NCBI GenBank assembly: GCA_002269645.1
Contig: NIVC01004110.1
Span: 1 to 60,353 of the forward strand
Direction of reading: 5' to 3'
Source: Macrostomum lignano
Taxonomy: Eukaryota
DNA: 60,353 nucleotides
Made by a program: the position numbers and the translations under genes. Under the pieces are notes generated by a model, which was given only the letters and a program-made list of their open reading frames with translations, did not search any database and was not told the origin of the DNA. Positions 1-60,353 of the stretch are shown here, piece by piece; positions within the stretch are counted from its first letter, which is position 1, and each line of letters opens with the position of its first letter.

Positions 1-290
1 TGTGGGATATAGGGTGTGGGATCTATGGGTGTGATCTAGAGGTGTGGGATATAGGGTGTGGAATCTAGGTGTGGGATATAGGGTGTGGGATATAGGGTGT
101 GGATCTAGGGTGTGCATATAGCGTGTGGGATATAGGGTGTGGGATATAGGTGTGTGGGATATAGGGTGTGGATATAGGGTGTGGGATCTAGGGTGTGGAT
201 CTAGGGTCGTGTGGATATAGGGTTTGGGATATACAGTGTGTGCGTGTAGGATGTAAGTTGAGATGTAGGATGTGGGATGTGGGTTGTAGT
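1..290. repeat. G-rich ~14-bp minisatellite (GGGTGTGGGATATA)n
   Basis: Tandem degenerate copies visible from the window start, with repeated GGG tracts. Confidence 0.9.
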
Positions 291-535
291 TGTGGGTATT
301 TTTTATTGCTCCTGTTGTAAAATTGTCGTTCAACTTTTAGTCTACTTGTGAAATGGTGAAAATTAACTTTTTTTAAAGAGGTGTTAACTTGGCAATTAGT
401 CACGACTCAACTTATTCCACAGCAGCTGTCTATGCCCAGGCCGCCATGTCAAAACAGCTACTCTGCATTAAGCATTTAGCGTCAGGTGTCTCGGCAGCCT
501 AGCAAAGCTCCCTTGTCAGATAACTCGTACTGAAG

Positions 536-3500
536 GCTTTCGACCGAGTCCACCTAGCGGCGCAGCATGACCATTGGGCCCGTACCTGCCCGAGGTTGCT
601 GCGGAGCTCGGCTTACGAGAATTCTGCAATCGAGACGGCATTTTTCGGCTTCTGCAATTCGGGCGGCACCGCCGGGGCGGCCATCTCTGCTTGGCAGGCG
701 GCGGCGGGCGGCCGAAGGCGCGGCTGCAGCCCAACTCGCTGGCCGGGCCCGCGGCGGTGCGAGTTCGCGCCCGGACTGCTGACCCGATGTACCGGTACTG
801 TGCCGGCAGGTGCCACTGCCGACAGGTGATCTCTTGATGATGACAAGTTGTGGCGCTGTCTTCTGATTCTAGTTGTGGCGCTGTCTGATTCTAGTTGTGG
901 CGCTGTCTGATTCTAGTTGTGGCGCTGTCTGATCTAGTTGTGGCGCTGTCTGATTCTAGTTGTGGCGCTGTCTCATTCTAGTTGTGGTTCTGTCTGATTC
1001 TAGTTGTGGCGCTGTCTGATTCTAGTTGTGGCGCTGTCTTCTGATTCTAGTTGTGGCGCTGTCTGATTCTAGTTGTGGCGCTGTCTGATTCTAGTTGTGG
1101 CGCATTCAATATATGCCTTTCCCAGTCTATCAACTTATCCGGAGATAAATTCCGGTCCCAAAATTGTTAAAACCCAGGCTTCCGGTCCTCCATTTGACAT
1201 CCGGTTCGAACTGGCCAAGGAGAGCGCCAGCAGAATTTACTGCAGGCTGACTGTGGAGACTCAAGACACAGCGGAGCCGGCCTCAGCTGATGAAGCATCC
1301 GCGTCAACAGCGGAGCTGACGGTGGCGTTCAGCTGTGGGTTTGCCACGCGGACTGCGGCGGGTTCAGCTGGCCGAAGAAGAGGGCGAAGCTTCTGGTGGC
1401 GGCTACGTCCGGCTGAGGATGGCCGGTGAGCGCTTGAACTACTCATTATTCAGTAGTATCGTTGGCTTGGCTTGTAGATTGAGTTCAGTTCGGCTTGTAT
1501 TTTATGATAGCAACTAATAACTAACTGACAGATTTAAGAGGCTCACTCTGAGCAACCTATGACAGATCAATGTAAGTACGCGCCTCAAACAGTGCCCCAA
1601 ACAGTGCCCTAAACAGTGCCCCAAACAGTGCCCCAAACAGTGCCCTAAACAGTGCCCCAAACAGTGCCCTAAACACTGCTCTAAACAGTGCCCTAAACAG
1701 TGCCCCAAACAGTGCCCCAAACAGTGCCCTAAACAGTGCCCCAAACAGTGCCCTAAACACTGCTCTAAACAGTGCCCTAAACAGTGCCCCAAACAGTGCC
1801 CTAAACAGTGCTCAAAACAGTGCCCTAAACACTGCTCTAAACAGTGCCCCAAAACAGTGCCCTAAACACTGCTCTAAACAGTGCCCTAAACAGTGCCCCA
1901 AACAGTGCCCCAAACAGTGCCCTAAACAGTGCCCCAAACAGTGCCCCAAACAGTGCCCTATACAGTGCCCTAAACACTGCCCTAAACAGTGCCCAAACAG
2001 TGCACCAAACAGTGCCCTAAACAGTGCCCTAAACAGTGCCCAAACAGTGCCCCAAACAGTGCCCCAAACAGTGCCCCAAACAGTGCCCTAAACACTGCTC
2101 TAAACAGTGCCCTAAACAGTGCCCCAAACAGTGCCCCAAACAGTGCCCCAAACAGTGCCCCAAACAGTGCCCTAAACACTGCTCTAAACAGTGCCCTAAA
2201 CAGTGCCCCAAACAGTGCCCCAAACAGTGCCCTAAACAGTGCCCCAAACAGTGCCCTAAACAGTGCCCCAAACAGTGCCCCAAACAGTGCCCTAAACAGT
2301 GCCCCAAACAGTGCCCTAAACAGTGCCCCAAACAGTGCCCCAAACAGTGCCCTAAACAGTGCCCCAAACAGTGCCCAAAACAGTGCCCTAAACACTGCTC
2401 TAAACAGTGCCCTAAACAGTGCCCTAAACAGTGCCCCAAACAGTGCCCTAAACAGTGCCCCAAACAGTGCCCTAAACAGTGCCCCAAACACTGCCCTAAA
2501 CAGTGCCCCAAACAGTGCCCCAAACAGTGCCCTAAACAGTGCCCCAAACAGTGCCCAAAACAGTGCCCTAAACACTGCTCTAAACAGTGCCCTAAACAGT
2601 GCCCTAAACAGTGCCCTAAACAGTGCCCTAAACAGTGCCCCAAACAGTGCCCTAAACAGTGCCCCAAACACTGCCCTAAACAGTGCCCCAAACAGTGCCC
2701 CAAACAGTGCCCTAAACAGTGCCCCAAACAGTGCCCAAAACAGTGCCCTAAACACTGGTCTAAACAGTGCCCTAAACAGTGCCCTAAACAGTGCCCCAAA
2801 CAGTGCCCTAAACAGTGCCCCAAACAGTGCCCTAAACAGTGCCCCAAACACTGCCCTAAACAGTGCTCAAAATAGTGCTCCAAAAAGCGCCCCCCTCTCC
2901 TCCTCAACACCTGAGCTCAGACGGCTGCCGGGGCCAGGCCTGCGTTTACCTGTCCGACAGACACGAGTCCGAGAACACCGACCTGCCTGGCGAGGACAGC
3001 CGTCGCGTTGACAATTTGAAGCTGCACTATCCGTCTGAGCATCTGGAGTCTGTGGTCTTCTGCGCTGAGCCTCAGGTCAGAGTGGGGTGCCTGATTGTCT
3101 GAGCTCAGAGCCCCAGTGCCAGGGAGTTCACAGTGTGCGGCTTCGCGAGAGTGAATCCCTCGTTGCCTGCAGAGGGTGAGTAATTAATTATCTGAGGTGA
3201 CCTTCACGCGTGGCCCCCCGCAGGCCCTGGACCGGCTGATTGTCCACGGCGACTCATCGCTGCTGTGCTCAGATCAGACCGTCGGGTGCCGAGTGGCCCT
3301 CATCTACCGGTTCCCGCTGGCTCCGGCCGGCAGCCAGAGCCTGAGCTTCCTGCTCAGCCCGGCCGGCAGCCCCGGCCCCGACTCCCCAGCCCGGATCTCC
3401 CAGCTGATGTCGCAGGCCGCGGCTCTGGCCAGCGACTCGCTGACTCGGCCGGCCGAGTGCGGAGTCGAGTTCGACCACCGCACCGGCTCGCTGATTCGCC

Positions 3501-6500
3501 GAGCCCTCTCCGGCCTGCTGTGGAATCGCCAGCTGTGCGGCCAGCAGCCGCTGACATCGACATCGGCGACGGTGTCGGTGAGGGTGTCGATAGCGCCGTC
3601 TCTGACGCAGCTGGCCAAGACAATTCTGGCCATTGTGCCGGACAAGTGGGCGCGGCCGGAGCCGGCCGGCTGGGAGCACGGGCTGCACGCGATCGCGCTG
3701 TGCCGGGTGAGCGGCCGGCTGGCCTTGGCGGAGCTGCGACACCAGTTCGACAGGATGTCGGCAGGCGGCGAGATTCTCGCTGGCGGTGGCGGCGGGGTCA
3801 TGGAGCCGCCAGTGTGGCCGCTCGCCCTACTGGAGTTTCTGCGGTGAGTCCGTCGGTCCTCGGCAATCTTCACTCAGGTCCTCACCAATTCTCCCTCAGG
3901 ACCTCACCAATTCTCCCTCAGGACCTCACCAATTCTCCCTCAGGACCTCACCAATTCTCACTCAGGACCTCACCAATTCTCACTCAGGTCCTCACCAATC
4001 ACTCAGGTCCTCACCAATCACTCAGGTCCTCACCAATCACTCAGGTCCTCACCAATCACTCAGGTCCTCACCAATCACTCAGGTCCTCACCAATCACTCA
4101 GGTCCTCACCAATCACTCAGGTCCTCACCAATTCTCACTCAGGTCCTCACCAATCACTCAGGTCCTCACCAATCACTCAGGTCCTCACCAATCACTCAGG
4201 TCCTCACCAATCACTCAGGTCCTCACCAATCACTCAGGTCCTCATAAATTCTTCGGATCCTAACCAATCCTCCCCTATGGCTTTGAGTTCCCTATGACGT
4301 CATCCGTCCTCTCGCCATCGGCTTTGCCCGTTTCCCCAGCCACAACAGCGAGCAGGAGGCGGCCAACGCCACATTCTGCGACCTGCTGCGCCACCTGCAC
4401 TGGTGGCTGCTGATGCGCCGAGATGCCGGCCAGCGCAGCACCCTGGACGGCGGAATCCTCGGCCTGCGACACGCCGGCTGGATGGACGCCACCGAGCACG
4501 ACGGCGAGTCCAACGATTCGCTGGTCTGGTCCGGCTTCTTCTGCGCTGTGAGTTGAGGGACACCTGCTCATGTGTGCCTTCTGGTCACCTGTTCGATTCT
4601 TCACCTGTTCGACTCTCCACCTGTTCGACTCTCCACCTGTTCGACTCTCCACCTGTTCGACTCTTCACCTGTTCGACTCTTCACCTGTTCCACTCTCCAC
4701 CTGTTCGACTCTCCACCTGTTCGACTCTCCACCTGTTCGACTCTCCACCTGTTCCACTCTCCAACTGTTTGACTCTCCACCTGTTCGACTCTCCACCTGT
4801 TCGACTCTCCACCTGTTCGACTCTCCACCTGTTCGATTCTCCGCCTGTTCGACTCTCCACCTGTTCGACTCTTCACCTGTTCCACTCTCCACCTGTTCGA
4901 CTCTCCACCTGTTCGACTCTCCACCTGTTCGACTCTCCACCTGTTCGACTCTTCACCTGTTCGACTCTTCACCTGTTCCACTCTCCACCTGTTCGATTCT
5001 CCGCCTGTTCCACTCTCCACCTGTTCGACTCTCCACCTGTTCGACTCTCCACCTGTTCCACTCTCCACCTGTTCGACTCTCCACTTGTTTGACTCTCCAC
5101 CTGTTCGATTCTCCGCCTGTTCGACTCTCCACCTGTTCGACTCTCCACCTGTTCGACTCTCCACCTGTTCCACTCTCCACCTGTTCGACTCTCCACCTGT
5201 TCCACTCTCCACCTGTTCGACTCTCCACCTGTTCGACTCTCCACCTGTTCGACTCTCCACCTGTTCGACTCTCCACCTGTTCGACTCTTCACCTGTTCCA
5301 CTCTCCACCTGTTCGACTCTCCACCTGTTCGATTCTTCGCCTGTTCGACTCTTCACCTGTTCGACTCTCCACCTGTTCCACTCTCCACCTGTTCGACTCT
5401 CCACCTGTTCCACTCTCCACCTGTTCGACTCTCCACCTGTTCGACTCTCCACCTGTTCGACTCTTCACCTGTTTGATTCTTCACCTGTTCCACTCTCCAC
5501 CTGTTCGACTCTCCACCTGTTCGACTCTTCACCTGTTCGACTCTCCACCTGTTCGACTCTCCACCTGTTCGACTCTTCACCTGTTCCACTCTCCACCTGT
5601 TCGACTCTCCACCTGTTCGATTCTCCGCCTGTTCGACTCTCCACCTGTTCGACTCTCCACCTGTTCGACTCTCCACCTGTTCGACTCTCCACCTGTTCGA
5701 CTCTCCACCTGTTCGACTCTCCACCTGTTCCACTCTCCACCTGTTCGACTATCCACCTGTTTGACTCTTCACCTGTTCGACTCTCCACCTGTTCGACTCT
5801 CCACCTGTTCGACTCTTTACCTCTTCACTTCTTCACCTGTTGTCTACTTGTTCACCTGTTTACCTGCTCACCTGGCTGCCAAACTGCCTGATACATCACT
5901 TTCTCACTGGGCGTCCCTCACCGCAGAAAATGGTGCACCTGGCGGCCCTGCTCCGCCGCCAGGAGCTCAAGTCCCTGCTAGATTTGTTTAACGCAGCGAT
6001 GGCTTCGCTGCACAACGAGTCCGCCTTCGTGAACGGCCTCTTCCGGCCCAACCTGCTGTCGGATCGGCAGCCGGCCGGCGAAGCTGCCGATGCCACTGCG
6101 ACGGCGCTGCCAGCTGGCGCCTCGCCTCCCTGCAAGCGCGGCGCCACCTGCTGCTGCGCCTTCGGCCTGGTGCCTCTGCTGGGCTGCGCCATCGTGCCCC
6201 GCGACGGTCTGGCCGCAGACCCGGAGGCGAACACGCTGGTTGACTGGCTGCACTGGCTGGCCAGCGAGGCCTCGGCGTCGGGCAGCTCGGAGACGCCGTG
6301 CCTGTTCGTCCGGGGCGAGGAGTCGCGCGGCCGGATGTTGATCAGCTGGCTGGGGAGGCCGAGTTCCTGCAGACCTGCGAGGTGAGCCTTTGTATGCGGT
6401 TTTATCGCTTCTGATGCCTGCTGTTCCTCGTCTGACATCCTGCTTTATCCTACTGACACCATGCTGTTCCTCGTCTGACATCCTGCTTTATCCTACTGAC

Positions 6501-9212
6501 ACCCTGCTGTTCCTCGTCTGACATCCTGCTTTATCCTACTGACACCATGCTGTTCCTCGTCTGACATCCTGCTTTATCCTACTGACACCCTGCTGTTCCT
6601 CGTCTGACATCCTGCTTTATCCTACTGACACCCTTCTGTTCCTCGTCTGACATCCTGCTTTATCCTACTGACACCCTGCTGTTCCTCGCCTGACATCCTG
6701 CTTTATCCTACTGACACCATGCTGTTCCTCGTCTGACACCCTGCTTTATCCTACTGACACCCTGCTGTTCCTCGTCTGACATCCTGCTTTATCCTACTGA
6801 CACCCTGCTGTTCCTCGTCTGACATCCTGCTTTATCCTACTGACACCCTTCTGTTCCTCGTCTGACATCCTGCTTTATCCTACTGACACCCTTCTGTTCC
6901 TCGTCTGACATCCTGCTTTATCCTACTGACACCATGCTGTTCCTCGTCTGACATCCTGCTTTATCCTACTGACACCATGCTGTTCCTCGTCTGACATCCT
7001 GCTTTATCCTACTGACACCCTGCTGTTCCTCGTCTGACATCCTGCTTTATCCTACTGACACCCTTCTGTTCCTCGTCTGACATCCTGCTTTATCCTACTG
7101 ACACCCTGCTTGATCCTACTGACACCCTGCTTGACTCCCCTGACACCCTGCTTGATCCTCTTGACACCCTGCTTGAACCTGCTGACACCTTGCTTGATCC
7201 TACTGTCACCCAGTTCTATCTTTCTGATACCTAGTTTGTCGATCCTGACACCCAGTTTGTCGATCCTGACACCCAGTTTGTCGATCCTGACACCCATTTT
7301 GTCGATCCTGACACCCAGTTTGTCGATCCTGACACCCAGTTTGTTGATCCTGACACCCAGCTTGTCGAATATCGTTACCTCTCACCTGACGGCTCTCAAT
7401 AGAAAAAATATATTTCTATTCATTTTGAATCTCGGATCTCCAGGTGCTGTTCGACCCGGCGCACTTCCTCTCGCCGCACGGTCTCCGGTGCACATCCCGG
7501 CTGCTCAGCCGGGAGGCCCGGGACTGCGACAACGCCAAGGACGCGCCGTGTCGGCCAGTCGGACGGGTGAGCATCGTCAGCCTGCCGTGGAACTACCTGG
7601 TGCTGGAGGCGCTGAAGTGCTGGGAGGCGGCCTACGGCCAGCAGCTGCAGCTGGACTATCCCACCGGGTCCGGGATGCGGCACTGCCTGAACGACATCAT
7701 TGTGGACATTTCCCGACGCCTGATGAGCATCTTCGACAATTTTGGTGAGCAGCGGCCGTTCGCAAGATTCAGGTATAGGTTTAGATTTAGGTTCAGTTTT
7801 CAGATTTAGGTTCAGTTTTCAGATTTAGGTTTAGTTTTCAGATTTAGGTTCAGTTTTCAGATTTAGGCTCAGTTTTCAGATTTAGGTTCAGTTTTCAGAT
7901 TTAGGTTCAGTTTTCAGATTTAGGCTCAGTTTTCAGATTTAGGTTCAGTTTTCAGATTTAGGCTCAGTTTTCAGATTTAGGTTCAGTTTTCAGATTTAGG
8001 TTCAGTTTTCAGATTTAGGTTCAGTTTTCAGATTTAGGTTCAGTTTTCAGATTTAGGCTCAGTTTTCAGATTTAGGTTCAGTTTTCAGATTTAGGTTCAA
8101 TTTTCAGATTTAGGTTCAGTTTTCAGATTTAGGTTCAGTTTTCAGATTTAGGTTCAGTTTTCAGATTTAGGTTCAGTTTTCAGATTTAGGTTCAGTTTTC
8201 AGATTTAGGTTCAGTTTTCAGATTTAGGCTCAGTTTTCAGATTTAGGCTCAGTTTTCAGATTTAGGTTCAGTTTTCAGATTTAGGTTCAGTTTTCAGATT
8301 TAGGTTCAGTTTTCAGATTTAGGTTCAGTTTTCAGATTTAGGTTCAGTTTTCAGATTTAGGTTCAGTTTTCAGATTTAGGTTCAGTTTTTAGATTTAGGT
8401 TCAGTTTTCAGATTTACGTTCAGTTTTTAGATTCAGATTCAGATTTAGATCTAGGTTTAGGTTTAGCTTTCGAATTAGTTTTTTGATTTAAGTTCAGTTT
8501 TTAGATTTTTAGATCTAGGATCACTTTTTAGATTTAGGTTCAGGTTTCACATTTAGGTTCAGGTTTAGATTTAGTTTCAGGTTAGGATTTAGTTTCAGTT
8601 ATAGATTTTTAGGTTCAGGTTTAGATTTAGGTTCAGGTTAGGATTTAGGTTTAAGTTCAGATTTAGGTTCAGGCAAAGGTTCTTTTTTGGTCAGGTTTAG
8701 ATTTAGGTTTAGGTTCAGGTTTTTCGAGGTCAGGTTGAGATCAACTTCAGGGATAGGTTCTCCCGATTGAACGATAGACGGATATTCACCCTGAGGTTTA
8801 CTTAGAATGAGCGGATGTTCGCTGATTGAGAAGTCGGAGCCAGAGAAGTCGGCAGAATGTGCGCAACTCAGAGCTGCTTGCCTTGATTTGCCCGAAGCCC
8901 CCCAAACTGCGCCACCCTTCAGACGAGGACGCGCTGATGCTCCGCGAATACTACGAAGCTACCAGCGGCCGAGGCGTGGGCGGCCAGCGCACAGGCTGGA
9001 GTGGCGTCATCGCCAACATCGCCGAGAATCTGAGCCGTCAGCCGACTTTGGCGGTGCTCACGAAGCCAGAACTGCCGCGGACAGTCGGGCAGATCCTGCC
9101 GCGCAACTCGGTAGTGCACGGGTTCCGGGAGAGTCTGCGCAGCTCCATCAAGCTGGACGAGTTCACGCCTGAGCTCAGCTTCGACTGGGACAACGATGAA
9201 GATGAGGATTGA
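536..9212 (+). CDS. Divergent YMR196W-like glycoside hydrolase family 63 protein, multi-exon; the 5' start is not resolved
   Basis: Exons approx 536-825, 1126-1425, 2921-3075, 3224-3843, 4288-4547, 5927-6381, 7444-7744, ~8806/8872-9212. Translations match the family motifs in order: DHW-x8-RSSAY, FDIRFELAKE, LIVHG, VPDKWARPEPAGWEHGLH (cf. MPDKWEYPWFAAWDLAFH), EPPVW (cf. NPPVH), WWLLMRRD..DGGILGLRH (cf. WWVNRKD..EGGFLGLDN), FLSPHGLR, NYLVLEAL..DYPTGSG, REYY..GRGVGGQRTGWSG (cf. YEYF..GRGLGASHQTGWTG). AATAAA near 9266. Apparent 1-bp indels near 1340, 4290 and 6353. A possible extra exon segment lies at 3076-3175. Confidence 0.85.
846..1103. repeat. 22-bp intronic minisatellite (GATTCTAGTTGTGGCGCTGTCT)n
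   Basis: About 11 tandem copies in intron 1 of the GH63-like gene. Confidence 0.95.
1586..2880. repeat. 12-bp intronic minisatellite (AAACAGTGCCCY)n
   Basis: About 105 copies. The long CPKQ/ALNS ORFs here are repeat artefacts. Confidence 0.97.
3869..4258. repeat. 19/22-bp intronic minisatellite (CTCAGGTCCTCACCAATCA)n
   Basis: 22-bp variants at the 5' end and 19-bp units afterwards. Confidence 0.95.
4590..5840. repeat. 16-bp intronic minisatellite (GACTCTCCACCTGTTC)n
   Basis: About 77 copies, pyrimidine-rich on the sense strand. Confidence 0.97.
6412..7365. repeat. 43-bp minisatellite grading into 21-bp units
   Basis: Period 43 (for example 6421 and 6464) up to ~7100, then 21-bp TGACACCC.. 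units. Confidence 0.95.
7770..8720. repeat. 19-bp intronic minisatellite (GATTTAGGTTCAGTTTTCA)n, degenerate after ~8420
   Basis: Tandem copies in the last intron of the GH63-like gene. Confidence 0.95.
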
Positions 9213-9412
9213 GAGGCTGGTACTGGGACTTGCACTGTTTTTTTGAGTAGACAAGTTTTTAAAATAATAAAATGAGATTTAATTTTTTCGCTTAGAAACC
9301 AAGCATTTGTTTGCATGAGGAAATTATTGCTCAGCTTTCAGTGTAAGAGCCACTTTTTTATCTGTTCGGGTCTCCTTGGTGTGCTGTTGGGGGCATTTTG
9401 GTGTGCTGTTGG

Positions 9413-10336
9413 ATCCCAGTATACCCACGCTCAGTATACTGCGGTCAACTCCAGTGTTTTCCACAATGAAGTTCTCGCCATCAGCTCTTGCACTGCAGAG
9501 CTTCTCGCCACTGGCGTAACCGGTAAGAGCATCATTTTCCATTCGGACAGCCAAGCTACCTTGCACGCCATCAGTGGCTGCAGCGCAGCACCAACTCTGC
9601 TACAGTCCTCGACTGTATCAAACTTCTTAATATGTTGGGCTTCACCAACAAAATTAAACTCAAGTGGGTTCTGGGGCATGGTGCAATCCCTTGCAAAAGC
9701 TGGCGCCTCCGGCTCCTCTCTCGGGCCTGAATCCGTTGTCCCGATTCCCGGCTGTGTCATCAACTCGCGCATCAAGGCGTGGATCAGGACCCAGCATCGC
9801 TCAGCCTGGGTGAACTGCACTACCTGCAGGCAATCCAGAGGCGCTGTCCCTCAGCCTTCTCACCAGCTCTGGAAGCTCCTCCTGCGCCTCTCGCGAAGAG
9901 ACATCTGGGCTGCCACCATGACCCTCTCAGGTCACGGTTGCTTCTCCAGGCACCAGTACCTGCAGGGCAACGCCACCAACGCCATCTGCAGTTTTTGTAA
10001 CTCAGGTGACGAAACCGCTGAACATTTTGTCAGCATCTGTCCCGCCTTTACGCGAGCCAGACTCACTTACCTCGGGCCACACACATCTATTATTGAAGCG
10101 TGCAAACCCGAAAACTTTAATCAGCTCATGCGCTACCTCCGGGCCATCCACAGGACTGAACTCTCCTTTCCAGAGAGCACCATAGCTGCTGGCGACACTG
10201 GGAGACCTCCCTGGGCGGCGCCAACCCTTCGTCCATAGCGACGCGTCTGCCGTTCAGGGATTGGCGGAATGGGCGTCTGCGCCTTCCCGCTGTGTCCCCT
10301 CCGGGACAGCCCTGCAGCTAAGTCAAGTAAGTCAAG
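9413..10336 (+). mobile_element. 5'-truncated non-LTR retrotransposon with RNase H and C-terminal CCHC region (I/R1/Loa group)
   Basis: RNase H motif IIFHSDSQATLHAI, alternative-frame KWVLGH, and SGHGCF..CSFCNSGDETAEHFVSICPAF. Short tail CTAAGTCAAGTAAGTCAAG. Flanked by TGCTGTTGG at 9404-9412 and 10337-10345 (TSD). Confidence 0.9.
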
Positions 10337-10510
10337 TGCTGTTGGGGGCACTTTGGTGTGCTGTTGGGGGCACTTTGGTGTGCTGTTGGGCGCACTTTGG
10401 TGTGCTGCTGGGGGCACTTTGGTGTGCTGTTGGGGGCACTTTGGTGTGCTGTTGGGCGCACTTTGGTGTGCTGTTGGGCGCACTTTGGTGTGCTGCTGGG
10501 GGCACTGTTG
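10337..10510. repeat. 21-bp minisatellite (GTGCTGTTGGGGGCACTTTGG)n, continuing at 9377-9412 on the other side of the LINE
   Basis: The same unit is present on both sides of the LINE. Confidence 0.92.
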
Positions 10511-11223
10511 GCGAGAAAAGTTATACACGCCTCCCTTGCAAACTAGTAGGGATTCCGGTTCATTACAAAATATTCAAGCCTGCTCTCAAACTGCATGAGA
10601 CAGAAATTAACATACGCTTGGGGGTTTATTCTATTTGATTTTTAGGTGGGCTGGGGCACCGCAGGTGCAGCGCAGGTATGTAATTAGGGCGACCTCATGC
10701 AAAAATACGCGGGCACTTCCAACACTGGTATTCTCCCTCCGATTGCCATTAGCTGTCCTAATTGGTTGATAGGGGCTTTCCCAGCTGGCTTTCCAAACTG
10801 CTGGGTAAACTTTACCTGTGCTAATTTCTTTGCCCAGCTGGAGGGCCGCAGTAAAATAAGCAGTCGTTGAGTCGGCGAGGAACACCTGGAGTGGGACGTC
10901 ATGAACTCTGCCCCGAATTCTTTTCTCGGTCAAATTCCTGGGATTTCTTTGCCAAGAAATTTTCCCGCTAGGCGAAATCAAAACTGCTTTCTGAAATCAC
11001 AAAAATTTAATTTATTCGACTCAGAAACCAACTTTTGGGGCCCTCGGAGTCCGCACTGAAGCTAAATTATTTTTCACTTCAATAACGAAAACACGAAATC
11101 TGCTTCAGGGCAAAGTGCAAAACAAATTCGACTCAATGTACGTTTGAGAATGTTCACGAACTCCATCAGCCTAAGCTCTCCTCTCAGACTCGAAGTGACA
11201 GCTGCGAGTGTCCGCCAGCACCA

Positions 11224-12414
11224 TCAGCCAATATTTTCCTGCAGGACTCGCAGCCGCATCTGCGGGTCGATGTACACCTCGTCCAGCTGCCGGGAGAGCG
11301 TGTTGTGCTCACACATCCACTCGCCAGGACTGCGTCGATAGCGCAGCCTGCGGGCCGCTAGAGCCGACATCCGGTAGAACGACACGGCCTGGAAGCAGCT
11401 CTCCACCTTCACCGGCGGCAGGCTGCGCGGCGCGTTCCAAAGCGACTTCTCGTAGTCGACCACCGGGTACTTGGTGTCCTCGCCGAAGCGCTTGTTCAGG
11501 TGGAAGCTCAGCGTGCACGGGTCGTAGAGGTGGCTGTCCTGAGTAGTGTGGGCGCACAGCTGCTGCAGCTTGGGCTTGGCCGCAAAGTAGTAAAGTCCCT
11601 GGGCGATGCTGTCCAGATCCCAGTCCTGCCAGGTGATGTCCGGGTCCACGATCAGCAGGAGCGATGCCCGGTCGGCCAGGTGCTCGTAGATGTAGTCCAG
11701 GTACAGGTTGCGGAGGGCGGACATGATCAGGCCGCGCTCGACCTCCTCGGAGAAGGTGCGGTTTATTTGGACACCTGGCAGGTGCTGGCGGCCGCTGCCG
11801 TAGCGGACGTTGATTTCGCACGGCAGCGCAGAGTTGACCCGGCCGCAGCCCAGCAGCCGCACATTCGGGTCGGTCAGCGTCATGTTGTACAGGAAGCTGC
11901 GAGTCGAGTCTGTCGAGTCGTTCTCGACCAGCACCAGCCAGGAATCGTTGAACAGAGCTCTGAGGCGCTGGACATTGTGCATGGTGCTCGGCAGGCCGTC
12001 CATGCCGTTGCGCACGGTGGCTGCCACCACCGCCGACTGGCTGTGGAGCCACGCCCTGCCGGCCGCTGCTCGGCGCGAGCGGCTCCTCTCGGCTTCGGAG
12101 AGCCGCATGAGCGGCAGCAGCAGGCCGGGCCTGTCGAAGCGGTACAGCGACTCGCGCATGCCGCGGACCAGCCGGTTGTAGTTCTCCTCGAAGGTGCCGT
12201 CACGCATTCGCTCTGACAGTCCGGAGATTTTATTATCAAAACCGGGGCGCTTCAGCTGCAGGGCGGTCAGCAGTAGGGTCACGGCGACGGCCACCGTGGT
12301 GATGCCTATTAGGACATTTCGCTCAGTCAACCAGAGAACGCGGCGATTTCCGAGTTGTCTGGAGCAGAAGAGGCTCCCGGAAGTGTTGATCAGACGAGGT
12401 CCAGTAATTAGCAT
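11224..12414 (-). CDS. Intronless type II membrane GT-A glycosyltransferase, CAP59/GT69 mannosyltransferase-like, 396 aa
   Basis: Uninterrupted ORF. One N-terminal TM segment (NVLIGITTVAVAVTLLLTALQL). Motifs LVLVENDSTDST, MSALRNLYLD, DxD motif IVDPDI, LYDPCTL, PVKVESCFQAVSFY and CEHNTL. Minus-strand AATAAA near 11011-11016. The family label is tentative. Confidence 0.8.
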   Translation of the reverse strand: MLITGPRLINTSGSLFCSRQLGNRRVLWLTERNVLIGITTVAVAVTLLLTALQLKRPGFDNKISGLSERMRDGTFEENYNRLVRGMRESLYRFDRPGLLLPLMRLSEAERSRSRRAAAGRAWLHSQSAVVAATVRNGMDGLPSTMHNVQRLRALFNDSWLVLVENDSTDSTRSFLYNMTLTDPNVRLLGCGRVNSALPCEINVRYGSGRQHLPGVQINRTFSEEVERGLIMSALRNLYLDYIYEHLADRASLLLIVDPDITWQDWDLDSIAQGLYYFAAKPKLQQLCAHTTQDSHLYDPCTLSFHLNKRFGEDTKYPVVDYEKSLWNAPRSLPPVKVESCFQAVSFYRMSALAARRLRYRRSPGEWMCEHNTLSRQLDEVYIDPQMRLRVLQENIG

Positions 12415-12535
12415 GGTTCAAATATCTTAAAAAAATATTATCAATGCTATTTTAGGTTCCATATGCTTCTGCACTGGCATGTCTTGAAGATATAGAAGGC
12501 GAACTTTGGTTTGCAAGCCTTCTGATTTGACCGCC

Positions 12536-12629
12536 CGTCTGATTGGGGAGAAAATCTCAGAAACCAAGCACGAGTGCGTACGTACTGTACCGTGGGCACA
12601 GTGTGCACACACAGCCGTCTGATTGGTTG
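12536..12629 (-). promoter_or_regulatory. Two identical CCAATCAGACGG boxes (CCAAT/NF-Y-like) upstream of the glycosyltransferase
   Basis: The 12-mer CCGTCTGATTGG occurs twice on + (near 12536 and 12616), about 120-215 bp upstream of the ATG. Confidence 0.45.
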
Positions 12630-12912
12630 CAGAGTGGGGTGGGTGTCGCCAACTAAACAAATTCACGCACTTATAATATGAGTTTGGCTGCGCACTTGAT
12701 ATTGCCAATGTACACTCGCATCAGCTATTGCAGTCAACTATGAAGTTAAGAATAAATACCTTCAAACGGAAATGCATCAGTTCTATCAATGCCATGATAT
12801 ACAGCCTTTTAAAGTACAGGATACACGCTAGTAATGTTTGAAGAAGCACTATCCATGAGATCAAGATTTCAAGCATAATACACCCCATTGCCTTGACCCA
12901 GTGCATCTTAGC

Positions 12913-13290
12913 TTCCTTGAGCCATGGCATCTCAGTGACTGTCCCCTGAGCCATGGCATCTGAGTGTCTGTCCCTTGAGCCATGGCATCTCAGTGGCTGT
13001 CCCTTGAGCCATGGCATCCCAATGACTGTCCCCTGAGCCATGGCATCTGAGTGTCTGTCCCTTGAGCCATGGCATCTCAGTGGCTGTCCCTTGAGCCATG
13101 GCATCTCAGTGACTGTCCCCTGAGCCATGGCATCTGAGTGTCTGTCCCTTGAGCCATGGCATCTCAGTGGCTGTCCCTTGAGCCATGGCATCCCAATGAC
13201 TGTCCCTTGAGCCATGGCATCTCAGTGACGACTGTCCCTTGAGCCATGGCATCTCAATGACGACTGCCCCTTGAGCCATGGCATCTCTTT
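12913..13290. repeat. 29-bp minisatellite (CCCTTGAGCCATGGCATCTCAGTGACTGT)n
   Basis: About 12 copies with a recurring variant pattern; each unit contains the palindrome GCCATGGC. Confidence 0.95.
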
Positions 13291-13881
13291 ATACTTGGCA
13301 TCTCAGCAATTTCCCTGTGATCGATGGAATTTCAGCAACTCTCTCCATGAGCCATGGCCTAACTCCAACACTATAACGCTAACCTGCAATACTGAAGCGC
13401 AATAAGGCTTTTTCAAATTTCAAAATATTCAAAACTGCGTGTACAAAATCGCTGGTGCTCCATCCGGAGACCAAAAATCTTCGGTTTCCCGGGTTTCGCT
13501 GAAACCAATAACTTTGAATAAATATCGTCTTTTTGGTTATTGAAGCAGAATATTCTCGCGAAATGTTACTGTGGACAGCGTATATTTGCAAGTACAAACA
13601 TATTCAGCGATATTATACTGGCAGCTCAGTCGAGCAAGAACACCAATGATCAAATCCATTTCTTCAAGTACCAAATCTACAAAAATATTTAGTTTTAAGG
13701 TAGCTACTCAAATTTTCGACAGTTAAAACCATCTAAGGACAAAAAATTGAATTTAGTATGAATCCAACACGAAAGATAGTACAGTTACACGTACTCTTTC
13801 GGCCAGTCTGTTTCAACAAATTTGATATGCAATTTCGTCATTCCACTTGTAAAACAGCGTTTAAAGTTCTATTTTCGATTG

Positions 13882-14215
13882 CAATGCCAGCGGCAGTGCA
13901 ATTTAGCCACCGGCAGTGCAATTTAGCCAGCGGCATTGCAATTTAGCCACCGGCAGTGCAATTTAGCCACCGGCAGTGCAATTTAGCCACCGGCAGTGCA
14001 ATTTAGCCACCGGCAGTGCAATTTAGCCACCGGCATTGCATATTTAGCCACCGGCAGTGCAATTTAGCCACCGGCAGTGCAATTTAGCCACCGGCAGTGC
14101 AATTTAGCCACCGGCATTGCATATTTAGCCACCGGCAGTGCAATTTAGCCACCGGCAGTGCAATTTAGCCACCGGCAGTGCAATTTAGCCACCGGCATTG
14201 CATATTTAGCCACCG
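13882..14215. repeat. 20-bp minisatellite (GCAATTTAGCCACCGGCAGT)n
   Basis: About 16 copies, some 21-bp variants. Confidence 0.95.
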
Positions 14216-14328
14216 GCTTCAGGATTGTTCCGAGTATAAGCTTTAGAAAATATAGGCTTCAAAAAGTGTCTCTATAGTTTTCAGTGGGTTTCATTACAGA
14301 ATTTGCCCGCCAGTCGCACCTGTCCGCA

Positions 14329-15267
14329 TCAGCTGCTGGCCGCGCCGCCACCGCCGGCGTCGCCTTTTTCGTAGAGAAAGTCGCCCGGCTCGAAGCCGCC
14401 GTAGGCCAGCTCGGCCGCCGTGGGCTGCCGGCACCGCCACATGCGCTCACGGAAGCGGTCTCTGGGCGGCTTCACCAGGCTCAGGATGTCCCGGCCGCGC
14501 TCCCGGTACCGCGGCAGCGGCCCGAAGTACGAATAGAAAGGCGAATTGGTGGCGGCCGACGATACGAAAGCCGCGTCGGTGGTGGCGGCGACCAGTTTGT
14601 CGACTTCCAGATCGTCGTGCGCGTCTCCGAAAGTGCGGCGTCGGCGTTTCTGCCTGAGCCGCAGGATCCGCGTGAACTGGCCGGATTTGCGCGCGGACAT
14701 GGCGGCCAGGTGGCTGCGGCGGTACTTGGCCGGGTCGTCCGCGGCCACCGGCTGGAGCTGCGGCACCGGCGCGCCGTCGGTTTTCTCCGTTGTCGTCTGC
14801 GGCGTCATCGGCGGCGGCGGGGTCGGCGGCGGCGGTAGCGGCGAGGACAGCTGGCGCTGAACCGGCACCGCGGCCCCGGTTGGAACCGGCCTGGCGATGG
14901 TCTCGGGTTCGATTCTTGTCAGCGAACGCCGCGGCGGCGGCTGCTCTCGCGGCGCCGGCTTCAGCGGCCTTGTGGAGATCGATGCCTCCACGGCGATGGA
15001 GGTGACGCGGAGCGAGCGCTGCAGGCGGAATGCCAGACTGTCCGCGATGGGCAACTTCGTCGGCTGTAGAGTCGCCGCCGTCCGGGACGGCTGCTGCCCG
15101 GCTGGTTGGCTGGTCGACGGCATCCTCCGCCTCTGCGGGAACTGCTGGTAGGTGCGGCAGTCGATGCAGTTGATCTGCCTGGTGTGACGGCAGTTCTGAA
15201 AGTCGTCGCCGCCGCCGCTTCTGGAAGCAGAAGTGCCGACTCGCTGCTGCTGCTGCGGCAGAGACAT
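14329..15267 (-). CDS. Uncharacterised basic, largely disordered single-exon protein (~313 aa)
   Basis: GC-rich ORF starting MSLPQQQQ at 15267, with a CxH-x5-CxxC-like motif, a Pro-rich middle and Arg-rich segments. The C-terminus may extend to ~14300 if the A5 run near 14365 is mis-called. No family recognised. Confidence 0.6.
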   Translation of the reverse strand: MSLPQQQQRVGTSASRSGGGDDFQNCRHTRQINCIDCRTYQQFPQRRRMPSTSQPAGQQPSRTAATLQPTKLPIADSLAFRLQRSLRVTSIAVEASISTRPLKPAPREQPPPRRSLTRIEPETIARPVPTGAAVPVQRQLSSPLPPPPTPPPPMTPQTTTEKTDGAPVPQLQPVAADDPAKYRRSHLAAMSARKSGQFTRILRLRQKRRRRTFGDAHDDLEVDKLVAATTDAAFVSSAATNSPFYSYFGPLPRYRERGRDILSLVKPPRDRFRERMWRCRQPTAAELAYGGFEPGDFLYEKGDAGGGGAASS

Positions 15268-15927
15268 GAGCTCTCTGTTTCTGCGTCCCTTGTCAGTGCG
15301 ACCGTCTCTGAGCCCGATTTTGCTGGCGGGACAGCGGAAAGGCAAGGCAATCAACAAACTATATTGGGATGTGTCGGTTGAGGAAGGGTTTGTGATGCCA
15401 TTTGACGGCGATGGTTGAGAATTTCAATTTGGGGAATTTCCGCTGGGATGACGCAAATTGCTGGATTGATGGGAATGCGCATGGGGAGAGGGGATGGGGC
15501 TTTGGGAGCTTTAGGACGATGCGGGCGGGCACGCGGGTGAGCTGCTGCATGCAGGGTGGAGACGAGGTCCGGGTACTGCTGCACAGGCTTAAAGCGCGAG
15601 GCCAAGGGGAAACAATGACTATGAATGGGACTAATAAAAAACTTTATCAGCCAGAAAGCATTTTCACCAAGCTACAAAGCGGACTTGTGCATCCCCTCAT
15701 TCATCTACATGTAGCCATCTCCCATATCGGGCCGCCGGAGGCTGGCAATCTTCATCCGCCCATAAAAACTGGAAAAAATTGCTACATGGTTTTGAATGGA
15801 ATTAAAATTTTCTGCTCAAACTGATTGTTGTAACAAAAATATTAGCTGGCTTTTGCACAGCTTGTGTACCTCGGGGGATATGCTAAATGTTCGCCCGCTT
15901 TTGGGTGATCAGAAATTTTAAAACCGG

Positions 15928-16191
15928 GACAGTGATTGGTGACAGTGATTGGTGACAGTGATTAGTGACAGTGATTGGTGACAGTGATTGGTGACAGTGA
16001 TTGGTGACAGTGATTGGTGACAGTGATTGGTGACAGTGATTAGTGACAGTGATTGGTGACAGTGATTGGTGACAGTGATTGGTGACAGTGATTGGTGACA
16101 GTGATTGGTGACAGTGATTGGTGACAGTGATTGGTGACAGTGATTGGTGACAGTGATTGGTGACAGTGATTGGTGACAGTGATTGGTGACA
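15928..16191. repeat. 13-bp minisatellite (GGTGACAGTGATT)n
   Basis: About 20 near-perfect copies. Confidence 0.97.
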
Positions 16192-16459
16192 TTTGGTTCG
16201 CATGTTACGAGCTAAAATGGTTCAGGCTTGACTAGCCAATATTATTGTATTGAAATAATACCAGTATATAAGCTCAAATACCGCATGTACTGATGTACTG
16301 CTAATGCCTCTAGTTCCCGTTTCAACTGACTGTATTTTCGATAATTGCCCCATTGTAAGTGCGCGAACTGTTTTCATGTAATAATGTAACTAATATCGAT
16401 TGTTTACATTATTCTTTATCAGCACTAGCAAGCTGCGATTTTGTACACTCGCACTGAGT

Positions 16460-16917
<458 letters not shown>

Positions 16918-16925
16918 ACCACCAG

Positions 16926-17454
16926 TGACAACTACGGAGCGTTACTTCCTGGGATTCACCGACATGCTGAAGGAGGCCAGTAGGAGTCGCAGCGGCTGGC
17001 TGAGCACTGCTGATGGAGAGCTTCCGGTCAACAGCCTCATTGACTCAATTTGGTACCCAAACAGACCGGATAACCGAAAACAATCTGACGACTGCCTGCA
17101 ACTGTACAGCGACCATGGAACTACGCCGCTAACAGTGCTGGACAGTTACTGCGACAGCCGTTACGGCCTTATCTGCGAACCCGGGCCCCAGTCCTACAGC
17201 AGCAACAGCACCAGCGTCTTTGCAAAATCGCCCTTCCCACCCAGCCTCCCGAGACCGTTCCGTTCTACTGCCGCGGCGAGGAGCTGACTGTCTGGAACCG
17301 TTTTCACTGCGTGTCCCTGTGCCCCGCCAACCCGGTGTGCAAGTCCGTCCTGTTCAACACGGCCACCCGCGCCTGCCGCCAGGTTGTGCACGGAGACACC
17401 GCCGTGGAGGCCGCCATCGAAACGGACGCCAACTGGCAGAAGTTTTCGCGTTGA
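16926..17454 (+). CDS. Terminal exon encoding the C-terminal half of a C-type lectin domain plus a PAN/Apple domain
   Basis: After a CAG acceptor at 16923-16925: YFLGFTD..WYPNRPDN..DDCLQL..DSYC..GLICE (CTLD). After a 1-bp shift at the C run 17248-17250: FYCRGEELTVWNRFHCVSLCPANPVCKSVLFNTATRAC (PAN). Upstream exons not identified. Confidence 0.75.
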
Positions 17455-17944
17455 GTTGACGCGAGCGCCATCGGCCGAGATCGCATCATCAGGAAACTGA
17501 AAACAACTGACTTTACTTTCCAGTAGTCGGCTTCTGTAATTTTCACAAACCCCGTCAATCTCCTCAACTGAAATTGAAATTAAAGATTTTGTTATTCTCA
17601 ATTATGACTTATTTTTTGTTATATTTTCCTTCTATCGCTATTGAACAATTATTCAAATATTCTTTCACTGAAGCTGTGCGAGCTGAACTGTTTAAAAACC
17701 GCAATTCCCCCTCAAGAATCTGTACCGCCAGTTCTAACTGATTTTCAATCTCAATGAATATTTTAAGAACCTATTCAATGTTTGACATTTCCGGAGGACC
17801 CTCAAACAGCAGAAAACTTTAAAAAAATTGACGAATGTGGAAGTAGACGCACAAAAACTGTCAAGAGGATTTGAGAAAGCAATCATTTCGCATTGTCGTT
17901 GCCAAGTACATAATTCAAGCAACCATCTGCAGTAAGTCTCGGCG

Positions 17945-18302
17945 CGGCATCCAGGATGGTGATTCCCGGCGGATCCATGATGGTGAGTCCCGGTGCATCC
18001 ATGATGGTGAGTCCCGGTGCATCCATGATGGTGAGTCCCGGTGCATCCATGATGGTGAGTCCCGGTGCGGCATCCATGATGGTGAGTCCCGGTGCATCCA
18101 TGATGGTGAGTCCCGGTGCGGCATCCATGATGGTGAGTCCCGGTGCATCCATGATGGTGAGTCCCGGCGCGGCATCCATGATGGTGATTCCCGGCGAATC
18201 CATGATGGTGAGTCCCGGTGCATCCATGATAGTGAGTCCCGGTGCATCCATGATAGTGAGTCCCGGTGCATTCATGATGGTGAGTCCCGGTGCGGCATCC
18301 AT
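17945..18302. repeat. 21/24-bp minisatellite (GATGGTGAGTCCCGGTGCATCCAT-type)
   Basis: About 16 copies. Confidence 0.95.
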
Positions 18303-20614
18303 GGCGGTCTTGGCCACCAACCAGTCCCTGTTCCAGAGTGCAGCCTGTACTTTGGGCCGCTCAAGTCGTCTGAGAATACATCTGGACACAGCTGGACTCC
18401 GGCTGCTGCTTTATGAACACCTGCGCTCTGCGAGTGCGGCTGCAGTCTCTCATCTACTTGCTGCACCCATTGAACCCAAACAGCTGGCACGCTGAAAGCT
18501 GACTTGCTCACAGATGTGCTCATCGGTGTTTGCAAGAACTCAGCCCCTCACGCATTTCAGGCCGTCAGTTGCGTGAAACGCGGAGCACGAAAGCGGCAGA
18601 AACGGCGGTGGACTCCTAGTTTTATTACCTTTTAACATTTGATCTTGTTGGCTTGCTTTGTTGCTTTGATGAACCTCTTGGTGGAGGCTGGTAAAAGTCA
18701 TGATCCTGAGAAACTTCCACGACCAAAAACCACAGACATATGCCTCCTGCTCGAAGTTCCCGAATACTGCCGGGTTAGCTGTTGATATAGTTAATTGATA
18801 GTTACGCTGTTGATGCTTATCAACCACAAACCCCCGCGCACCAATCCCACCTCCTTTCTACTGTTCGAAATCATACATGCATGTGACAGTTTATAACCTC
18901 TTACATGTATCTCGCCAAGCCTTTTCCCTCGTGTTGCGTAATCCCCAATCATAAATCTTTTTCTTCGCTGCGCCATACTCCAAATTCTCGTCCAATCACA
19001 GCGCGGCTGGCGGGTGACGCGTCATCGAGGACACAGAGCGTGCCGCATGTCTCAGACACTTTGTACGCTATACAGCAACGCAGTCACAACAAATTCCACA
19101 CAATATGCAAAATTTACATTGAAATATAGTCGTCAACGAAAAGTACAGGGTTTTCTGAAATCGATCGCATACCTACCCACAAGCAAGCATACAAACCTTA
19201 GAGATTTAGTATATTTAGAAGTTCAATGCTTTTTTCTTCCTGAGAACAGTAGTAAATTAAGCCTGATGTATAGTGTACATGTATACTGTAATGTCCAAAT
19301 CGTGGGATGAATGAATCATTAAAATGATCGCTTCATAACTTGTCAAATGTTTTTCGTCGATCTTGTCTAGTCTGATCTCACGCACACAAAGAAAACTTAG
19401 TTATGAATTATTTGGAAAGCTATGTTTAAATAAATATTACGATTATTTGTTGGTATTCATCTTTGTTGTGTTAAAATATGTGTAAAATTTTTACAGCGTA
19501 CATTCAAAAAGTAAACAAAAGTTACAGGAGGCTTTCGGTTTCGGCCCACTAATCGACAGATCATTGTTAAAATTCGAATGGAAATGATATTATTAAGACT
19601 TAAAATAATTAAGAAAATACCAGTGAAACCACGATCAAATTTTTTTTTCAATTAGCCCCCCCCCTACGTTATGCTAAATATGTTTGCATTTGTGAACATT
19701 ATTCTCATAACATAAACTCTACTGTAACGTAAGGTAGATAAGTACTACACTGGAACTCAACTGGAAGTGTAATATCAATAATAATCTTTGCAATGTAGAC
19801 CTACATTGATTTGATAGGGACTCCAGTGAGATTTTAAAAGTTATTTTTAATTTTAGTATCTTTTATTCCATCCATTTAATAAATCTCTTCTCCTGGACCT
19901 GAGTAGGCCTAACAGGACACCATACTTTTGAAAATTGGTCAAGTAGGCCTAATAATAAAATACAAAACTTCTTGTATCTTAAATTTTCAACATGCATTTT
20001 ATAATGCATTAGACACTGATCACATAGATTAGTTTTGGCTAGGTCTAAAAACTTGGTTTTTACTCATATTTTTAAATCTTTCCAATAACTATTTTACTAA
20101 CTTTTCTTAACCAATTTCTATGCCCAATACTCAATAGGCCTATGTCATTGTTAATTTGTTTAGCTTTTGCCTTTTTATCCTTGGCCTTATCTATCAAATT
20201 AATAAAAATAAATCAAACATAGCATTATAGCCACAGCTTAGGCCTAGCCAAACTTTGCAACAATGCCTAAAAGTCAATCTTAGAGTTAGACCTAAAATGC
20301 ATAAGAAGACTAAGTAGGTTAGGCCTAGGCATAGCCGCATAGGCATACAAAAACAATTTTTTACCATTTTTGCTATTACTAGACCTAGGCCTAGCATATT
20401 TAATTCCTATTTCCTTTTGTAATAAACATAATTTAATAGTTTTAAGAGCCTAAAAGTTGTTTTTCAAGCCTAACTAAAGGCAACAAAGCTAACTTTCTAA
20501 AAAAGTAAAAACAAAGAAAAAATGTAAAAAATTCTATATGTGCATGGCTATCTAATTATAGCTTGTAATATAGAATATTTGTTAAAAATTAAAAAAATAT
20601 ATATTTTATTATAT

Positions 20615-23600
20615 CAGGGTGACCGTGGTCAGGGAAAGTCAGGGAAAGTCAGGGAAAAAAAATGTGGTCTGGAAAGTCAGGGAAAGTCAGGGAAATTCTT
20701 AGGAAGTCAGGGAAAATTTGAAAGTAAATTAGAAAATTGAAGAAAAAAATTGTGAGACAAGAAAGAGGCTAATTGATAGCACTAAGTAGCTCGAATAGTA
20801 AATCTGTTTTGTTTGTTCCATGTATTTTTGTTTTTAAAAGCTGGTATTTGAAATTGGCAGATACTTGTTCTTAAATGAATAATTTATGGGCTTGTAGGCC
20901 TACATATTGCTAATCTATAATTGCTGTGCTAATCACACTGACAGTAAAATATATAGTCCATACTATGATAATATATTAACCAGGCCATTAATAGAAAGGT
21001 GTATATTTTGTTTTAATCACTATTTATTGTTATTCTTTTGTATAAATTTATATAGCATTTAGGTTTATATTAGACTTATAATATTATAGTATAAATAAGT
21101 TGGTGTAAATACTAAATAGCTTGCTAATGTTATATTGTTACATATATAATTATTTTATTTTTATGTACACCTTACTACTAACTCCTTCCAGTTCCAGCCT
21201 TATGAGTTCCACTTCAAAAAAAACAACTTACTATGACAAGAAGTGGGAAGAGGAATTCTCCTGGGTGACTTCCTACTCGGGCAATCGAAATGCAGCTTAC
21301 TGCAAAAGCTGCGAAAAGAAAGTCGAACTTTCCAATATGGGAAAGACGGCCTTAACTTCCCATGCTAAAGGAAAAACTCATCTAAATCGGATGAGTGCCG
21401 TTGCAACAACATCAAGTATTCGAGCATTCTGTATGCCATCGGGCAGCACTACTAGTGGCGGTACTGTTGCTGCAGTTGCTGCTACAAATGACGAAGTACT
21501 AAAAGGTTTAAAGAACAGTGCTGAGCAAGCTGAGCTACTGTGGGTTTTTTACATGGTAGACGAGCACTTTTCATTTCGCTCAGCAGCTGGAATTACTGAT
21601 CGATTCAAAGCCATGTTTACCGACAGTGCCATTGCAAAGGAAATGTCCCTTGGCTACGACAAAGTCCGATACATAATCAACTTCGGATTGGCACCATTCC
21701 TAAAGGAGCAGCTAACAACTATTTTGAATAACCAACGGTTCTTTTCTGTTAGCTTTGACGAGAGTTTAAACAAAATCATGCAGCAATCGCAAATGGACAT
21801 TCATGTTCGTGTCTGGACTGAGGAAGACTCAACTGAGCCTCCAGTAAAGACATTTTACTTCGATTCTCAATTTCTTCATTCATGCACTGCAGCCAATCTC
21901 TTGGAGTCTTTCCTAGCATCTTTCAATGGCATCTCTGCCAGCAAGCTATTGCAAGTGGGCATGGATGGACCTAATGTCAACTGGGCCTTTCACAAGCTAC
22001 TGGATGCCTATGTTGCTAGTAGTAGTGCTACAGATGCAAAGATCATTCACTGCGGATCCTGCAGTCTACATCGAGTCCACAGAGCATTTAATCAGGGTGT
22101 CTTAGCCAGTGGTTGGGACATTGAAGCTCTTTTGAGCTCCTTGTACTACCTGTTCAAAGATGCGCCTGCACGTCGCAATGACTTCATTGAGGCCACAGGT
22201 ACACGTGTGTTCCCTCTCAAGTTCTGTGCCTGTCGTTGGCTAGAAAATGTCACTGTTGCTGAGCGTGCACTTGCCATTTGGCCCGACTTATGTACCTATG
22301 TACAAGCTGCTTCACAGAATAAGGCAATGAAAGCACATGTCAGTGGCAACCGCCACTTTGAGCTCCTGCAGTCTTGCACGAAAAGGCCATTGCAAGCGGC
22401 AAGGTTTGCATTTTTTTATTTATTGCCAAGCCTTTCAACGACTTTTTGACAGAATTTCAAACTGAGTCACCAATGCTGCCCTTCATGGCAGACCGAGTGC
22501 ATGCACTGTTTGTAAGCCTGCTTCATACAGTCTTGAAGCCTCCCGCTCTGAAGCTGTTGTCAACTGTATCACAGTTTGCTATTCACCAAGCTGGTGTCTT
22601 CGAGGACGAGGCCAATTTTCTGCCTGCTGGTTTAACTAATGTTGGTACAGCTGCCCAGGCACTCCTGCAGAAGTCTGGTGTCAGCGAGCTCCAGATTCTT
22701 GGCTTTCGAAAGGATGTCAAGTCATTTGTTACCGCTACAGCAAAGCATCTTCTGAAGAGATGCGTACTAAACTATCCATTTGTTCGTGGATCTCGTTGCT
22801 TGCAGCCTTCTGTGCTGGTGGCAGAATTGGATAGTGACCCACCATCCTCATCACCGGCTCAAGCGGATTTTGATGCGCTTGTCCTGGAAGCCTACACTAA
22901 GGGACGCATCACTGCACAGGAAGCTGACGCTGCAAAGTCCGAGTTCACCCAGTTTCGAACTGTTACAGTTCGTGAGCATCGATTTCAGCTGTCTCAATTC
23001 GACTATAAGTCCTCTTCGACTTGATGTCCTCTTTGCTTCCCTCTTCACTGATTCAACGAGTACCAATAATTTGCAGATCATTGTGAAGATGGTTCTGACA
23101 ACCTTCCATGGGAATGCTGCTGTTGAGCGCGGCTTCAGTGTCAACAAAGAGTGCCTAGAACCAAATCTTCAGGGATTGAGCATTCGTTCTCTCCGACTTG
23201 TGTACGAGTGGCAAAAGGGAAAGACTGCCGCTGAAATCATCGCGAAAGTTACCGAGGAGATGTTGAAGAGTGTGAGAAGTGCCAGGAGTAGGTACAGGGC
23301 CATGTTGGAGCAGCAGCGAGCAGAAGCATCTCATCGGAAATACGAGGAATCAAGGAAAAGGAAGGATGCAACGGTGCTGGAGCTCCAGTCGAAGCGAAAG
23401 AAGCTCCTGCTTGATGTTGCAGTTCTCACCAAAGATGCGGATAGCCTCGTGTACCAATGTGAGACGGATTCAAACATGAGCCTACTCGTGAAGTCAAATG
23501 CACTGCGTAGTGCTGCACAACAGAAAAAGGAAGAAGTGAAGAAGGTAGAGAAAGAGATTGTAGCACTTGAAGGTACGATTCCTCATTGAACTCAATTTTA

Positions 23601-23953
23601 ACTACAGTGCTACATCTCTTAACTTTGTTTTACTGTGCGCCACATACAATAAAAGTTAGTACTTGATATTTTTCATGCGATTTTTTATCAAACACTACGT
23701 TTTTTGTGGTCAGTTTCCGGTGCATTAATTTTTCATTATTAATTCAAACAAATTATTGCCAATACATGCGCTGTTTCAACTTCAATTCAAATTAAATTAA
23801 TCTCAACATTGCTGACTTTTTAATGCGCAACAGTTTGTTGCAATAAAATTATTGTGCACAACTATCACTGAGCTTCTTCTATTACTTTTAGTGTGTCAGG
23901 GAAAATTTAGTTTAGTCAGGGAAGAAAAAAGTTACTGGAGCGCGGTCACCCTG
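20615..23953 (+). mobile_element. Full-length hAT-superfamily DNA transposon with 5-bp TSD (hAT5-like), 3339 bp
   Basis: TIRs CAGGGTGACCG at 20615 and CGGTCACCCTG ending at 23953. TATAT on both sides (20610-20614 and 23954-23958). Subterminal TCAGGGAA repeats. Contains a transposase gene. Confidence 0.9.
21202..23589 (+). CDS. hAT-type DDE transposase (~795 aa), split by two single-base indels
   Basis: N-terminal zinc finger YCKSC..HAKGKTH; SFDES, MDGPNVN, CSLH (CxxH), CRWLEN, VERGFS. Shifts at the T7 run 22411-22417 and near 23007. AATAAA near 23648. Confidence 0.88.
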
Positions 23954-24572
23954 TATATTGTATTATTGGCTTTATATTTTTTGCCTTTTTTGTAAGTGCG
24001 ACACTTACATTTATTAATAAGTTAGTTTATTAAGTTAGTATAGACATATATTAAATAGATATTATATTTAATCTAATTTAACCATTTCTATTATATATAC
24101 TATATTTTAATTTTTTTTAATAATTTGTTTTTAGGATTAGGAAAGAAAGTTATCAAGACCCTAGACTCCATTATAACTCACATGATCTCATTGCAATTTG
24201 TACTTTAATATATCTTATATTATCAATTGATTATCACTATCAATAGTGAAATTATGTTTAAGTTATAACTATAACATTATAGCCTATTCAAAATTCAAAC
24301 ACTTTCAGTTTTCTTACTTCTATAAAAAGCTTCAATTAAAATTCTAATTAGCTCTAATAGTTTAGTATGAGATACAATTTTTTACTAAGGTTATAGCAGT
24401 CAAGTGTAAGCATATAGCTGTTTAGGTCTTGCGCCTCTTGCGCCCACCTGCTCATCATGCTGCATCTGTGTGCCACCAACCCTGGAGATTAGGGGTGGGG
24501 GTTGCCCACCTAGCCTGAGCTATATGGGGGTTGGGGTTGATTGTCTAATGCATTGGCCTATTTAACCTGATT

Positions 24573-25212
24573 GTGTGCATACAATTGTGTGCAATTTTCT
24601 GCCGAGGCGCTGGCGGGCAGGTAACAAAGCTTCCGTGCTGTCAGCAGTTCGTCTACCTCGGTGGTCTGGTACCTGATGTCCGCGAAGATCTGCGGCGTCG
24701 CCGCGGGCTCGCTTGGGCTGCCTTTCGCTCTGTGAGGGCGGTCCTGCAGTCCGAGGCCCTGCCTGACCGCCAGAGGGTGGCGCTGTTCCAGGCGGTGGTC
24801 GAGACCATCCTGTTGTACAACGCTGAGACCTGGACGCTGACGGCTGCGCGCCGCCTTCAAGATCAGCGATGAGCGGATCACTACTACGCGGTACTCTATC
24901 GCCGCGCCTGCCTGGCCCGTCCAAGTGAACTGCTGCAACTTCGGCGACTCCAGTTGGCAGGCCTCATCATCCGCGCCGAGCCGAGTCGTACTGCCCGCAG
25001 CCGGTGCAGGAGGTGCTGCTGCTGACGCTGCAGGCTCCCTACCGGCGCGGCCAGGCCCGAACTCGGCGTTTCGTTGACTGCCTACTGGCCGACGCTGGTG
25101 CCCCAGACTCTGCCGGTGGTGCGGCCTTTGTTCGCACCCAGGCTCTGAAGCGTGCCCTGTGACGCTGCATTTTTCCACCTGACAGCGTACTTTGTTGTTG
25201 TTGTTGTTGTGC
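24573..25212 (+). mobile_element. Degenerate RTE-clade LINE 3' fragment
   Basis: FVYLGG..LAWAAF..VVETILLYNAETWTLT is the RTE post-RT signature. Internal deletion and frameshifts; (TTG)n tail near 25190-25210. Confidence 0.85.
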
Positions 25213-25798
25213 AAAAAACATTTTGCTCAAATACAAATACAAATTAATTTGGTCTGCATTAGCTACTGCCAGCTTCAAGGTTAAAATAAGAGTGAAGTGA
25301 AATATAAAAAATTAAGCAATGTTAGTTTCTAAAAGTTAAATTCATTTCACATTAATGATGAGATTAAATTGTGAATTATGCATTTTTTTAGATGTGCAAT
25401 TTCCACATTTTAGATGCTAGCCCTAGCCAGTAAGGCAGCATAGTTTACCCTAAAAATGATTAGGTAACAATTTGTGCACTATTTCTATATACTGTTTCCC
25501 CCAACCTACCCTAACTATGTAAATTTATAAAAGGACAGCTAAAACAAATATTTTTTTGAAATATTTGGGTTAAATCAAGATATACACTTTGAACATTTAT
25601 ACGAGATGCATCGTAATTCCTTTTTGTAATTTGTCCCCTAAAATACTATGGGATTTTATTTATGAAATGGTGTATAGTGTATAGTGTAATATAAATATGA
25701 TTAAATGATTTTTTTATGTATCAATCTTTTCTAAAAAAAGAAAAAATGAATGATTTTACATTTCCTTTAAAATATTTTCCAGCTCAACAGACTATAAA

Positions 25799-28700
25799 AT
25801 GGCTGGCTTTACCCCCAAACCATCTGGTAGTCTATTTGGCGGGACTAGCTCTGCTGGGTCTCCATTTTCTGGCTTTGGCGCTCCGTCAACTGCCGCTGGA
25901 ACTGCCACTACAGGATTTTCTGGCTTTGGCACTCCGTCAACTGCCGCTGGAACTGCCACTACAGGATTTTCTGGCTTTGGTGCTCCGTCAACTGCCGCTG
26001 GAACTGCCACTACAGGATTTTCTGGCTTTGGCACTCCATCAACTGCCGCTGGAACTGCCACCACAGGATTTTCTGGCTTTGGTGCTCCGTCAACTGCCGC
26101 TGGAACTGCCACTACAGGATTTTCTGGCTTTGGCACTCCGTCAACTGCCGCTGGAACTGCCACTACAGGATTTTCTGGCTTTGGTGCTCCGTCAACTGCC
26201 GCTGGAACTGCCACTACAGGATTTTCTGGCTTTGGCACTCCATCAACTGCCGCTGGAACTGCCACCACAGGATTTTCTGGCTTTGGTGCTCCGTCAACTG
26301 CCGCTGGAACTGCCACCACAGGATTTTCTGGCTTTGGTGCTCCGTCAACTGCCGCTGGAACTGCCACCACAGGATTTTCTGGCTTTGGTGCTCCGTCAAC
26401 TGCCGCTGGAACTGCCACCACAGGATTTTCTGGTTTTGGTGCTCCGTCAACTGCAGCTGGAACTACCACAGGTACTTTGCCAGGCTTTGGAGGCTTCGGC
26501 GCTGCATCTTCCACCGCAGCCAGTACAGCTGGAGCGAACCCGTCAGCCTTCGCCGGTGTCGGCAGCGCTGGGACCGGCTTCTCGGGCTTCGGGTCCAGCG
26601 CAGCTGCCACACCTGCCGCTTCCACCGCCACCACAGCCGGCTCTCTGACCGGATTCAGCCTGTCTTCAGCGACTTCCACTGCAGCTCCGGCCACTGCGGC
26701 ATTCAGCGGCTTCGGACAGCAGACAGCAGCTTCCACCGCCGCCCCGGCGGCTGGCAGTGCCACCTCTTCAGTGGCTGCCACCACAGCTGCCAGCCTAATC
26801 GGCTTTGGCCTCTCCGCAGCCTCTGCCTCGGGCGGCTCTACGTTGCCATCGTTTGGCGCCAGCGCATTCAGCGCAGCGAAGCCGGCGGTAGCCACTACCG
26901 CTGCTAAATCTGTGGGATTTCAGCTGCCCGCAGCGTCATCGGCCTCGGCTGCTGCGGTGCCCGCCGCCTCGTCTGCGGCAGCCGCTGCTACCAGCAGCTC
27001 CGGAGCGGCCGGGCAGACCAGCGGCAGCCTCACCTATCAGCAGCTGGACGAGCTGGTCAGCCAGTGGACTGCCGAGCTGGTGGATCACGAGAGACAGTTC
27101 CTGGAGGAGGCGGCGCGGATCAACGCTTGGGACCGCTATTTGCTGGAGAACGGGAAGAAGGTTAGCAAGGTTTATTAAGCATGGTAGCACTCACCATGGC
27201 AGAGACATGATTTATATACATGCTACTTAGTATCCAAAGAATTAGCTTCAAATTCTCCCCTATAATAGCCGGGGCTCTGAGCACTGCCGCAAATCAAACA
27301 AGCCAGCTGGCAGGCAAGCAGTTTGGCCCAGTTCCGCCCAGTTCCGCCCACGCCCACAGTAAACATTGTGACTTGCCCCGCCCGAAATCGCACAAGTCCC
27401 TCCCCTGGTCAATTGCATAATGCTAATGCAATTATCTCAGTTTGCACTACTTACAGCAACAGTAGTATATGTACAGTATAGCTAGCATACTTCTGTTTCG
27501 CCTAAATCCGGCACTGCCTGACCACACCTTTGCCCTCAGATTGGCGAGCTGCAGGAGCAGGTGGACCGGGCGGTCTCAGACCAGACCAGGCTGGACCAGG
27601 AGCTCGAGTTCCTGGCCTCGCAGCAGCAGGAGCTGGAAGAGGCCCTGGCGCCCCTGGAGCAGGCGGTGCAGGCCATGCCGCCCACCGGCCAGTCGCAGGC
27701 GGACAGGGAGCGGGAGGCGCTGTTCAACCTGACGGAGAGTCTGGACTCTGAGCTGCGGCATTCGATGCAGGAGGTTCGAGAAGCTGTGGAATATGTCAAC
27801 AGCCAGCAGGGCGGCGGCGGCTCCGGCAGCAGCGGCGAGGGGGACGCCATGGGCAAAATCAGCCGGATTTTGGGTGCCCACCTCGAGTCGCTGCAGTGGA
27901 TCACCCACACCACGCGTGAGTTGGCGATTGGGATATGGTGGGTTTTTCGCTGGGTAAAGAACTTTTAACACGGCGGAGTTTGTGTGCAGTTTTTGTTGTT
28001 GTCAGGGTGTGGGGTTGTCAGGGTGTGGGGTTGTCAATGTGTGTTGTGTTGGCAGGGTGAGGTTGTCAAGGTGTGAAGTTGTCAACGTGAGGTTGTCAGG
28101 GTGAGAGGTTGTCAGGGTGAGGTTGTCAGGGTGTGGGGTTGTCAGGGTGTGGAGTTGTCAGGGTGAGAGGTTGTCAGGGTGTTAGGTTGTCAGGGTGTGG
28201 GTTGACAATGTGTGTTGTGTGGGCAGGGTGTGAGGTTGTCAGGGTGAGAGGTTGTCAGGGTTCGGGGTTGTCAATGTGTGTTGTTTTGTCAGGGTGTGAG
28301 TTTGTCAGGGTGTGAGGTTGTCAGGGTGTGGGGTTGTCAATGTGTGTTGTGTTGGCAGGGTGTGAGGTTGTCAGGGTGAGAGGTTGTCAGGGTGTTAGGT
28401 TGTCAGGGTGAGAGGTTGTCAGGGTGTTAGGTTGTCAGGGTGAGAGGTTGTCAGGGTGTGGGGTTGTCAATGTGTGTTGTGTTGGCATGGTGTAATGTTG
28501 TCAGGGTGAGAGGTTGTCAATGTGTGTTGTGTTGGCAGGGTGTGAGGTTGTCAGGGTTCGGGGTTGTCAATGTGTGTTGTTTTGTCAGGGTGTGAGGTTG
28601 TCAGGGTGTTAGGTTGTCAGGGTGTGGGGTTGTCAATGTGTGTTGTGTTGGCAGGGTGTGAGGTTGTCAGGGTGAGAGGTTGTCAGGGTGTTAGGTTGTC

Positions 28701-30084
28701 AGGGTGAGAGGTTGTCAGGGTGTTAGGTTGTCAGGGTGAGAGGTTGTCAGGGTGTGGGGTTGTCAATGTGTGTTGTGTTGGCATGGTGTAATGTTGTCAG
28801 GGTGAGAGGTTGTCAATGTGTGTTGTGTTGGCAGGGTGTGAGGTTGTCAGGGTGAGAGGTTGTCAGGGTGAGAGGTTGTCAGGGTGTGAGTTTGTCAGGG
28901 TGTGAGGTTGTCAGGGTGTGGGGTTGTCAGGGTGAGAGGTTGTCAGGGTGTGGGTTGACAATGTGTGTTGTGTGGGCAGGGTGTGAGGTTGTCAGGGTTC
29001 GGGGTTGTCAATGTGTTTTGTTTTGTCAGGGTGTGAGGTTGTCAGGGTGAGAGGTTGTCAGGGTGTTAGGTTGTCAGGGTGTGGGGTTGTCAATGTGTGT
29101 TGTGTTGGCAGGGTGTAATGTTGTCAGGGTGAGAGGTTGTCAATGTGTGTTGTGTTGGCAGGGTGAGAGGTTGTCAGGGTGTTAGGTTGTCAAGGTGAGA
29201 GGTTGTCAATGTGTGTTGTTTTGTCAGGGTGTGAGGTTGTCAGGGTGAGAGGTTGTCAGGGTGTGGGTTGACAATGTGTGTTGTGTGGGCAGACAATGTG
29301 TGTTGTGTGGGCAGGGTGTGAGATTGTCAGGGTTCGGGGTTGTCAATGTGTGTTGTTTTGTCAGGGTCTGAGTTTGTCAGGGTGTGAGGTTGTCAGGGTG
29401 AGAGGTTTTCAGGGTGTTAGGTTGTCAGGGTGTGGGGTTGTCAATGTGTGTTGTGTTGGAAGGGTGCGAGGTTGTCAGGGTGAGAGGTTGTCAGGGTGTT
29501 AGGTTGTCAGGGTGAGAGGTTGTCAGGGTGTGGGGTTGTCAATGTGTGTTGTGTTGGCAGGGTGTGGGGTTGTCAGGGTGAGAGGTTGTCAGGGTGTTAG
29601 GTTGTCAGGGTGAGAGGTTGTCAGGGTGTGGGGTTGTCAATGTGTGTTGTTTTGTCAGGGTGTGAGTTTGTCAGGGTGTGAGGTTGTCAGGGTGAGAGGT
29701 TGTCAGGGTGTTAGGTTGTCAGGGTGTGGGGTTGTCAATGTGTGTTGTTTTGTCAGGGTGTGAGTTTGTCAGGGTGTGAGGTTGTCAGGGTGAGAGGTCG
29801 TCAATGTGTGCTGGGTTGTCAGGGTGTGAGGTTGTCAGGGTGTGGGGTTGTCAATGTGTGAGGTTGTCAGGGTGTGGGGTTGTCAGTGTGTGCTGGGTTG
29901 TCAGGATGTGGTGGATATCTTGCCAGCATAGTTGTCAGGTGTGCAGTGGTCAGGGTATTTGTATATTGGTTGTCAAAGTGTTCAGCTAAGAATGATGAAC
30001 AATAATTTGATTGCAGAATCCCTTCAGAGAAAGATGGACTCGCTGTCGGAAGAAATCAAACTGAAGCAGCGCAGCTTTATTTGA
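25799..30084 (+). CDS. nup62: Nucleoporin p62 (FG repeats plus Nsp1-like C-terminal coiled coil), complete copy
   Basis: Exons 25799-27160, 27540-27915 and 30017-30084 with consistent phases. LTYQQLDELVSQW..FLEEAARINAWDRYL..RLDQELEFLASQQQELEEAL..LESLQWI. AATAAA near 30240. Confidence 0.95.
25861..26470 (+). repeat. Coding 51-bp minisatellite, 12 copies (GFSGFG[A/T]PSTAAGTATT), in nup62 exon 1
   Basis: Exact 51-bp period from 25865 to 26426. Confidence 0.97.
28000..29935. repeat. Complex G/T-rich minisatellite (GTTGTCAGGGTGAGAG-type) in nup62 intron 2; copies at ~36452-37858 and ~41050-43230
   Basis: Tandem ~16-bp units interspersed with AATGTGTGTTGTG blocks. Confidence 0.95.
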
Positions 30085-30364
30085 ACATTGGACTTCAATA
30101 ATGTCGGCTTCTGTTGTGTACGAGTAATGAACTTCTATAATGATTCAAATGTCCCAGTGTCACCTTGGCTGCTAAGAAGTGCATTTTTCAATGACTACTT
30201 GTTTACTAGTGTGCGTATACTTATAATCGTGTATGACAAAATAAATAGTCGAAAATTCAAGACACAAGTGCCGCTGCAATTGACTCATAAATTATCATTA
30301 ACGCATAAAATGCTGTCTTTCTCGTATCTTGTATTTATTTCATGCTAAATTAGGAACTCAAGAG

Positions 30365-31108
30365 TCAGCCGGCTATTGGAAGCTCCTTGGTGGCTGCTCT
30401 GCGCCTGGCGAATGACTCGAATAGAGTCCACCGCTGAGTCAGGGCTGAAGGCTTTCCGCTACCCGTCAGCTGCAGGTCCAGCCTGTCTATGGCCCAACCC
30501 TTGGACAGGTTCGACGACGGCTGTGTGCTGAGTATGCTGGGCCTCATCTCCGCGGCGTCATTTGGTTGGGAAGAGGAGTCTGGCTTAGTGGCCGATCTGA
30601 AAGAAAAGTGCGAGAGTGCAAGTCTGCGAGCTGCGGGTTGCTTGCTCGACTTCAGGAAAAAATCCGCCTCACCCAGGCGAGTCCGTAGACGAAGCGTAGA
30701 CGTAGAAGAGGCCGCTGGACTTGCTGCCCTGCAGCTCGCACTTGACCCGAATTTGCCGATTGGGCCCGCTGCCGGCCAGCTGGCTCAGATCCGTGAACTG
30801 ATCGGCCTCGCGCCGGGTTACCAGCTTGGTGAGGCGGATCTGCTTGCCCAGAATCTGCTGCATCTGAGGATAATCCTGAACCAACTGCAGCGCCTGTGTG
30901 CAGTACTCTGCCTGCAGCGACTTTCCTGCAATGTTTTCCATATTGAGACTGAGCCAAATTCCCATTTTTAGAGCTTGTCTGAGCACGATAAGCACAACTT
31001 ACTACTGGAATATTTGCTCCAAAAGTAGTATGTTGCGCAACCAGTCGCGGCCAGGATGTTAAACCGTAAAATGCCTGACATGCCCCCGGGACTGTGGCGC
31101 TTAAACAT
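30365..31108 (-). CDS. coa1: Cytochrome c oxidase assembly factor 1 homolog, copy 1 (196 aa)
   Basis: Exons 31108-31003, 30925-30673 and 30596-30365 (591 nt, phases consistent; introns 77 and 76 bp). N-terminal TM, then ALQLVQDYPQMQQILG, LQGSKSSGLFYVYAS and WAIDRLDLQL, resembling COA1. Confidence 0.8.
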
Positions 31109-31974
31109 GTCTGGATTTTTGGTTTGAAAGAATGCTCAGCTGCATGAAAATGGTAGGTCAGGCTTGAGTAAATTGTCTCACCTATTAAAGCTTGTCTGGA
31201 TTTCACAAAGCAGCTGTTTCCAGCAACATGTAAAATAAAAAGCCCAAACAAAAAATAATTAATAATGCGGAGTCTGGAGACTCGATGACGCAGTGTAAGT
31301 GCGGTTGAGAAGGACATTATATTTCAGTGAAAACTGTGCATGCTTTTCCAAAACATCAATTAGATAGAAGTTATGAATAAATACGAATTGCACAATTGTA
31401 GTTGCAGTAACACAAATATCAAATAAAAAGTGCAGAAAACTGCTTTTATTCGTGAGTGAGTGCTTTTAAAGAGATAAAAGGCTCCTTCTAAAGAAAATTC
31501 TTTATACGATTGCAGGAAATCAAAGCACTTAAAATCGTGACATTCAAGATAGAAAGTACATTAGCTCTAAGGCATTGGTAATCAATTCTAAAAAAACTAT
31601 TAAAATTATTGCTTTAAGAGCAACATAGCAAACCTGAAAAGGGCAAAAGCAGGTGCAAAACATTTTATACAATTCGGTGCAAAAGCAATGGCTGGATTTT
31701 TAAATAGCTGGTCAGTGAAACACGAAAACTACAAGACACGTAAGATTTGAGTATTTGCTGTAAAATTCGGTAAAAAGTGAGAGAAAACACTGGACCCCAG
31801 AAACAGCTGCATTGAATACAAAAAACAATATTGATACTTTGAACAGTTTAGTAAAGCATTGGAAGTGACGCTAGCAAAACAATTGGGGATACGGTGACCA
31901 TAGCAACGGTTTTTGTTTACTTTAGATACGGCTTGTTGTAATCTAAACCTATCCAAATATACGCCAGGTCAATC

Positions 31975-32262
31975 ACTGTGCTCATGCGCTCGTGTACTTA
32001 TGTGCTCATGTACACATGTGCTCATGTACACGTACTCATGTACTTATGTGCTCATGTACACATTTGCTCATGTACTTATGTGGTCATGTACACATTTGCT
32101 CATGTACTTATGTGCCCATGTACAAGTACTCATGTGCTCATGTACACATTTGCTCATGTGCTTATGTGCTCATGTACACGTACTCATGTACTCATGTACA
32201 CATATACTCATGTGCTCATGTAGACATGTACTCATGTGCTAACGTACACGTGCTCATGTACA
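31975..32262. repeat. TGCTCATGTAC-based ~16-bp minisatellite; second copy at ~45271-45558
   Basis: Alternating TGCTCATGTACACATT and TGCTCATGTACTTATG units. Confidence 0.9.
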
Positions 32263-33129
32263 CATTTCCCACCTATCGTCAACATGATGGACATTCAGTA
32301 CCTTCGACGCGACGATCAAAGCATTAAAAAGAGAATTTCAGCCTCTACTGTCAATCAATCAATCAATAATACACCGGCTGGTCTCGGGTGGTGCAGCCAT
32401 CGCGGATCTCTTCATACAGCGGGTACGTGGCCGCCGCGGCGGAGCCTCCGACCACACCGCTCTGATTCGGCTGCTGCGACAGAAGCTTCGACTGGCACGA
32501 AGGGCTGCCGACTCCGCTGTGGCTGCTGCTGGTGCCGGCCGACTGCTGCCGAATCGCCGGCGGCGGAGGCCGCGGAGGAGGCGGCAGCTGCTGCTGCTGC
32601 TGTTGTTGTTGTTGACTGCGGACCGAGCTCGAAATAACCGGACCAGGTACCAAACCCCTACCGCTGACAGAGCCAGCGACAAAGGCTGAGCACAGAGGGC
32701 CGGACCGAGCCACATCCACCGCCCCTGAGCCAGGAGCGGTGACCGATTCCCGGCGCTCTTCGCCGCCCGAAGAACGGGCGTTGCCTCCCCCCCGCGACAA
32801 AGACGCGGCGCCGGATAGGGCCTGCTGATTACCCAGCAGGCTGGGAGTAAATCCCAGGGTTTGCTGCTGCTGTTGCTGCTGGTGGCGAAAGCTTGGCGGC
32901 TCGGCGAGCACGGTGAAGATGGAGAATTCGCTGAACGCCGTGCCGTCGGGCAGGTCGTAGGGAGTCGGGCCGCTGCCGCCTCCGCCGACGCCACCCCCAG
33001 TGGGGTATTTGTAGCCGCTGGAGACCGCGTTCTGTCGCCGGTCGTAGGTCGAGTCGTCGGCATCGTCAGAAGACCGGATGGCCGCCTCCTCGAAGGTAAT
33101 GACGCCGATCTGGGCGATTGAAACGGATT

Positions 33130-33335
33130 AGGGAGGATTGAAGATTTAGGGTGGATTAACGATGGATTAAGGATTATAAATGGCTTGAGGATTAGGGATA
33201 GATTGAGGATTTAGGATGGATTAACGATGGGTTGAGGATTGGGTATGGGGGTTGAGGATTAGGGATGGGGGTTGAGGATTAGGGGTGGGGGTTGAGGATT
33301 AGGGGTGGGGGTTGAGGATTAGGGATGGACTAAGG
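33130..33335. repeat. G-rich 20-bp repeat containing TTAGGG (GATTAGGGATGGGGGTTGAG)n; other copies at ~37858-37930 and, expanded, at ~46540-46765
   Basis: Tandem units with GGG and GGGGG tracts. Confidence 0.9.
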
Positions 33336-34009
33336 GTTAAGAATGAGTTGCGGATTAAAGATGGATTAAGGATGGTTAAGTCTGAGCTAAATGAGTATTA
33401 AGGATGAGTTGCGATCATAGATTGAGAAGATTCTCAGACGTCACAAGTAGAGTTGCTAACTAATAGCAATATTAGACTACATGGATGAAGTTAAACATGT
33501 GCCGCAGACTTATCAATTACTAATGAATAGAAAATGGTTTCAGTCAGAGGGTCACTTTTGTCTAAATTCATCCAAGCCTTCTAATTAAAGAATGCGCCGG
33601 ATTTCCGGGTTGCCAATAGCAACAGAAAATCAGCCTTAATAAATAATTTATAAATCTGTCCTATTCCAAATCGGATTCATTTTCAGCAGACAAAATAGCT
33701 GGACAACTAAAGCCTATGTAATCGGTCTCATTAGCTTAATTTATTAATGAGATACTCTAAACAAACCCTCAGACAGTGGTTGCCAAGGCGACTGGAAGGA
33801 ATAGAAAGGGAAAATGATATCTATGTGACTGGCTAATTAGCATAATTAGCGACACGGCGACGCTATTGCATAAACACAGATTGCCCCGTAACTTGGCCGA
33901 GGAGTAACGGGCATTCGGTCTCCAGTAGTCAAGGGAACGCCTAGCAAAAACAGCTGCCTCGCTAGCAGCCCCAAATCTATTCCATCTGAAAAAAAACAGA
34001 AAAACAGAC

Positions 34010-34378
34010 AGAGGGGAAGTCAAGCGGAAGGGAAGACATGCTAAGGGAAGCCAGGTAAATAAGAAGACAGGTAGAGGGAAAGGCAGGCAGAGGGGAAGAC
34101 AGGCAAGGAAAGACAGGCAAAGGGAAAGATAGGTAGAGGGGAAGACAGGTAGAGGGGAAGACAGGTACAGAGGAAGACAGGTAGAGAGGAAGACAGGGAG
34201 CGGGGAAGACAGGTACAGAGGAAGACAGGTAGAGAGGAAGACAGGTAGAGAGGAAGACAGGTACAGAGGAAGACAGGTAGAGAGGAAGACAGGGAGAGGG
34301 GAAGACAGGTAGAGAGGAAGACAGGGAGAGGGTAAGACAGGGAGAGAGGAAGACAGGGAGAGGGGAAGACAGGTAGAG
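34010..34378. repeat. Purine-rich ~16-bp repeat (AGAGGAAGACAGGTAG-type); copies at ~38610-38977 and, longer, at ~47445-47947
   Basis: Tandem units in the last tmem145 intron. Confidence 0.92.
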
Positions 34379-35084
34379 ACTCCCAATCCCAAGACACACT
34401 ACACACTGGAGCACAAAAGGAGTGAGGTAAAGTGGCGGAGATGACAGTGAACAGAAGCTGTAAATTTTGCTCACCTGCGAAGTCTTGATATGAAAGGGGA
34501 AGTTGGTGTTGGACACGGTCGGCCTGGTGATGACCAGATAGAACAGTTGGGCAGCGAACAGGATGCCCAGCTCAACAAAGTTGACGACCTTCTCTCTCAT
34601 GTAGTCGGGCACCCTGGTGATGTTGATGGCCACGGCAATGGGGGTGCTGAGCAGCCACAGAGAGAAGAAGGCCGCCATTGGCGCGTAGAACGAGCGCTTC
34701 CTGCGGTGCCTGACGAACGAGTAGCCGCAGCCGGCGATGTAGAACAACCAGGCGGCCAGCATCAGGGCGATGAGGCCGTAGCCCGGCTGGCTCTCCCACC
34801 TGTACAGCACCAGCGCCGGGTCGAAGGTGGCCGCCTCCACGGCGAAGAGGGCGACGTAGCCGACTGCGAATGCCGTCATGAAGACGGAGATGAGCGCCGT
34901 GGCCCAGGTGGGCAGCCGGCCGCAGGTGATTGTGTAGCCGAGGCTCAGCAGCAGCAGCATCATCACGAATGCGATGCTGGCCAGTGAGTGCAGCGCCGCG
35001 GCTGCGGGTGGGGTCATTTGAGGTCAGGCTGAGTGCATTGGGTCATGCAGAATAGATGAACTGCGATTGATTTTCTGATGTCAC

Positions 35085-35570
35085 GTGAGGTCATGCAGGC
35101 TAAATGATTGGGGATTGGGTGTCCTGAGGTCACTTCAGGTCATGTAGGCTAAATAATTGGGGATTGGGTGTCTTGAGGTCACTTAAGGTCATGCAGGGTA
35201 AATAATTGGGGATTGGGTGTCTTGAGGTCACTTCAGGTCATGTAGGCTAAATAATTGGGGATTGGGTGTCTTGAGGTCACTTCAGGTCATGCAGGCTAAA
35301 TGATTGGGGATTGGGTGTCCTGAGGTCACTTCAGGTCAAGCAGGCGATTGGGGTGTGTCTTGAGGTCACCTGAGGTCAAGCAGGCTATATGATTGGCGAT
35401 TGGGTGTCTTGAGGTCACCTGAGGTCAAGCAGGCTATATGATTGGCGATTGGGTGTCTTAAGGTCACTTCAGGTCATGCAGGCTAAATGATTTGGGGTTG
35501 GGAGTCTTGAGGTCACGGTCACGTGAGGTCATGCAGACTATATGATTGGCGATTGGGTGTCTTGGGAGTC
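35085..35570. repeat. 49-bp minisatellite (AGGTCACTTCAGGTCATGCAGGCTAAATGATTGGGGATTGGGTGTCTTG)n; copies at ~39683-40168 and ~48654-49139
   Basis: Period 49 (for example 35101 and 35150). Confidence 0.92.
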
Positions 35571-35588
35571 TTACACATATAGTGCACA

Positions 35589-36367
35589 TATTTGCTGGAG
35601 AACGGGAAGAAGGTTAGCAAGGTTTATTAAGCATGGTAGCACTCACCATGGCAGAGACATGATTTATATACATGCTACTTAGTATCCAAAGAATTAGCTT
35701 CAAATTCTCCCCTATAATAGCCGGGGCTCTGAGCACTGCCGCAAATCAAACAAGCCAGCTGGCAGGCAAGCAGTTTGGCCCAGTTCCGCCCAGTTCCGCC
35801 CACGCCCACAGTAAACATTGTGACTTGCCCCGCCCGAAATCGCACAAGTCCCTCCCCTGGTCAATTGCATAATGCTAATGCAATTATCTCAGTTTGCACT
35901 ACTTACAGCAACAGTAGTATATGTACAGTATAGCTAGCATACTTCTGTTTCGCCTAAATCCGGCACTGCCTGACCACACCTTTGCCCTCAGATTGGCGAG
36001 CTGCAGGAGCAGGTGGACCGGGCGGTCTCAGACCAGACCAGGCTGGACCAGGAGCTCGAGTTCCTGGCCTCGCAGCAGCAGGAGCTGGAAGAGGCCCTGG
36101 CGCCCCTGGAGCAGGCGGTGCAGGCCATGCCGCCCACCGGCCAGTCGCAGGCGGACAGGGAGCGGGAGGCGCTGTTCAACCTGACGGAGAGTCTGGACTC
36201 TGAGCTGCGGCATTCGATGCAGGAGGTTCGAGAAGCTGTGGAATATGTCAACAGCCAGCAGGGCGGCGGCGGCTCCGGCAGCAGCGGCGAGGGGGACGCC
36301 ATGGGCAAAATCAGCCGGATTTTGGGTGCCCACCTCGAGTCGCTGCAGTGGATCACCCACACCACGC
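35589..36367 (+). pseudogene. nup62: 5'-truncated nup62 fragment: last 24 nt of exon 1 plus exon 2 (35992-36367); exon 3 deleted
   Basis: Identical to 27137-27915 at offset 8452. Confidence 0.9.
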
Positions 36368-39073
36368 GTGAGTTGGCGATTGGGATATGGTGGGTTTTTC
36401 GCTGGGTAAAGAACTTTTAACACGGCGGAGTTTGTGTGCAGTTTTTGTTGTTGTCAGGGTGTGGGGTTGTCAGGGTGTGGGGTTGTCAATGTGTGTTGTG
36501 TTGGCAGGGTGAGGTTGTCAAGGTGTGAAGTTGTCAACGTGAGGTTGTCAGGGTGAGAGGTTGTCAGGGTGAGGTTGTCAGGGTGTGGGGTTGTCAGGGT
36601 GTGGAGTTGTCAGGGTGAGAGGTTGTCAGGGTGTTAGGTTGTCAGGGTGTGGGTTGACAATGTGTGTTGTGTGGGCAGGGTGTGAGGTTGTCAGGGTGAG
36701 AGGTTGTCAGGGTTCGGGGTTGTCAATGTGTGTTGTTTTGTCAGGGTGTGAGTTTGTCAGGGTGTGAGGTTGTCAGGGTGTGGGGTTGTCAATGTGTGTT
36801 GTGTTGGCAGGGTGTGAGGTTGTCAGGGTGAGAGGTTGTCAGGGTGTTAGGTTGTCAGGGTGAGAGGTTGTCAGGGTGTTAGGTTGTCAGGGTGAGAGGT
36901 TGTCAGGGTGTGGGGTTGTCAATGTGTGTTGTGTTGGCATGGTGTAATGTTGTCAGGGTGAGAGGTTGTCAATGTGTGTTGTGTTGGCAGGGTGTGAGGT
37001 TGTCAGGGTTCGGGTTGTCAATGTGTGTTGTTTTGTCAGGGTGTGAGGTTGTCAGGGTGTTAGGTTGTCAGGGTGTGGGGTTGTCAATGTGTGTTGTGTT
37101 GGCAGGGTGTGAGGTTGTCAGGGTGAGAGGTTGTCAGGGTGTTAGGTTGTCAGGGTGAGAGGTTGTCAGGGTGTTAGGTTGTCAGGGTGAGAGGTTGTCA
37201 GGGTGTGGGGTTGTCAATGTGTGTTGTGTTGGCATGGTGTAATGTTGTCAGGGTGAGAGGTTGTCAATGTGTGTTGTGTTGGCAGGGTGTGAGGTTGTCA
37301 GGGTGAGAGGTTGTCAGGGTGAGAGGTTGTCAGGGTGTGAGTTTGTCAGGGTGTGAGGTTGTCAGGGTGTGGGGTTGTCAGGGTGAGAGGTTGTCAGGGT
37401 GTGGGTTGACAATGTGTGTTGTGTGGGCAGGGTGTGAGGTTGTCAGGGTTCGGGGTTGTCAATGTGTTTTGTTTTGTCAGGGTGTGAGGTTGTCAGGGTG
37501 AGAGGTTGTCAGGGTGTTAGGTTGTCAGGGTGTGGGGTTGTCAATGTGTGTTGTGTTGGCAGGGTGTAATGTTGTCAGGGTGAGAGGTTGTCAATGTGTG
37601 TTGTGTTGGCAGGGTGAGAGGTTGTCAGGGTGTTAGGTTGTCAAGGTGAGAGGTTGTCAATGTGTGTTGTTTTGTCAGGGTGTGAGGTTGTCAGGGTGAG
37701 AGGTTGTCAGGGTGTGGGTTGACAATGTGTGTTGTGTGGGCAGACAATGTGTGTTGTGTGGGCAGGGTGTGAGATTGTCAGGGTTCGGGGTTGTCAATGT
37801 GTGTTGTTTTGTCAGGGTCTGAGTTTGTCAGGGTGTGAGGTTGTCAGGGTGAGAGGTTTAGGGATGGGGGTTGAGGATTAGGGGTGGGGGTTGAGGATTA
37901 GGGGTGGGGGTTGAGGATTAGGGATGGACTAAGGGTTAAGAATGAGTTGCGGATTAAAGATGGATTAAGGATGGTTAAGTCTGAGCTAAATGAGTATTAA
38001 GGATGAGTTGCGATCATAGATTGAGAAGATTCTCAGACGTCACAAGTAGAGTTGCTAACTAATAGCAATATTAGACTACATGGATGAAGTTAAACATGTG
38101 CCGCAGACTTATCAATTACTAATGAATAGAAAATGGTTTCAGTCAGAGGGTCACTTTTGTCTAAATTCATCCAAGCCTTCTAATTAAAGAATGCGCCGGA
38201 TTTCCGGGTTGCCAATAGCAACAGAAAATCAGCCTTAATAAATAATTTATAAATCTGTCCTATTCCAAATCGGATTCATTTTCAGCAGACAAAATAGCTG
38301 GACAACTAAAGCCTATGTAATCGGTCTCATTAGCTTAATTTATTAATGAGATACTCTAAACAAACCCTCAGACAGTGGTTGCCAAGGCGACTGGAAGGAA
38401 TAGAAAGGGAAAATGATATCTATGTGACTGGCTAATTAGCATAATTAGCGACACGGCGACGCTATTGCATAAACACAGATTGCCCCGTAACTTGGCCGAG
38501 GAGTAACGGGCATTCGGTCTCCAGTAGTCAAGGGAACGCCTAGCAAAAACAGCTGCCTCGCTAGCAGCCCCAAATCTATTCCATCTGAAAAAAAACAGAA
38601 AAACAGACAGAGGGGAAGTCAAGCGGAAGGGAAGACATGCTAAGGGAAGCCAGGTAAATAAGAAGACAGGTAGAGGGAAAGGCAGGCAGAGGGGAAGACA
38701 GGCAAGGAAAGACAGGCAAAGGGAAAGATAGGTAGAGGGGAAGACAGGTAGAGGGGAAGACAGGTACAGAGGAAGACAGGTAGAGAGGAAGACAGGGAGC
38801 GGGGAAGACAGGTACAGAGGAAGACAGGTAGAGAGGAAGACAGGTAGAGAGGAAGACAGGTACAGAGGAAGACAGGTAGAGAGGAAGACAGGGAGAGGGG
38901 AAGACAGGTAGAGAGGAAGACAGGGAGAGGGTAAGACAGGGAGAGAGGAAGACAGGGAGAGGGGAAGACAGGTAGAGACTCCCAATCCCAAGACACACTA
39001 CACACTGGAGCACAAAAGGAGTGAGGTAAAGTGGCGGAGATGACAGTGAACAGAAGCTGTAAATTTTGCTCAC

Positions 39074-39599
39074 CTGCGAAGTCTTGATATGAAAGGGGAA
39101 GTTGGTGTTGGACACGGTCGGCCTGGTGATGACCAGATAGAACAGTTGGGCAGCGAACAGGATGCCCAGCTCAACAAAGTTGACGACCTTCTCTCTCATG
39201 TAGTCGGGCACCCTGGTGATGTTGATGGCCACGGCAATGGGGTGCTGAGCAGCCACAGAGAGAAGAAGGCCGCCATTGGCGCGTAGAACGAGCGCTTCCT
39301 GCGGTGCCTGACGAACGAGTAGCCGCAGCCGGCGATGTAGAACAACCAGGCGGCCAGCATCAGGGCGATGAGGCCGTAGCCCGGCTGGCTCTCCCACCTG
39401 TACAGCACCAGCGCCGGGTCGAAGGTGGCCGCCTCCACGGCGAAGAGGGCGACGTAGCCGACTGCGAATGCCGTCATGAAGACGGAGATGAGCGCCGTGG
39501 CCCAGGTGGGCAGCCGGCCGCAGGTGATTGTGTAGCCGAGGCTCAGCAGCAGCAGCATCATCACGAATGCGATGCTGGCCAGTGAGTGCAGCGCCGCGG
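39074..39599 (-). pseudogene. tmem145: Isolated duplicate of the tmem145 penultimate exon (one G fewer at 39239-39242)
   Basis: Matches 34475-35001 except for the 1-bp deletion. Confidence 0.9.
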
Positions 39600-40186
39600 C
39601 TGCGGGTGGGGTCATTTGAGGTCAGGCTGAGTGCATTGGGTCATGCAGAATAGATGAACTGCGATTGATTTTCTGATGTCACGTGAGGTCATGCAGGCTA
39701 AATGATTGGGGATTGGGTGTCCTGAGGTCACTTCAGGTCATGTAGGCTAAATAATTGGGGATTGGGTGTCTTGAGGTCACTTAAGGTCATGCAGGGTAAA
39801 TAATTGGGGATTGGGTGTCTTGAGGTCACTTCAGGTCATGTAGGCTAAATAATTGGGGATTGGGTGTCTTGAGGTCACTTCAGGTCATGCAGGCTAAATG
39901 ATTGGGGATTGGGTGTCCTGAGGTCACTTCAGGTCAAGCAGGCGATTGGGGTGTGTCTTGAGGTCACCTGAGGTCAAGCAGGCTATATGATTGGCGATTG
40001 GGTGTCTTGAGGTCACCTGAGGTCAAGCAGGCTATATGATTGGCGATTGGGTGTCTTAAGGTCACTTCAGGTCATGCAGGCTAAATGATTTGGGGTTGGG
40101 AGTCTTGAGGTCACGGTCACGTGAGGTCATGCAGACTATATGATTGGCGATTGGGTGTCTTGGGAGTCTTACACATATAGTGCACA

Positions 40187-43100
40187 TATTTGCTGGAGAA
40201 CGGGAAGAAGGTTAGCAAGGTTTATTAAGCATGGTAGCACTCACCATGGCAGAGACATGATTTATATACATGCTACTTAGTATCCAAAGAATTAGCTTCA
40301 AATTCTCCCCTATAATAGCCGGGGCTCTGAGCACTGCCGCAAATCAAACAAGCCAGCTGGCAGGCAAGCAGTTTGGCCCAGTTCCGCCCAGTTCCGCCCA
40401 CGCCCACAGTAAACATTGTGACTTGCCCCGCCCGAAATCGCACAAGTCCCTCCCCTGGTCAATTGCATAATGCTAATGCAATTATCTCAGTTTGCACTAC
40501 TTACAGCAACAGTAGTATATGTACAGTATAGCTAGCATACTTCTGTTTCGCCTAAATCCGGCACTGCCTGACCACACCTTTGCCCTCAGATTGGCGAGCT
40601 GCAGGAGCAGGTGGACCGGGCGGTCTCAGACCAGACCAGGCTGGACCAGGAGCTCGAGTTCCTGGCCTCGCAGCAGCAGGAGCTGGAAGAGGCCCTGGCG
40701 CCCCTGGAGCAGGCGGTGCAGGCCATGCCGCCCACCGGCCAGTCGCAGGCGGACAGGGAGCGGGAGGCGCTGTTCAACCTGACGGAGAGTCTGGACTCTG
40801 AGCTGCGGCATTCGATGCAGGAGGTTCGAGAAGCTGTGGAATATGTCAACAGCCAGCAGGGCGGCGGCGGCTCCGGCAGCAGCGGCGAGGGGGACGCCAT
40901 GGGCAAAATCAGCCGGATTTTGGGTGCCCACCTCGAGTCGCTGCAGTGGATCACCCACACCACGCGTGAGTTGGCGATTGGGATATGGTGGGTTTTTCGC
41001 TGGGTAAAGAACTTTTAACACGGCGGAGTTTGTGTGCAGTTTTTGTTGTTGTCAGGGTGTGGGGTTGTCAGGGTGTGGGGTTGTCAATGTGTGTTGTGTT
41101 GGCAGGGTGAGGTTGTCAAGGTGTGAGGTTGTCAACGTGAGGTTGTCAGGGTGAGAGGTTGTCAGGGTGAGGTTGTCAGGGTTTGGGGTTGTCAGGGTGT
41201 GGAGTTGTCAGGGTGAGAGGTTGTCAGGGTGTTAGGTTGTCAGGGTGTGGGTTGACAATGTGTGTTGTGTGGGCAGGGTGTGAGGTTGTCAGGGTGAGAG
41301 GTTGTCAGGGTTCGGGGTTGTCAATGTGTGTTGTTTTGTCAGGGTGTGAGTTTGTCAGGGTGTGAGGTTGTCAGGGTGTTAGGTTGTCAATGTGTGTTGT
41401 GTGGGCAGGGTGTGAGGTTGTCAGGGTTCGGGGTTGTCAATGTGTGTTGTTTTGTCAGGGTGTGAGGTTGTCAGGGTGTTAGGTTGTCAGGGTGTGGGGT
41501 TGTCAATGTGTGTTGTGTTGGCAGGGTGTGAGGTTGTCAGGGTGAGAGGTTGTCAGGGTGTTAGGTTGTCAGGGTGAGAGGTTGTCAGGGTGTGAGTTTG
41601 TCAGGGTGTGAGGTTGTCAGGGTGTGGGGTTGTCAGGGTGAGAGGTTGTCAGGGTGTGGGTTGACAATGTGTGTTGTGTGGGCAGGGTGTGAGGTTGTCA
41701 GGGTTCGGGGTTGTCAATGTGTTTTGTTTTGTCAGGGTGTGAGGTTGTCAGGGTGAGAGGTTGTCAGGGTGTTAGGTTGTCAGGGTGTGGGGTTGTCAAT
41801 GTGTGTTGTGTTGGCAGGGTGTAATGTTGTCAGGGTGAGAGGTTGTCAATGTGTGTTGTGTTGGCAGGGTGAGAGGTTGTCAGGGTGTTAGGTTGTCAAG
41901 GTGAGAGGTTGTCAATGTGTGTTGTTTTGTCAGGGTGTGAGGTTGTCAGGGTGAGAGGTTGTCAGGGTGTGGGTTGACAATGTGTGTTGTGTGGGCAGAC
42001 AATGTGTGTTGTGTGGGCAGACAATGTGTGTTGTGTGGGCAGGGTGTAATGTTGTCAGGGTGAGAGGTTGTCAATGTGTGTTGTGTTGGCAGGGTGTGAG
42101 GTTGTCAGGGTGAGAGGTTGTCAGGGTGTTAGGTTGTCAGGGTGAGAGGTTGTCAGGGTGTGAGTTTGTCAGGGTGTGAGGTTGTCAGGGTGTGGGGTTG
42201 TCAGGGTGAGAGGTTGTCAGGGTGTGGGTTGACAATGTGTGTTGTGTGGGCAGGGTGTAAGGTTGTCAGGGTTCGGGGTTGTCAATGTGTTTTGTTTTGT
42301 CAGGGTGTGAGGTTGTCAGGGTGAGAGGTTGTCAGGGTGTTAGGTTGTCAGGGTGTGGGGTTGTCAATGTGTGTTGTGTTGGCAGGGTGTAATGTTGTCA
42401 GGGTGAGAGGTTGTCAATGTGTGTTGTGTTGGCAGGGTGAGAGGTTGTCAGGGTGTTAGGTTGTCAAGGTGAGAGGTTGTCAATGTGTGTTGTTTTGTCA
42501 GGGTGTGAGGTTGTCAGGGTGAGAGGTTGTCAGGGTGTGGGTTGACAATGTGTGTTGTGTGGGCAGACAATGTGTGTTGTGTGGGCAGACAATGTGTGTT
42601 GTGTGGGCAGGGTGTGAGGTTGTCAGGGTTCGGGGTTGTCAATGTGTGTTGTTTTGTCAGGGTCTGAGTTTGTCAGGGTGTGAGGTTGTCAGGGTGAGAG
42701 GTTGTCAGGGTGTTAGGTTGTCAGGGTGTGGGGTTGTCAATGTGTGTTGTGTTGGAAGGGTGTGAGGTTGTCAGGGTGAGAGGTTGTCAGGGTGTTAGGT
42801 TGTCAGGGTGAGAGGTTGTCAGGGTGTGGGGTTGTCAATGTGTGTTGTGTTGGCAGGGTGTGGGGTTGTCAGGGTGAGAGGTTGTCAGGGTGTTAGGTTG
42901 TCAGGGTGAGAGGTTGTCAGGGTGTGGGGTTGTCAATGTGTGTTGTTTTGTCAGGGTGTGAGTTTGTCAGGGTGTGAGGTTGTCAGGGTGAGAGGTTGTC
43001 AGGGTGTTAGGTTGTCAGGGTGTGGGGTTGTCAATGTGTGTTGTTTTGTCAGGGTGTGAGTTTGTCAGGGTGTGAGGTTGTCAGGGTGAGAGGTCGTCAA

Positions 43101-43380
43101 TGTGTGCTGGGTTGTCAGGGTGTGAGGTTGTCAGGGTGTGGGGTTGTCAATGTGTGAGGTTGTCAGGGTGTGGGGTTGTCAGTGTGTGCTGGGTTGTCAG
43201 GATGTGGTGGATATCTTGCCAGCATAGTTGTCAGGTGTGCAGTGGTCAGGGTATTTGTATATTGGTTGTCAAAGTGTTCAGCTAAGAATGATGAACAATA
43301 ATTTGATTGCAGAATCCCTTCAGAGAAAGATGGACTCGCTGTCGGAAGAAATCAAACTGAAGCAGCGCAGCTTTATTTGA
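40187..43380 (+). pseudogene. nup62: 5'-truncated nup62 duplicate: exon 1 tail, exon 2 (40590-40965) and exon 3 (43313-43380)
   Basis: Near-identical to the parental 3' part; lacks the FG domain and start codon. Confidence 0.9.
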
Positions 43381-43660
43381 ACATTGGACTTCAATAATGT
43401 CGGCTTCTGTTGTGTACGAGTAATGAACTTCTATAATGATTCAAATGTCCCAGTGTCACCTTGGCTGCTAAGAAGTGCATTTTTCAATGACTACTTGTTT
43501 ACTAGTGTGCGTATACTTATAATCGTGTATGACAAAATAAATAGTCGAAAATTCAAGACACAAGTGCCGCTGCAATTGACTCATAAATTATCATTAACGC
43601 ATAAAATGCTGTCTTTCTCGTATCTTGTATTTATTTCATGCTAAATTAGGAACTCAAGAG

Positions 43661-44404
43661 TCAGCCGGCTATTGGAAGCTCCTTGGTGGCTGCTCTGCGC
43701 CTGGCGAATGACTCGAATAGAGTCCACCGCTGAGTCAGGGCTGAAGGCTTTCCGCTACCCGTCAGCTGCAGGTCCAGCCTGTCTATGGCCCAACCCTTGG
43801 ACAGGTTCGACGACGGCTGTGTGCTGAGTATGCTGGGCCTCATCTCCGCGGCGTCATTTGGTTGGGAAGAGGAGTCTGGCTTAGTGGCCGATCTGAAAGA
43901 AAAGTGCGAGAGTGCAAGTCTGCGAGCTGCGGGTTGCTTGCTCGACTTCAGGAAAAAATCCGCCTCACCCAGGCGAGTCCGTAGACGAAGCGTAGACGTA
44001 GAAGAGGCCGCTGGACTTGCTGCCCTGCAGCTCGCACTTGACCCGAATTTGCCGATTGGGCCCGCTGCCGGCCAGCTGGCTCAGATCCGTGAACTGATCG
44101 GCCTCGCGCCGGGTTACCAGCTTGGTGAGGCGGATCTGCTTGCCCAGAATCTGCTGCATCTGAGGATAATCCTGAACCAACTGCAGCGCCTGTGTGCAGT
44201 ACTCTGCCTGCAGCGACTTTCCTGCAATGTTTTCCATATTGAGACTGAGCCAAATTCCCATTTTTAGAGCTTGTCTGAGCACGATAAGCACAACTTACTA
44301 CTGGAATATTTGCTCCAAAAGTAGTATGTTGCGCAACCAGTCGCGGCCAGGATGTTAAACCGTAAAATGCCTGACATGCCCCCGGGACTGTGGCGCTTAA
44401 ACAT
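43661..44404 (-). CDS. coa1: COA1 homolog, copy 2 (complete)
   Basis: Exons 44404-44299, 44221-43969 and 43892-43661; same translation as copy 1 (offset 13296). Confidence 0.8.
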
Positions 44405-45658
44405 GTCTGGATTTTTGGTTTGAAAGAATGCTCAGCTGCATGAAAATGGTAGGTCAGGCTTGAGTAAATTGTCTCACCTATTAAAGCTTGTCTGGATTTC
44501 ACAAAGCAGCTGTTTCCAGCAACATGTAAAATAAAAAGCCCAAACAAAAAATAATTAATAATGCGGAGTCTGGAGACTCGATGACGCAGTGTAAGTGCGG
44601 TTGAGAAGGACATTATATTTCAGTGAAAACTGTGCATGCTTTTCCAAAACATCAATTAGATAGAAGTTATGAATAAATACGAATTGCACAATTGTAGTTG
44701 CAGTAACACAAATATCAAATAAAAAGTGCAGAAAACTGCTTTTATTCGTGAGTGAGTGCTTTTAAAGAGATAAAAGGCTCCTTCTAAAGAAAATTCTTTA
44801 TACGATTGCAGGAAATCAAAGCACTTAAAATCGTGACATTCAAGATAGAAAGTACATTAGCTCTAAGGCATTGGTAATCAATTCTAAAAAAACTATTAAA
44901 ATTATTGCTTTAAGAGCAACATAGCAAACCTGAAAAGGGCAAAAGCAGGTGCAAAACATTTTATACAATTCGGTGCAAAAGCAATGGCTGGATTTTTAAA
45001 TAGCTGGTCAGTGAAACACGAAAACTACAAGACACGTAAGATTTGAGTATTTGCTGTAAAATTCGGTAAAAAGTGAGAGAAAACACTGGACCCCAGAAAC
45101 AGCTGCATTGAATACAAAAAACAATATTGATACTTTGAACAGTTTAGTAAAGTATTGGAAGTGACGCTAGCAAAACAATTGGGGATACGGTGACCATAGC
45201 AACGGTTTTTGTTTACTTTAGATACGGCTTGTTGTAATCTAAACCTATCCAAATATACGCCAGGTCAATCACTGTGCTCATGCGCTCGTGTACTTATGTG
45301 CTCATGTAAACATGTGCTCATGTACACGTACTCATGTACTTATGTGCTCATGTACACATTTGCTCATGTACTTATGTGGTCATGTACACATTTGCTCATG
45401 TACTTATGTGCCCATGTACAAGTACTCATGTGCTCATGTACACATTTGCTCATGTGCTTATGTGCTCATGTACACGTACTCATGTACTCATGTACACATA
45501 TACTCATGTGCTCATGTAGACATGTACTCATGTGCTAACGTACACGTGCTCATGTACACATTTCCCACCTATCGTCAACATGATGGACATTCAGTACCTT
45601 CGACGCGACGATCAAAGCATTAAAAAGAGAATTTCAGCCTCTACTGTCAATCAATCAA

Positions 45659-48600
45659 TCAATAATACACCGGCTGGTCTCGGGTGGTGCAGCCATCGCG
45701 GATCTCTTCATACAGCGGGTACGTGGCCGCCGCGGCGGAGCCTCCGACCACACCGCTCTGATTCGGCTGCTGCGACAGAAGCTTCGACTGGCACGAAGGG
45801 CTGCCGACTCCGCTGTGGCTGCTGCTGGTGCCGGCCGACTGCTGCCGAATCGCCGGCGGCGGAGGCCGCGGAGGAGGCGGCAGCTGCTGCTGCTGCTGTT
45901 GTTGTTGTTGACTGCGGACCGAGCTCGAAATAACCGGACCAGGTACCAAACCCCTACCGCTGACAGAGCCAGCGACAAAGGCTGAGCACAGAGGGCCGGA
46001 CCGAGCCACATCCACCGCCCCTGAGCCAGGAGCGGTGACCGATTCCCGGCGCTCTTCGCCGCCCGAAGAACGGGCGTTGCCTCCCCCCGCGACAAAGACG
46101 CGGCGCCGGATAGGGCCTGCTGATTACCCAGCAGGCTGGGAGTAAATCCCAGGGTTTGCTGCTGCTGTTGCTGCTGGTGGCGAAAGCTTGGCGGCTCGGC
46201 GAGCACGGTGAAGATGGAGAATTCGCTGAACGCCGTGCCGTCGGGCAGGTCGTAGGGAGTCGGGCCGCTGCCGCCTCCGCCGACGCCACCCCCAGTGGGG
46301 TATTTGTAGCCGCTGGAGACCGCGTTCTGTCGCCGGTCGTAGGTCGAGTCGTCGGCATCGTCAGAAGACCGGATGGCCGCCTCCTCGAAGGTAATGACGC
46401 CGATCTGGGCGATTGAAACGGATTAGGGAGGATTGAAGATTTAGGGTGGATTAACGATGGATTAAGGATTATAAATGGCTTGAGGATTAGGGATAGATTG
46501 AGGATTTAGGATGGATTAACGATGGGTTGAGGATTGGGTATGGGGGTTGAGGATTAGGGATGGGGGTTGAGGATTAGGGGTGGGGGTTGAGGATTAGGGG
46601 TGGGGTTGAGGATTAGGGATGGGGGTTGAGGATTAGGGATGGGGGTTGAGGATTAGGGATGGGGGTTGAGGATTAGGGATGGGGGTTGAGGATTAGGGAT
46701 GGGGGTTGAGGATTAGGGATGGGGGTTGAGGATTAGGGGTGGGGGTTGAGGATTAGGGATGGACTAAGGGTTAAGAATGAGTTGCGGATTAAAGATGGAT
46801 TAAGGATGGTTAAGTCTGAGCTAAATGAGTATTAAGGATGAGTTGCGATCATAGATTGAGAAGATTCTCAGACGTCACAAGTAGAGTTGCTAACTAATAG
46901 CAATATTAGACTACATGGATGAAGTTAAACATGTGCCGCAGACTTATCAATTACTAATGAATAGAAAATGGTTTCAGTCAGAGGGTCACTTTTGTCTAAA
47001 TTCATCCAAGCCTTCTAATTAAAGAATGCGCCGGATTTCCGGGTTGCCAATAGCAACAGAAAATCAGCCTTAATAAATAATTTATAAATCTGTCCTATTC
47101 CAAATCGGATTCATTTTCAGCAGACAAAATAGCTGGACAACTAAAGCCTATGTAATCGGTCTCATTAGCTTAATTTATTAATGAGATACTCTAAACAAAC
47201 CCTCAGACAGTGGTTGCCAAGGCGACTGGAAGGAATAGAAAGGGAAAATGATATCTATGTGACTGGCTAATTAGCATAATTAGCGACACGGCGACGCTAT
47301 TGCATAAACACAGATTGCCCCGTAACTTGGCCGAGGAGTAACGGGCATTCGGTCTCCAGTAGTCAAGGGAACGCCTAGCAAAAACAGCTGCCTCGCTAGC
47401 AGCCCCAAATCTATTCCATCTGAAAAAAAACAGAAAAACAGACAGAGGGGAAGTCAAGCGGAAGGGAAGACATGCTAAGGGAAGCCAGGTAAATAAGAAG
47501 ACAGGTAGAGGGAAAGGCAGGCAGAGGGGAAGACAGGCAAGGAAAGACAGGCAAGGAAAGACAGGCAAGGAAAGACAAGCGAAGGGAAGCCAGGTAAATA
47601 AAAAGACAGGTAGAGGGAAAGACAGGCAAGGAAAGACAGGCAAAGGGAAAGATAGGTAGAGGGGAAGACAGGTACAGAGGAAGACAGGTAGAGGGGAAGC
47701 CAGGTAAATAAAAAGACAGGTAGAGGGAAAGACAGGCAAGGAAAGACAGGGAGAGGGGAAGACAGGGAGCGGGGAAGACAGGTACAGAGGAAGACAGGTA
47801 GAGAGGAAGACAGGTAGAGGGGAAGACAGGTACAGAGGAAGACAGGTAGAGAGGAAGACAGGTAGAGGGGAAGACAGGTAGAGAGGAAGACAGGGAGAGG
47901 GTAAGACAGGGAGAGAGGAAGACAGGGAGAGGGGAAGACAGGTAGAGACTCCCAATCCCAAGACACACTACACACTGGAGCACAAAAGGAGTGAGGTAAA
48001 GTGGCGGAGATGACAGTGAACAGAAGCTGTAAATTTTGCTCACCTGCGAAGTCTTGATATGAAAGGGGAAGTTGGTGTTGGACACGGTCGGCCTGGTGAT
48101 GACCAGATAGAACAGTTGGGCAGCGAACAGGATGCCCAGCTCAACAAAGTTGACGACCTTCTCTCTCATGTAGTCGGGCACCCTGGTGATGTTGATGGCC
48201 ACGGCAATGGGGGTGCTGAGCAGCCACAGAGAGAAGAAGGCCGCCATTGGCGCGTAGAACGAGCGCTTCCTGCGGTGCCTGACGAACGAGTAGCCGCAGC
48301 CGGCGATGTAGAACAACCAGGCGGCCAGCATCAGGGCGATGAGGCCGTAGCCCGGCTGGCTCTCCCACCTGTACAGCACCAGCGCCGGGTCGAAGGTGGC
48401 CGCCTCCACGGCGAAGAGGGCGACGTAGCCGACTGCGAATGCCGTCATGAAGACGGAGATGAGCGCCGTGGCCCAGGTGGGCAGCCGGCCGCAGGTGATT
48501 GTGTAGCCGAGGCTCAGCAGCAGCAGCATCATCACGAATGCGATGCTGGCCAGTGAGTGCAGCGCCGCGGCTGCGGGTGGGGTCATTTGAGGTCAGGCTG

Positions 48601-50642
48601 AGTGCATTGGGTCATGCAGAATAGATGAACTGCGATTGATTTTCTGATGTCACGTGAGGTCATGCAGGCTAAATGATTGGGGATTGGGTGTCCTGAGGTC
48701 ACTTCAGGTCATGTAGGCTAAATAATTGGGGATTGGGTGTCTTGAGGTCACTTAAGGTCATGCAGGGTAAATAATTGGGGATTGGGTGTCTTGAGGTCAC
48801 TTCAGGTCATGTAGGCTAAATAATTGGGGATTGGGTGTCTTGAGGTCACTTCAGGTCATGCAGGCTAAATGATTGGGGATTGGGTGTCCTGAGGTCACTT
48901 CAGGTCAAGCAGGCGATTGGGGTGTGTCTTGAGGTCACCTGAGGTCAAGCAGGCTATATGATTGGCGATTGGGTGTCTTGAGGTCACCTGAGGTCAAGCA
49001 GGCTATATGATTGGCGATTGGGTGTCTTAAGGTCACTTCAGGTCATGCAGGCTAAATGATTTGGGGTTGGGAGTCTTGAGGTCACGGTCACGTGAGGTCA
49101 TGCAGACTATATGATTGGCGATTGGGTGTCTTGGGAGTCTTACACATATAGTGCAGCACTGTGGACTTGTTCCCAGTCGCCCCGTAGCTGATGTAGGCGA
49201 TGCAAGTCAGGGTGATGGAGAACAGCAGCAGAACGGCAGACAACAGAAAAATCTTGTAGGTCGTGTGAAGCAGCTGCTTCTTTCGTAGGCGAACTGAAAT
49301 TTAAATAAAAGTTTGGCTAATCTTGACGGGTGGCAACTGAGCAACTGAGGATCTGGGGGCTCAGCAACTGAGGACCTGGGAGGCTGGCCCAGCAACTGAG
49401 GATCTGGAAGGCTGGCCCAGCAACTGAGGATCTGGGAGGCTGGCCCAGCAACTGAGGATCTGGGAGGCTGGCCCAGCTACTGAGGAACTGGGAAACTGGC
49501 TCAACAACTGAGGATCTGGGAGGCTGGCCCAGCAACTGAGGATCTGGGAGGCTGGCCCAGCAACTGAGGATCTGGGAGGCTGGCCCAGCAACTGAGGATC
49601 TGGGAGGCTGGCCCAGCAACTGAGGAACTGGGAAGCTGGCTCAACAACTGAGGATCTGGGAGGCTGGCTCAGCAACTGAGGATCTGGGAGGCTGGCTCAG
49701 ATACTGAGGATCTGGGGGGGGGGCTCAGCAACTGAGGATCTGAAAGGCTGGCTCAGCAACTGAGGATCTGGGGGGGCTCAGCAACTGAGGATCTGAAAGG
49801 CTGGCTCAGCAACTGATGATCTGGGGGGCTCAGCAACTGAAGATCTGGGAGGCAAGGTTAGAATTCCAAAGCCAAGGTCTGGGGTTCCCAGAAACACAGA
49901 CGATCTGAAAACTCACTGGCAATCAGGACGGCCAGTACAAGAAGAGCCGACTGCAGAAAGAAGAAGCCAATGTTGAACTCCAGGATGTCTGAAAATAAAG
50001 TTCATATTTTTATTGTCACAAAAGTGGCAAGCAAACTGGAGAACTGGACACTCACAGATTTCGTCAGCTGAGAAGTGCTCTCTGAACAGGTTGCCCGGTT
50101 CGCCGTTCCTCAGCCACATGTCATAGTGCAGCAGCAGGCCCTGCTCGGCGGGTGGGGATAGGAATGAGTCATGGGCTGCGACAGGCAGACAGAAAAATAC
50201 TGAGACAGACAGACAGACCGACACAGACAGACAGACAAACAGATAAACAGACAGACAGACAGACAGACAGAAACAGACAGACAGGCAGACAGACAGGCAG
50301 ACAGACAGAAACAGACAGACAGGCAGACAGACAGAAACAGACAGACAGGCAGACAGAAACAGACAGACAGGCAGACAGACAGAAACAGACAGACAGACGG
50401 ACAGACAGAAACAGACAGACAGGCAGACAGACAGACAGGCAGACAGACAGAAACAGACAGACAGGCAGACAGACAGAAACAGACAGACAGGCAGACAGAC
50501 AGAAACAGACAGACAGGCAGACAGACAGAAACAGACAGACAGGCAGACAGACAGAAACAGACAGACAGACAGACAGAAACAGACAGACAGGCAGACAGAC
50601 AGACAGACAGACAGAAACAGACAGACAGGCAGAAAGACAGAA

Positions 50643-50691
<49 letters not shown>

Positions 50692-50904
50692 AACAGACAG
50701 ACAGGCAGACAGACAGAAACAGACAGACAGACAGACAGACAGAAACAGACAGACAGGCAGACAGACAGAAACAGACAGACAGGCAGACAGACAGAAACAG
50801 ACAGACAGACAGACAGAAACAGACAGACAGGCAGACAGACAGACAGACAGACAGAAACAGACAGACAGGCAGAAAGACAGAAACAGACAGACAGACAGAC
50901 AGAA

Positions 50905-50945
<41 letters not shown>

Positions 50946-51372
50946 AACAGACAGACAGACAGACAGACAGACAGGCAGACAGACAGAAACAGACAGACAG
51001 GCAGACAGAAAGAAACAGACAGACAGGCAGACAGACAGAAACAGACAGACAGGCAGACAGACAGAAACAGACAGACAGGCAGACAGACAGAAACAGACAG
51101 ACAGGCAGACAGACAGAAACAGACAGACAGGCAGACAGACAGACAGGCAGACAGACAGAAACAGACAGACAGGCAGACAGACAGAAACAGACAGACAGGC
51201 AGACAGACAGAAACAGACAGACAGGCAGACAGACAGAAACAGACAGACAGGCAGACAGACAGAAACAGACAGACAGACAGACAGAAACAGACAGACAGGC
51301 AGACAGACAGACAGACAGACAGAAACAGACAGAAAGGCAGAAAGACAGAAACAGACAGACAGACAGACAGAA

Positions 51373-51409
<37 letters not shown>

Positions 51410-51622
51410 AACAGACAGACAGGCAGACAGACAGAAACAGACAGACAGGCAGACAGACAGAAACAGACAGACAGGCAGACAGACAGAAACAGACAGACAG
51501 GCAGACAGACAGAAACAGACAGACAGACAGACAGAAACAGACAGACAGGCAGACAGACAGACAGACAGACAGAAACAGACAGACAGGCAGAAAGACAGAA
51601 ACAGACAGACAGACAGACAGAA

Positions 51623-51663
<41 letters not shown>

Positions 51664-51886
51664 AACAGACAGAAAGACAGACAGACAGACAGGCAGACAG
51701 ACAGAAACAGACAGACAGGCAGACAGAAAGAAACAGACAGACAGGCAGACAGACAGAAACAGACAGACAGGCAGACAGACAGACAGACAGACAGACAGAA
51801 ACAGACAGACAGGCAGACAGACAGACAGACAGACAGAAACAGACAGACAGGCAGAAAGACAGAAACAGACAGACAGACAGACAGAA

Positions 51887-51935
<49 letters not shown>

Positions 51936-52138
51936 AACAGACAGACAGACAGACAGACAGACAGGCAGACAGACAGAAACAGACAGACAGGCAGACAGAC
52001 AGAAACAGACAGACAGGCAGACAGACAGAAACAGACAGACAGACAGACAGAAACAGACAGACAGGCAGACAGACAGACAGACAGACAGAAACAGACAGAC
52101 AGGCAGAAAGACAGAAACAGACAGACAGACAGACAGAA

Positions 52139-52175
<37 letters not shown>

Positions 52176-52602
52176 AACAGACAGACAGACAGACAGACAG
52201 ACAGGCAGACAGACAGAAACAGACAGACAGGCAGACAGAAAGAAACAGACAGACAGACAGACAGACAGAAACAGACAGACAGGCAGACAGACAGAAACAG
52301 ACAGACAGGCAGACAGACAGAAACAGACAGACAGGCAGACAGACAGAAACAGACAGACAGGCAGACAGACAGACAGGCAGACAGACAGAAACAGACAGAC
52401 AGGCAGACAGACAGAAACAGACAGACAGGCAGACAGACAGAAACAGACAGACAGGCAGACAGACAGAAACAGACAGACAGGCAGACAGACAGAAACAGAC
52501 AGACAGACAGACAGAAACAGACAGACAGGCAGACAGACAGACAGACAGACAGAAACAGACAGACAGGCAGAAAGACAGAAACAGACAGACAGACAGACAG
52601 AA

Positions 52603-52655
<53 letters not shown>

Positions 52656-52872
52656 AACAGACAGACAGGCAGACAGACAGAAACAGACAGACAGGCAGAC
52701 AGACAGAAACAAACAGACAGGCAGACAGACAGAAACAGACAGACAGGCAGGCAGACAGACAGAAACAGACAGACAGACAGACAGAAACAGACAGACAGGC
52801 AGACAGACAGACAGACAGACAGAAACAGACAGACAGGCAGAAAGACAGAAACAGACAGACAGACAGACAGAA

Positions 52873-52913
<41 letters not shown>

Positions 52914-53022
52914 AACAGACAGACAGACAGACAGACAGACAGGCAGACAGACAGAAACAGACAGACAGGCAGACAGAAAGAAACAGACAGACAGGCAGAC
53001 AGACAGAAACAGACAGACAGGC

Positions 53023-53053
<31 letters not shown>

Positions 53054-53140
53054 AACAGACAGACAGGCAGACAGACAGACAGACAGACAGAAACAGACAG
53101 ACAGGCAGAAAGACAGAAACAGACAGACAGACAGACAGAA

Positions 53141-53181
<41 letters not shown>

Positions 53182-53290
53182 AACAGACAGACAGACAGAC
53201 AGACAGACAGGCAGACAGACAGAAACAGACAGACAGGCAGACAGAAAGAAACAGACAGACAGGCAGACAGACAGAAACAGACAGACAGGC

Positions 53291-53321
<31 letters not shown>

Positions 53322-53882
53322 AACAGACAGGCAGGCAAGCACCCCAAGTCACTCACGCTGCGGGCCATGCAGTTGGAGATGACAATGAACCACCAGCGCT
53401 CCCTGGCCGACTTGAACTGGTACTCCTTGGAGTCGCAGAGCAGGGCCGTGTTGTTTTCAACCGAACGGCACAGTCCGGAGTCCTTGGACAGCCGGAAGAT
53501 CTGGTATTTCAGAATTTCCAGGTCGGCCTCCTTCTGGGTGCAGGACTAAAAAGCAGAAAGAACATTAAATTCAATGAAATTATCAAATTTTCCTATATTT
53601 ACTTGGAAAATTAAATTCGCATACCAGCTCAGTGTTGTAGACACTGGTCCACAGGTTCGGCTTGTCCCAGTATAACAGCATGCTTTGCGTCAGGTAGGAC
53701 TAGGTTGAGAAATTAAACATGAGATGAGTTATTATATATTACAGACCTCAGTTTTATGGAAATTATGGCCAGCATTTGTGGTTTCTACTTCCATCCAAAG
53801 CACTCACCACAGGATAACGAATGGTAAACTTCAAGGAGCCCTTGTCTGGCAGAAAGCAGAATCGAGTAAGGAAATGCCAATT
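45659..53882 (-). CDS. tmem145: Transmembrane protein 145 (GPR180/TMEM145 family), parental copy; first (signal peptide) exon not located
   Basis: Phase-consistent exons: 53882-53808 ([15 protein letters not shown]), 53699-53625 ([11 protein letters not shown]), 53545-53357 ([16 protein letters not shown]), 50140-50056 (HFSADE), 49988-49917, 49293-49144 ([10 protein letters not shown]), 48570-48044 ([25 protein letters not shown]), 46404-45659. The last exon has C6 at 46083-46088 versus C7 in the duplicate. Confidence 0.92.
49335..49853. repeat. 28-bp intronic minisatellite (CAGCAACTGAGGATCTGGGAGGCTGGCC)n
   Basis: About 19 copies. Confidence 0.95.
50185..53340. repeat. 3.1-kb (ACAG)n-derived array with ~26-bp and larger higher-order structure
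   Basis: Fills the tmem145 intron between exons 53357 and 50140. The >1000-aa ORFs are artefacts. Confidence 0.97.
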
Positions 53883-56800
53883 CTGTCAAATTCAGATAGT
53901 ATTGTCTTATGTTGATTCAAATATAAAGTGTAGAAATCAAGTTCTCTGGTTAAAATATTTGTTGGAAATTCTCTAGTAAATTGCCAAATAATGAGAGGGA
54001 AGAACAGTAAACAGCTGGGTTGGCTTGCAGTCTGTGGGAAAGTGCAGTTTGGAACTGCAAGCTGCCTGCTTGACTTTTTATCAGGCTGATTGGTTTTATT
54101 TTCTATGGCCAAGTGCACTTCTGCAGTAGTGGCTACTGCTGTAGTGAATGGGATTTTCCAACATTCACAAAAAGTAAAAATATCATATAGCCAAATAGTT
54201 TGTTTTGAAGTGTTTTTAACAAAATGCTTGTAAAATATTTTATAGTATATTTTTTTAAACTTGATTGATTCCTAAAATTTTCTAAGAAACAAGGTTTCCC
54301 ATCCTTTTACTTGAATAGTCCTTGTTAGATAGACCTATAGTACACTATATTTGAACTACAAATAGAAAATCTAAGTCTAGGCTTAGGCATAGCATAGGCA
54401 GGGATAGCCCACTTTGGTAACAGACACATTGATAATAGAGACTGATAATAAAGTATATCCAATTCAGTAACAGACTAGTATAGATAATATAGATAAATTA
54501 CAGAACATTACAATATTATATATTTAAAAATGACAAGTTGTAAAGAAGGTAAGGTCAAAAAACCTATTTAGAAATTGAATGTGTTGTATTTGAATTATAC
54601 AAATTTATATAAGCTAGTCCTTAGCAAAGCAAATAGTTACTAAGCATAACTAAGATATCCCTTTTATAAAATCTATTTGGCTCTGGTTCTGGCTAGATCC
54701 TAAAATAGTACATGTGCATATTATTCCTAAAATATTAGGACTCTATTACTGAAGTCACCATACTTTATTACTTAAGTATATTATCAAGTTGTTGGAAACC
54801 TTCAAGAATTTTGTTTGCTTAACTTGAATTTATGCAAAATTTCATTTCTAATAATAAAACATAACTGGGAATTAACCAATAAATTATGAATGAAAAGTTG
54901 ACATTGAGTTGAATCTAATAAATTAGTTAGGGGGGGGCTAGTTGCTTGCACTTAGTCCATTCAAGGATAATAGAGCCTAATCCAATATATTATGTTGCCA
55001 AACTGCATTTTGTGGGTACATCTTGCACCATAGGAATTATTTGAGATGCAGTTCAAAGAATATAGCATTTGTACCATGCAAGCTCTGGCATAAGCCATAT
55101 ACCTTCAATAAGATTTATATAAATGGTCACATCTTGTGGGTTCTTTAAGCGTAGTCAGTGGTTCACAACACTGTGATTAGGTAGCTAGTTGTATATTTGC
55201 TAGCTATTAGTCAAGATGTTAATGCCTAGAAGAATATACCAAATGTTAATAGATAATTAGTAGCAAGGTTGCCACAATGCCACAGTTTTATCCCTAATTA
55301 ACATTATCATGTGCATTTATAAGTACCATGCTCTATCATTCCTAGCACCCATTGGCCAGGCCAGTATTTACTCTGATAAAATTTTTGGTATATAAAATAG
55401 GACTCATCTATTTTTATCTATTAATTAAAGCCTTCTAGTTTAGTTAAATGGTCAATGAGTACTTACGAGTATTAGGCATAGATATCCCTAATGTAATTAT
55501 GCCAATCAACATGTGTTTGTAGGCTAATCAGCATCTGGTGAGCATCTTATCTTTGCTTTATCTCAATAAATCACCAGTAGATGAGCTGGTTTAGCGATTG
55601 GCAGATTGCTAAATTGTCTATTACCAAAGGCAAAGTGGGCTATAAATAACTAAAATAGGTCTACTTGATTTATTAACCACTTATAAAACTATGACAATGT
55701 ATTTTAGATTGTATAATACATTTCTAGGCCTAGTCAAGTATTTCTAGTATTCTTAAATAAACTATAATTAATAAACTGAATTTTACTCACAGAATCTGTT
55801 TGAAGAACACCACTGATATGCCTTGCTAAGTAAGATGGCCAAAGAAGGGACAATATTAATAAACTAAATAAATATAAACTAGTCATTGTCTTGAATTCAA
55901 CTTATTCAAGTATGGCAGCTATGGCTGTATGGCCAAGCTTAGATAAGGCAGAAACAGTTGTTAAAGTGGCAAGGAAGAGTCCAAAGATTTAAATGGTGAC
56001 AAGTTTAGTACCAGTATCAGTATGTACGAGCGTAGTGGTACTATCCTATTGCTATTTGTATTTGATAGCTGGATTTAATTTACACTAGGGCCTACTCAGT
56101 CATTATCAGCAGTATCATGCAGCACTTTGTTATCGCAGGCGCAGCCTAACTGAAACTGACTGGCTAATTTGAATACCAGAGTTTAAATGTTCAATACCAC
56201 CTAGCAACTATTTATGTTTGTATTCAAATACAAAGTTTAAGGTTTCTGAAGTATAGGCCAATAGTTTTTAGTTAAGTAAAAGTTACAACCTGGAACGGCT
56301 TCGGGCCAGCCAGAAAGCCAGGATGATGTGATTTTTTATGCCCAGTTTCTTTTAAAATACGATTTCAAACTTCACACTAGTTTCAAATAATTAGAAAGTA
56401 TAACAAAAAATGCATGGTAATTACGAGATACAACAGTATATCGTTAGGTTTTTTTAGCTGTCGATTGTTAAGAAAAGCATTTTAGAATCACATAAAGGAT
56501 CAAAAATTTATTGCTATCTAGCCTCAATCCAAAAATTACATTTTTACAGCGAAGCAGTAACTACGATTACCCAATACACATGGTATACAGTCCTAAAAAA
56601 CAGCGCTAAATTACTAAACCCACATTAAATAAACAGCTATGAATATCAATAGAGCTATTAGAAAAGAAAAACCCATCAGAAGCTGAACATTGGCTCTGCG
56701 CACCTCCTATCAAAAGCGATTACATGTATATAATAATGATTTTTGTGCTGAAGAAATCTCTAACTATAAAAATCAAAACTTAAAAATATAAAAAATATAT

Positions 56801-58269
56801 ATATAATAATTAAATACGCCTCGCCTCTTTTCGTAATGTAAATTTTTCGGTAGAACCTGCCTCCTAAAATTTTCCAAGAATAGTTCCCCTTCCTACTCAG
56901 TTTATTTGTTGCATGCAGCCTACTAGCCAGAATCAAAATCTGCAGAATCTCCATGGCACAGTTCAGGGAGCTACATTACATGTATATAATTAGGGCGCAT
57001 ACGCGCCACACACTTTAGTAATTAAATGCACGGATACATGAAAGAAGGGCGGTATGCATGCTATTGTGTGAGTTTTGTTTTGTAATGTGTCGATTGCATG
57101 CCTGCTGCACTGCACTCATTTTTCACCAATTGTACTTTATGTACTTTACATGTACATCACGTGTATCCCTCTCTGCATGTACATGATGTACATGCATACG
57201 TATTTCCTACTCGCCTGTGTCAGTGTACATGTAAAAAAATTCAAGCCTGCAAGATAACCTTAGATTTTAGCAGCTAGGCAACTATTACGACTGGCTTGTG
57301 TTACCACACTGTGATAAAAGTTGAAGCGTTAAATTTTTGGTCAAACAAGTCCGTGGCGGAACGGGCGCATTGCAGTTTGGAATCGTCAAGAATAAATTGA
57401 TCATCATGAATCAGCCACAATGACGTCTGCTGATGCACTAATCTGTTGATAGCTGAAATTATTTTTTTGCTTGCTGATACGTGTAGCTGGGGCGCCATGG
57501 GTTCTAGCTGCGCCATTGGTTCAGCTACATGTAAATGTATACTGAAATACATGCAAGTACGTGCATGTATGGCATAAAATACCCAAAGGCGCAAATCTTT
57601 TCTAGCACTTACAATTCATTATCATTATATCGCGACCACGGGCAGCTAGAACCATGCATGGACTACTAAAGACTCTGGACTGGGAAACAGCCGCACAGAG
57701 TCAGTTGGGCCGGCTTTTGTCGTCAACTGCCGCAGAATCAAGAAGGCAAGCAGGCAGGCACTGCAGGACCCTCTCATCTTCCAGCTCAATTGGTCAATTA
57801 GTACCAAAATATAATATTGAAATTAATATTGCTAATTAGACTTCACGACATGCTTGTGATTATCAGTCCAAGTCGTCGGAAGTCCATGACAGAATAATTT
57901 CTGCACATCTGCGCCTCATGGCGCAGAATTAATGCGGCAAATTCAGTATTGCATAGCATATAACAGTTATTAATAAGCAGTGGGCCCAGCATGCGCGGAA
58001 TTCATTACCTGCAGAGACCGCCGGAGCGTGTTGCGAGGAGTTCAAAGCAGCGGCGTGGAGGGCCACAGATCTGTTAATGAGTTTGGCACCGAGCATTCCC
58101 GAAAATCGTCTTCAGCTGGGCTGTGGCCTACAAAATTTCACTTCTTATTTACTGCTCTCTTGTTTTTTCTCTGGCTCCTGTATCAGTCTACAGTATCATT
58201 CTGTATCATTCTGTATCATGCTCCTGTATCACTCTTAGTTAGAAACTTCTTACTAATCCCGTCAAACTC

Positions 58270-59146
58270 TACTTCTCAGTCTCCAGAGGGTCTCACTCTA
58301 CTTCTCAGTTTCCAAGAGAGTCTCACTCTATTTTTTAGTCTCCCAGAGAGTCTCACTCTACTTCTCAGTCTCCCAGAGAGTCTCACTCTACTTCTCAGTC
58401 TCCCAGACAGTCTCACTCTACTTCTCAGTCTCCCAGAGAGTCTCACTCTACTTCTCAGTCTCCCAGAGAGTCTTACTTTACTTCTCAGTCTCCCAGACAG
58501 TCTTACATTACTTCTCAGTCTCCCAGACAGTCTCACTCTACTTCTCAGTCTCCTAGAGAGTCTCACTCTACTTCTCAGTCTCCCAGACAGCCTCACTCTA
58601 CTTTCCAGTCTCCCATAGAGTCTCACTCTACTTCTCAGTCTCCCAAAGATATCTCACTTTACTTTTCAGTCTCCATAGAGTCTCACTCTACTTCTAAGTC
58701 TCAGAGAGTCTCACTCCACTACTCAGACTCTCAGACAGTCTCACTTTACTTTTCAGTCTCCCAGAGAGTCTCACTCTACTTCTCAGTCTCCCAGACAGTC
58801 TCACTCTACTTCTCAGTCTCCCAGAGAGTCTTACATTACTTCTCAGTCTCCTAGAGAGTCTCACTCTACTTCTCAGTCTCCCAGACAGCCTCACTCTACT
58901 TTCCAGTCTCCCATAGAGTCTCACTCTACTTCTCAGTCTCCCAAAGATATCTCACTTTACTTTTCAGTCTCCATAGAGTCTCACTCTACTTCTAAGTCTC
59001 AGAGAGTCTCACTCCACTACTCAGACTCTCAGACAGTCTCACTTTACTTTTCAGTCTCCCAGAGAGTCTCACTCTACTTCTCAGTCTCCCAAAGATATCT
59101 CACTTTACTTTTCAGTCTCCATAGAGTCTCACTCTACTTCTAAGTC
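58270..59146. repeat. 30-bp minisatellite (GAGTCTCACTCTACTTCTCAGTCTCCCAGA)n with a ~298-bp higher-order duplication
   Basis: The variant block at 58551 recurs at 58849. Confidence 0.95.
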
Positions 59147-60353
59147 TGCCGGGGCTGTTGCCCCAGGACCCGGGTCCTGCACGTAATGGCGTGTGTGAAC
59201 TATCTGTGCAGTATGAGACTGGTATGGCCTTTATCCCAGCCAGCGATGCTCACACCTGCCTCCCCTGGCGGGCTGATAGCTCAAGAGACTCTGTCTCCTG
59301 ATTTTCACCTTGCAAGGCGCACTTCGAAGGGTACTCGTCCCGTGGGTGTTAAGGCAGGCCCCCTTGGGCCTGCCGAGCTGATTCGTTGGCGCCGGGTCCT
59401 GGTGTGACCATAAACGCACCCTCTAATGTCCCAGTGTAACTCCGTGCTGCATTGACGCTTGGCCAGAGAGTAGTCTGGTCGCTAACGGTTCCCTTGCGCT
59501 TTTGGGTCCCCCCGCAGGGTGGTATTTTGCTTTTTGGGGGTCTGCCGCTTGGTTTGGGGTTGCGGCCTTGCGGCCTCTTTGCCTGTGTTCTGCAGGAAGT
59601 CCCACCTTTTTACTTCCAGCCAATGGCTTCTAACCGAAGTAACAAACCGGCTGTGGATGACACAGTGCCTCCGGCCTCGGCTGGGGCCGTGGACTCCTCG
59701 GCCATACCACCTGCTACCATCGGCGGACGCCTCGGCGAGACCCGTGGAGCCAACTCTGAGCGGTGCCTCCGAGAAGACACCTGCTACTCCAGCTGCTAAG
59801 AAACGCAGCACCACCTCTGGAGCTGCCCGCCGTCGACTTAACAAGGCGAGGCGGGCCAAGGAGGGCGGAAGCCAAACCGGTGCCAGGGGCCAACGGCCCG
59901 CGGCAGCGGAAGCTTCCAGTCTGGGGCGGTGGCGGAAGAGGGCCTCGAGCCCACGGAAGCCCCTGCCCAGGATAGGGAGGCCGATGCAGCCAGGAGGGGT
60001 GGACAGCCCACCTGAAGAAAGCTCCACTGACCCCCGCGGCCTCCTACGCTGATGCGGCAAAGAGGCAACCGGCGGTTGTCATCCTGGGAAAGGACGCGCG
60101 CCTGTCTCCCGATCAGCTGAAGCAGGTGTGAGAAGTGCCGTTGATGGCCTCCTGTGGAAGCAAACTCTGAAGGGCACGCCTCTGACATTCATTCGAATGC
60201 GACGAGGACTCGTGCCTTCTCATTTTGGCCCAGTGATGCTGACTCGCGGTCGGCGGCTCCTTGAGCTGCTGCCCGAGCAGAGCTGGACCTCAACCTAGCC
60301 TTCTGCAGAGAGGACGAGCGCCCCGGACCAAGAGGCATCGAATCTGGGTCCGG
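59147..60353 (+). mobile_element. 5' end of a non-LTR retrotransposon: ~475-nt 5' UTR plus frameshifted gag-like ORF1 (Loa/R1/I-like), running off the window
   Basis: Abrupt switch from the minisatellite to GC-rich sequence. ATG at 59623 (MASNRSNK). Segments KKRSTTSGAARRRLNKARRAK and SYADAAKRQPAVVILG are typical of LINE ORF1 N-termini. No RT visible in the window. Confidence 0.65.

Follow-up and report, generated by a model that had tools for sequence, protein, structure and literature searches.

Glycoside hydrolases of family GH63 with solved structures include MhGgH and Tt8MGH (PDB: 5ohc, 2z07), YgjK from E. coli (3w7s) and the glucosidases I Cwh41p, CtGluI and MOGS (4j5t, 7t66 and 5mhf). 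The roles of D182, E419, D43, Y375 and W376 are known from structures and mutants of MhGgH (PMC6608630). Asp182 is the general acid and the variant D182A is inactive; D43A is likewise inactive and binds no substrate, and Y375 and W376 bind the sugar in subsite −1 (PMC6608630). Asp43 anchors the −1 sugar and E419 is the general base. The corresponding residues of YgjK are D501, the first Asp of the motif 'ESGRDD', as acid, D324 as anchor and E727 ('QENY') as base.

The YMR196W/MGH1-like branch of GH63 (PF22422 and PF03200; e.g. P0019, the 'uncharacterized protein YMR196W-like' of the crinoid Anneissia japonica, and bacterial 'glucosidase' proteins) is strongly conserved, with about 50% identity from bacteria to echinoderms and mutual identities of ~46–52% among canonical members from bacteria to animals, yet is without a known substrate; the literature that mentions YMR196W assigns it no function. 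The earlier note regarded the branch as mainly bacterial and fungal, but canonical members also occur in echinoderms, a hemichordate and an acanthocephalan. Outside this family, glycosidase-derived pseudoenzymes include the GH18 chitinase-like lectins, the GH13-like heavy chains rBAT and 4F2hc and the GH1-like domains of Klotho. As in the gene Mlig023767 of Macrostomum lignano described here, the GH fold was kept after loss of a catalytic carboxylate, together with selection and tissue-specific expression, although these proteins belong to other GH clans and folds.

Contig NIVC01004110.1 of the M. lignano assembly Mlig_3_7, analysed over its whole length of 60,353 bp (the window), carries the gene copy BOX15_Mlig023767g5, with eight exons between bases 567 and 9212 of the forward strand. 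The earlier note had delimited a gene at 536–9212. The eight-exon gene is present, but its coding sequence in g5 starts at the ATG at 567, and 12 frameshifting indels of one base each, recognised by comparison with the overlapping contig, had been missed: nine in exon 1, two in exon 2 and one in exon 6. The exon encoding GLRH starts at 4340 and not, as proposed, at 4288, since the acceptor at 4338–4339 is alone in staying in frame with exon 4 and agreeing with the annotated protein. The overlapping contig NIVC01003995.1 (L002) carries the copy g4 with an intact open reading frame of 847 amino acids in eight exons; the seven introns of this copy all follow the GT–AG rule. The features of the window copy are as follows.

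567–825, forward strand: exon 1, start codon at 567–569; placed by alignment to L001 and L002, the exon model of the intact copy reproducing P0062 exactly.
569, 575, 615, 618, 641, 692, 751, 755 and 777, forward strand: the nine single-base indels of exon 1 relative to the intact copy, from the contig alignment.
1178–1425, forward strand: exon 2, with two single-base deletions at 1326 and 1356.
2921–3075, forward strand: exon 3, frame intact.
3224–3843, forward strand: exon 4, holding PDKWARPEPAGWEHGLH; W-E replaces W-D, with GWEHGLH at 3668–3688.
3224–3843, forward strand: further motif within exon 4, ILAGGGG-GVMEPPV in place of PAYEW.FGDVNPPV.
4340–4547, forward strand: exon 5, holding GGILGLRHAGWMD; GLRH at 4461–4472, with Arg (CGA) at the position of the general-acid Asp and His at that of the Asn.
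5927–6381, forward strand: exon 6; at 6351 a G run is one base short, which shifts the frame in the window contig.
7444–7744, forward strand: exon 7, with FLSPHGLR, VGRVS----IVS at 7558–7581 and PTGSG at 7660–7674.
8923–9212, forward strand: exon 8, with REYY at 8943–8954 (general-base Glu retained), GVGG-QRTGWSG at 8991–9005 and the stop codon.
846–8672, no strand: satellite arrays that dominate six of the seven introns, each intron with its own array (periods of 22, 12, 19, 16, 43/21 and 19 nt).

The short intron 3 (3076–3223) is the exception, being free of satellite arrays, and exon 8 ends in a lineage-specific acidic C-terminal tail of ~60 amino acids.

Mlig023767 is an animal, intron-bearing member of the YMR196W/MGH1-like branch of GH63. 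HMMER yielded 56 non-Macrostomum matches (E 3e-25 to 8e-5, 75–94% query coverage), all with PF22422 and all but two also with PF03200, while an exhaustive search yielded 256 matches at E ≤ 1e-3, all weak save the M. lignano copies. A full-length alignment bore out the earlier observation that the motifs are collinear with those of family members over the whole protein. The common architecture consists of an N-terminal beta domain starting with WGPYL and a C-terminal (alpha/alpha)6 barrel, and the base Glu, PTGSG, FLSPHG(I/L)R and GW are shared as well. Whereas the canonical members keep GLDN, WD, NWRGP, AYEW and SHQTGW, none of these five motifs survives in Mlig023767, which also shows several deletions in its N-terminal domain and is only 23–27% identical to any canonical member. 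It also lies below both Pfam cutoffs: PF03200 scored 16.9 bits (gathering cutoff 22.4; 47.2 for a canonical animal member), and PF22422 had no match in P0062 at E ≤ 0.01, compared to scores of 93.7 for P0019 and 24.2 for the paralogue P0067, itself below the cutoff of 27. Among 214 family-conserved columns, Mlig023767 kept 80 and the paralogue 122, as opposed to 186–212 in other eukaryotic members, four animals included.

This paralogue, Mlig024102/Mlig021567 of M. lignano (P0067, P0213–P0215), is the nearest relative among 1.84 billion representatives. Both genes share the derived motifs HL.WWL..RRDA, DGGI.G, LP.NYL.LEA and GWS. Unlike Mlig023767, the paralogue retains the acid Asp (as GVDY), the W-D motif and most of GGNTNW; its base Glu is also present.

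Both domains of the GH63 fold are retained in the predicted structure, in which an N-terminal beta domain is followed by an (alpha/alpha)6 barrel. In the AF2 model (pTM 0.70, mean pLDDT 60.9), beta strands at residues 4–267 precede at least 12 helices; the active-site loops 465–487 and 677–693 have a pLDDT below 50, so that the pocket geometry is not to be inferred from this model. Foldseek against the PDB placed GH63 glucosidase I and YgjK on top (E 1e-11 to 1e-9), matched over most of the chain, with 943 alignment columns and a TMq of 0.43 for the first match; across the solved GH63 enzymes E ranged from 1e-11 to 1e-4. The base Glu motif and the helix-5 segment 'WW..RD' are common to these enzymes and Mlig023767, which differs in having only ~10–13% identity to them, Arg for D182/D501, Glu for D43/D324 and a deletion of YW(RGP).

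The residue assignments came from a comparison of profiles. When the window protein itself was compared with the PDB by phmmer, no match was obtained, and a search with a 72-column sub-profile gave a chance match only. The family profile did match GH63 structures, with reported alignments that ended outside the acid motif, and the alignment of the family with YgjK as a single sequence, made with hhalign, likewise ended before this motif; the same comparison in greedy mode misplaced GLDN inside the A'-insertion of YgjK and was discarded. The decisive profile was that of the MGH/GgH-type GH63 enzymes, built from fragments retrieved with segments of TTHA0978. Aligned to it with hhalign (Prob 96.8%, E 3e-10), the family placed GILGLRHAGWMD of P0062 on WESGMDNSPAWD, and because of this placement Arg473 (CGA, 4467–4469) occupies the position of the general-acid Asp (MhGgH D182, YgjK D501). 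The earlier proposal of a dead enzyme had been conditional on GLDN carrying the catalytic Asp, which this alignment confirmed; it located no catalytic Asp elsewhere in Mlig023767. The motif GLRH is encoded by GGC CTG CGA CAC at 4461–4472 and is present in three contigs as well as in independent ML2-based predictions, so the reading GLRH for GLDN holds. The other replacements and retentions reported earlier (WE for W-D in WEHGLH, the Glu of EYY, GWSG) were likewise found at or near the positions given for them.

Further components of the active site were lost together with the acid. Glu374, in the W-E pair encoded at 3671–3676, aligns with the Asp of the WD motif, i.e. MhGgH Asp43 or YgjK D324, the −1 sugar anchor. 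The NWRG of GGNSNWRGPVW is deleted (VGRVS----IVS) and with it the equivalents of MhGgH Y375/W376, the aromatic pair that contacts the −1 sugar by stacking and hydrogen bonds. The segment 'PAYEW', the Asn of NPPV and the His of SHQTGW, which is deleted, are gone as well. In contrast, the general base is kept: E760 in REYY lines up with a Glu that is invariant in the family as part of an EYF motif, itself aligned with 'yENY' of Cwh41p; this Glu is the equivalent of MhGgH E419 and YgjK E727, and TGWSG (8991–9005) is also retained. Because the acid Asp is replaced by Arg, the anchor Asp by Glu and the NW(RG) pair is deleted, the product of Mlig023767 is predicted to be probably devoid of inverting alpha-glycosidase activity, a prediction drawn from homology to distant GH63 enzymes, the protein being ~12% identical to the solved structures. 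The chi-lectins preserved their sugar-binding subsites, whereas in Mlig023767 subsite −1 is dismantled too. Canonical glycan binding by Mlig023767 is doubtful, judged from its residues, because those of subsite −1 are also gone. Of the earlier suggestion of a catalytically dead, glycan-binding or scaffold protein, the loss of the acid and the retention of the gene thus stand, and the glycan binding is doubtful.

A glycosidase, or another carbohydrate-active enzyme, that is still active through a relocated acid or with another mechanism or substrate is an unlikely alternative. In its favour, the base Glu has been preserved together with PTGSG, GW and the general fold, and the gene is under purifying selection. 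The loop after GLRH also contains an acidic cluster, MDATEHDGESND, and one of the residues D479, E482, D484 and E486 could in principle substitute as acid. However, an Arg takes the place of the proton donor, and besides the acid also the −1 anchor Asp (now Glu), the NW pair, the 'PAYEW' segment, the Asn of NPPV and the His of SHQTGW were lost; a precedent for acid relocation in GH63 was not found in the literature consulted. A phosphorylase-like mechanism in the style of GH65 or GH94 was also rejected. Phosphorylases of these families keep the acid and have no base, the opposite of the residue pattern in Mlig023767, in which the acid is lost and the base kept.

The reading that we favour, with a probability of about 0.72, is that Mlig023767 is a retained, testis-expressed, non-catalytic pseudo-glycosidase whose copy in the window is broken only by assembly errors. 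We consider it very unlikely that the gene is instead a transcribed, decaying pseudogene on its way to loss, with real frameshifts in the window copy. The 12 indels that break the frame (exons 1, 2 and 6) and the extreme divergence from the family could be read in this way, as could the truncated GenBank product of g5 (523 aa, P0063), which results from the reading frame broken by these indels. The pattern of differences argues otherwise. Over an overlap of ~17 kb, the window and NIVC01003995.1 differ by 2–3 substitutions and ~50 one-base indels, whose density is highest towards the end of the contig. Within window bases 1–15583 the match is 99.7%, with 2 substitutions and 43 gaps, and in bases 1–9500 there are 2 substitutions against 40 one-base indels, 21 of which lie within the first 522 bases of the contig. 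The indels fall in homopolymers, in introns and exons alike, as is the signature of PacBio consensus errors; at 6351 in exon 6, for example, the window has GGGG and the overlapping contig GGGGG. The assembly was built with PacBio reads and Canu, polished with Pilon and contains 180 Mb of redundancy (PMC5730564). Because only 2 substitutions accompany ~40 one-base indels piled up at the contig end, the frameshifts most probably represent consensus errors of an unmerged contig overlap, as far as the indel pattern can tell, and a real pseudogenisation of the window copy was rejected on the same grounds.

The other copies agree with this interpretation. The frame of g4 has no stop in 847 codons, whereas the remaining sense frames contain 14–26 and shuffled sequences 19 on average, and its GC3 is 0.84. 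Copy g3, 97.7% identical, also has an open frame; of 1896 coding sites compared between the DNA of g3 and g4, one differs. At the exon-6 site, the ML2-based predictions read through as ISWLGEAEF. The GenBank models g5 (truncated) and g3 (partial) are to be seen as artefacts, caused by the ends of contigs and by overlaps left unmerged in Mlig_3_7, and frameshifts in this assembly should not be called pseudogenes before a check of the reads. P0001 represents a more diverged copy.

Among the published data on expression and selection, the latter also speak against decay. Gene models of M. lignano were derived from RNA-seq (PMC5730564). Copy g3 is listed as testes-specific with a baseMean of 65.8 (PMC12896417, Table S10), a value that covers near-identical copies, which are not separable in the expression data. 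The ortholog group OG0001118_2_inclade1_ortho4, present in 31 Macrostomum species and annotated as testis region, has an omega of 0.257 with ~65% of its sites in a class with an omega of 0.175, and the paralogue Mlig024102, from the same orthogroup OG0001118_2, is also assigned to the testis region, with an omega of 0.145 (PMC8662610; all dN/dS values are published codeml results). The idea of an untranscribed or neutrally evolving locus does not agree with these values. The omega of 0.257 reflects constraint on the gene and does not date the dead state of the catalytic site. The name 'Mlig023767' was not found in literature text, and no mention of the gene occurs in the supplements of PMC5816591 and PMC7336406.

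Despite these losses, Mlig023767 is a spliced gene with expression in the testis region, its orthologues occur in 31 Macrostomum species, and purifying selection acts on it. The protein would most likely be a cytosolic, non-catalytic component of the male germ line; the cytosolic placement follows from the affiliation with a cytosolic family and from the N-terminus, where no signal peptide is evident by eye. Its putative non-catalytic role may be that of a scaffold, or the protein may bind a ligand that differs from the ancestral sugar. A more specific version is possible and put forward tentatively: a neo-functionalised, male-germline-specific GH63 scaffold in which a remodelled pocket, with its new Arg-His pair next to the retained Glu, and the acidic tail would accommodate a novel ligand or partner during spermatogenesis or in the function of sperm, the long branch then reflecting change driven by sexual selection after duplication and not mere relaxation. 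If true, this would be the first GH63 pseudoenzyme described and a functional handle on the YMR196W family in animals.

The gene probably originated by duplication of a gene whose catalytically equipped paralogue, Mlig024102, persists in the same genome. Macrostomum provides a natural experiment with two testis-expressed paralogues, one with the catalytic machinery and one with it dismantled, both kept across a genus for which ~100 transcriptomes and tools for RNAi and transgenesis are available. Their comparison could reveal the role of the family in animals and the re-use of a glycosidase barrel after loss of catalysis. An origin of Mlig023767 as a bacterial contaminant or by recent horizontal transfer, suggested by the mostly bacterial best matches outside Macrostomum and by an acidobacterial protein as EggNOG seed, can practically be dismissed in view of its seven spliceosomal GT-AG introns, the canonical members in the three animal groups named above and the animal neighbours: the window also contains Nsp1/Nup62-like and GPR180/TMEM145-like genes, and on the overlapping contig an ion channel gene lies upstream. 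Shared introns argue against such an origin as well: three are common to Mlig023767 and Mlig024102 in both alignment column and phase, and one intron of Mlig024102 is in turn common to the gene of the crinoid Anneissia.

The window (60,353 bp) spans one whole contig of M. lignano assembly Mlig_3_7 (GCA_002269645.1). A provisional exon translation was 75-100% identical to M. lignano proteins, with BOX15_Mlig023767g5 (P0063, the copy in the window) among the clustered matches. The gene model of Mlig023767 rests on translation in three frames, on inspection of splice sites and on the full-length annotated product of a sister copy, with which it was compared:

567-825, + strand, exon 1
1178-1425, + strand, exon 2
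2921-3075, + strand, exon 3
3224-3843, + strand, exon 4
4340-4547, + strand, exon 5, with the GLRH motif
5927-6381, + strand, exon 6 (455 nt)
7444-7744, + strand, exon 7
8923-9212, + strand, exon 8

The start of exon 5, placed at 4288 in an earlier note, moves to 4340, the sole acceptor in frame with exon 4, which gives the annotated junction ...LLEFLR/HNSEQ.... All seven introns are GT-AG, and in six of them tandem-repeat arrays dominate, a different one in each (window 846-8672; periods of 22, 12, 19, 16, 43/21 and 19 nt; at most 108 copies). Between these satellites the exons stand as short GC-rich islands. The paralogous copy g3 (locus L001) has intron arrays of the same kind but of differing lengths.

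The reading frame of the window copy is broken, a point overlooked at first reading: it changes at a GGGG run in exon 6 (position 6351) and eleven times across exons 1 and 2, and the GenBank product of g5 is therefore truncated to 523 aa. Window positions 1-17000 overlap positions 9432-26426 of locus L002, the 3' end of contig NIVC01003995.1, by about 17 kb. Over 15.6 kb the two sequences are 99.7% identical (2 substitutions, 43 gaps). The first 9.5 kb holds 2 substitutions versus 40 one-base indels, which sit in exonic and intronic homopolymers, 21 of them within the contig's first 522 bases. Across the whole overlap the window has roughly 50 one-base homopolymer indels clustered at the contig end, with substitution content alike. 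Mlig_3_7 is a Canu assembly of PacBio reads with Pilon polishing, and its authors report duplicated blocks totalling 180 Mb (PMC5730564). Because indels so outnumber substitutions and pile up at the contig end, the frameshifts appear to be consensus errors near the end of a redundant contig that was left unmerged; true mutation is unlikely in view of this pattern and of the intact frame of copy g4 in the overlapping contig. The product of g4 (P0062, PAA49024.1) runs uninterrupted through 847 codons in the same eight exons, and independent predictions from the ML2 assembly read straight through the exon 6 site (...ISWLGEAEF...). P0062 was therefore taken as the product of the locus. Copy g3, at the other end of NIVC01003995.1, is 97.7% identical to g4 overall, introns included, differs at one of 1896 coding sites, and is annotated as partial solely owing to the contig end. 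Mlig_3_7 gene models at such contig ends, as with the truncated g5 and partial g3, are unreliable. The window contig is a redundant overlap of its neighbour NIVC01003995.1 that was left unmerged, or a haplotig of it; g3 and g4 lie in inverted orientation through a genuine inverted duplication or through a palindrome made by the assembly.

Outside Macrostomum, 56 proteins match the protein of this locus (E 3e-25 to 8e-5, 75-94% of the query), so that the proposed homology is real rather than a chance resemblance. All 56 carry PF22422 (MGH1-like GH) and nearly all PF03200 (GH63); some, from Anneissia (a crinoid) and Amphiura (a brittle star), are named YMR196W-like. P0062 itself scores 16.9 bits against Pfam GH63, below the curated cutoff of 22.4, and does not match the PF22422 model, while the canonical Anneissia protein exceeds both cutoffs. 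An AlphaFold2 model of P0062, built on a 26-sequence alignment, has modest confidence (mean pLDDT 60.9, pTM 0.70) and places a beta domain at the N-terminus, ahead of a helical barrel. In a Foldseek search against the PDB, its top matches were Chaetomium and yeast glucosidase I followed by E. coli YgjK (E 1e-11 to 1e-9), the best of them aligned along the greater part of the chain (943 alignment columns, TMq 0.43); the Mycolicibacterium hassiacum glucosylglycerate hydrolase (MhGgH) and trehalases came further down. Assignment of the fold to GH63 is sound. The fine geometry of the modelled pocket is not, because pLDDT is below 50 in both active-site loops (465-487 and 677-693).

In MhGgH, the acid is Asp182, the base Glu419 and the 'substrate placeholder' Asp43; the variants D43A, D182A and E419A are each inactive, D43A without substrate binding, and contacts to the -1 sugar come from Gly180, Tyr375 and Trp376 (PMC6608630). 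The general acid of YgjK is Asp501 (PMC7263609); with the 23-residue signal-peptide offset applied, D501 is the first Asp of SWESGRDD, D324 the Asp of WPWD and E727 the Glu of QENY. Since single-sequence comparisons with solved GH63 enzymes stopped short of the acid motif, an MGH/GgH-type profile was made by aligning sequences retrieved with segments of Thermus TTHA0978, and compared profile to profile. In this alignment (hhalign, Prob 96.8%, E 3e-10), GILGLRHAGWMD of P0062 falls on WESGMDNSPAWD, and PAGWEHGLH on QWLWDSAFI. On this evidence Arg473 sits at the general-acid position, the GLDN Asp as the earlier note had supposed, and Glu374 at the Asp43-type anchor. The flanks of the acid site, GG(F/I)LGL-[DN/RH], are unambiguous in the family alignment, where the base Glu (E760, REYY) is invariant. 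The four motif readings of that note hold in the window: GLRH (GGC CTG CGA CAC, 4461-4472), the W-E form of the substrate motif (GWEHGLH, 3668-3688), and the retained REYY (8943-8954) and TGWSG (8991-9005). Canonical GGNSNWRGPVW has become VGRVS----IVS in P0062, and the equivalents of Tyr375 and Trp376 are thus deleted; PAYEW.FGDVNPPV reads LAGGGG-GVMEPPV, and SHQTGW reads G-QRTGW. Asp (GAY) to Arg (CGA) takes three nucleotide changes, and every M. lignano copy, even the more diverged P0001, has the same Arg, which therefore is not explained by sequencing error or by a very recent change. The product of Mlig023767 probably lacks inverting alpha-glycosidase activity; an enzyme with a relocated acid is the less likely alternative.

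A second alternative, a real decaying pseudogene, is opposed by the intact frame of g4 and by selection across the genus. That frame has no stops in 847 codons, versus 14-26 in the other sense frames and a mean of 19 in composition-matched shuffles, and its GC3 is 0.84 against a GC2 of 0.51. GenBank models of M. lignano stem from an RNA-seq-guided transcriptome (PMC5730564). BOX15_Mlig023767g3, tagged 'Testes-specific' on the basis of Arbore et al.'s positional RNA-seq, lies in a four-copy cluster on the large-chromosome subgenome and has a baseMean of 65.8, a value in which near-identical copies are inseparable; it is mildly higher in hexaploid worms (log2FC 0.93, padj 0.018) (Zadesenets et al. 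2026, PMC12896417 Table S10). Mlig023767.g1 and Mlig024102.g3, from the second paralogue, form two ortholog sets of one orthogroup, each assigned to 'Testis region' (Brand et al. 2021, PMC8662610 Table S1). For Mlig023767.g1 (ortho4, 31 Macrostomum species) the single-ratio omega is 0.257 (N 1502, S 544, tree dN 4.6, dS 17.8); in the branch-site fit, a class of omega 0.175 takes in about 65% of the sites, and positive selection does not reach significance (p 0.021, q 0.40). For Mlig024102.g3 (ortho3, 10 species) the single-ratio omega is 0.145 (PMC8662610). Mlig023767 is thus transcribed, conserved across the genus and under purifying selection, the omega speaking for the gene as a whole rather than for the age of the dead-site changes. 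This selection is weaker than on the catalytically equipped sister Mlig024102. Reproduction-related Macrostomum genes evolve faster than ubiquitously expressed ones (PMC8662610), which fits the long branch of Mlig023767.

The evidence best supports a pseudo-glycosidase, whose GH63 barrel would be retained for a non-catalytic role in male germ-line cells. That the product is a retained functional protein is very likely, and we put the probability that it is such a protein and also lacks the activity at about 0.72. The dead-protein proposal thus stands in outline, including its scaffold option. Glycan binding in the canonical form, also proposed, is not favoured, because the residues that hold the -1 sugar in GH63 enzymes of known structure are altered or missing; it seems more likely that the protein acts as a scaffold or binds some other ligand, which may be anionic and sit at the newly formed Arg-His site.

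Canonical members share about 46-52% mutual identity across bacteria, a protist and animals, versus 23-27% between P0062 and every one of them. At 214 columns, each at least 90% conserved among 23 other members, P0062 keeps 80, its second M. lignano paralogue P0067 keeps 122, and other eukaryotic members, including four animals, keep 186-212. When 1.84 billion representatives were scanned exhaustively with HMMER, no close relative turned up outside M. lignano; the best other match (E 2e-18) was the second M. lignano gene family, Mlig024102/Mlig021567 (P0067, 974-999 aa). Unlike Mlig023767, P0067 retains the acid Asp (GVDY), the W-D motif and most of GGNTNW; both keep the base Glu, and they have derived motifs in common. 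By these motifs P0067 is catalytically equipped and may be active. With exons mapped on the genomic loci, three introns match in alignment column and phase between Mlig023767 and the paralogue, and one paralogue intron is common to the Anneissia gene. These shared introns indicate an old animal gene duplicated in the flatworm lineage, and they rule out bacterial contamination or recent horizontal transfer. Besides the crinoid and brittle star, a hemichordate and an acanthocephalan have canonical members too, and the subfamily, described in the earlier note as known mainly from bacteria and fungi, is not restricted to them. P0067 (locus L004, NIVC01000251.1) is itself very divergent and under both Pfam cutoffs; it reads NWRGP as NWYGG and HQTGW as HKGGW, carries about 60 aa of inserted low-complexity sequence, and one of its introns is GC-AG.

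Other features of the window are:

9315-10238, + strand, 307-aa ORF directly downstream of the GH63-like gene
11224-12414, - strand, 396-aa ORF
25799-27178, + strand, ORF with an Nsp1_C domain (nucleoporin Nsp1/Nup62-like, E 2e-13)
27137-49155, segmental repeat of about three copies (pairs 96-99.9% identical)
33977-35017 and 47411-48586, - strand, GPR180/TMEM145-like exons (both E 1e-28)
50203-53334, (AGAC)n microsatellite of 3.1 kb (about 830 units)

The 307-aa ORF has no Pfam match; its Cys/His pattern near the C-terminus resembles, by eye, a retroelement remnant, and the ML2 gene prediction P0002 joins part of it to the GH63-like protein. The 396-aa ORF matches CAP59_mtransfer (Cryptococcal mannosyltransferase 1 family) weakly (23.6 bits, cutoff 28.8) and is possibly a glycosyltransferase-like gene adjoining the GH63-like one. 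A coding-looking 51-nt tandem repeat (25864-26469) precedes the Nsp1_C domain and probably encodes FG-type repeats. Each copy of the segmental repeat carries a GPR180/TMEM145-like exon, the third probably near 38.6-39.4 kb, and 1.4-2.2 kb of a G-rich 16-nt satellite (GTTGTCAGGGTGTGAG), which causes the strong GC skew of the region. On both strands the (AGAC)n array reads as open frames longer than 1000 codons, and it produces an AT skew of 0.9.

Follow-up and report, generated by a model that had tools for sequence, protein, structure and literature searches.

Within a contig of the flatworm Macrostomum lignano (GenBank assembly GCA_002269645.1, NIVC01004110.1) lies an intact, intronless gene for a putative glycosyltransferase, which raises the questions of what kind of enzyme it encodes and how it came to be in an animal genome. 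An earlier note on this DNA proposed a CAP59/CMT1-type enzyme outside the standard animal toolkit, acquired and then domesticated. To our knowledge, few functional gene transfers into bilaterian animals from giant viruses are well supported, and searches of the literature on Macrostomum horizontal gene transfer, on giant-virus glycosyltransferase transfer to Metazoa and on five paralog gene identifiers found no report of this case. Here we analyse the locus in its 60,353-nucleotide contig stretch (the window). We argue, with a probability of roughly 70%, that it encodes a functional, type II-anchored, Golgi-type GT-A enzyme related to CAP59/Cmt1 and dependent on metal and a nucleotide sugar. 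On this reading an ancestor of M. lignano acquired the gene horizontally (the most probable donor being a giant virus of the Nucleocytoviricota or some other compact genome with a viral-type copy), and it is now a host gene with at least six diverged loci.

An intact gene with a predicted membrane anchor

The open reading frame (ORF) on the minus strand runs uninterrupted for 396 residues from an ATG, with neither an internal stop nor a frameshift (Table 1), as the earlier note had read it. An in-frame TGA (12418–12420) lies two codons 5′ of this ATG, and the poly-T/AG tract TTTTTTTAAG stands 11 nt upstream of it; trans-splicing affects 38.8% of M. lignano genes (PMC5730564). We rejected the idea of an overlapping-ORF artefact. 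The antisense ORFs at 11208–12216 are a side effect of the high GC content of the coding strand.

The type II topology suggested earlier is supported as a prediction. Only one segment of the protein is hydrophobic, at about residues 33–53, where the Kyte–Doolittle score over 19 residues peaks at 2.47 (residue 34), and AlphaFold places a helix at residues 26–53. The preceding residues 1–28 have pLDDT values below 50. In the stem (residues 54–124), pLDDT is partly low and dN/dS exceeds that of the catalytic domain.

Table 1. Features of the glycosyltransferase gene in the window (positions count from the first letter of the window)
Feature	Position	Strand	Details and basis
Complete single-exon CDS	11224..12414	-	396 codons plus TGA; CAP59/GT69-like glycosyltransferase; ORF listing, PF11735 match
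Predicted cytoplasmic N-terminal tail (residues 1–32)	12319..12414	-	Arg-rich right before the anchor; sequence reading
Signal-anchor transmembrane helix (about residues 33–53), predicted type II topology	12256..12318	-	Hydrophobicity and AlphaFold helix
Lumenal stem (residues 54–124)	12043..12255	-	Contains flatworm-conserved ESLYRFDRPGLLLPLMRLS segment; paralog alignments
GT-A catalytic domain (residues 125–396)	11227..12042	-	AlphaFold model and Foldseek matches
ENDSTD motif (E164–D169), end of strand beta2	11908..11925	-	Likely nucleotide-binding acidic loop, by comparison with GT-A enzymes generally
DPD (D257-P-D259), DXD-type metal/diphosphate-binding motif, end of strand beta4	11638..11646	-	Alignment and model
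CEH motif (C368-E369-H370)	11305..11313	-	Invariant across the 40-sequence family alignment
Poly-T tract plus AG (TTTTTTTAAG), candidate spliced-leader or 5′-UTR splice acceptor	12426..12435	-	Sequence reading
AATAAA, candidate polyadenylation signal	11011..11016	-	About 208 nt past the stop codon; sequence reading

A GT-A fold with conserved catalytic motifs

The AlphaFold2 model of the window protein (mean pLDDT 80.6; 212 residues at 90 or above) is most confident over residues 110–300, where pLDDT is mostly above 90 and beta and alpha elements alternate. Foldseek matched this model to GT-A enzymes in the PDB, including COLGALT1, RmlT, GalNAc-transferases and GT2 synthases, with E values down to 8.5e-9. 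The protein thus has the fold of a GT-A glycosyltransferase. A sequence search of the PDB with the same protein matched no chain and gave nothing relevant, and an NCBIfam search gave no match.

All the motifs listed in the earlier note (ENDSTD, RNxYLD, DPD, V.SCF and CEH) are present, the second as RNLYLD at residues 235–240 and the fourth as VESCF at residues 337–341. In an alignment of 40 worm, viral and environmental homologues, E164, S167, D169, T171 and R172 of the ENDSTD region are invariant, as is D259, while D257 is conserved in at least 90% of the sequences. The DPD motif follows the strand at residues 252–256 in the model and is kept in six of six M. lignano paralogs, among which only P0003 lacks CEH, its E-H being gone. 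By likeness to GT-A enzymes that combine DXD with a histidine, H370 is probably the third metal ligand. The window copy keeps 19 of 19 family-conserved residues.

Resemblance to GT69 at superfamily level

PF11735 (CAP59_mtransfer, CAZy GT69) is the sole Pfam match of the window protein (E = 4.7e-5), with an alignment that spans profile positions 5–232 of 242. The score of 23.6 bits falls below the gathering threshold of 28.8 bits, and M. lignano paralogs score 17 bits. Homologues that link the worm proteins to the family pass the cut-off (P0012, 32.8 bits; P0017, 42; P0193, 44.7; P0191, 40.2), and 33 of 40 relatives match the profile at E ≤ 1e-3, the best at 5.8e-12. Marseilleviridae isolate proteins searched alone gave no PF11735 match. 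Because these isolates lack a match and the worm protein is below threshold, ‘GT69’ denotes a resemblance at superfamily level, with membership undemonstrated. At that level the CAP59/GT69-like label is correct; the CAP59/CMT1-type assignment in the earlier note stands as a superfamily tie but not as a closest relationship, which is to a giant-virus subfamily. The protein has both the DXD-type motif and the C-terminal histidine, which would correspond to catalytic residues in the fungal GT69 enzymes, as suggested by likeness rather than by direct alignment. At about 20% identity, alpha-1,3-mannosyltransferase specificity is not readable.

The nearest relatives outside the worm are probably in giant viruses

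An exhaustive HMMER profile search of 1.84 billion representative proteins returned 781 homologues at E ≤ 1e-3, far above chance. Details were taken from the best 150 of these 781, most of which carry no taxon label, so more distant animal or protist homologues are possible. Within the best 150, every match of at least 324 bits is from M. lignano, and scores then drop to 134 bits or less, where the proteins are about 320 residues long. The matches also include a few Macrostomum-like environmental fragments, and only Macrostomum-type sequences exceed 134 bits among these 150, a distribution consistent with the proposal that the enzyme lies outside the usual animal toolkit. A word-indexed homologue search, with a single query or a 40-sequence profile, found Macrostomum sequences only, the method being too insensitive for this family.

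The next-best homologues point to giant viruses. All four of the contigs examined look like giant-virus contigs: they are dense and intron-free, have genes on both strands, and their gene content is typical of giant viruses, with Rpb5, PIF1, RING and GT25, part of PolB and an RNR that bears an intein. In IMG/VR, 41 loci have homologues, including giant-virus metagenome-assembled genomes (MAGs) and complete Marseilleviridae genomes. Cluster look-ups for 20 environmental homologues yielded hardly any names; exact look-ups of ORFs from IMG/VR loci matched the ‘putative glycosyltransferase’ of Marseillevirus, Melbournevirus/Cannes 8, Tokyovirus, Lausannevirus, Tunisvirus/Insectomime virus, Noumeavirus, Brazilian marseillevirus and Kurlavirus. 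With tblastn, E values ranged from 7e-16 to 2e-14 for Marseilleviridae isolates (27–33% identity over the best segment, some matches spanning only the first half of the domain) and reached 4e-26 for a giant-virus MAG. Structural comparison agrees: the top Foldseek matches in BFVD were Marseillevirus LCMAC102 (E = 3e-22, TM 0.79), Sylvanvirus and ChoanoV1. The worm protein P0001 scored 169 bits against a giant-virus profile built from 19 sequences; with a bacterial/phage-like profile it reached 123 bits, and with Pfam 23.6. A scan of GTDB genomes gave ten weak matches in bacterial MAGs, at least one of them probably a giant-virus contig binned in error. The kinship to bacterial and giant-virus enzymes named in the earlier note is therefore borne out by the IMG/VR, GTDB and BFVD matches and by the exact Marseilleviridae look-ups.

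A host gene family under apparent purifying selection

The coding sequence is 100% identical at the nucleotide level to an annotated gene on another M. lignano contig, NIVC01002945.1, with flanks about 99% identical. In the window, the gene is flanked by host-type repeats and its neighbours are Nup62-like, GPR180/TMEM145-like and Tim17-like genes. The neighbouring ORFs are partial exons of the Nup62-like and GPR180/TMEM145-like genes, in line with the description of the gene as lying among intron-rich ones; M. lignano genes have a mean of 4.9 introns (PMC5730564). Contamination was rejected, given the identical locus on an independent contig and the animal-gene neighbours. None of ten large ORFs examined in the window is another viral gene, so this is an isolated gene and not a viral island.

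The window gene is one member of a family with at least six M. lignano loci, not a lone gene. Its paralogs lie on separate contigs of 37–832 kb, beside CHD1, cyclophilins and a caspase/ankyrin gene. Five of the six copies lack introns; the sixth, P0004, carries a 677-nt GT-AG intron, which is a gain after arrival. GC3 in the family is 0.59–0.86, compared with 0.68–0.71 in two neighbouring GPR180-like exons and 0.48 in the repeat-rich Nup62-like exon. The deepest worm paralogs are 41–46% identical, with dS saturated. Catalytic-domain dN/dS is 0.20–0.30 for most paralog pairs and 0.45–0.77 for two, values that are rough because dS is near saturation and GC3-biased; this part of the protein appears from these comparisons to be under purifying selection. 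One model (P0006) is a degraded chimera, and an environmental copy (L056) is frameshifted.

Origin of the worm clade

We placed the worm proteins in a neighbour-joining (NJ) tree with Kimura correction and 30 bootstraps, calculated at about 25% identity and with fungal, amoebal and other eukaryotic GT69 sequences left out. The worm copies form one clade in 30 of 30 bootstraps. Their sister in 25 of 30 is P0012, which comes from a tightly packed 1.3-kb metagenome scaffold of 37% GC without a taxon label; the Mimivirus early-promoter motif (AAAATTGA) was not found on this scaffold. Together, the worm clade and P0012 branch at the base of a 161-sequence clade that holds all the giant-virus sequences, the worm clade being a long branch that is not nested inside any named viral lineage. 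Horizontal transfer is probable because, among the best 150 matches, the nearest relatives outside M. lignano appear to be in giant viruses and not in animals. Worm-copy monophyly, animal-gene neighbours, the intron gain in P0004 and the signs of purifying selection, along with the conserved catalytic residues, make horizontal acquisition followed by domestication, as the earlier note had envisaged, well supported. We infer the direction of transfer and its donor, which was probably a giant virus.

Three other histories would fit parts of these data. The worm could have gained the gene from a bacterium, phage or protist, the giant viruses having obtained their own copies separately, and this seems unlikely to us. 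Homologues do occur in bacterial MAGs (Bacteroidota, Lewinella, Bordetella, Sphingomonas-like) and on phage-looking, high-GC contigs, some carry DUF4214, which is common in bacteria, and both the unlabelled sister sequence and a tree without eukaryotic donor candidates leave room for such a source. Against it, the worm proteins score 47 bits higher with the giant-virus profile than with the bacterial/phage-like one, and the top tblastn and BLASTP matches are giant-virus MAGs and NCLDV-like contigs. ChoanoV1 also has DUF4214 fusions, and one ‘bacterial’ MAG match (L045) is the same gene as in a giant-virus MAG (L017), which suggests mis-binning. Vertical descent of a GT69-type gene of ancient eukaryotic origin, with loss from almost all other animals, would suit the mainly fungal, eukaryotic PF11735, given that fungi, like animals, are opisthokonts, and the evident age of the worm family. 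We consider it improbable, since it would require very many independent losses and no other animal fills the score gap that separates worm paralogs from the viral group among the best 150 of the 781 matches from 1.84 billion proteins. Moreover, the worm proteins reach 100–134 bits with single members of the viral-type subfamily and 169 with its profile but 17–24 with Pfam CAP59, and five of six copies are intronless in a genome that averages 4.9 introns per gene (PMC5730564).

The gene might instead be a non-functional relic, whether an unexpressed or decaying insertion or an artefact of assembly or contamination. Decay is visible in the family, in the lost E-H of P0003, the chimeric P0006 and the frameshifted L056. 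The 1191-nt ORF of the window copy is nevertheless intact and keeps all family-invariant residues, catalytic-domain dN/dS is below 1, animal genes and host-type repeats surround a locus that recurs identically on an independent contig, and the gene models of this assembly were derived from RNA-seq (PMC5730564). We consider a relic very improbable.

Proposed function and significance

Returning to the preferred reading of a domesticated, viral-type enzyme, its likely place in the cell, need for a metal, sugar donor, acceptor and role in the worm can be sketched as follows. The N-terminal anchor would put the catalytic domain in the lumen of the secretory pathway. There, D257/D259 and H370 may coordinate a divalent cation, to which the diphosphate of the sugar donor would bind, while the ENDSTD loop would bind the nucleotide. 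The sugar would then be moved onto a glycoprotein or glycolipid acceptor, creating a linkage not normally made by animals. If the analogy with GT69 holds, this sugar could be mannose transferred from GDP-Man with retention. More speculatively, a giant virus, through past or present infection of macrostomids or contact with infected prey or symbionts, may have given a membrane-anchored glycosyltransferase to a bilaterian, in which a family of at least six might now decorate surface or secreted glycoconjugates (those of mucus or of adhesive-gland or reproductive secretions, for instance) with a glycan epitope foreign to animals, alpha-mannosyl being one example. A non-canonical surface or mucus glycan had likewise been conjectured in the earlier note. 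We hold this fuller scenario only tentatively.

The case is made convincing by the intact gene, the expansion of the family, the later intron gain, the apparent purifying selection and the clean integration beside animal genes. If confirmed, the case would mean that the secretory pathway of an animal has gained a non-canonical glycosyltransferase, and would hint at interaction between giant viruses and flatworm lineages. M. lignano is genetically tractable, with RNA interference, transgenesis and in situ hybridization available. The enzyme subfamily is a conserved core gene in Marseilleviridae, uncharacterized in function even there, and is directly testable in the worm.

Comparison with known systems

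The closest known system is the Marseilleviridae ‘putative glycosyltransferase’ (Marseillevirus marseillevirus YP_003407175.1, Tokyovirus A1 YP_009254803.1 and Lausannevirus YP_004347072.1); related proteins of Marseillevirus LCMAC102 (A0A481YUL9), ChoanoV1, Sylvanvirus and giant-virus MAGs are also close. In worm and viral proteins alike, a membrane anchor at the N terminus precedes a GT-A domain of about 270 residues, which shows significant similarity along its full length and in which R135, E164, S167, D169, T171, R172, C199, R235, D259, D298 and C-E-H are invariant. They differ in that identity is only about 25–31% and the worm proteins are 60–80 residues longer: the viral transmembrane segment starts at residues 1–12, whereas the worm has a longer cytoplasmic tail and a longer stem with a flatworm-specific conserved segment. 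The worm genes also reside in an animal nuclear genome, have high GC3 and, in one copy, an intron. We know of no biochemical characterization of any of these viral glycosyltransferases, which therefore give no clue to specificity. The family was not identified in published tables of tokyovirus glycosyltransferases (PMC12866637).

The fungal GT69 enzymes (Cryptococcus Cmt1/CAP59/CAP6, Neurospora GT69-2 and Aspergillus ClpA) share PF11735 with the worm protein. A GT-A fold is predicted for both, including for GT69 in previous work (PMC8476585), and both are type II or Golgi-type, by prediction in the worm and with Neurospora GT69-2 localizing to the Golgi (PMC8092235). The fungal proteins are (putative) GDP-Man alpha-1,3-mannosyltransferases that act on capsule or GPI glycans (PMC12493134, PMC8092235). 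The worm protein, with its sub-cut-off score for this family, is much closer to the viral subfamily.

With solved GT-A structures (COLGALT1 of GT25, Listeria monocytogenes RmlT, GalNAc-transferases of GT27 and GT2 synthases), the worm protein has in common a Rossmann-like core (Foldseek E = 1e-5 to 8.5e-9) and a DXD-type acidic motif after beta4; at 10–15% identity and TM-scores of 0.35–0.46, this is a likeness at the level of fold only.

Transfers of glycosyltransferases from viruses to eukaryotes are documented in the literature on giant-virus horizontal gene transfer. As in those cases, a viral-type glycosyltransferase has become fixed in a eukaryotic genome; unlike them, this one concerns a bilaterian animal as recipient and a gene that has grown into a family.

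An intact gene with a predicted GT-A fold

The glycosyltransferase gene is an uninterrupted reading frame of 396 codons from ATG to TGA, with its start fixed by an in-frame TGA two codons upstream. Because M. lignano genes have a mean of 4.9 introns (PMC5730564), an intron-free coding sequence of 1.2 kb stands out. An acceptor-like site, TTTTTTTAAG, 11 nt 5′ of the start codon and an AATAAA about 208 nt 3′ of the stop codon would be compatible with host-type mRNA processing. The protein has only one hydrophobic segment (about residues 33–53), which is a helix in the AlphaFold model, and it is therefore predicted to have type II topology (N terminus in, catalytic domain out), as in Golgi glycosyltransferases. 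The intact frame and the topology read in the earlier note thus both hold, and all five of its motifs were located.

The sole Pfam match, PF11735 (CAP59_mtransfer; E 4.7e-5), spans profile positions 5–232 of 242 and supports the proposed CAP59/GT69-like affiliation, although its 23.6 bits fall below the 28.8-bit cut-off. An AlphaFold2 model built from a 40-sequence alignment has a mean pLDDT of 80.6, with the catalytic core mostly above 90. Foldseek matched it to GT-A enzymes in the PDB (COLGALT1/GT25, RmlT, GalNAc-transferases and GT2 synthases; best E 8.5e-9); neither Foldseek nor sequence search recovered a GT69 structure from the PDB. In the model, β2 terminates at ENDSTD and β4 (252–256) at DPD, where GT-A enzymes have their DXD motif; CEH is close to the C terminus. 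The protein keeps all 14 residues that are invariant in the worm, viral and environmental alignment (R135, E164, S167, D169, T171, R172, C199, M231, R235, D259, D298, C368, E369 and H370). Given this fold, the motif positions and the invariant residues, it is predicted to be a metal- and nucleotide-sugar-dependent transferase. The GT69 enzymes with a characterised or assigned activity are Golgi-acting α-1,3-mannosyltransferases (PMC12493134, PMC8092235), a specificity that cannot be transferred over so great an evolutionary distance; the mannosyl transfer and the surface or mucus glycan that the earlier note suggested are speculation.

Features of the window, the glycosyltransferase and homologous loci
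Feature	Position	Strand
307-aa ORF	9315–10238	+
Glycosyltransferase coding sequence	11224–12414	−
Motif ENDSTD	residues 164–169	
Motif RNLYLD	residues 235–240	
Motif DPD	residues 257–259	
Motif VESCF	residues 337–341	
Motif CEH	residues 368–370	
29/87-bp tandem repeat	12915–13287	
Nup62-like ORF	25799–27178	+
51-bp tandem repeat	25864–26469	
16-bp G/T-rich minisatellite (GTTGTCAGGGTGTGAG) arrays	27998–29910, 36450–37858, 41048–43206	
GPR180/TMEM145-like exon copies	33977–35017, 38576–39397, 47411–48586	−
(AGAC)n array	50203–53334	
P0003	L058 10001–11212	
Macrostomum-type homologue	L056 1–968	
Tandem CAP59-like genes	L064 7376–9474	

Genomic setting

A gene on M. lignano contig NIVC01002945.1 (GCA_002269645.1) matches the coding sequence at 100% nucleotide identity, with about 99% identity in the flanks. 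The window has the character of typical M. lignano DNA: mini- and microsatellites form many arrays, and ordinary animal genes are present as partial exons (a Nup62/Nsp1-like nucleoporin, three GPR180/TMEM145-like exons and a Tim17-like ORF). No viral genes were found among the ten large window ORFs scanned; we therefore rejected an endogenous viral island and regard the gene as isolated.

About 500 bp upstream of the start of the glycosyltransferase gene, the 29/87-bp repeat gives rise to a repetitive ORF of 164 aa, probably not a real gene. The ATG-initiated 307-aa ORF, which lies about 1 kb downstream of the glycosyltransferase gene, is Cys/His-rich towards its C terminus, has no Pfam match and may be a degraded mobile-element ORF. 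The Nup62-like ORF ends in an Nsp1_C domain fragment (E 2e-13), and as the match is cut off at the ORF end, the rest of the gene lies in a further exon; the 51-bp repeat ahead of this domain probably encodes FG-type repeats. Three long arrays of the 16-bp G/T-rich minisatellite (GC skew about 0.75) alternate with the GPR180/TMEM145-like exons and repeated 49-bp and 16-bp arrays, a local segmental duplication. The (AGAC)n microsatellite array of about 3.1 kb has a T-free + strand over about 2 kb (AT skew 1.0) and spurious ORFs of more than 1,000 aa in several frames.

An expanded family in the worm

At least five further M. lignano loci lie on contigs of 37–832 kb. Introns are absent from P0002 (L001), P0003 (L058, adjoining CHD1), P0007/P0155/P0156 (L060) and P0009 (L061, adjoining a caspase/ankyrin gene). 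P0004 (L059, adjoining two cyclophilin genes) has gained one GT-AG intron of 677 nt, after the codon matching residue 224 of the window protein; such a gain is difficult to explain by contamination and indicates that the gene has long resided in the host genome. GC3 is 0.59–0.86 in the paralogs, 0.84 in the window gene and 0.68–0.71 in the neighbouring GPR180-like exons. Nei–Gojobori dN/dS over residues 90–359 is 0.20–0.30 for most paralog pairs and 0.45 and 0.77 for two, and is greater in the N-terminal tail and stem; these figures are rough, as dS is large and GC3-biased, but they indicate constraint on the catalytic domain. The assembly's gene models derive from a genome-guided transcriptome from which novel transcripts with low RPKM were removed (PMC5730564), and are thus indirect evidence of expression.

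Some copies are decaying. In P0003 the C terminus is divergent and the E-H of CEH is gone, so this copy is probably inactive or carries a frameshift; P0006, a 646-aa chimeric model annotated 'RING-type E3', contains a degraded glycosyltransferase domain. That the window gene itself is a non-functional relic or artefact is very improbable.

A word-indexed search with the window protein returned M. lignano paralogs exclusively. Searched exhaustively with an HMMER profile, 1.84 billion representative proteins gave 781 matches at E ≤ 1e-3, those of at least 324 bits all being M. lignano. A few short fragments with 57–67% identity (P0005, P0008, P0010 and P0011), which come from runs that are environmental or unlabelled, nest among the worm paralogs; below worm-type sequences, scores drop to at most 134 bits, for proteins of about 300–350 aa from metagenome assemblies. 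The homologue on L056, from an unlabelled sequencing run (Logan SRR31628434; 57–61% identity, 57% GC), places the worm-type clade beyond the reference assembly; it is split across two frames, by either a frameshift in a pseudogene or an assembly error.

Giant-virus affinity and probable origin

We inspected four contigs with the nearest non-worm homologues, and all four are dense and intron-free with genes on both strands, as in giant-virus contigs. L002 and L003 carry Rpb5, PIF1 helicase, RING proteins, GT25, Fapy glycosylase and a collagen-like gene; L062 has mostly ORFans plus a PolB fragment; and L064 has a SWIB gene and a ribonucleotide reductase large subunit split by a LAGLIDADG intein, beside a tandem CAP59-like pair, so the family duplicates within viruses too. 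An IMG/VR scan found 41 loci, some of them in giant-virus MAGs and some in complete genomes. Exact look-up gave 'putative glycosyltransferase' in Marseillevirus marseillevirus, Melbournevirus/Cannes 8 virus, Tokyovirus A1, Lausannevirus, Tunisvirus/Insectomime virus, Noumeavirus, Brazilian marseillevirus and Kurlavirus, making it a conserved Marseilleviridae gene. Among viral models, Foldseek ranked the Marseillevirus LCMAC102 glycosyltransferase first (E 3e-22, TM 0.79), followed by Sylvanvirus and ChoanoV1 proteins. We know of no characterised viral homologue.

In a neighbour-joining tree of 205 sequences (295 trimmed columns), none of them a fungal GT69 protein, all 30 bootstraps recover the worm sequences as one clade. 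P0012 is sister to this clade in 25 of the 30; it comes from a 1,342-bp metagenome scaffold of 37% GC, where a convergently oriented neighbour lies at a distance of 56 bp. The worm clade and P0012 together attach at the base of a 161-sequence clade holding all giant-virus sequences. With about 25% identity and a long worm branch, the tree supports only a single worm origin and a viral-type association, and does not point to a donor lineage.

The window protein scores 169 bits with a giant-virus profile (19 sequences), against 123 with a bacterial or phage-like one (33 sequences) and 23.6 with Pfam CAP59. The horizontal transfer proposed earlier is supported: with a probability of about 0.7, the gene is a horizontally acquired member of a viral-type subfamily related to CAP59/GT69 that was later domesticated and expanded. 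The donor was most probably a giant virus. A bacterium, phage or protist is an unlikely source; bacterial MAG matches exist but are weaker, and one (L045, RGVZ01000129.1, 'MAG: bacterium') is the same gene as in a giant-virus MAG (L017, GVMAG-S-3300012000-65), and is probably a mis-binned giant-virus contig. Vertical descent would require massive loss elsewhere, and we consider it improbable.

The only annotation of the M. lignano proteins is 'hypothetical', and a literature search turned up no paper describing either these proteins or the transfer. Fixation of a viral-type glycosyltransferase in a eukaryote is a known kind of event, and the protein superfamily is also known; this case is of above-average interest for its recipient, a tractable bilaterian, and for the uncharacterised subfamily involved. 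The viral homologues share the N-terminal anchor of the worm protein but not its longer tail and stem.
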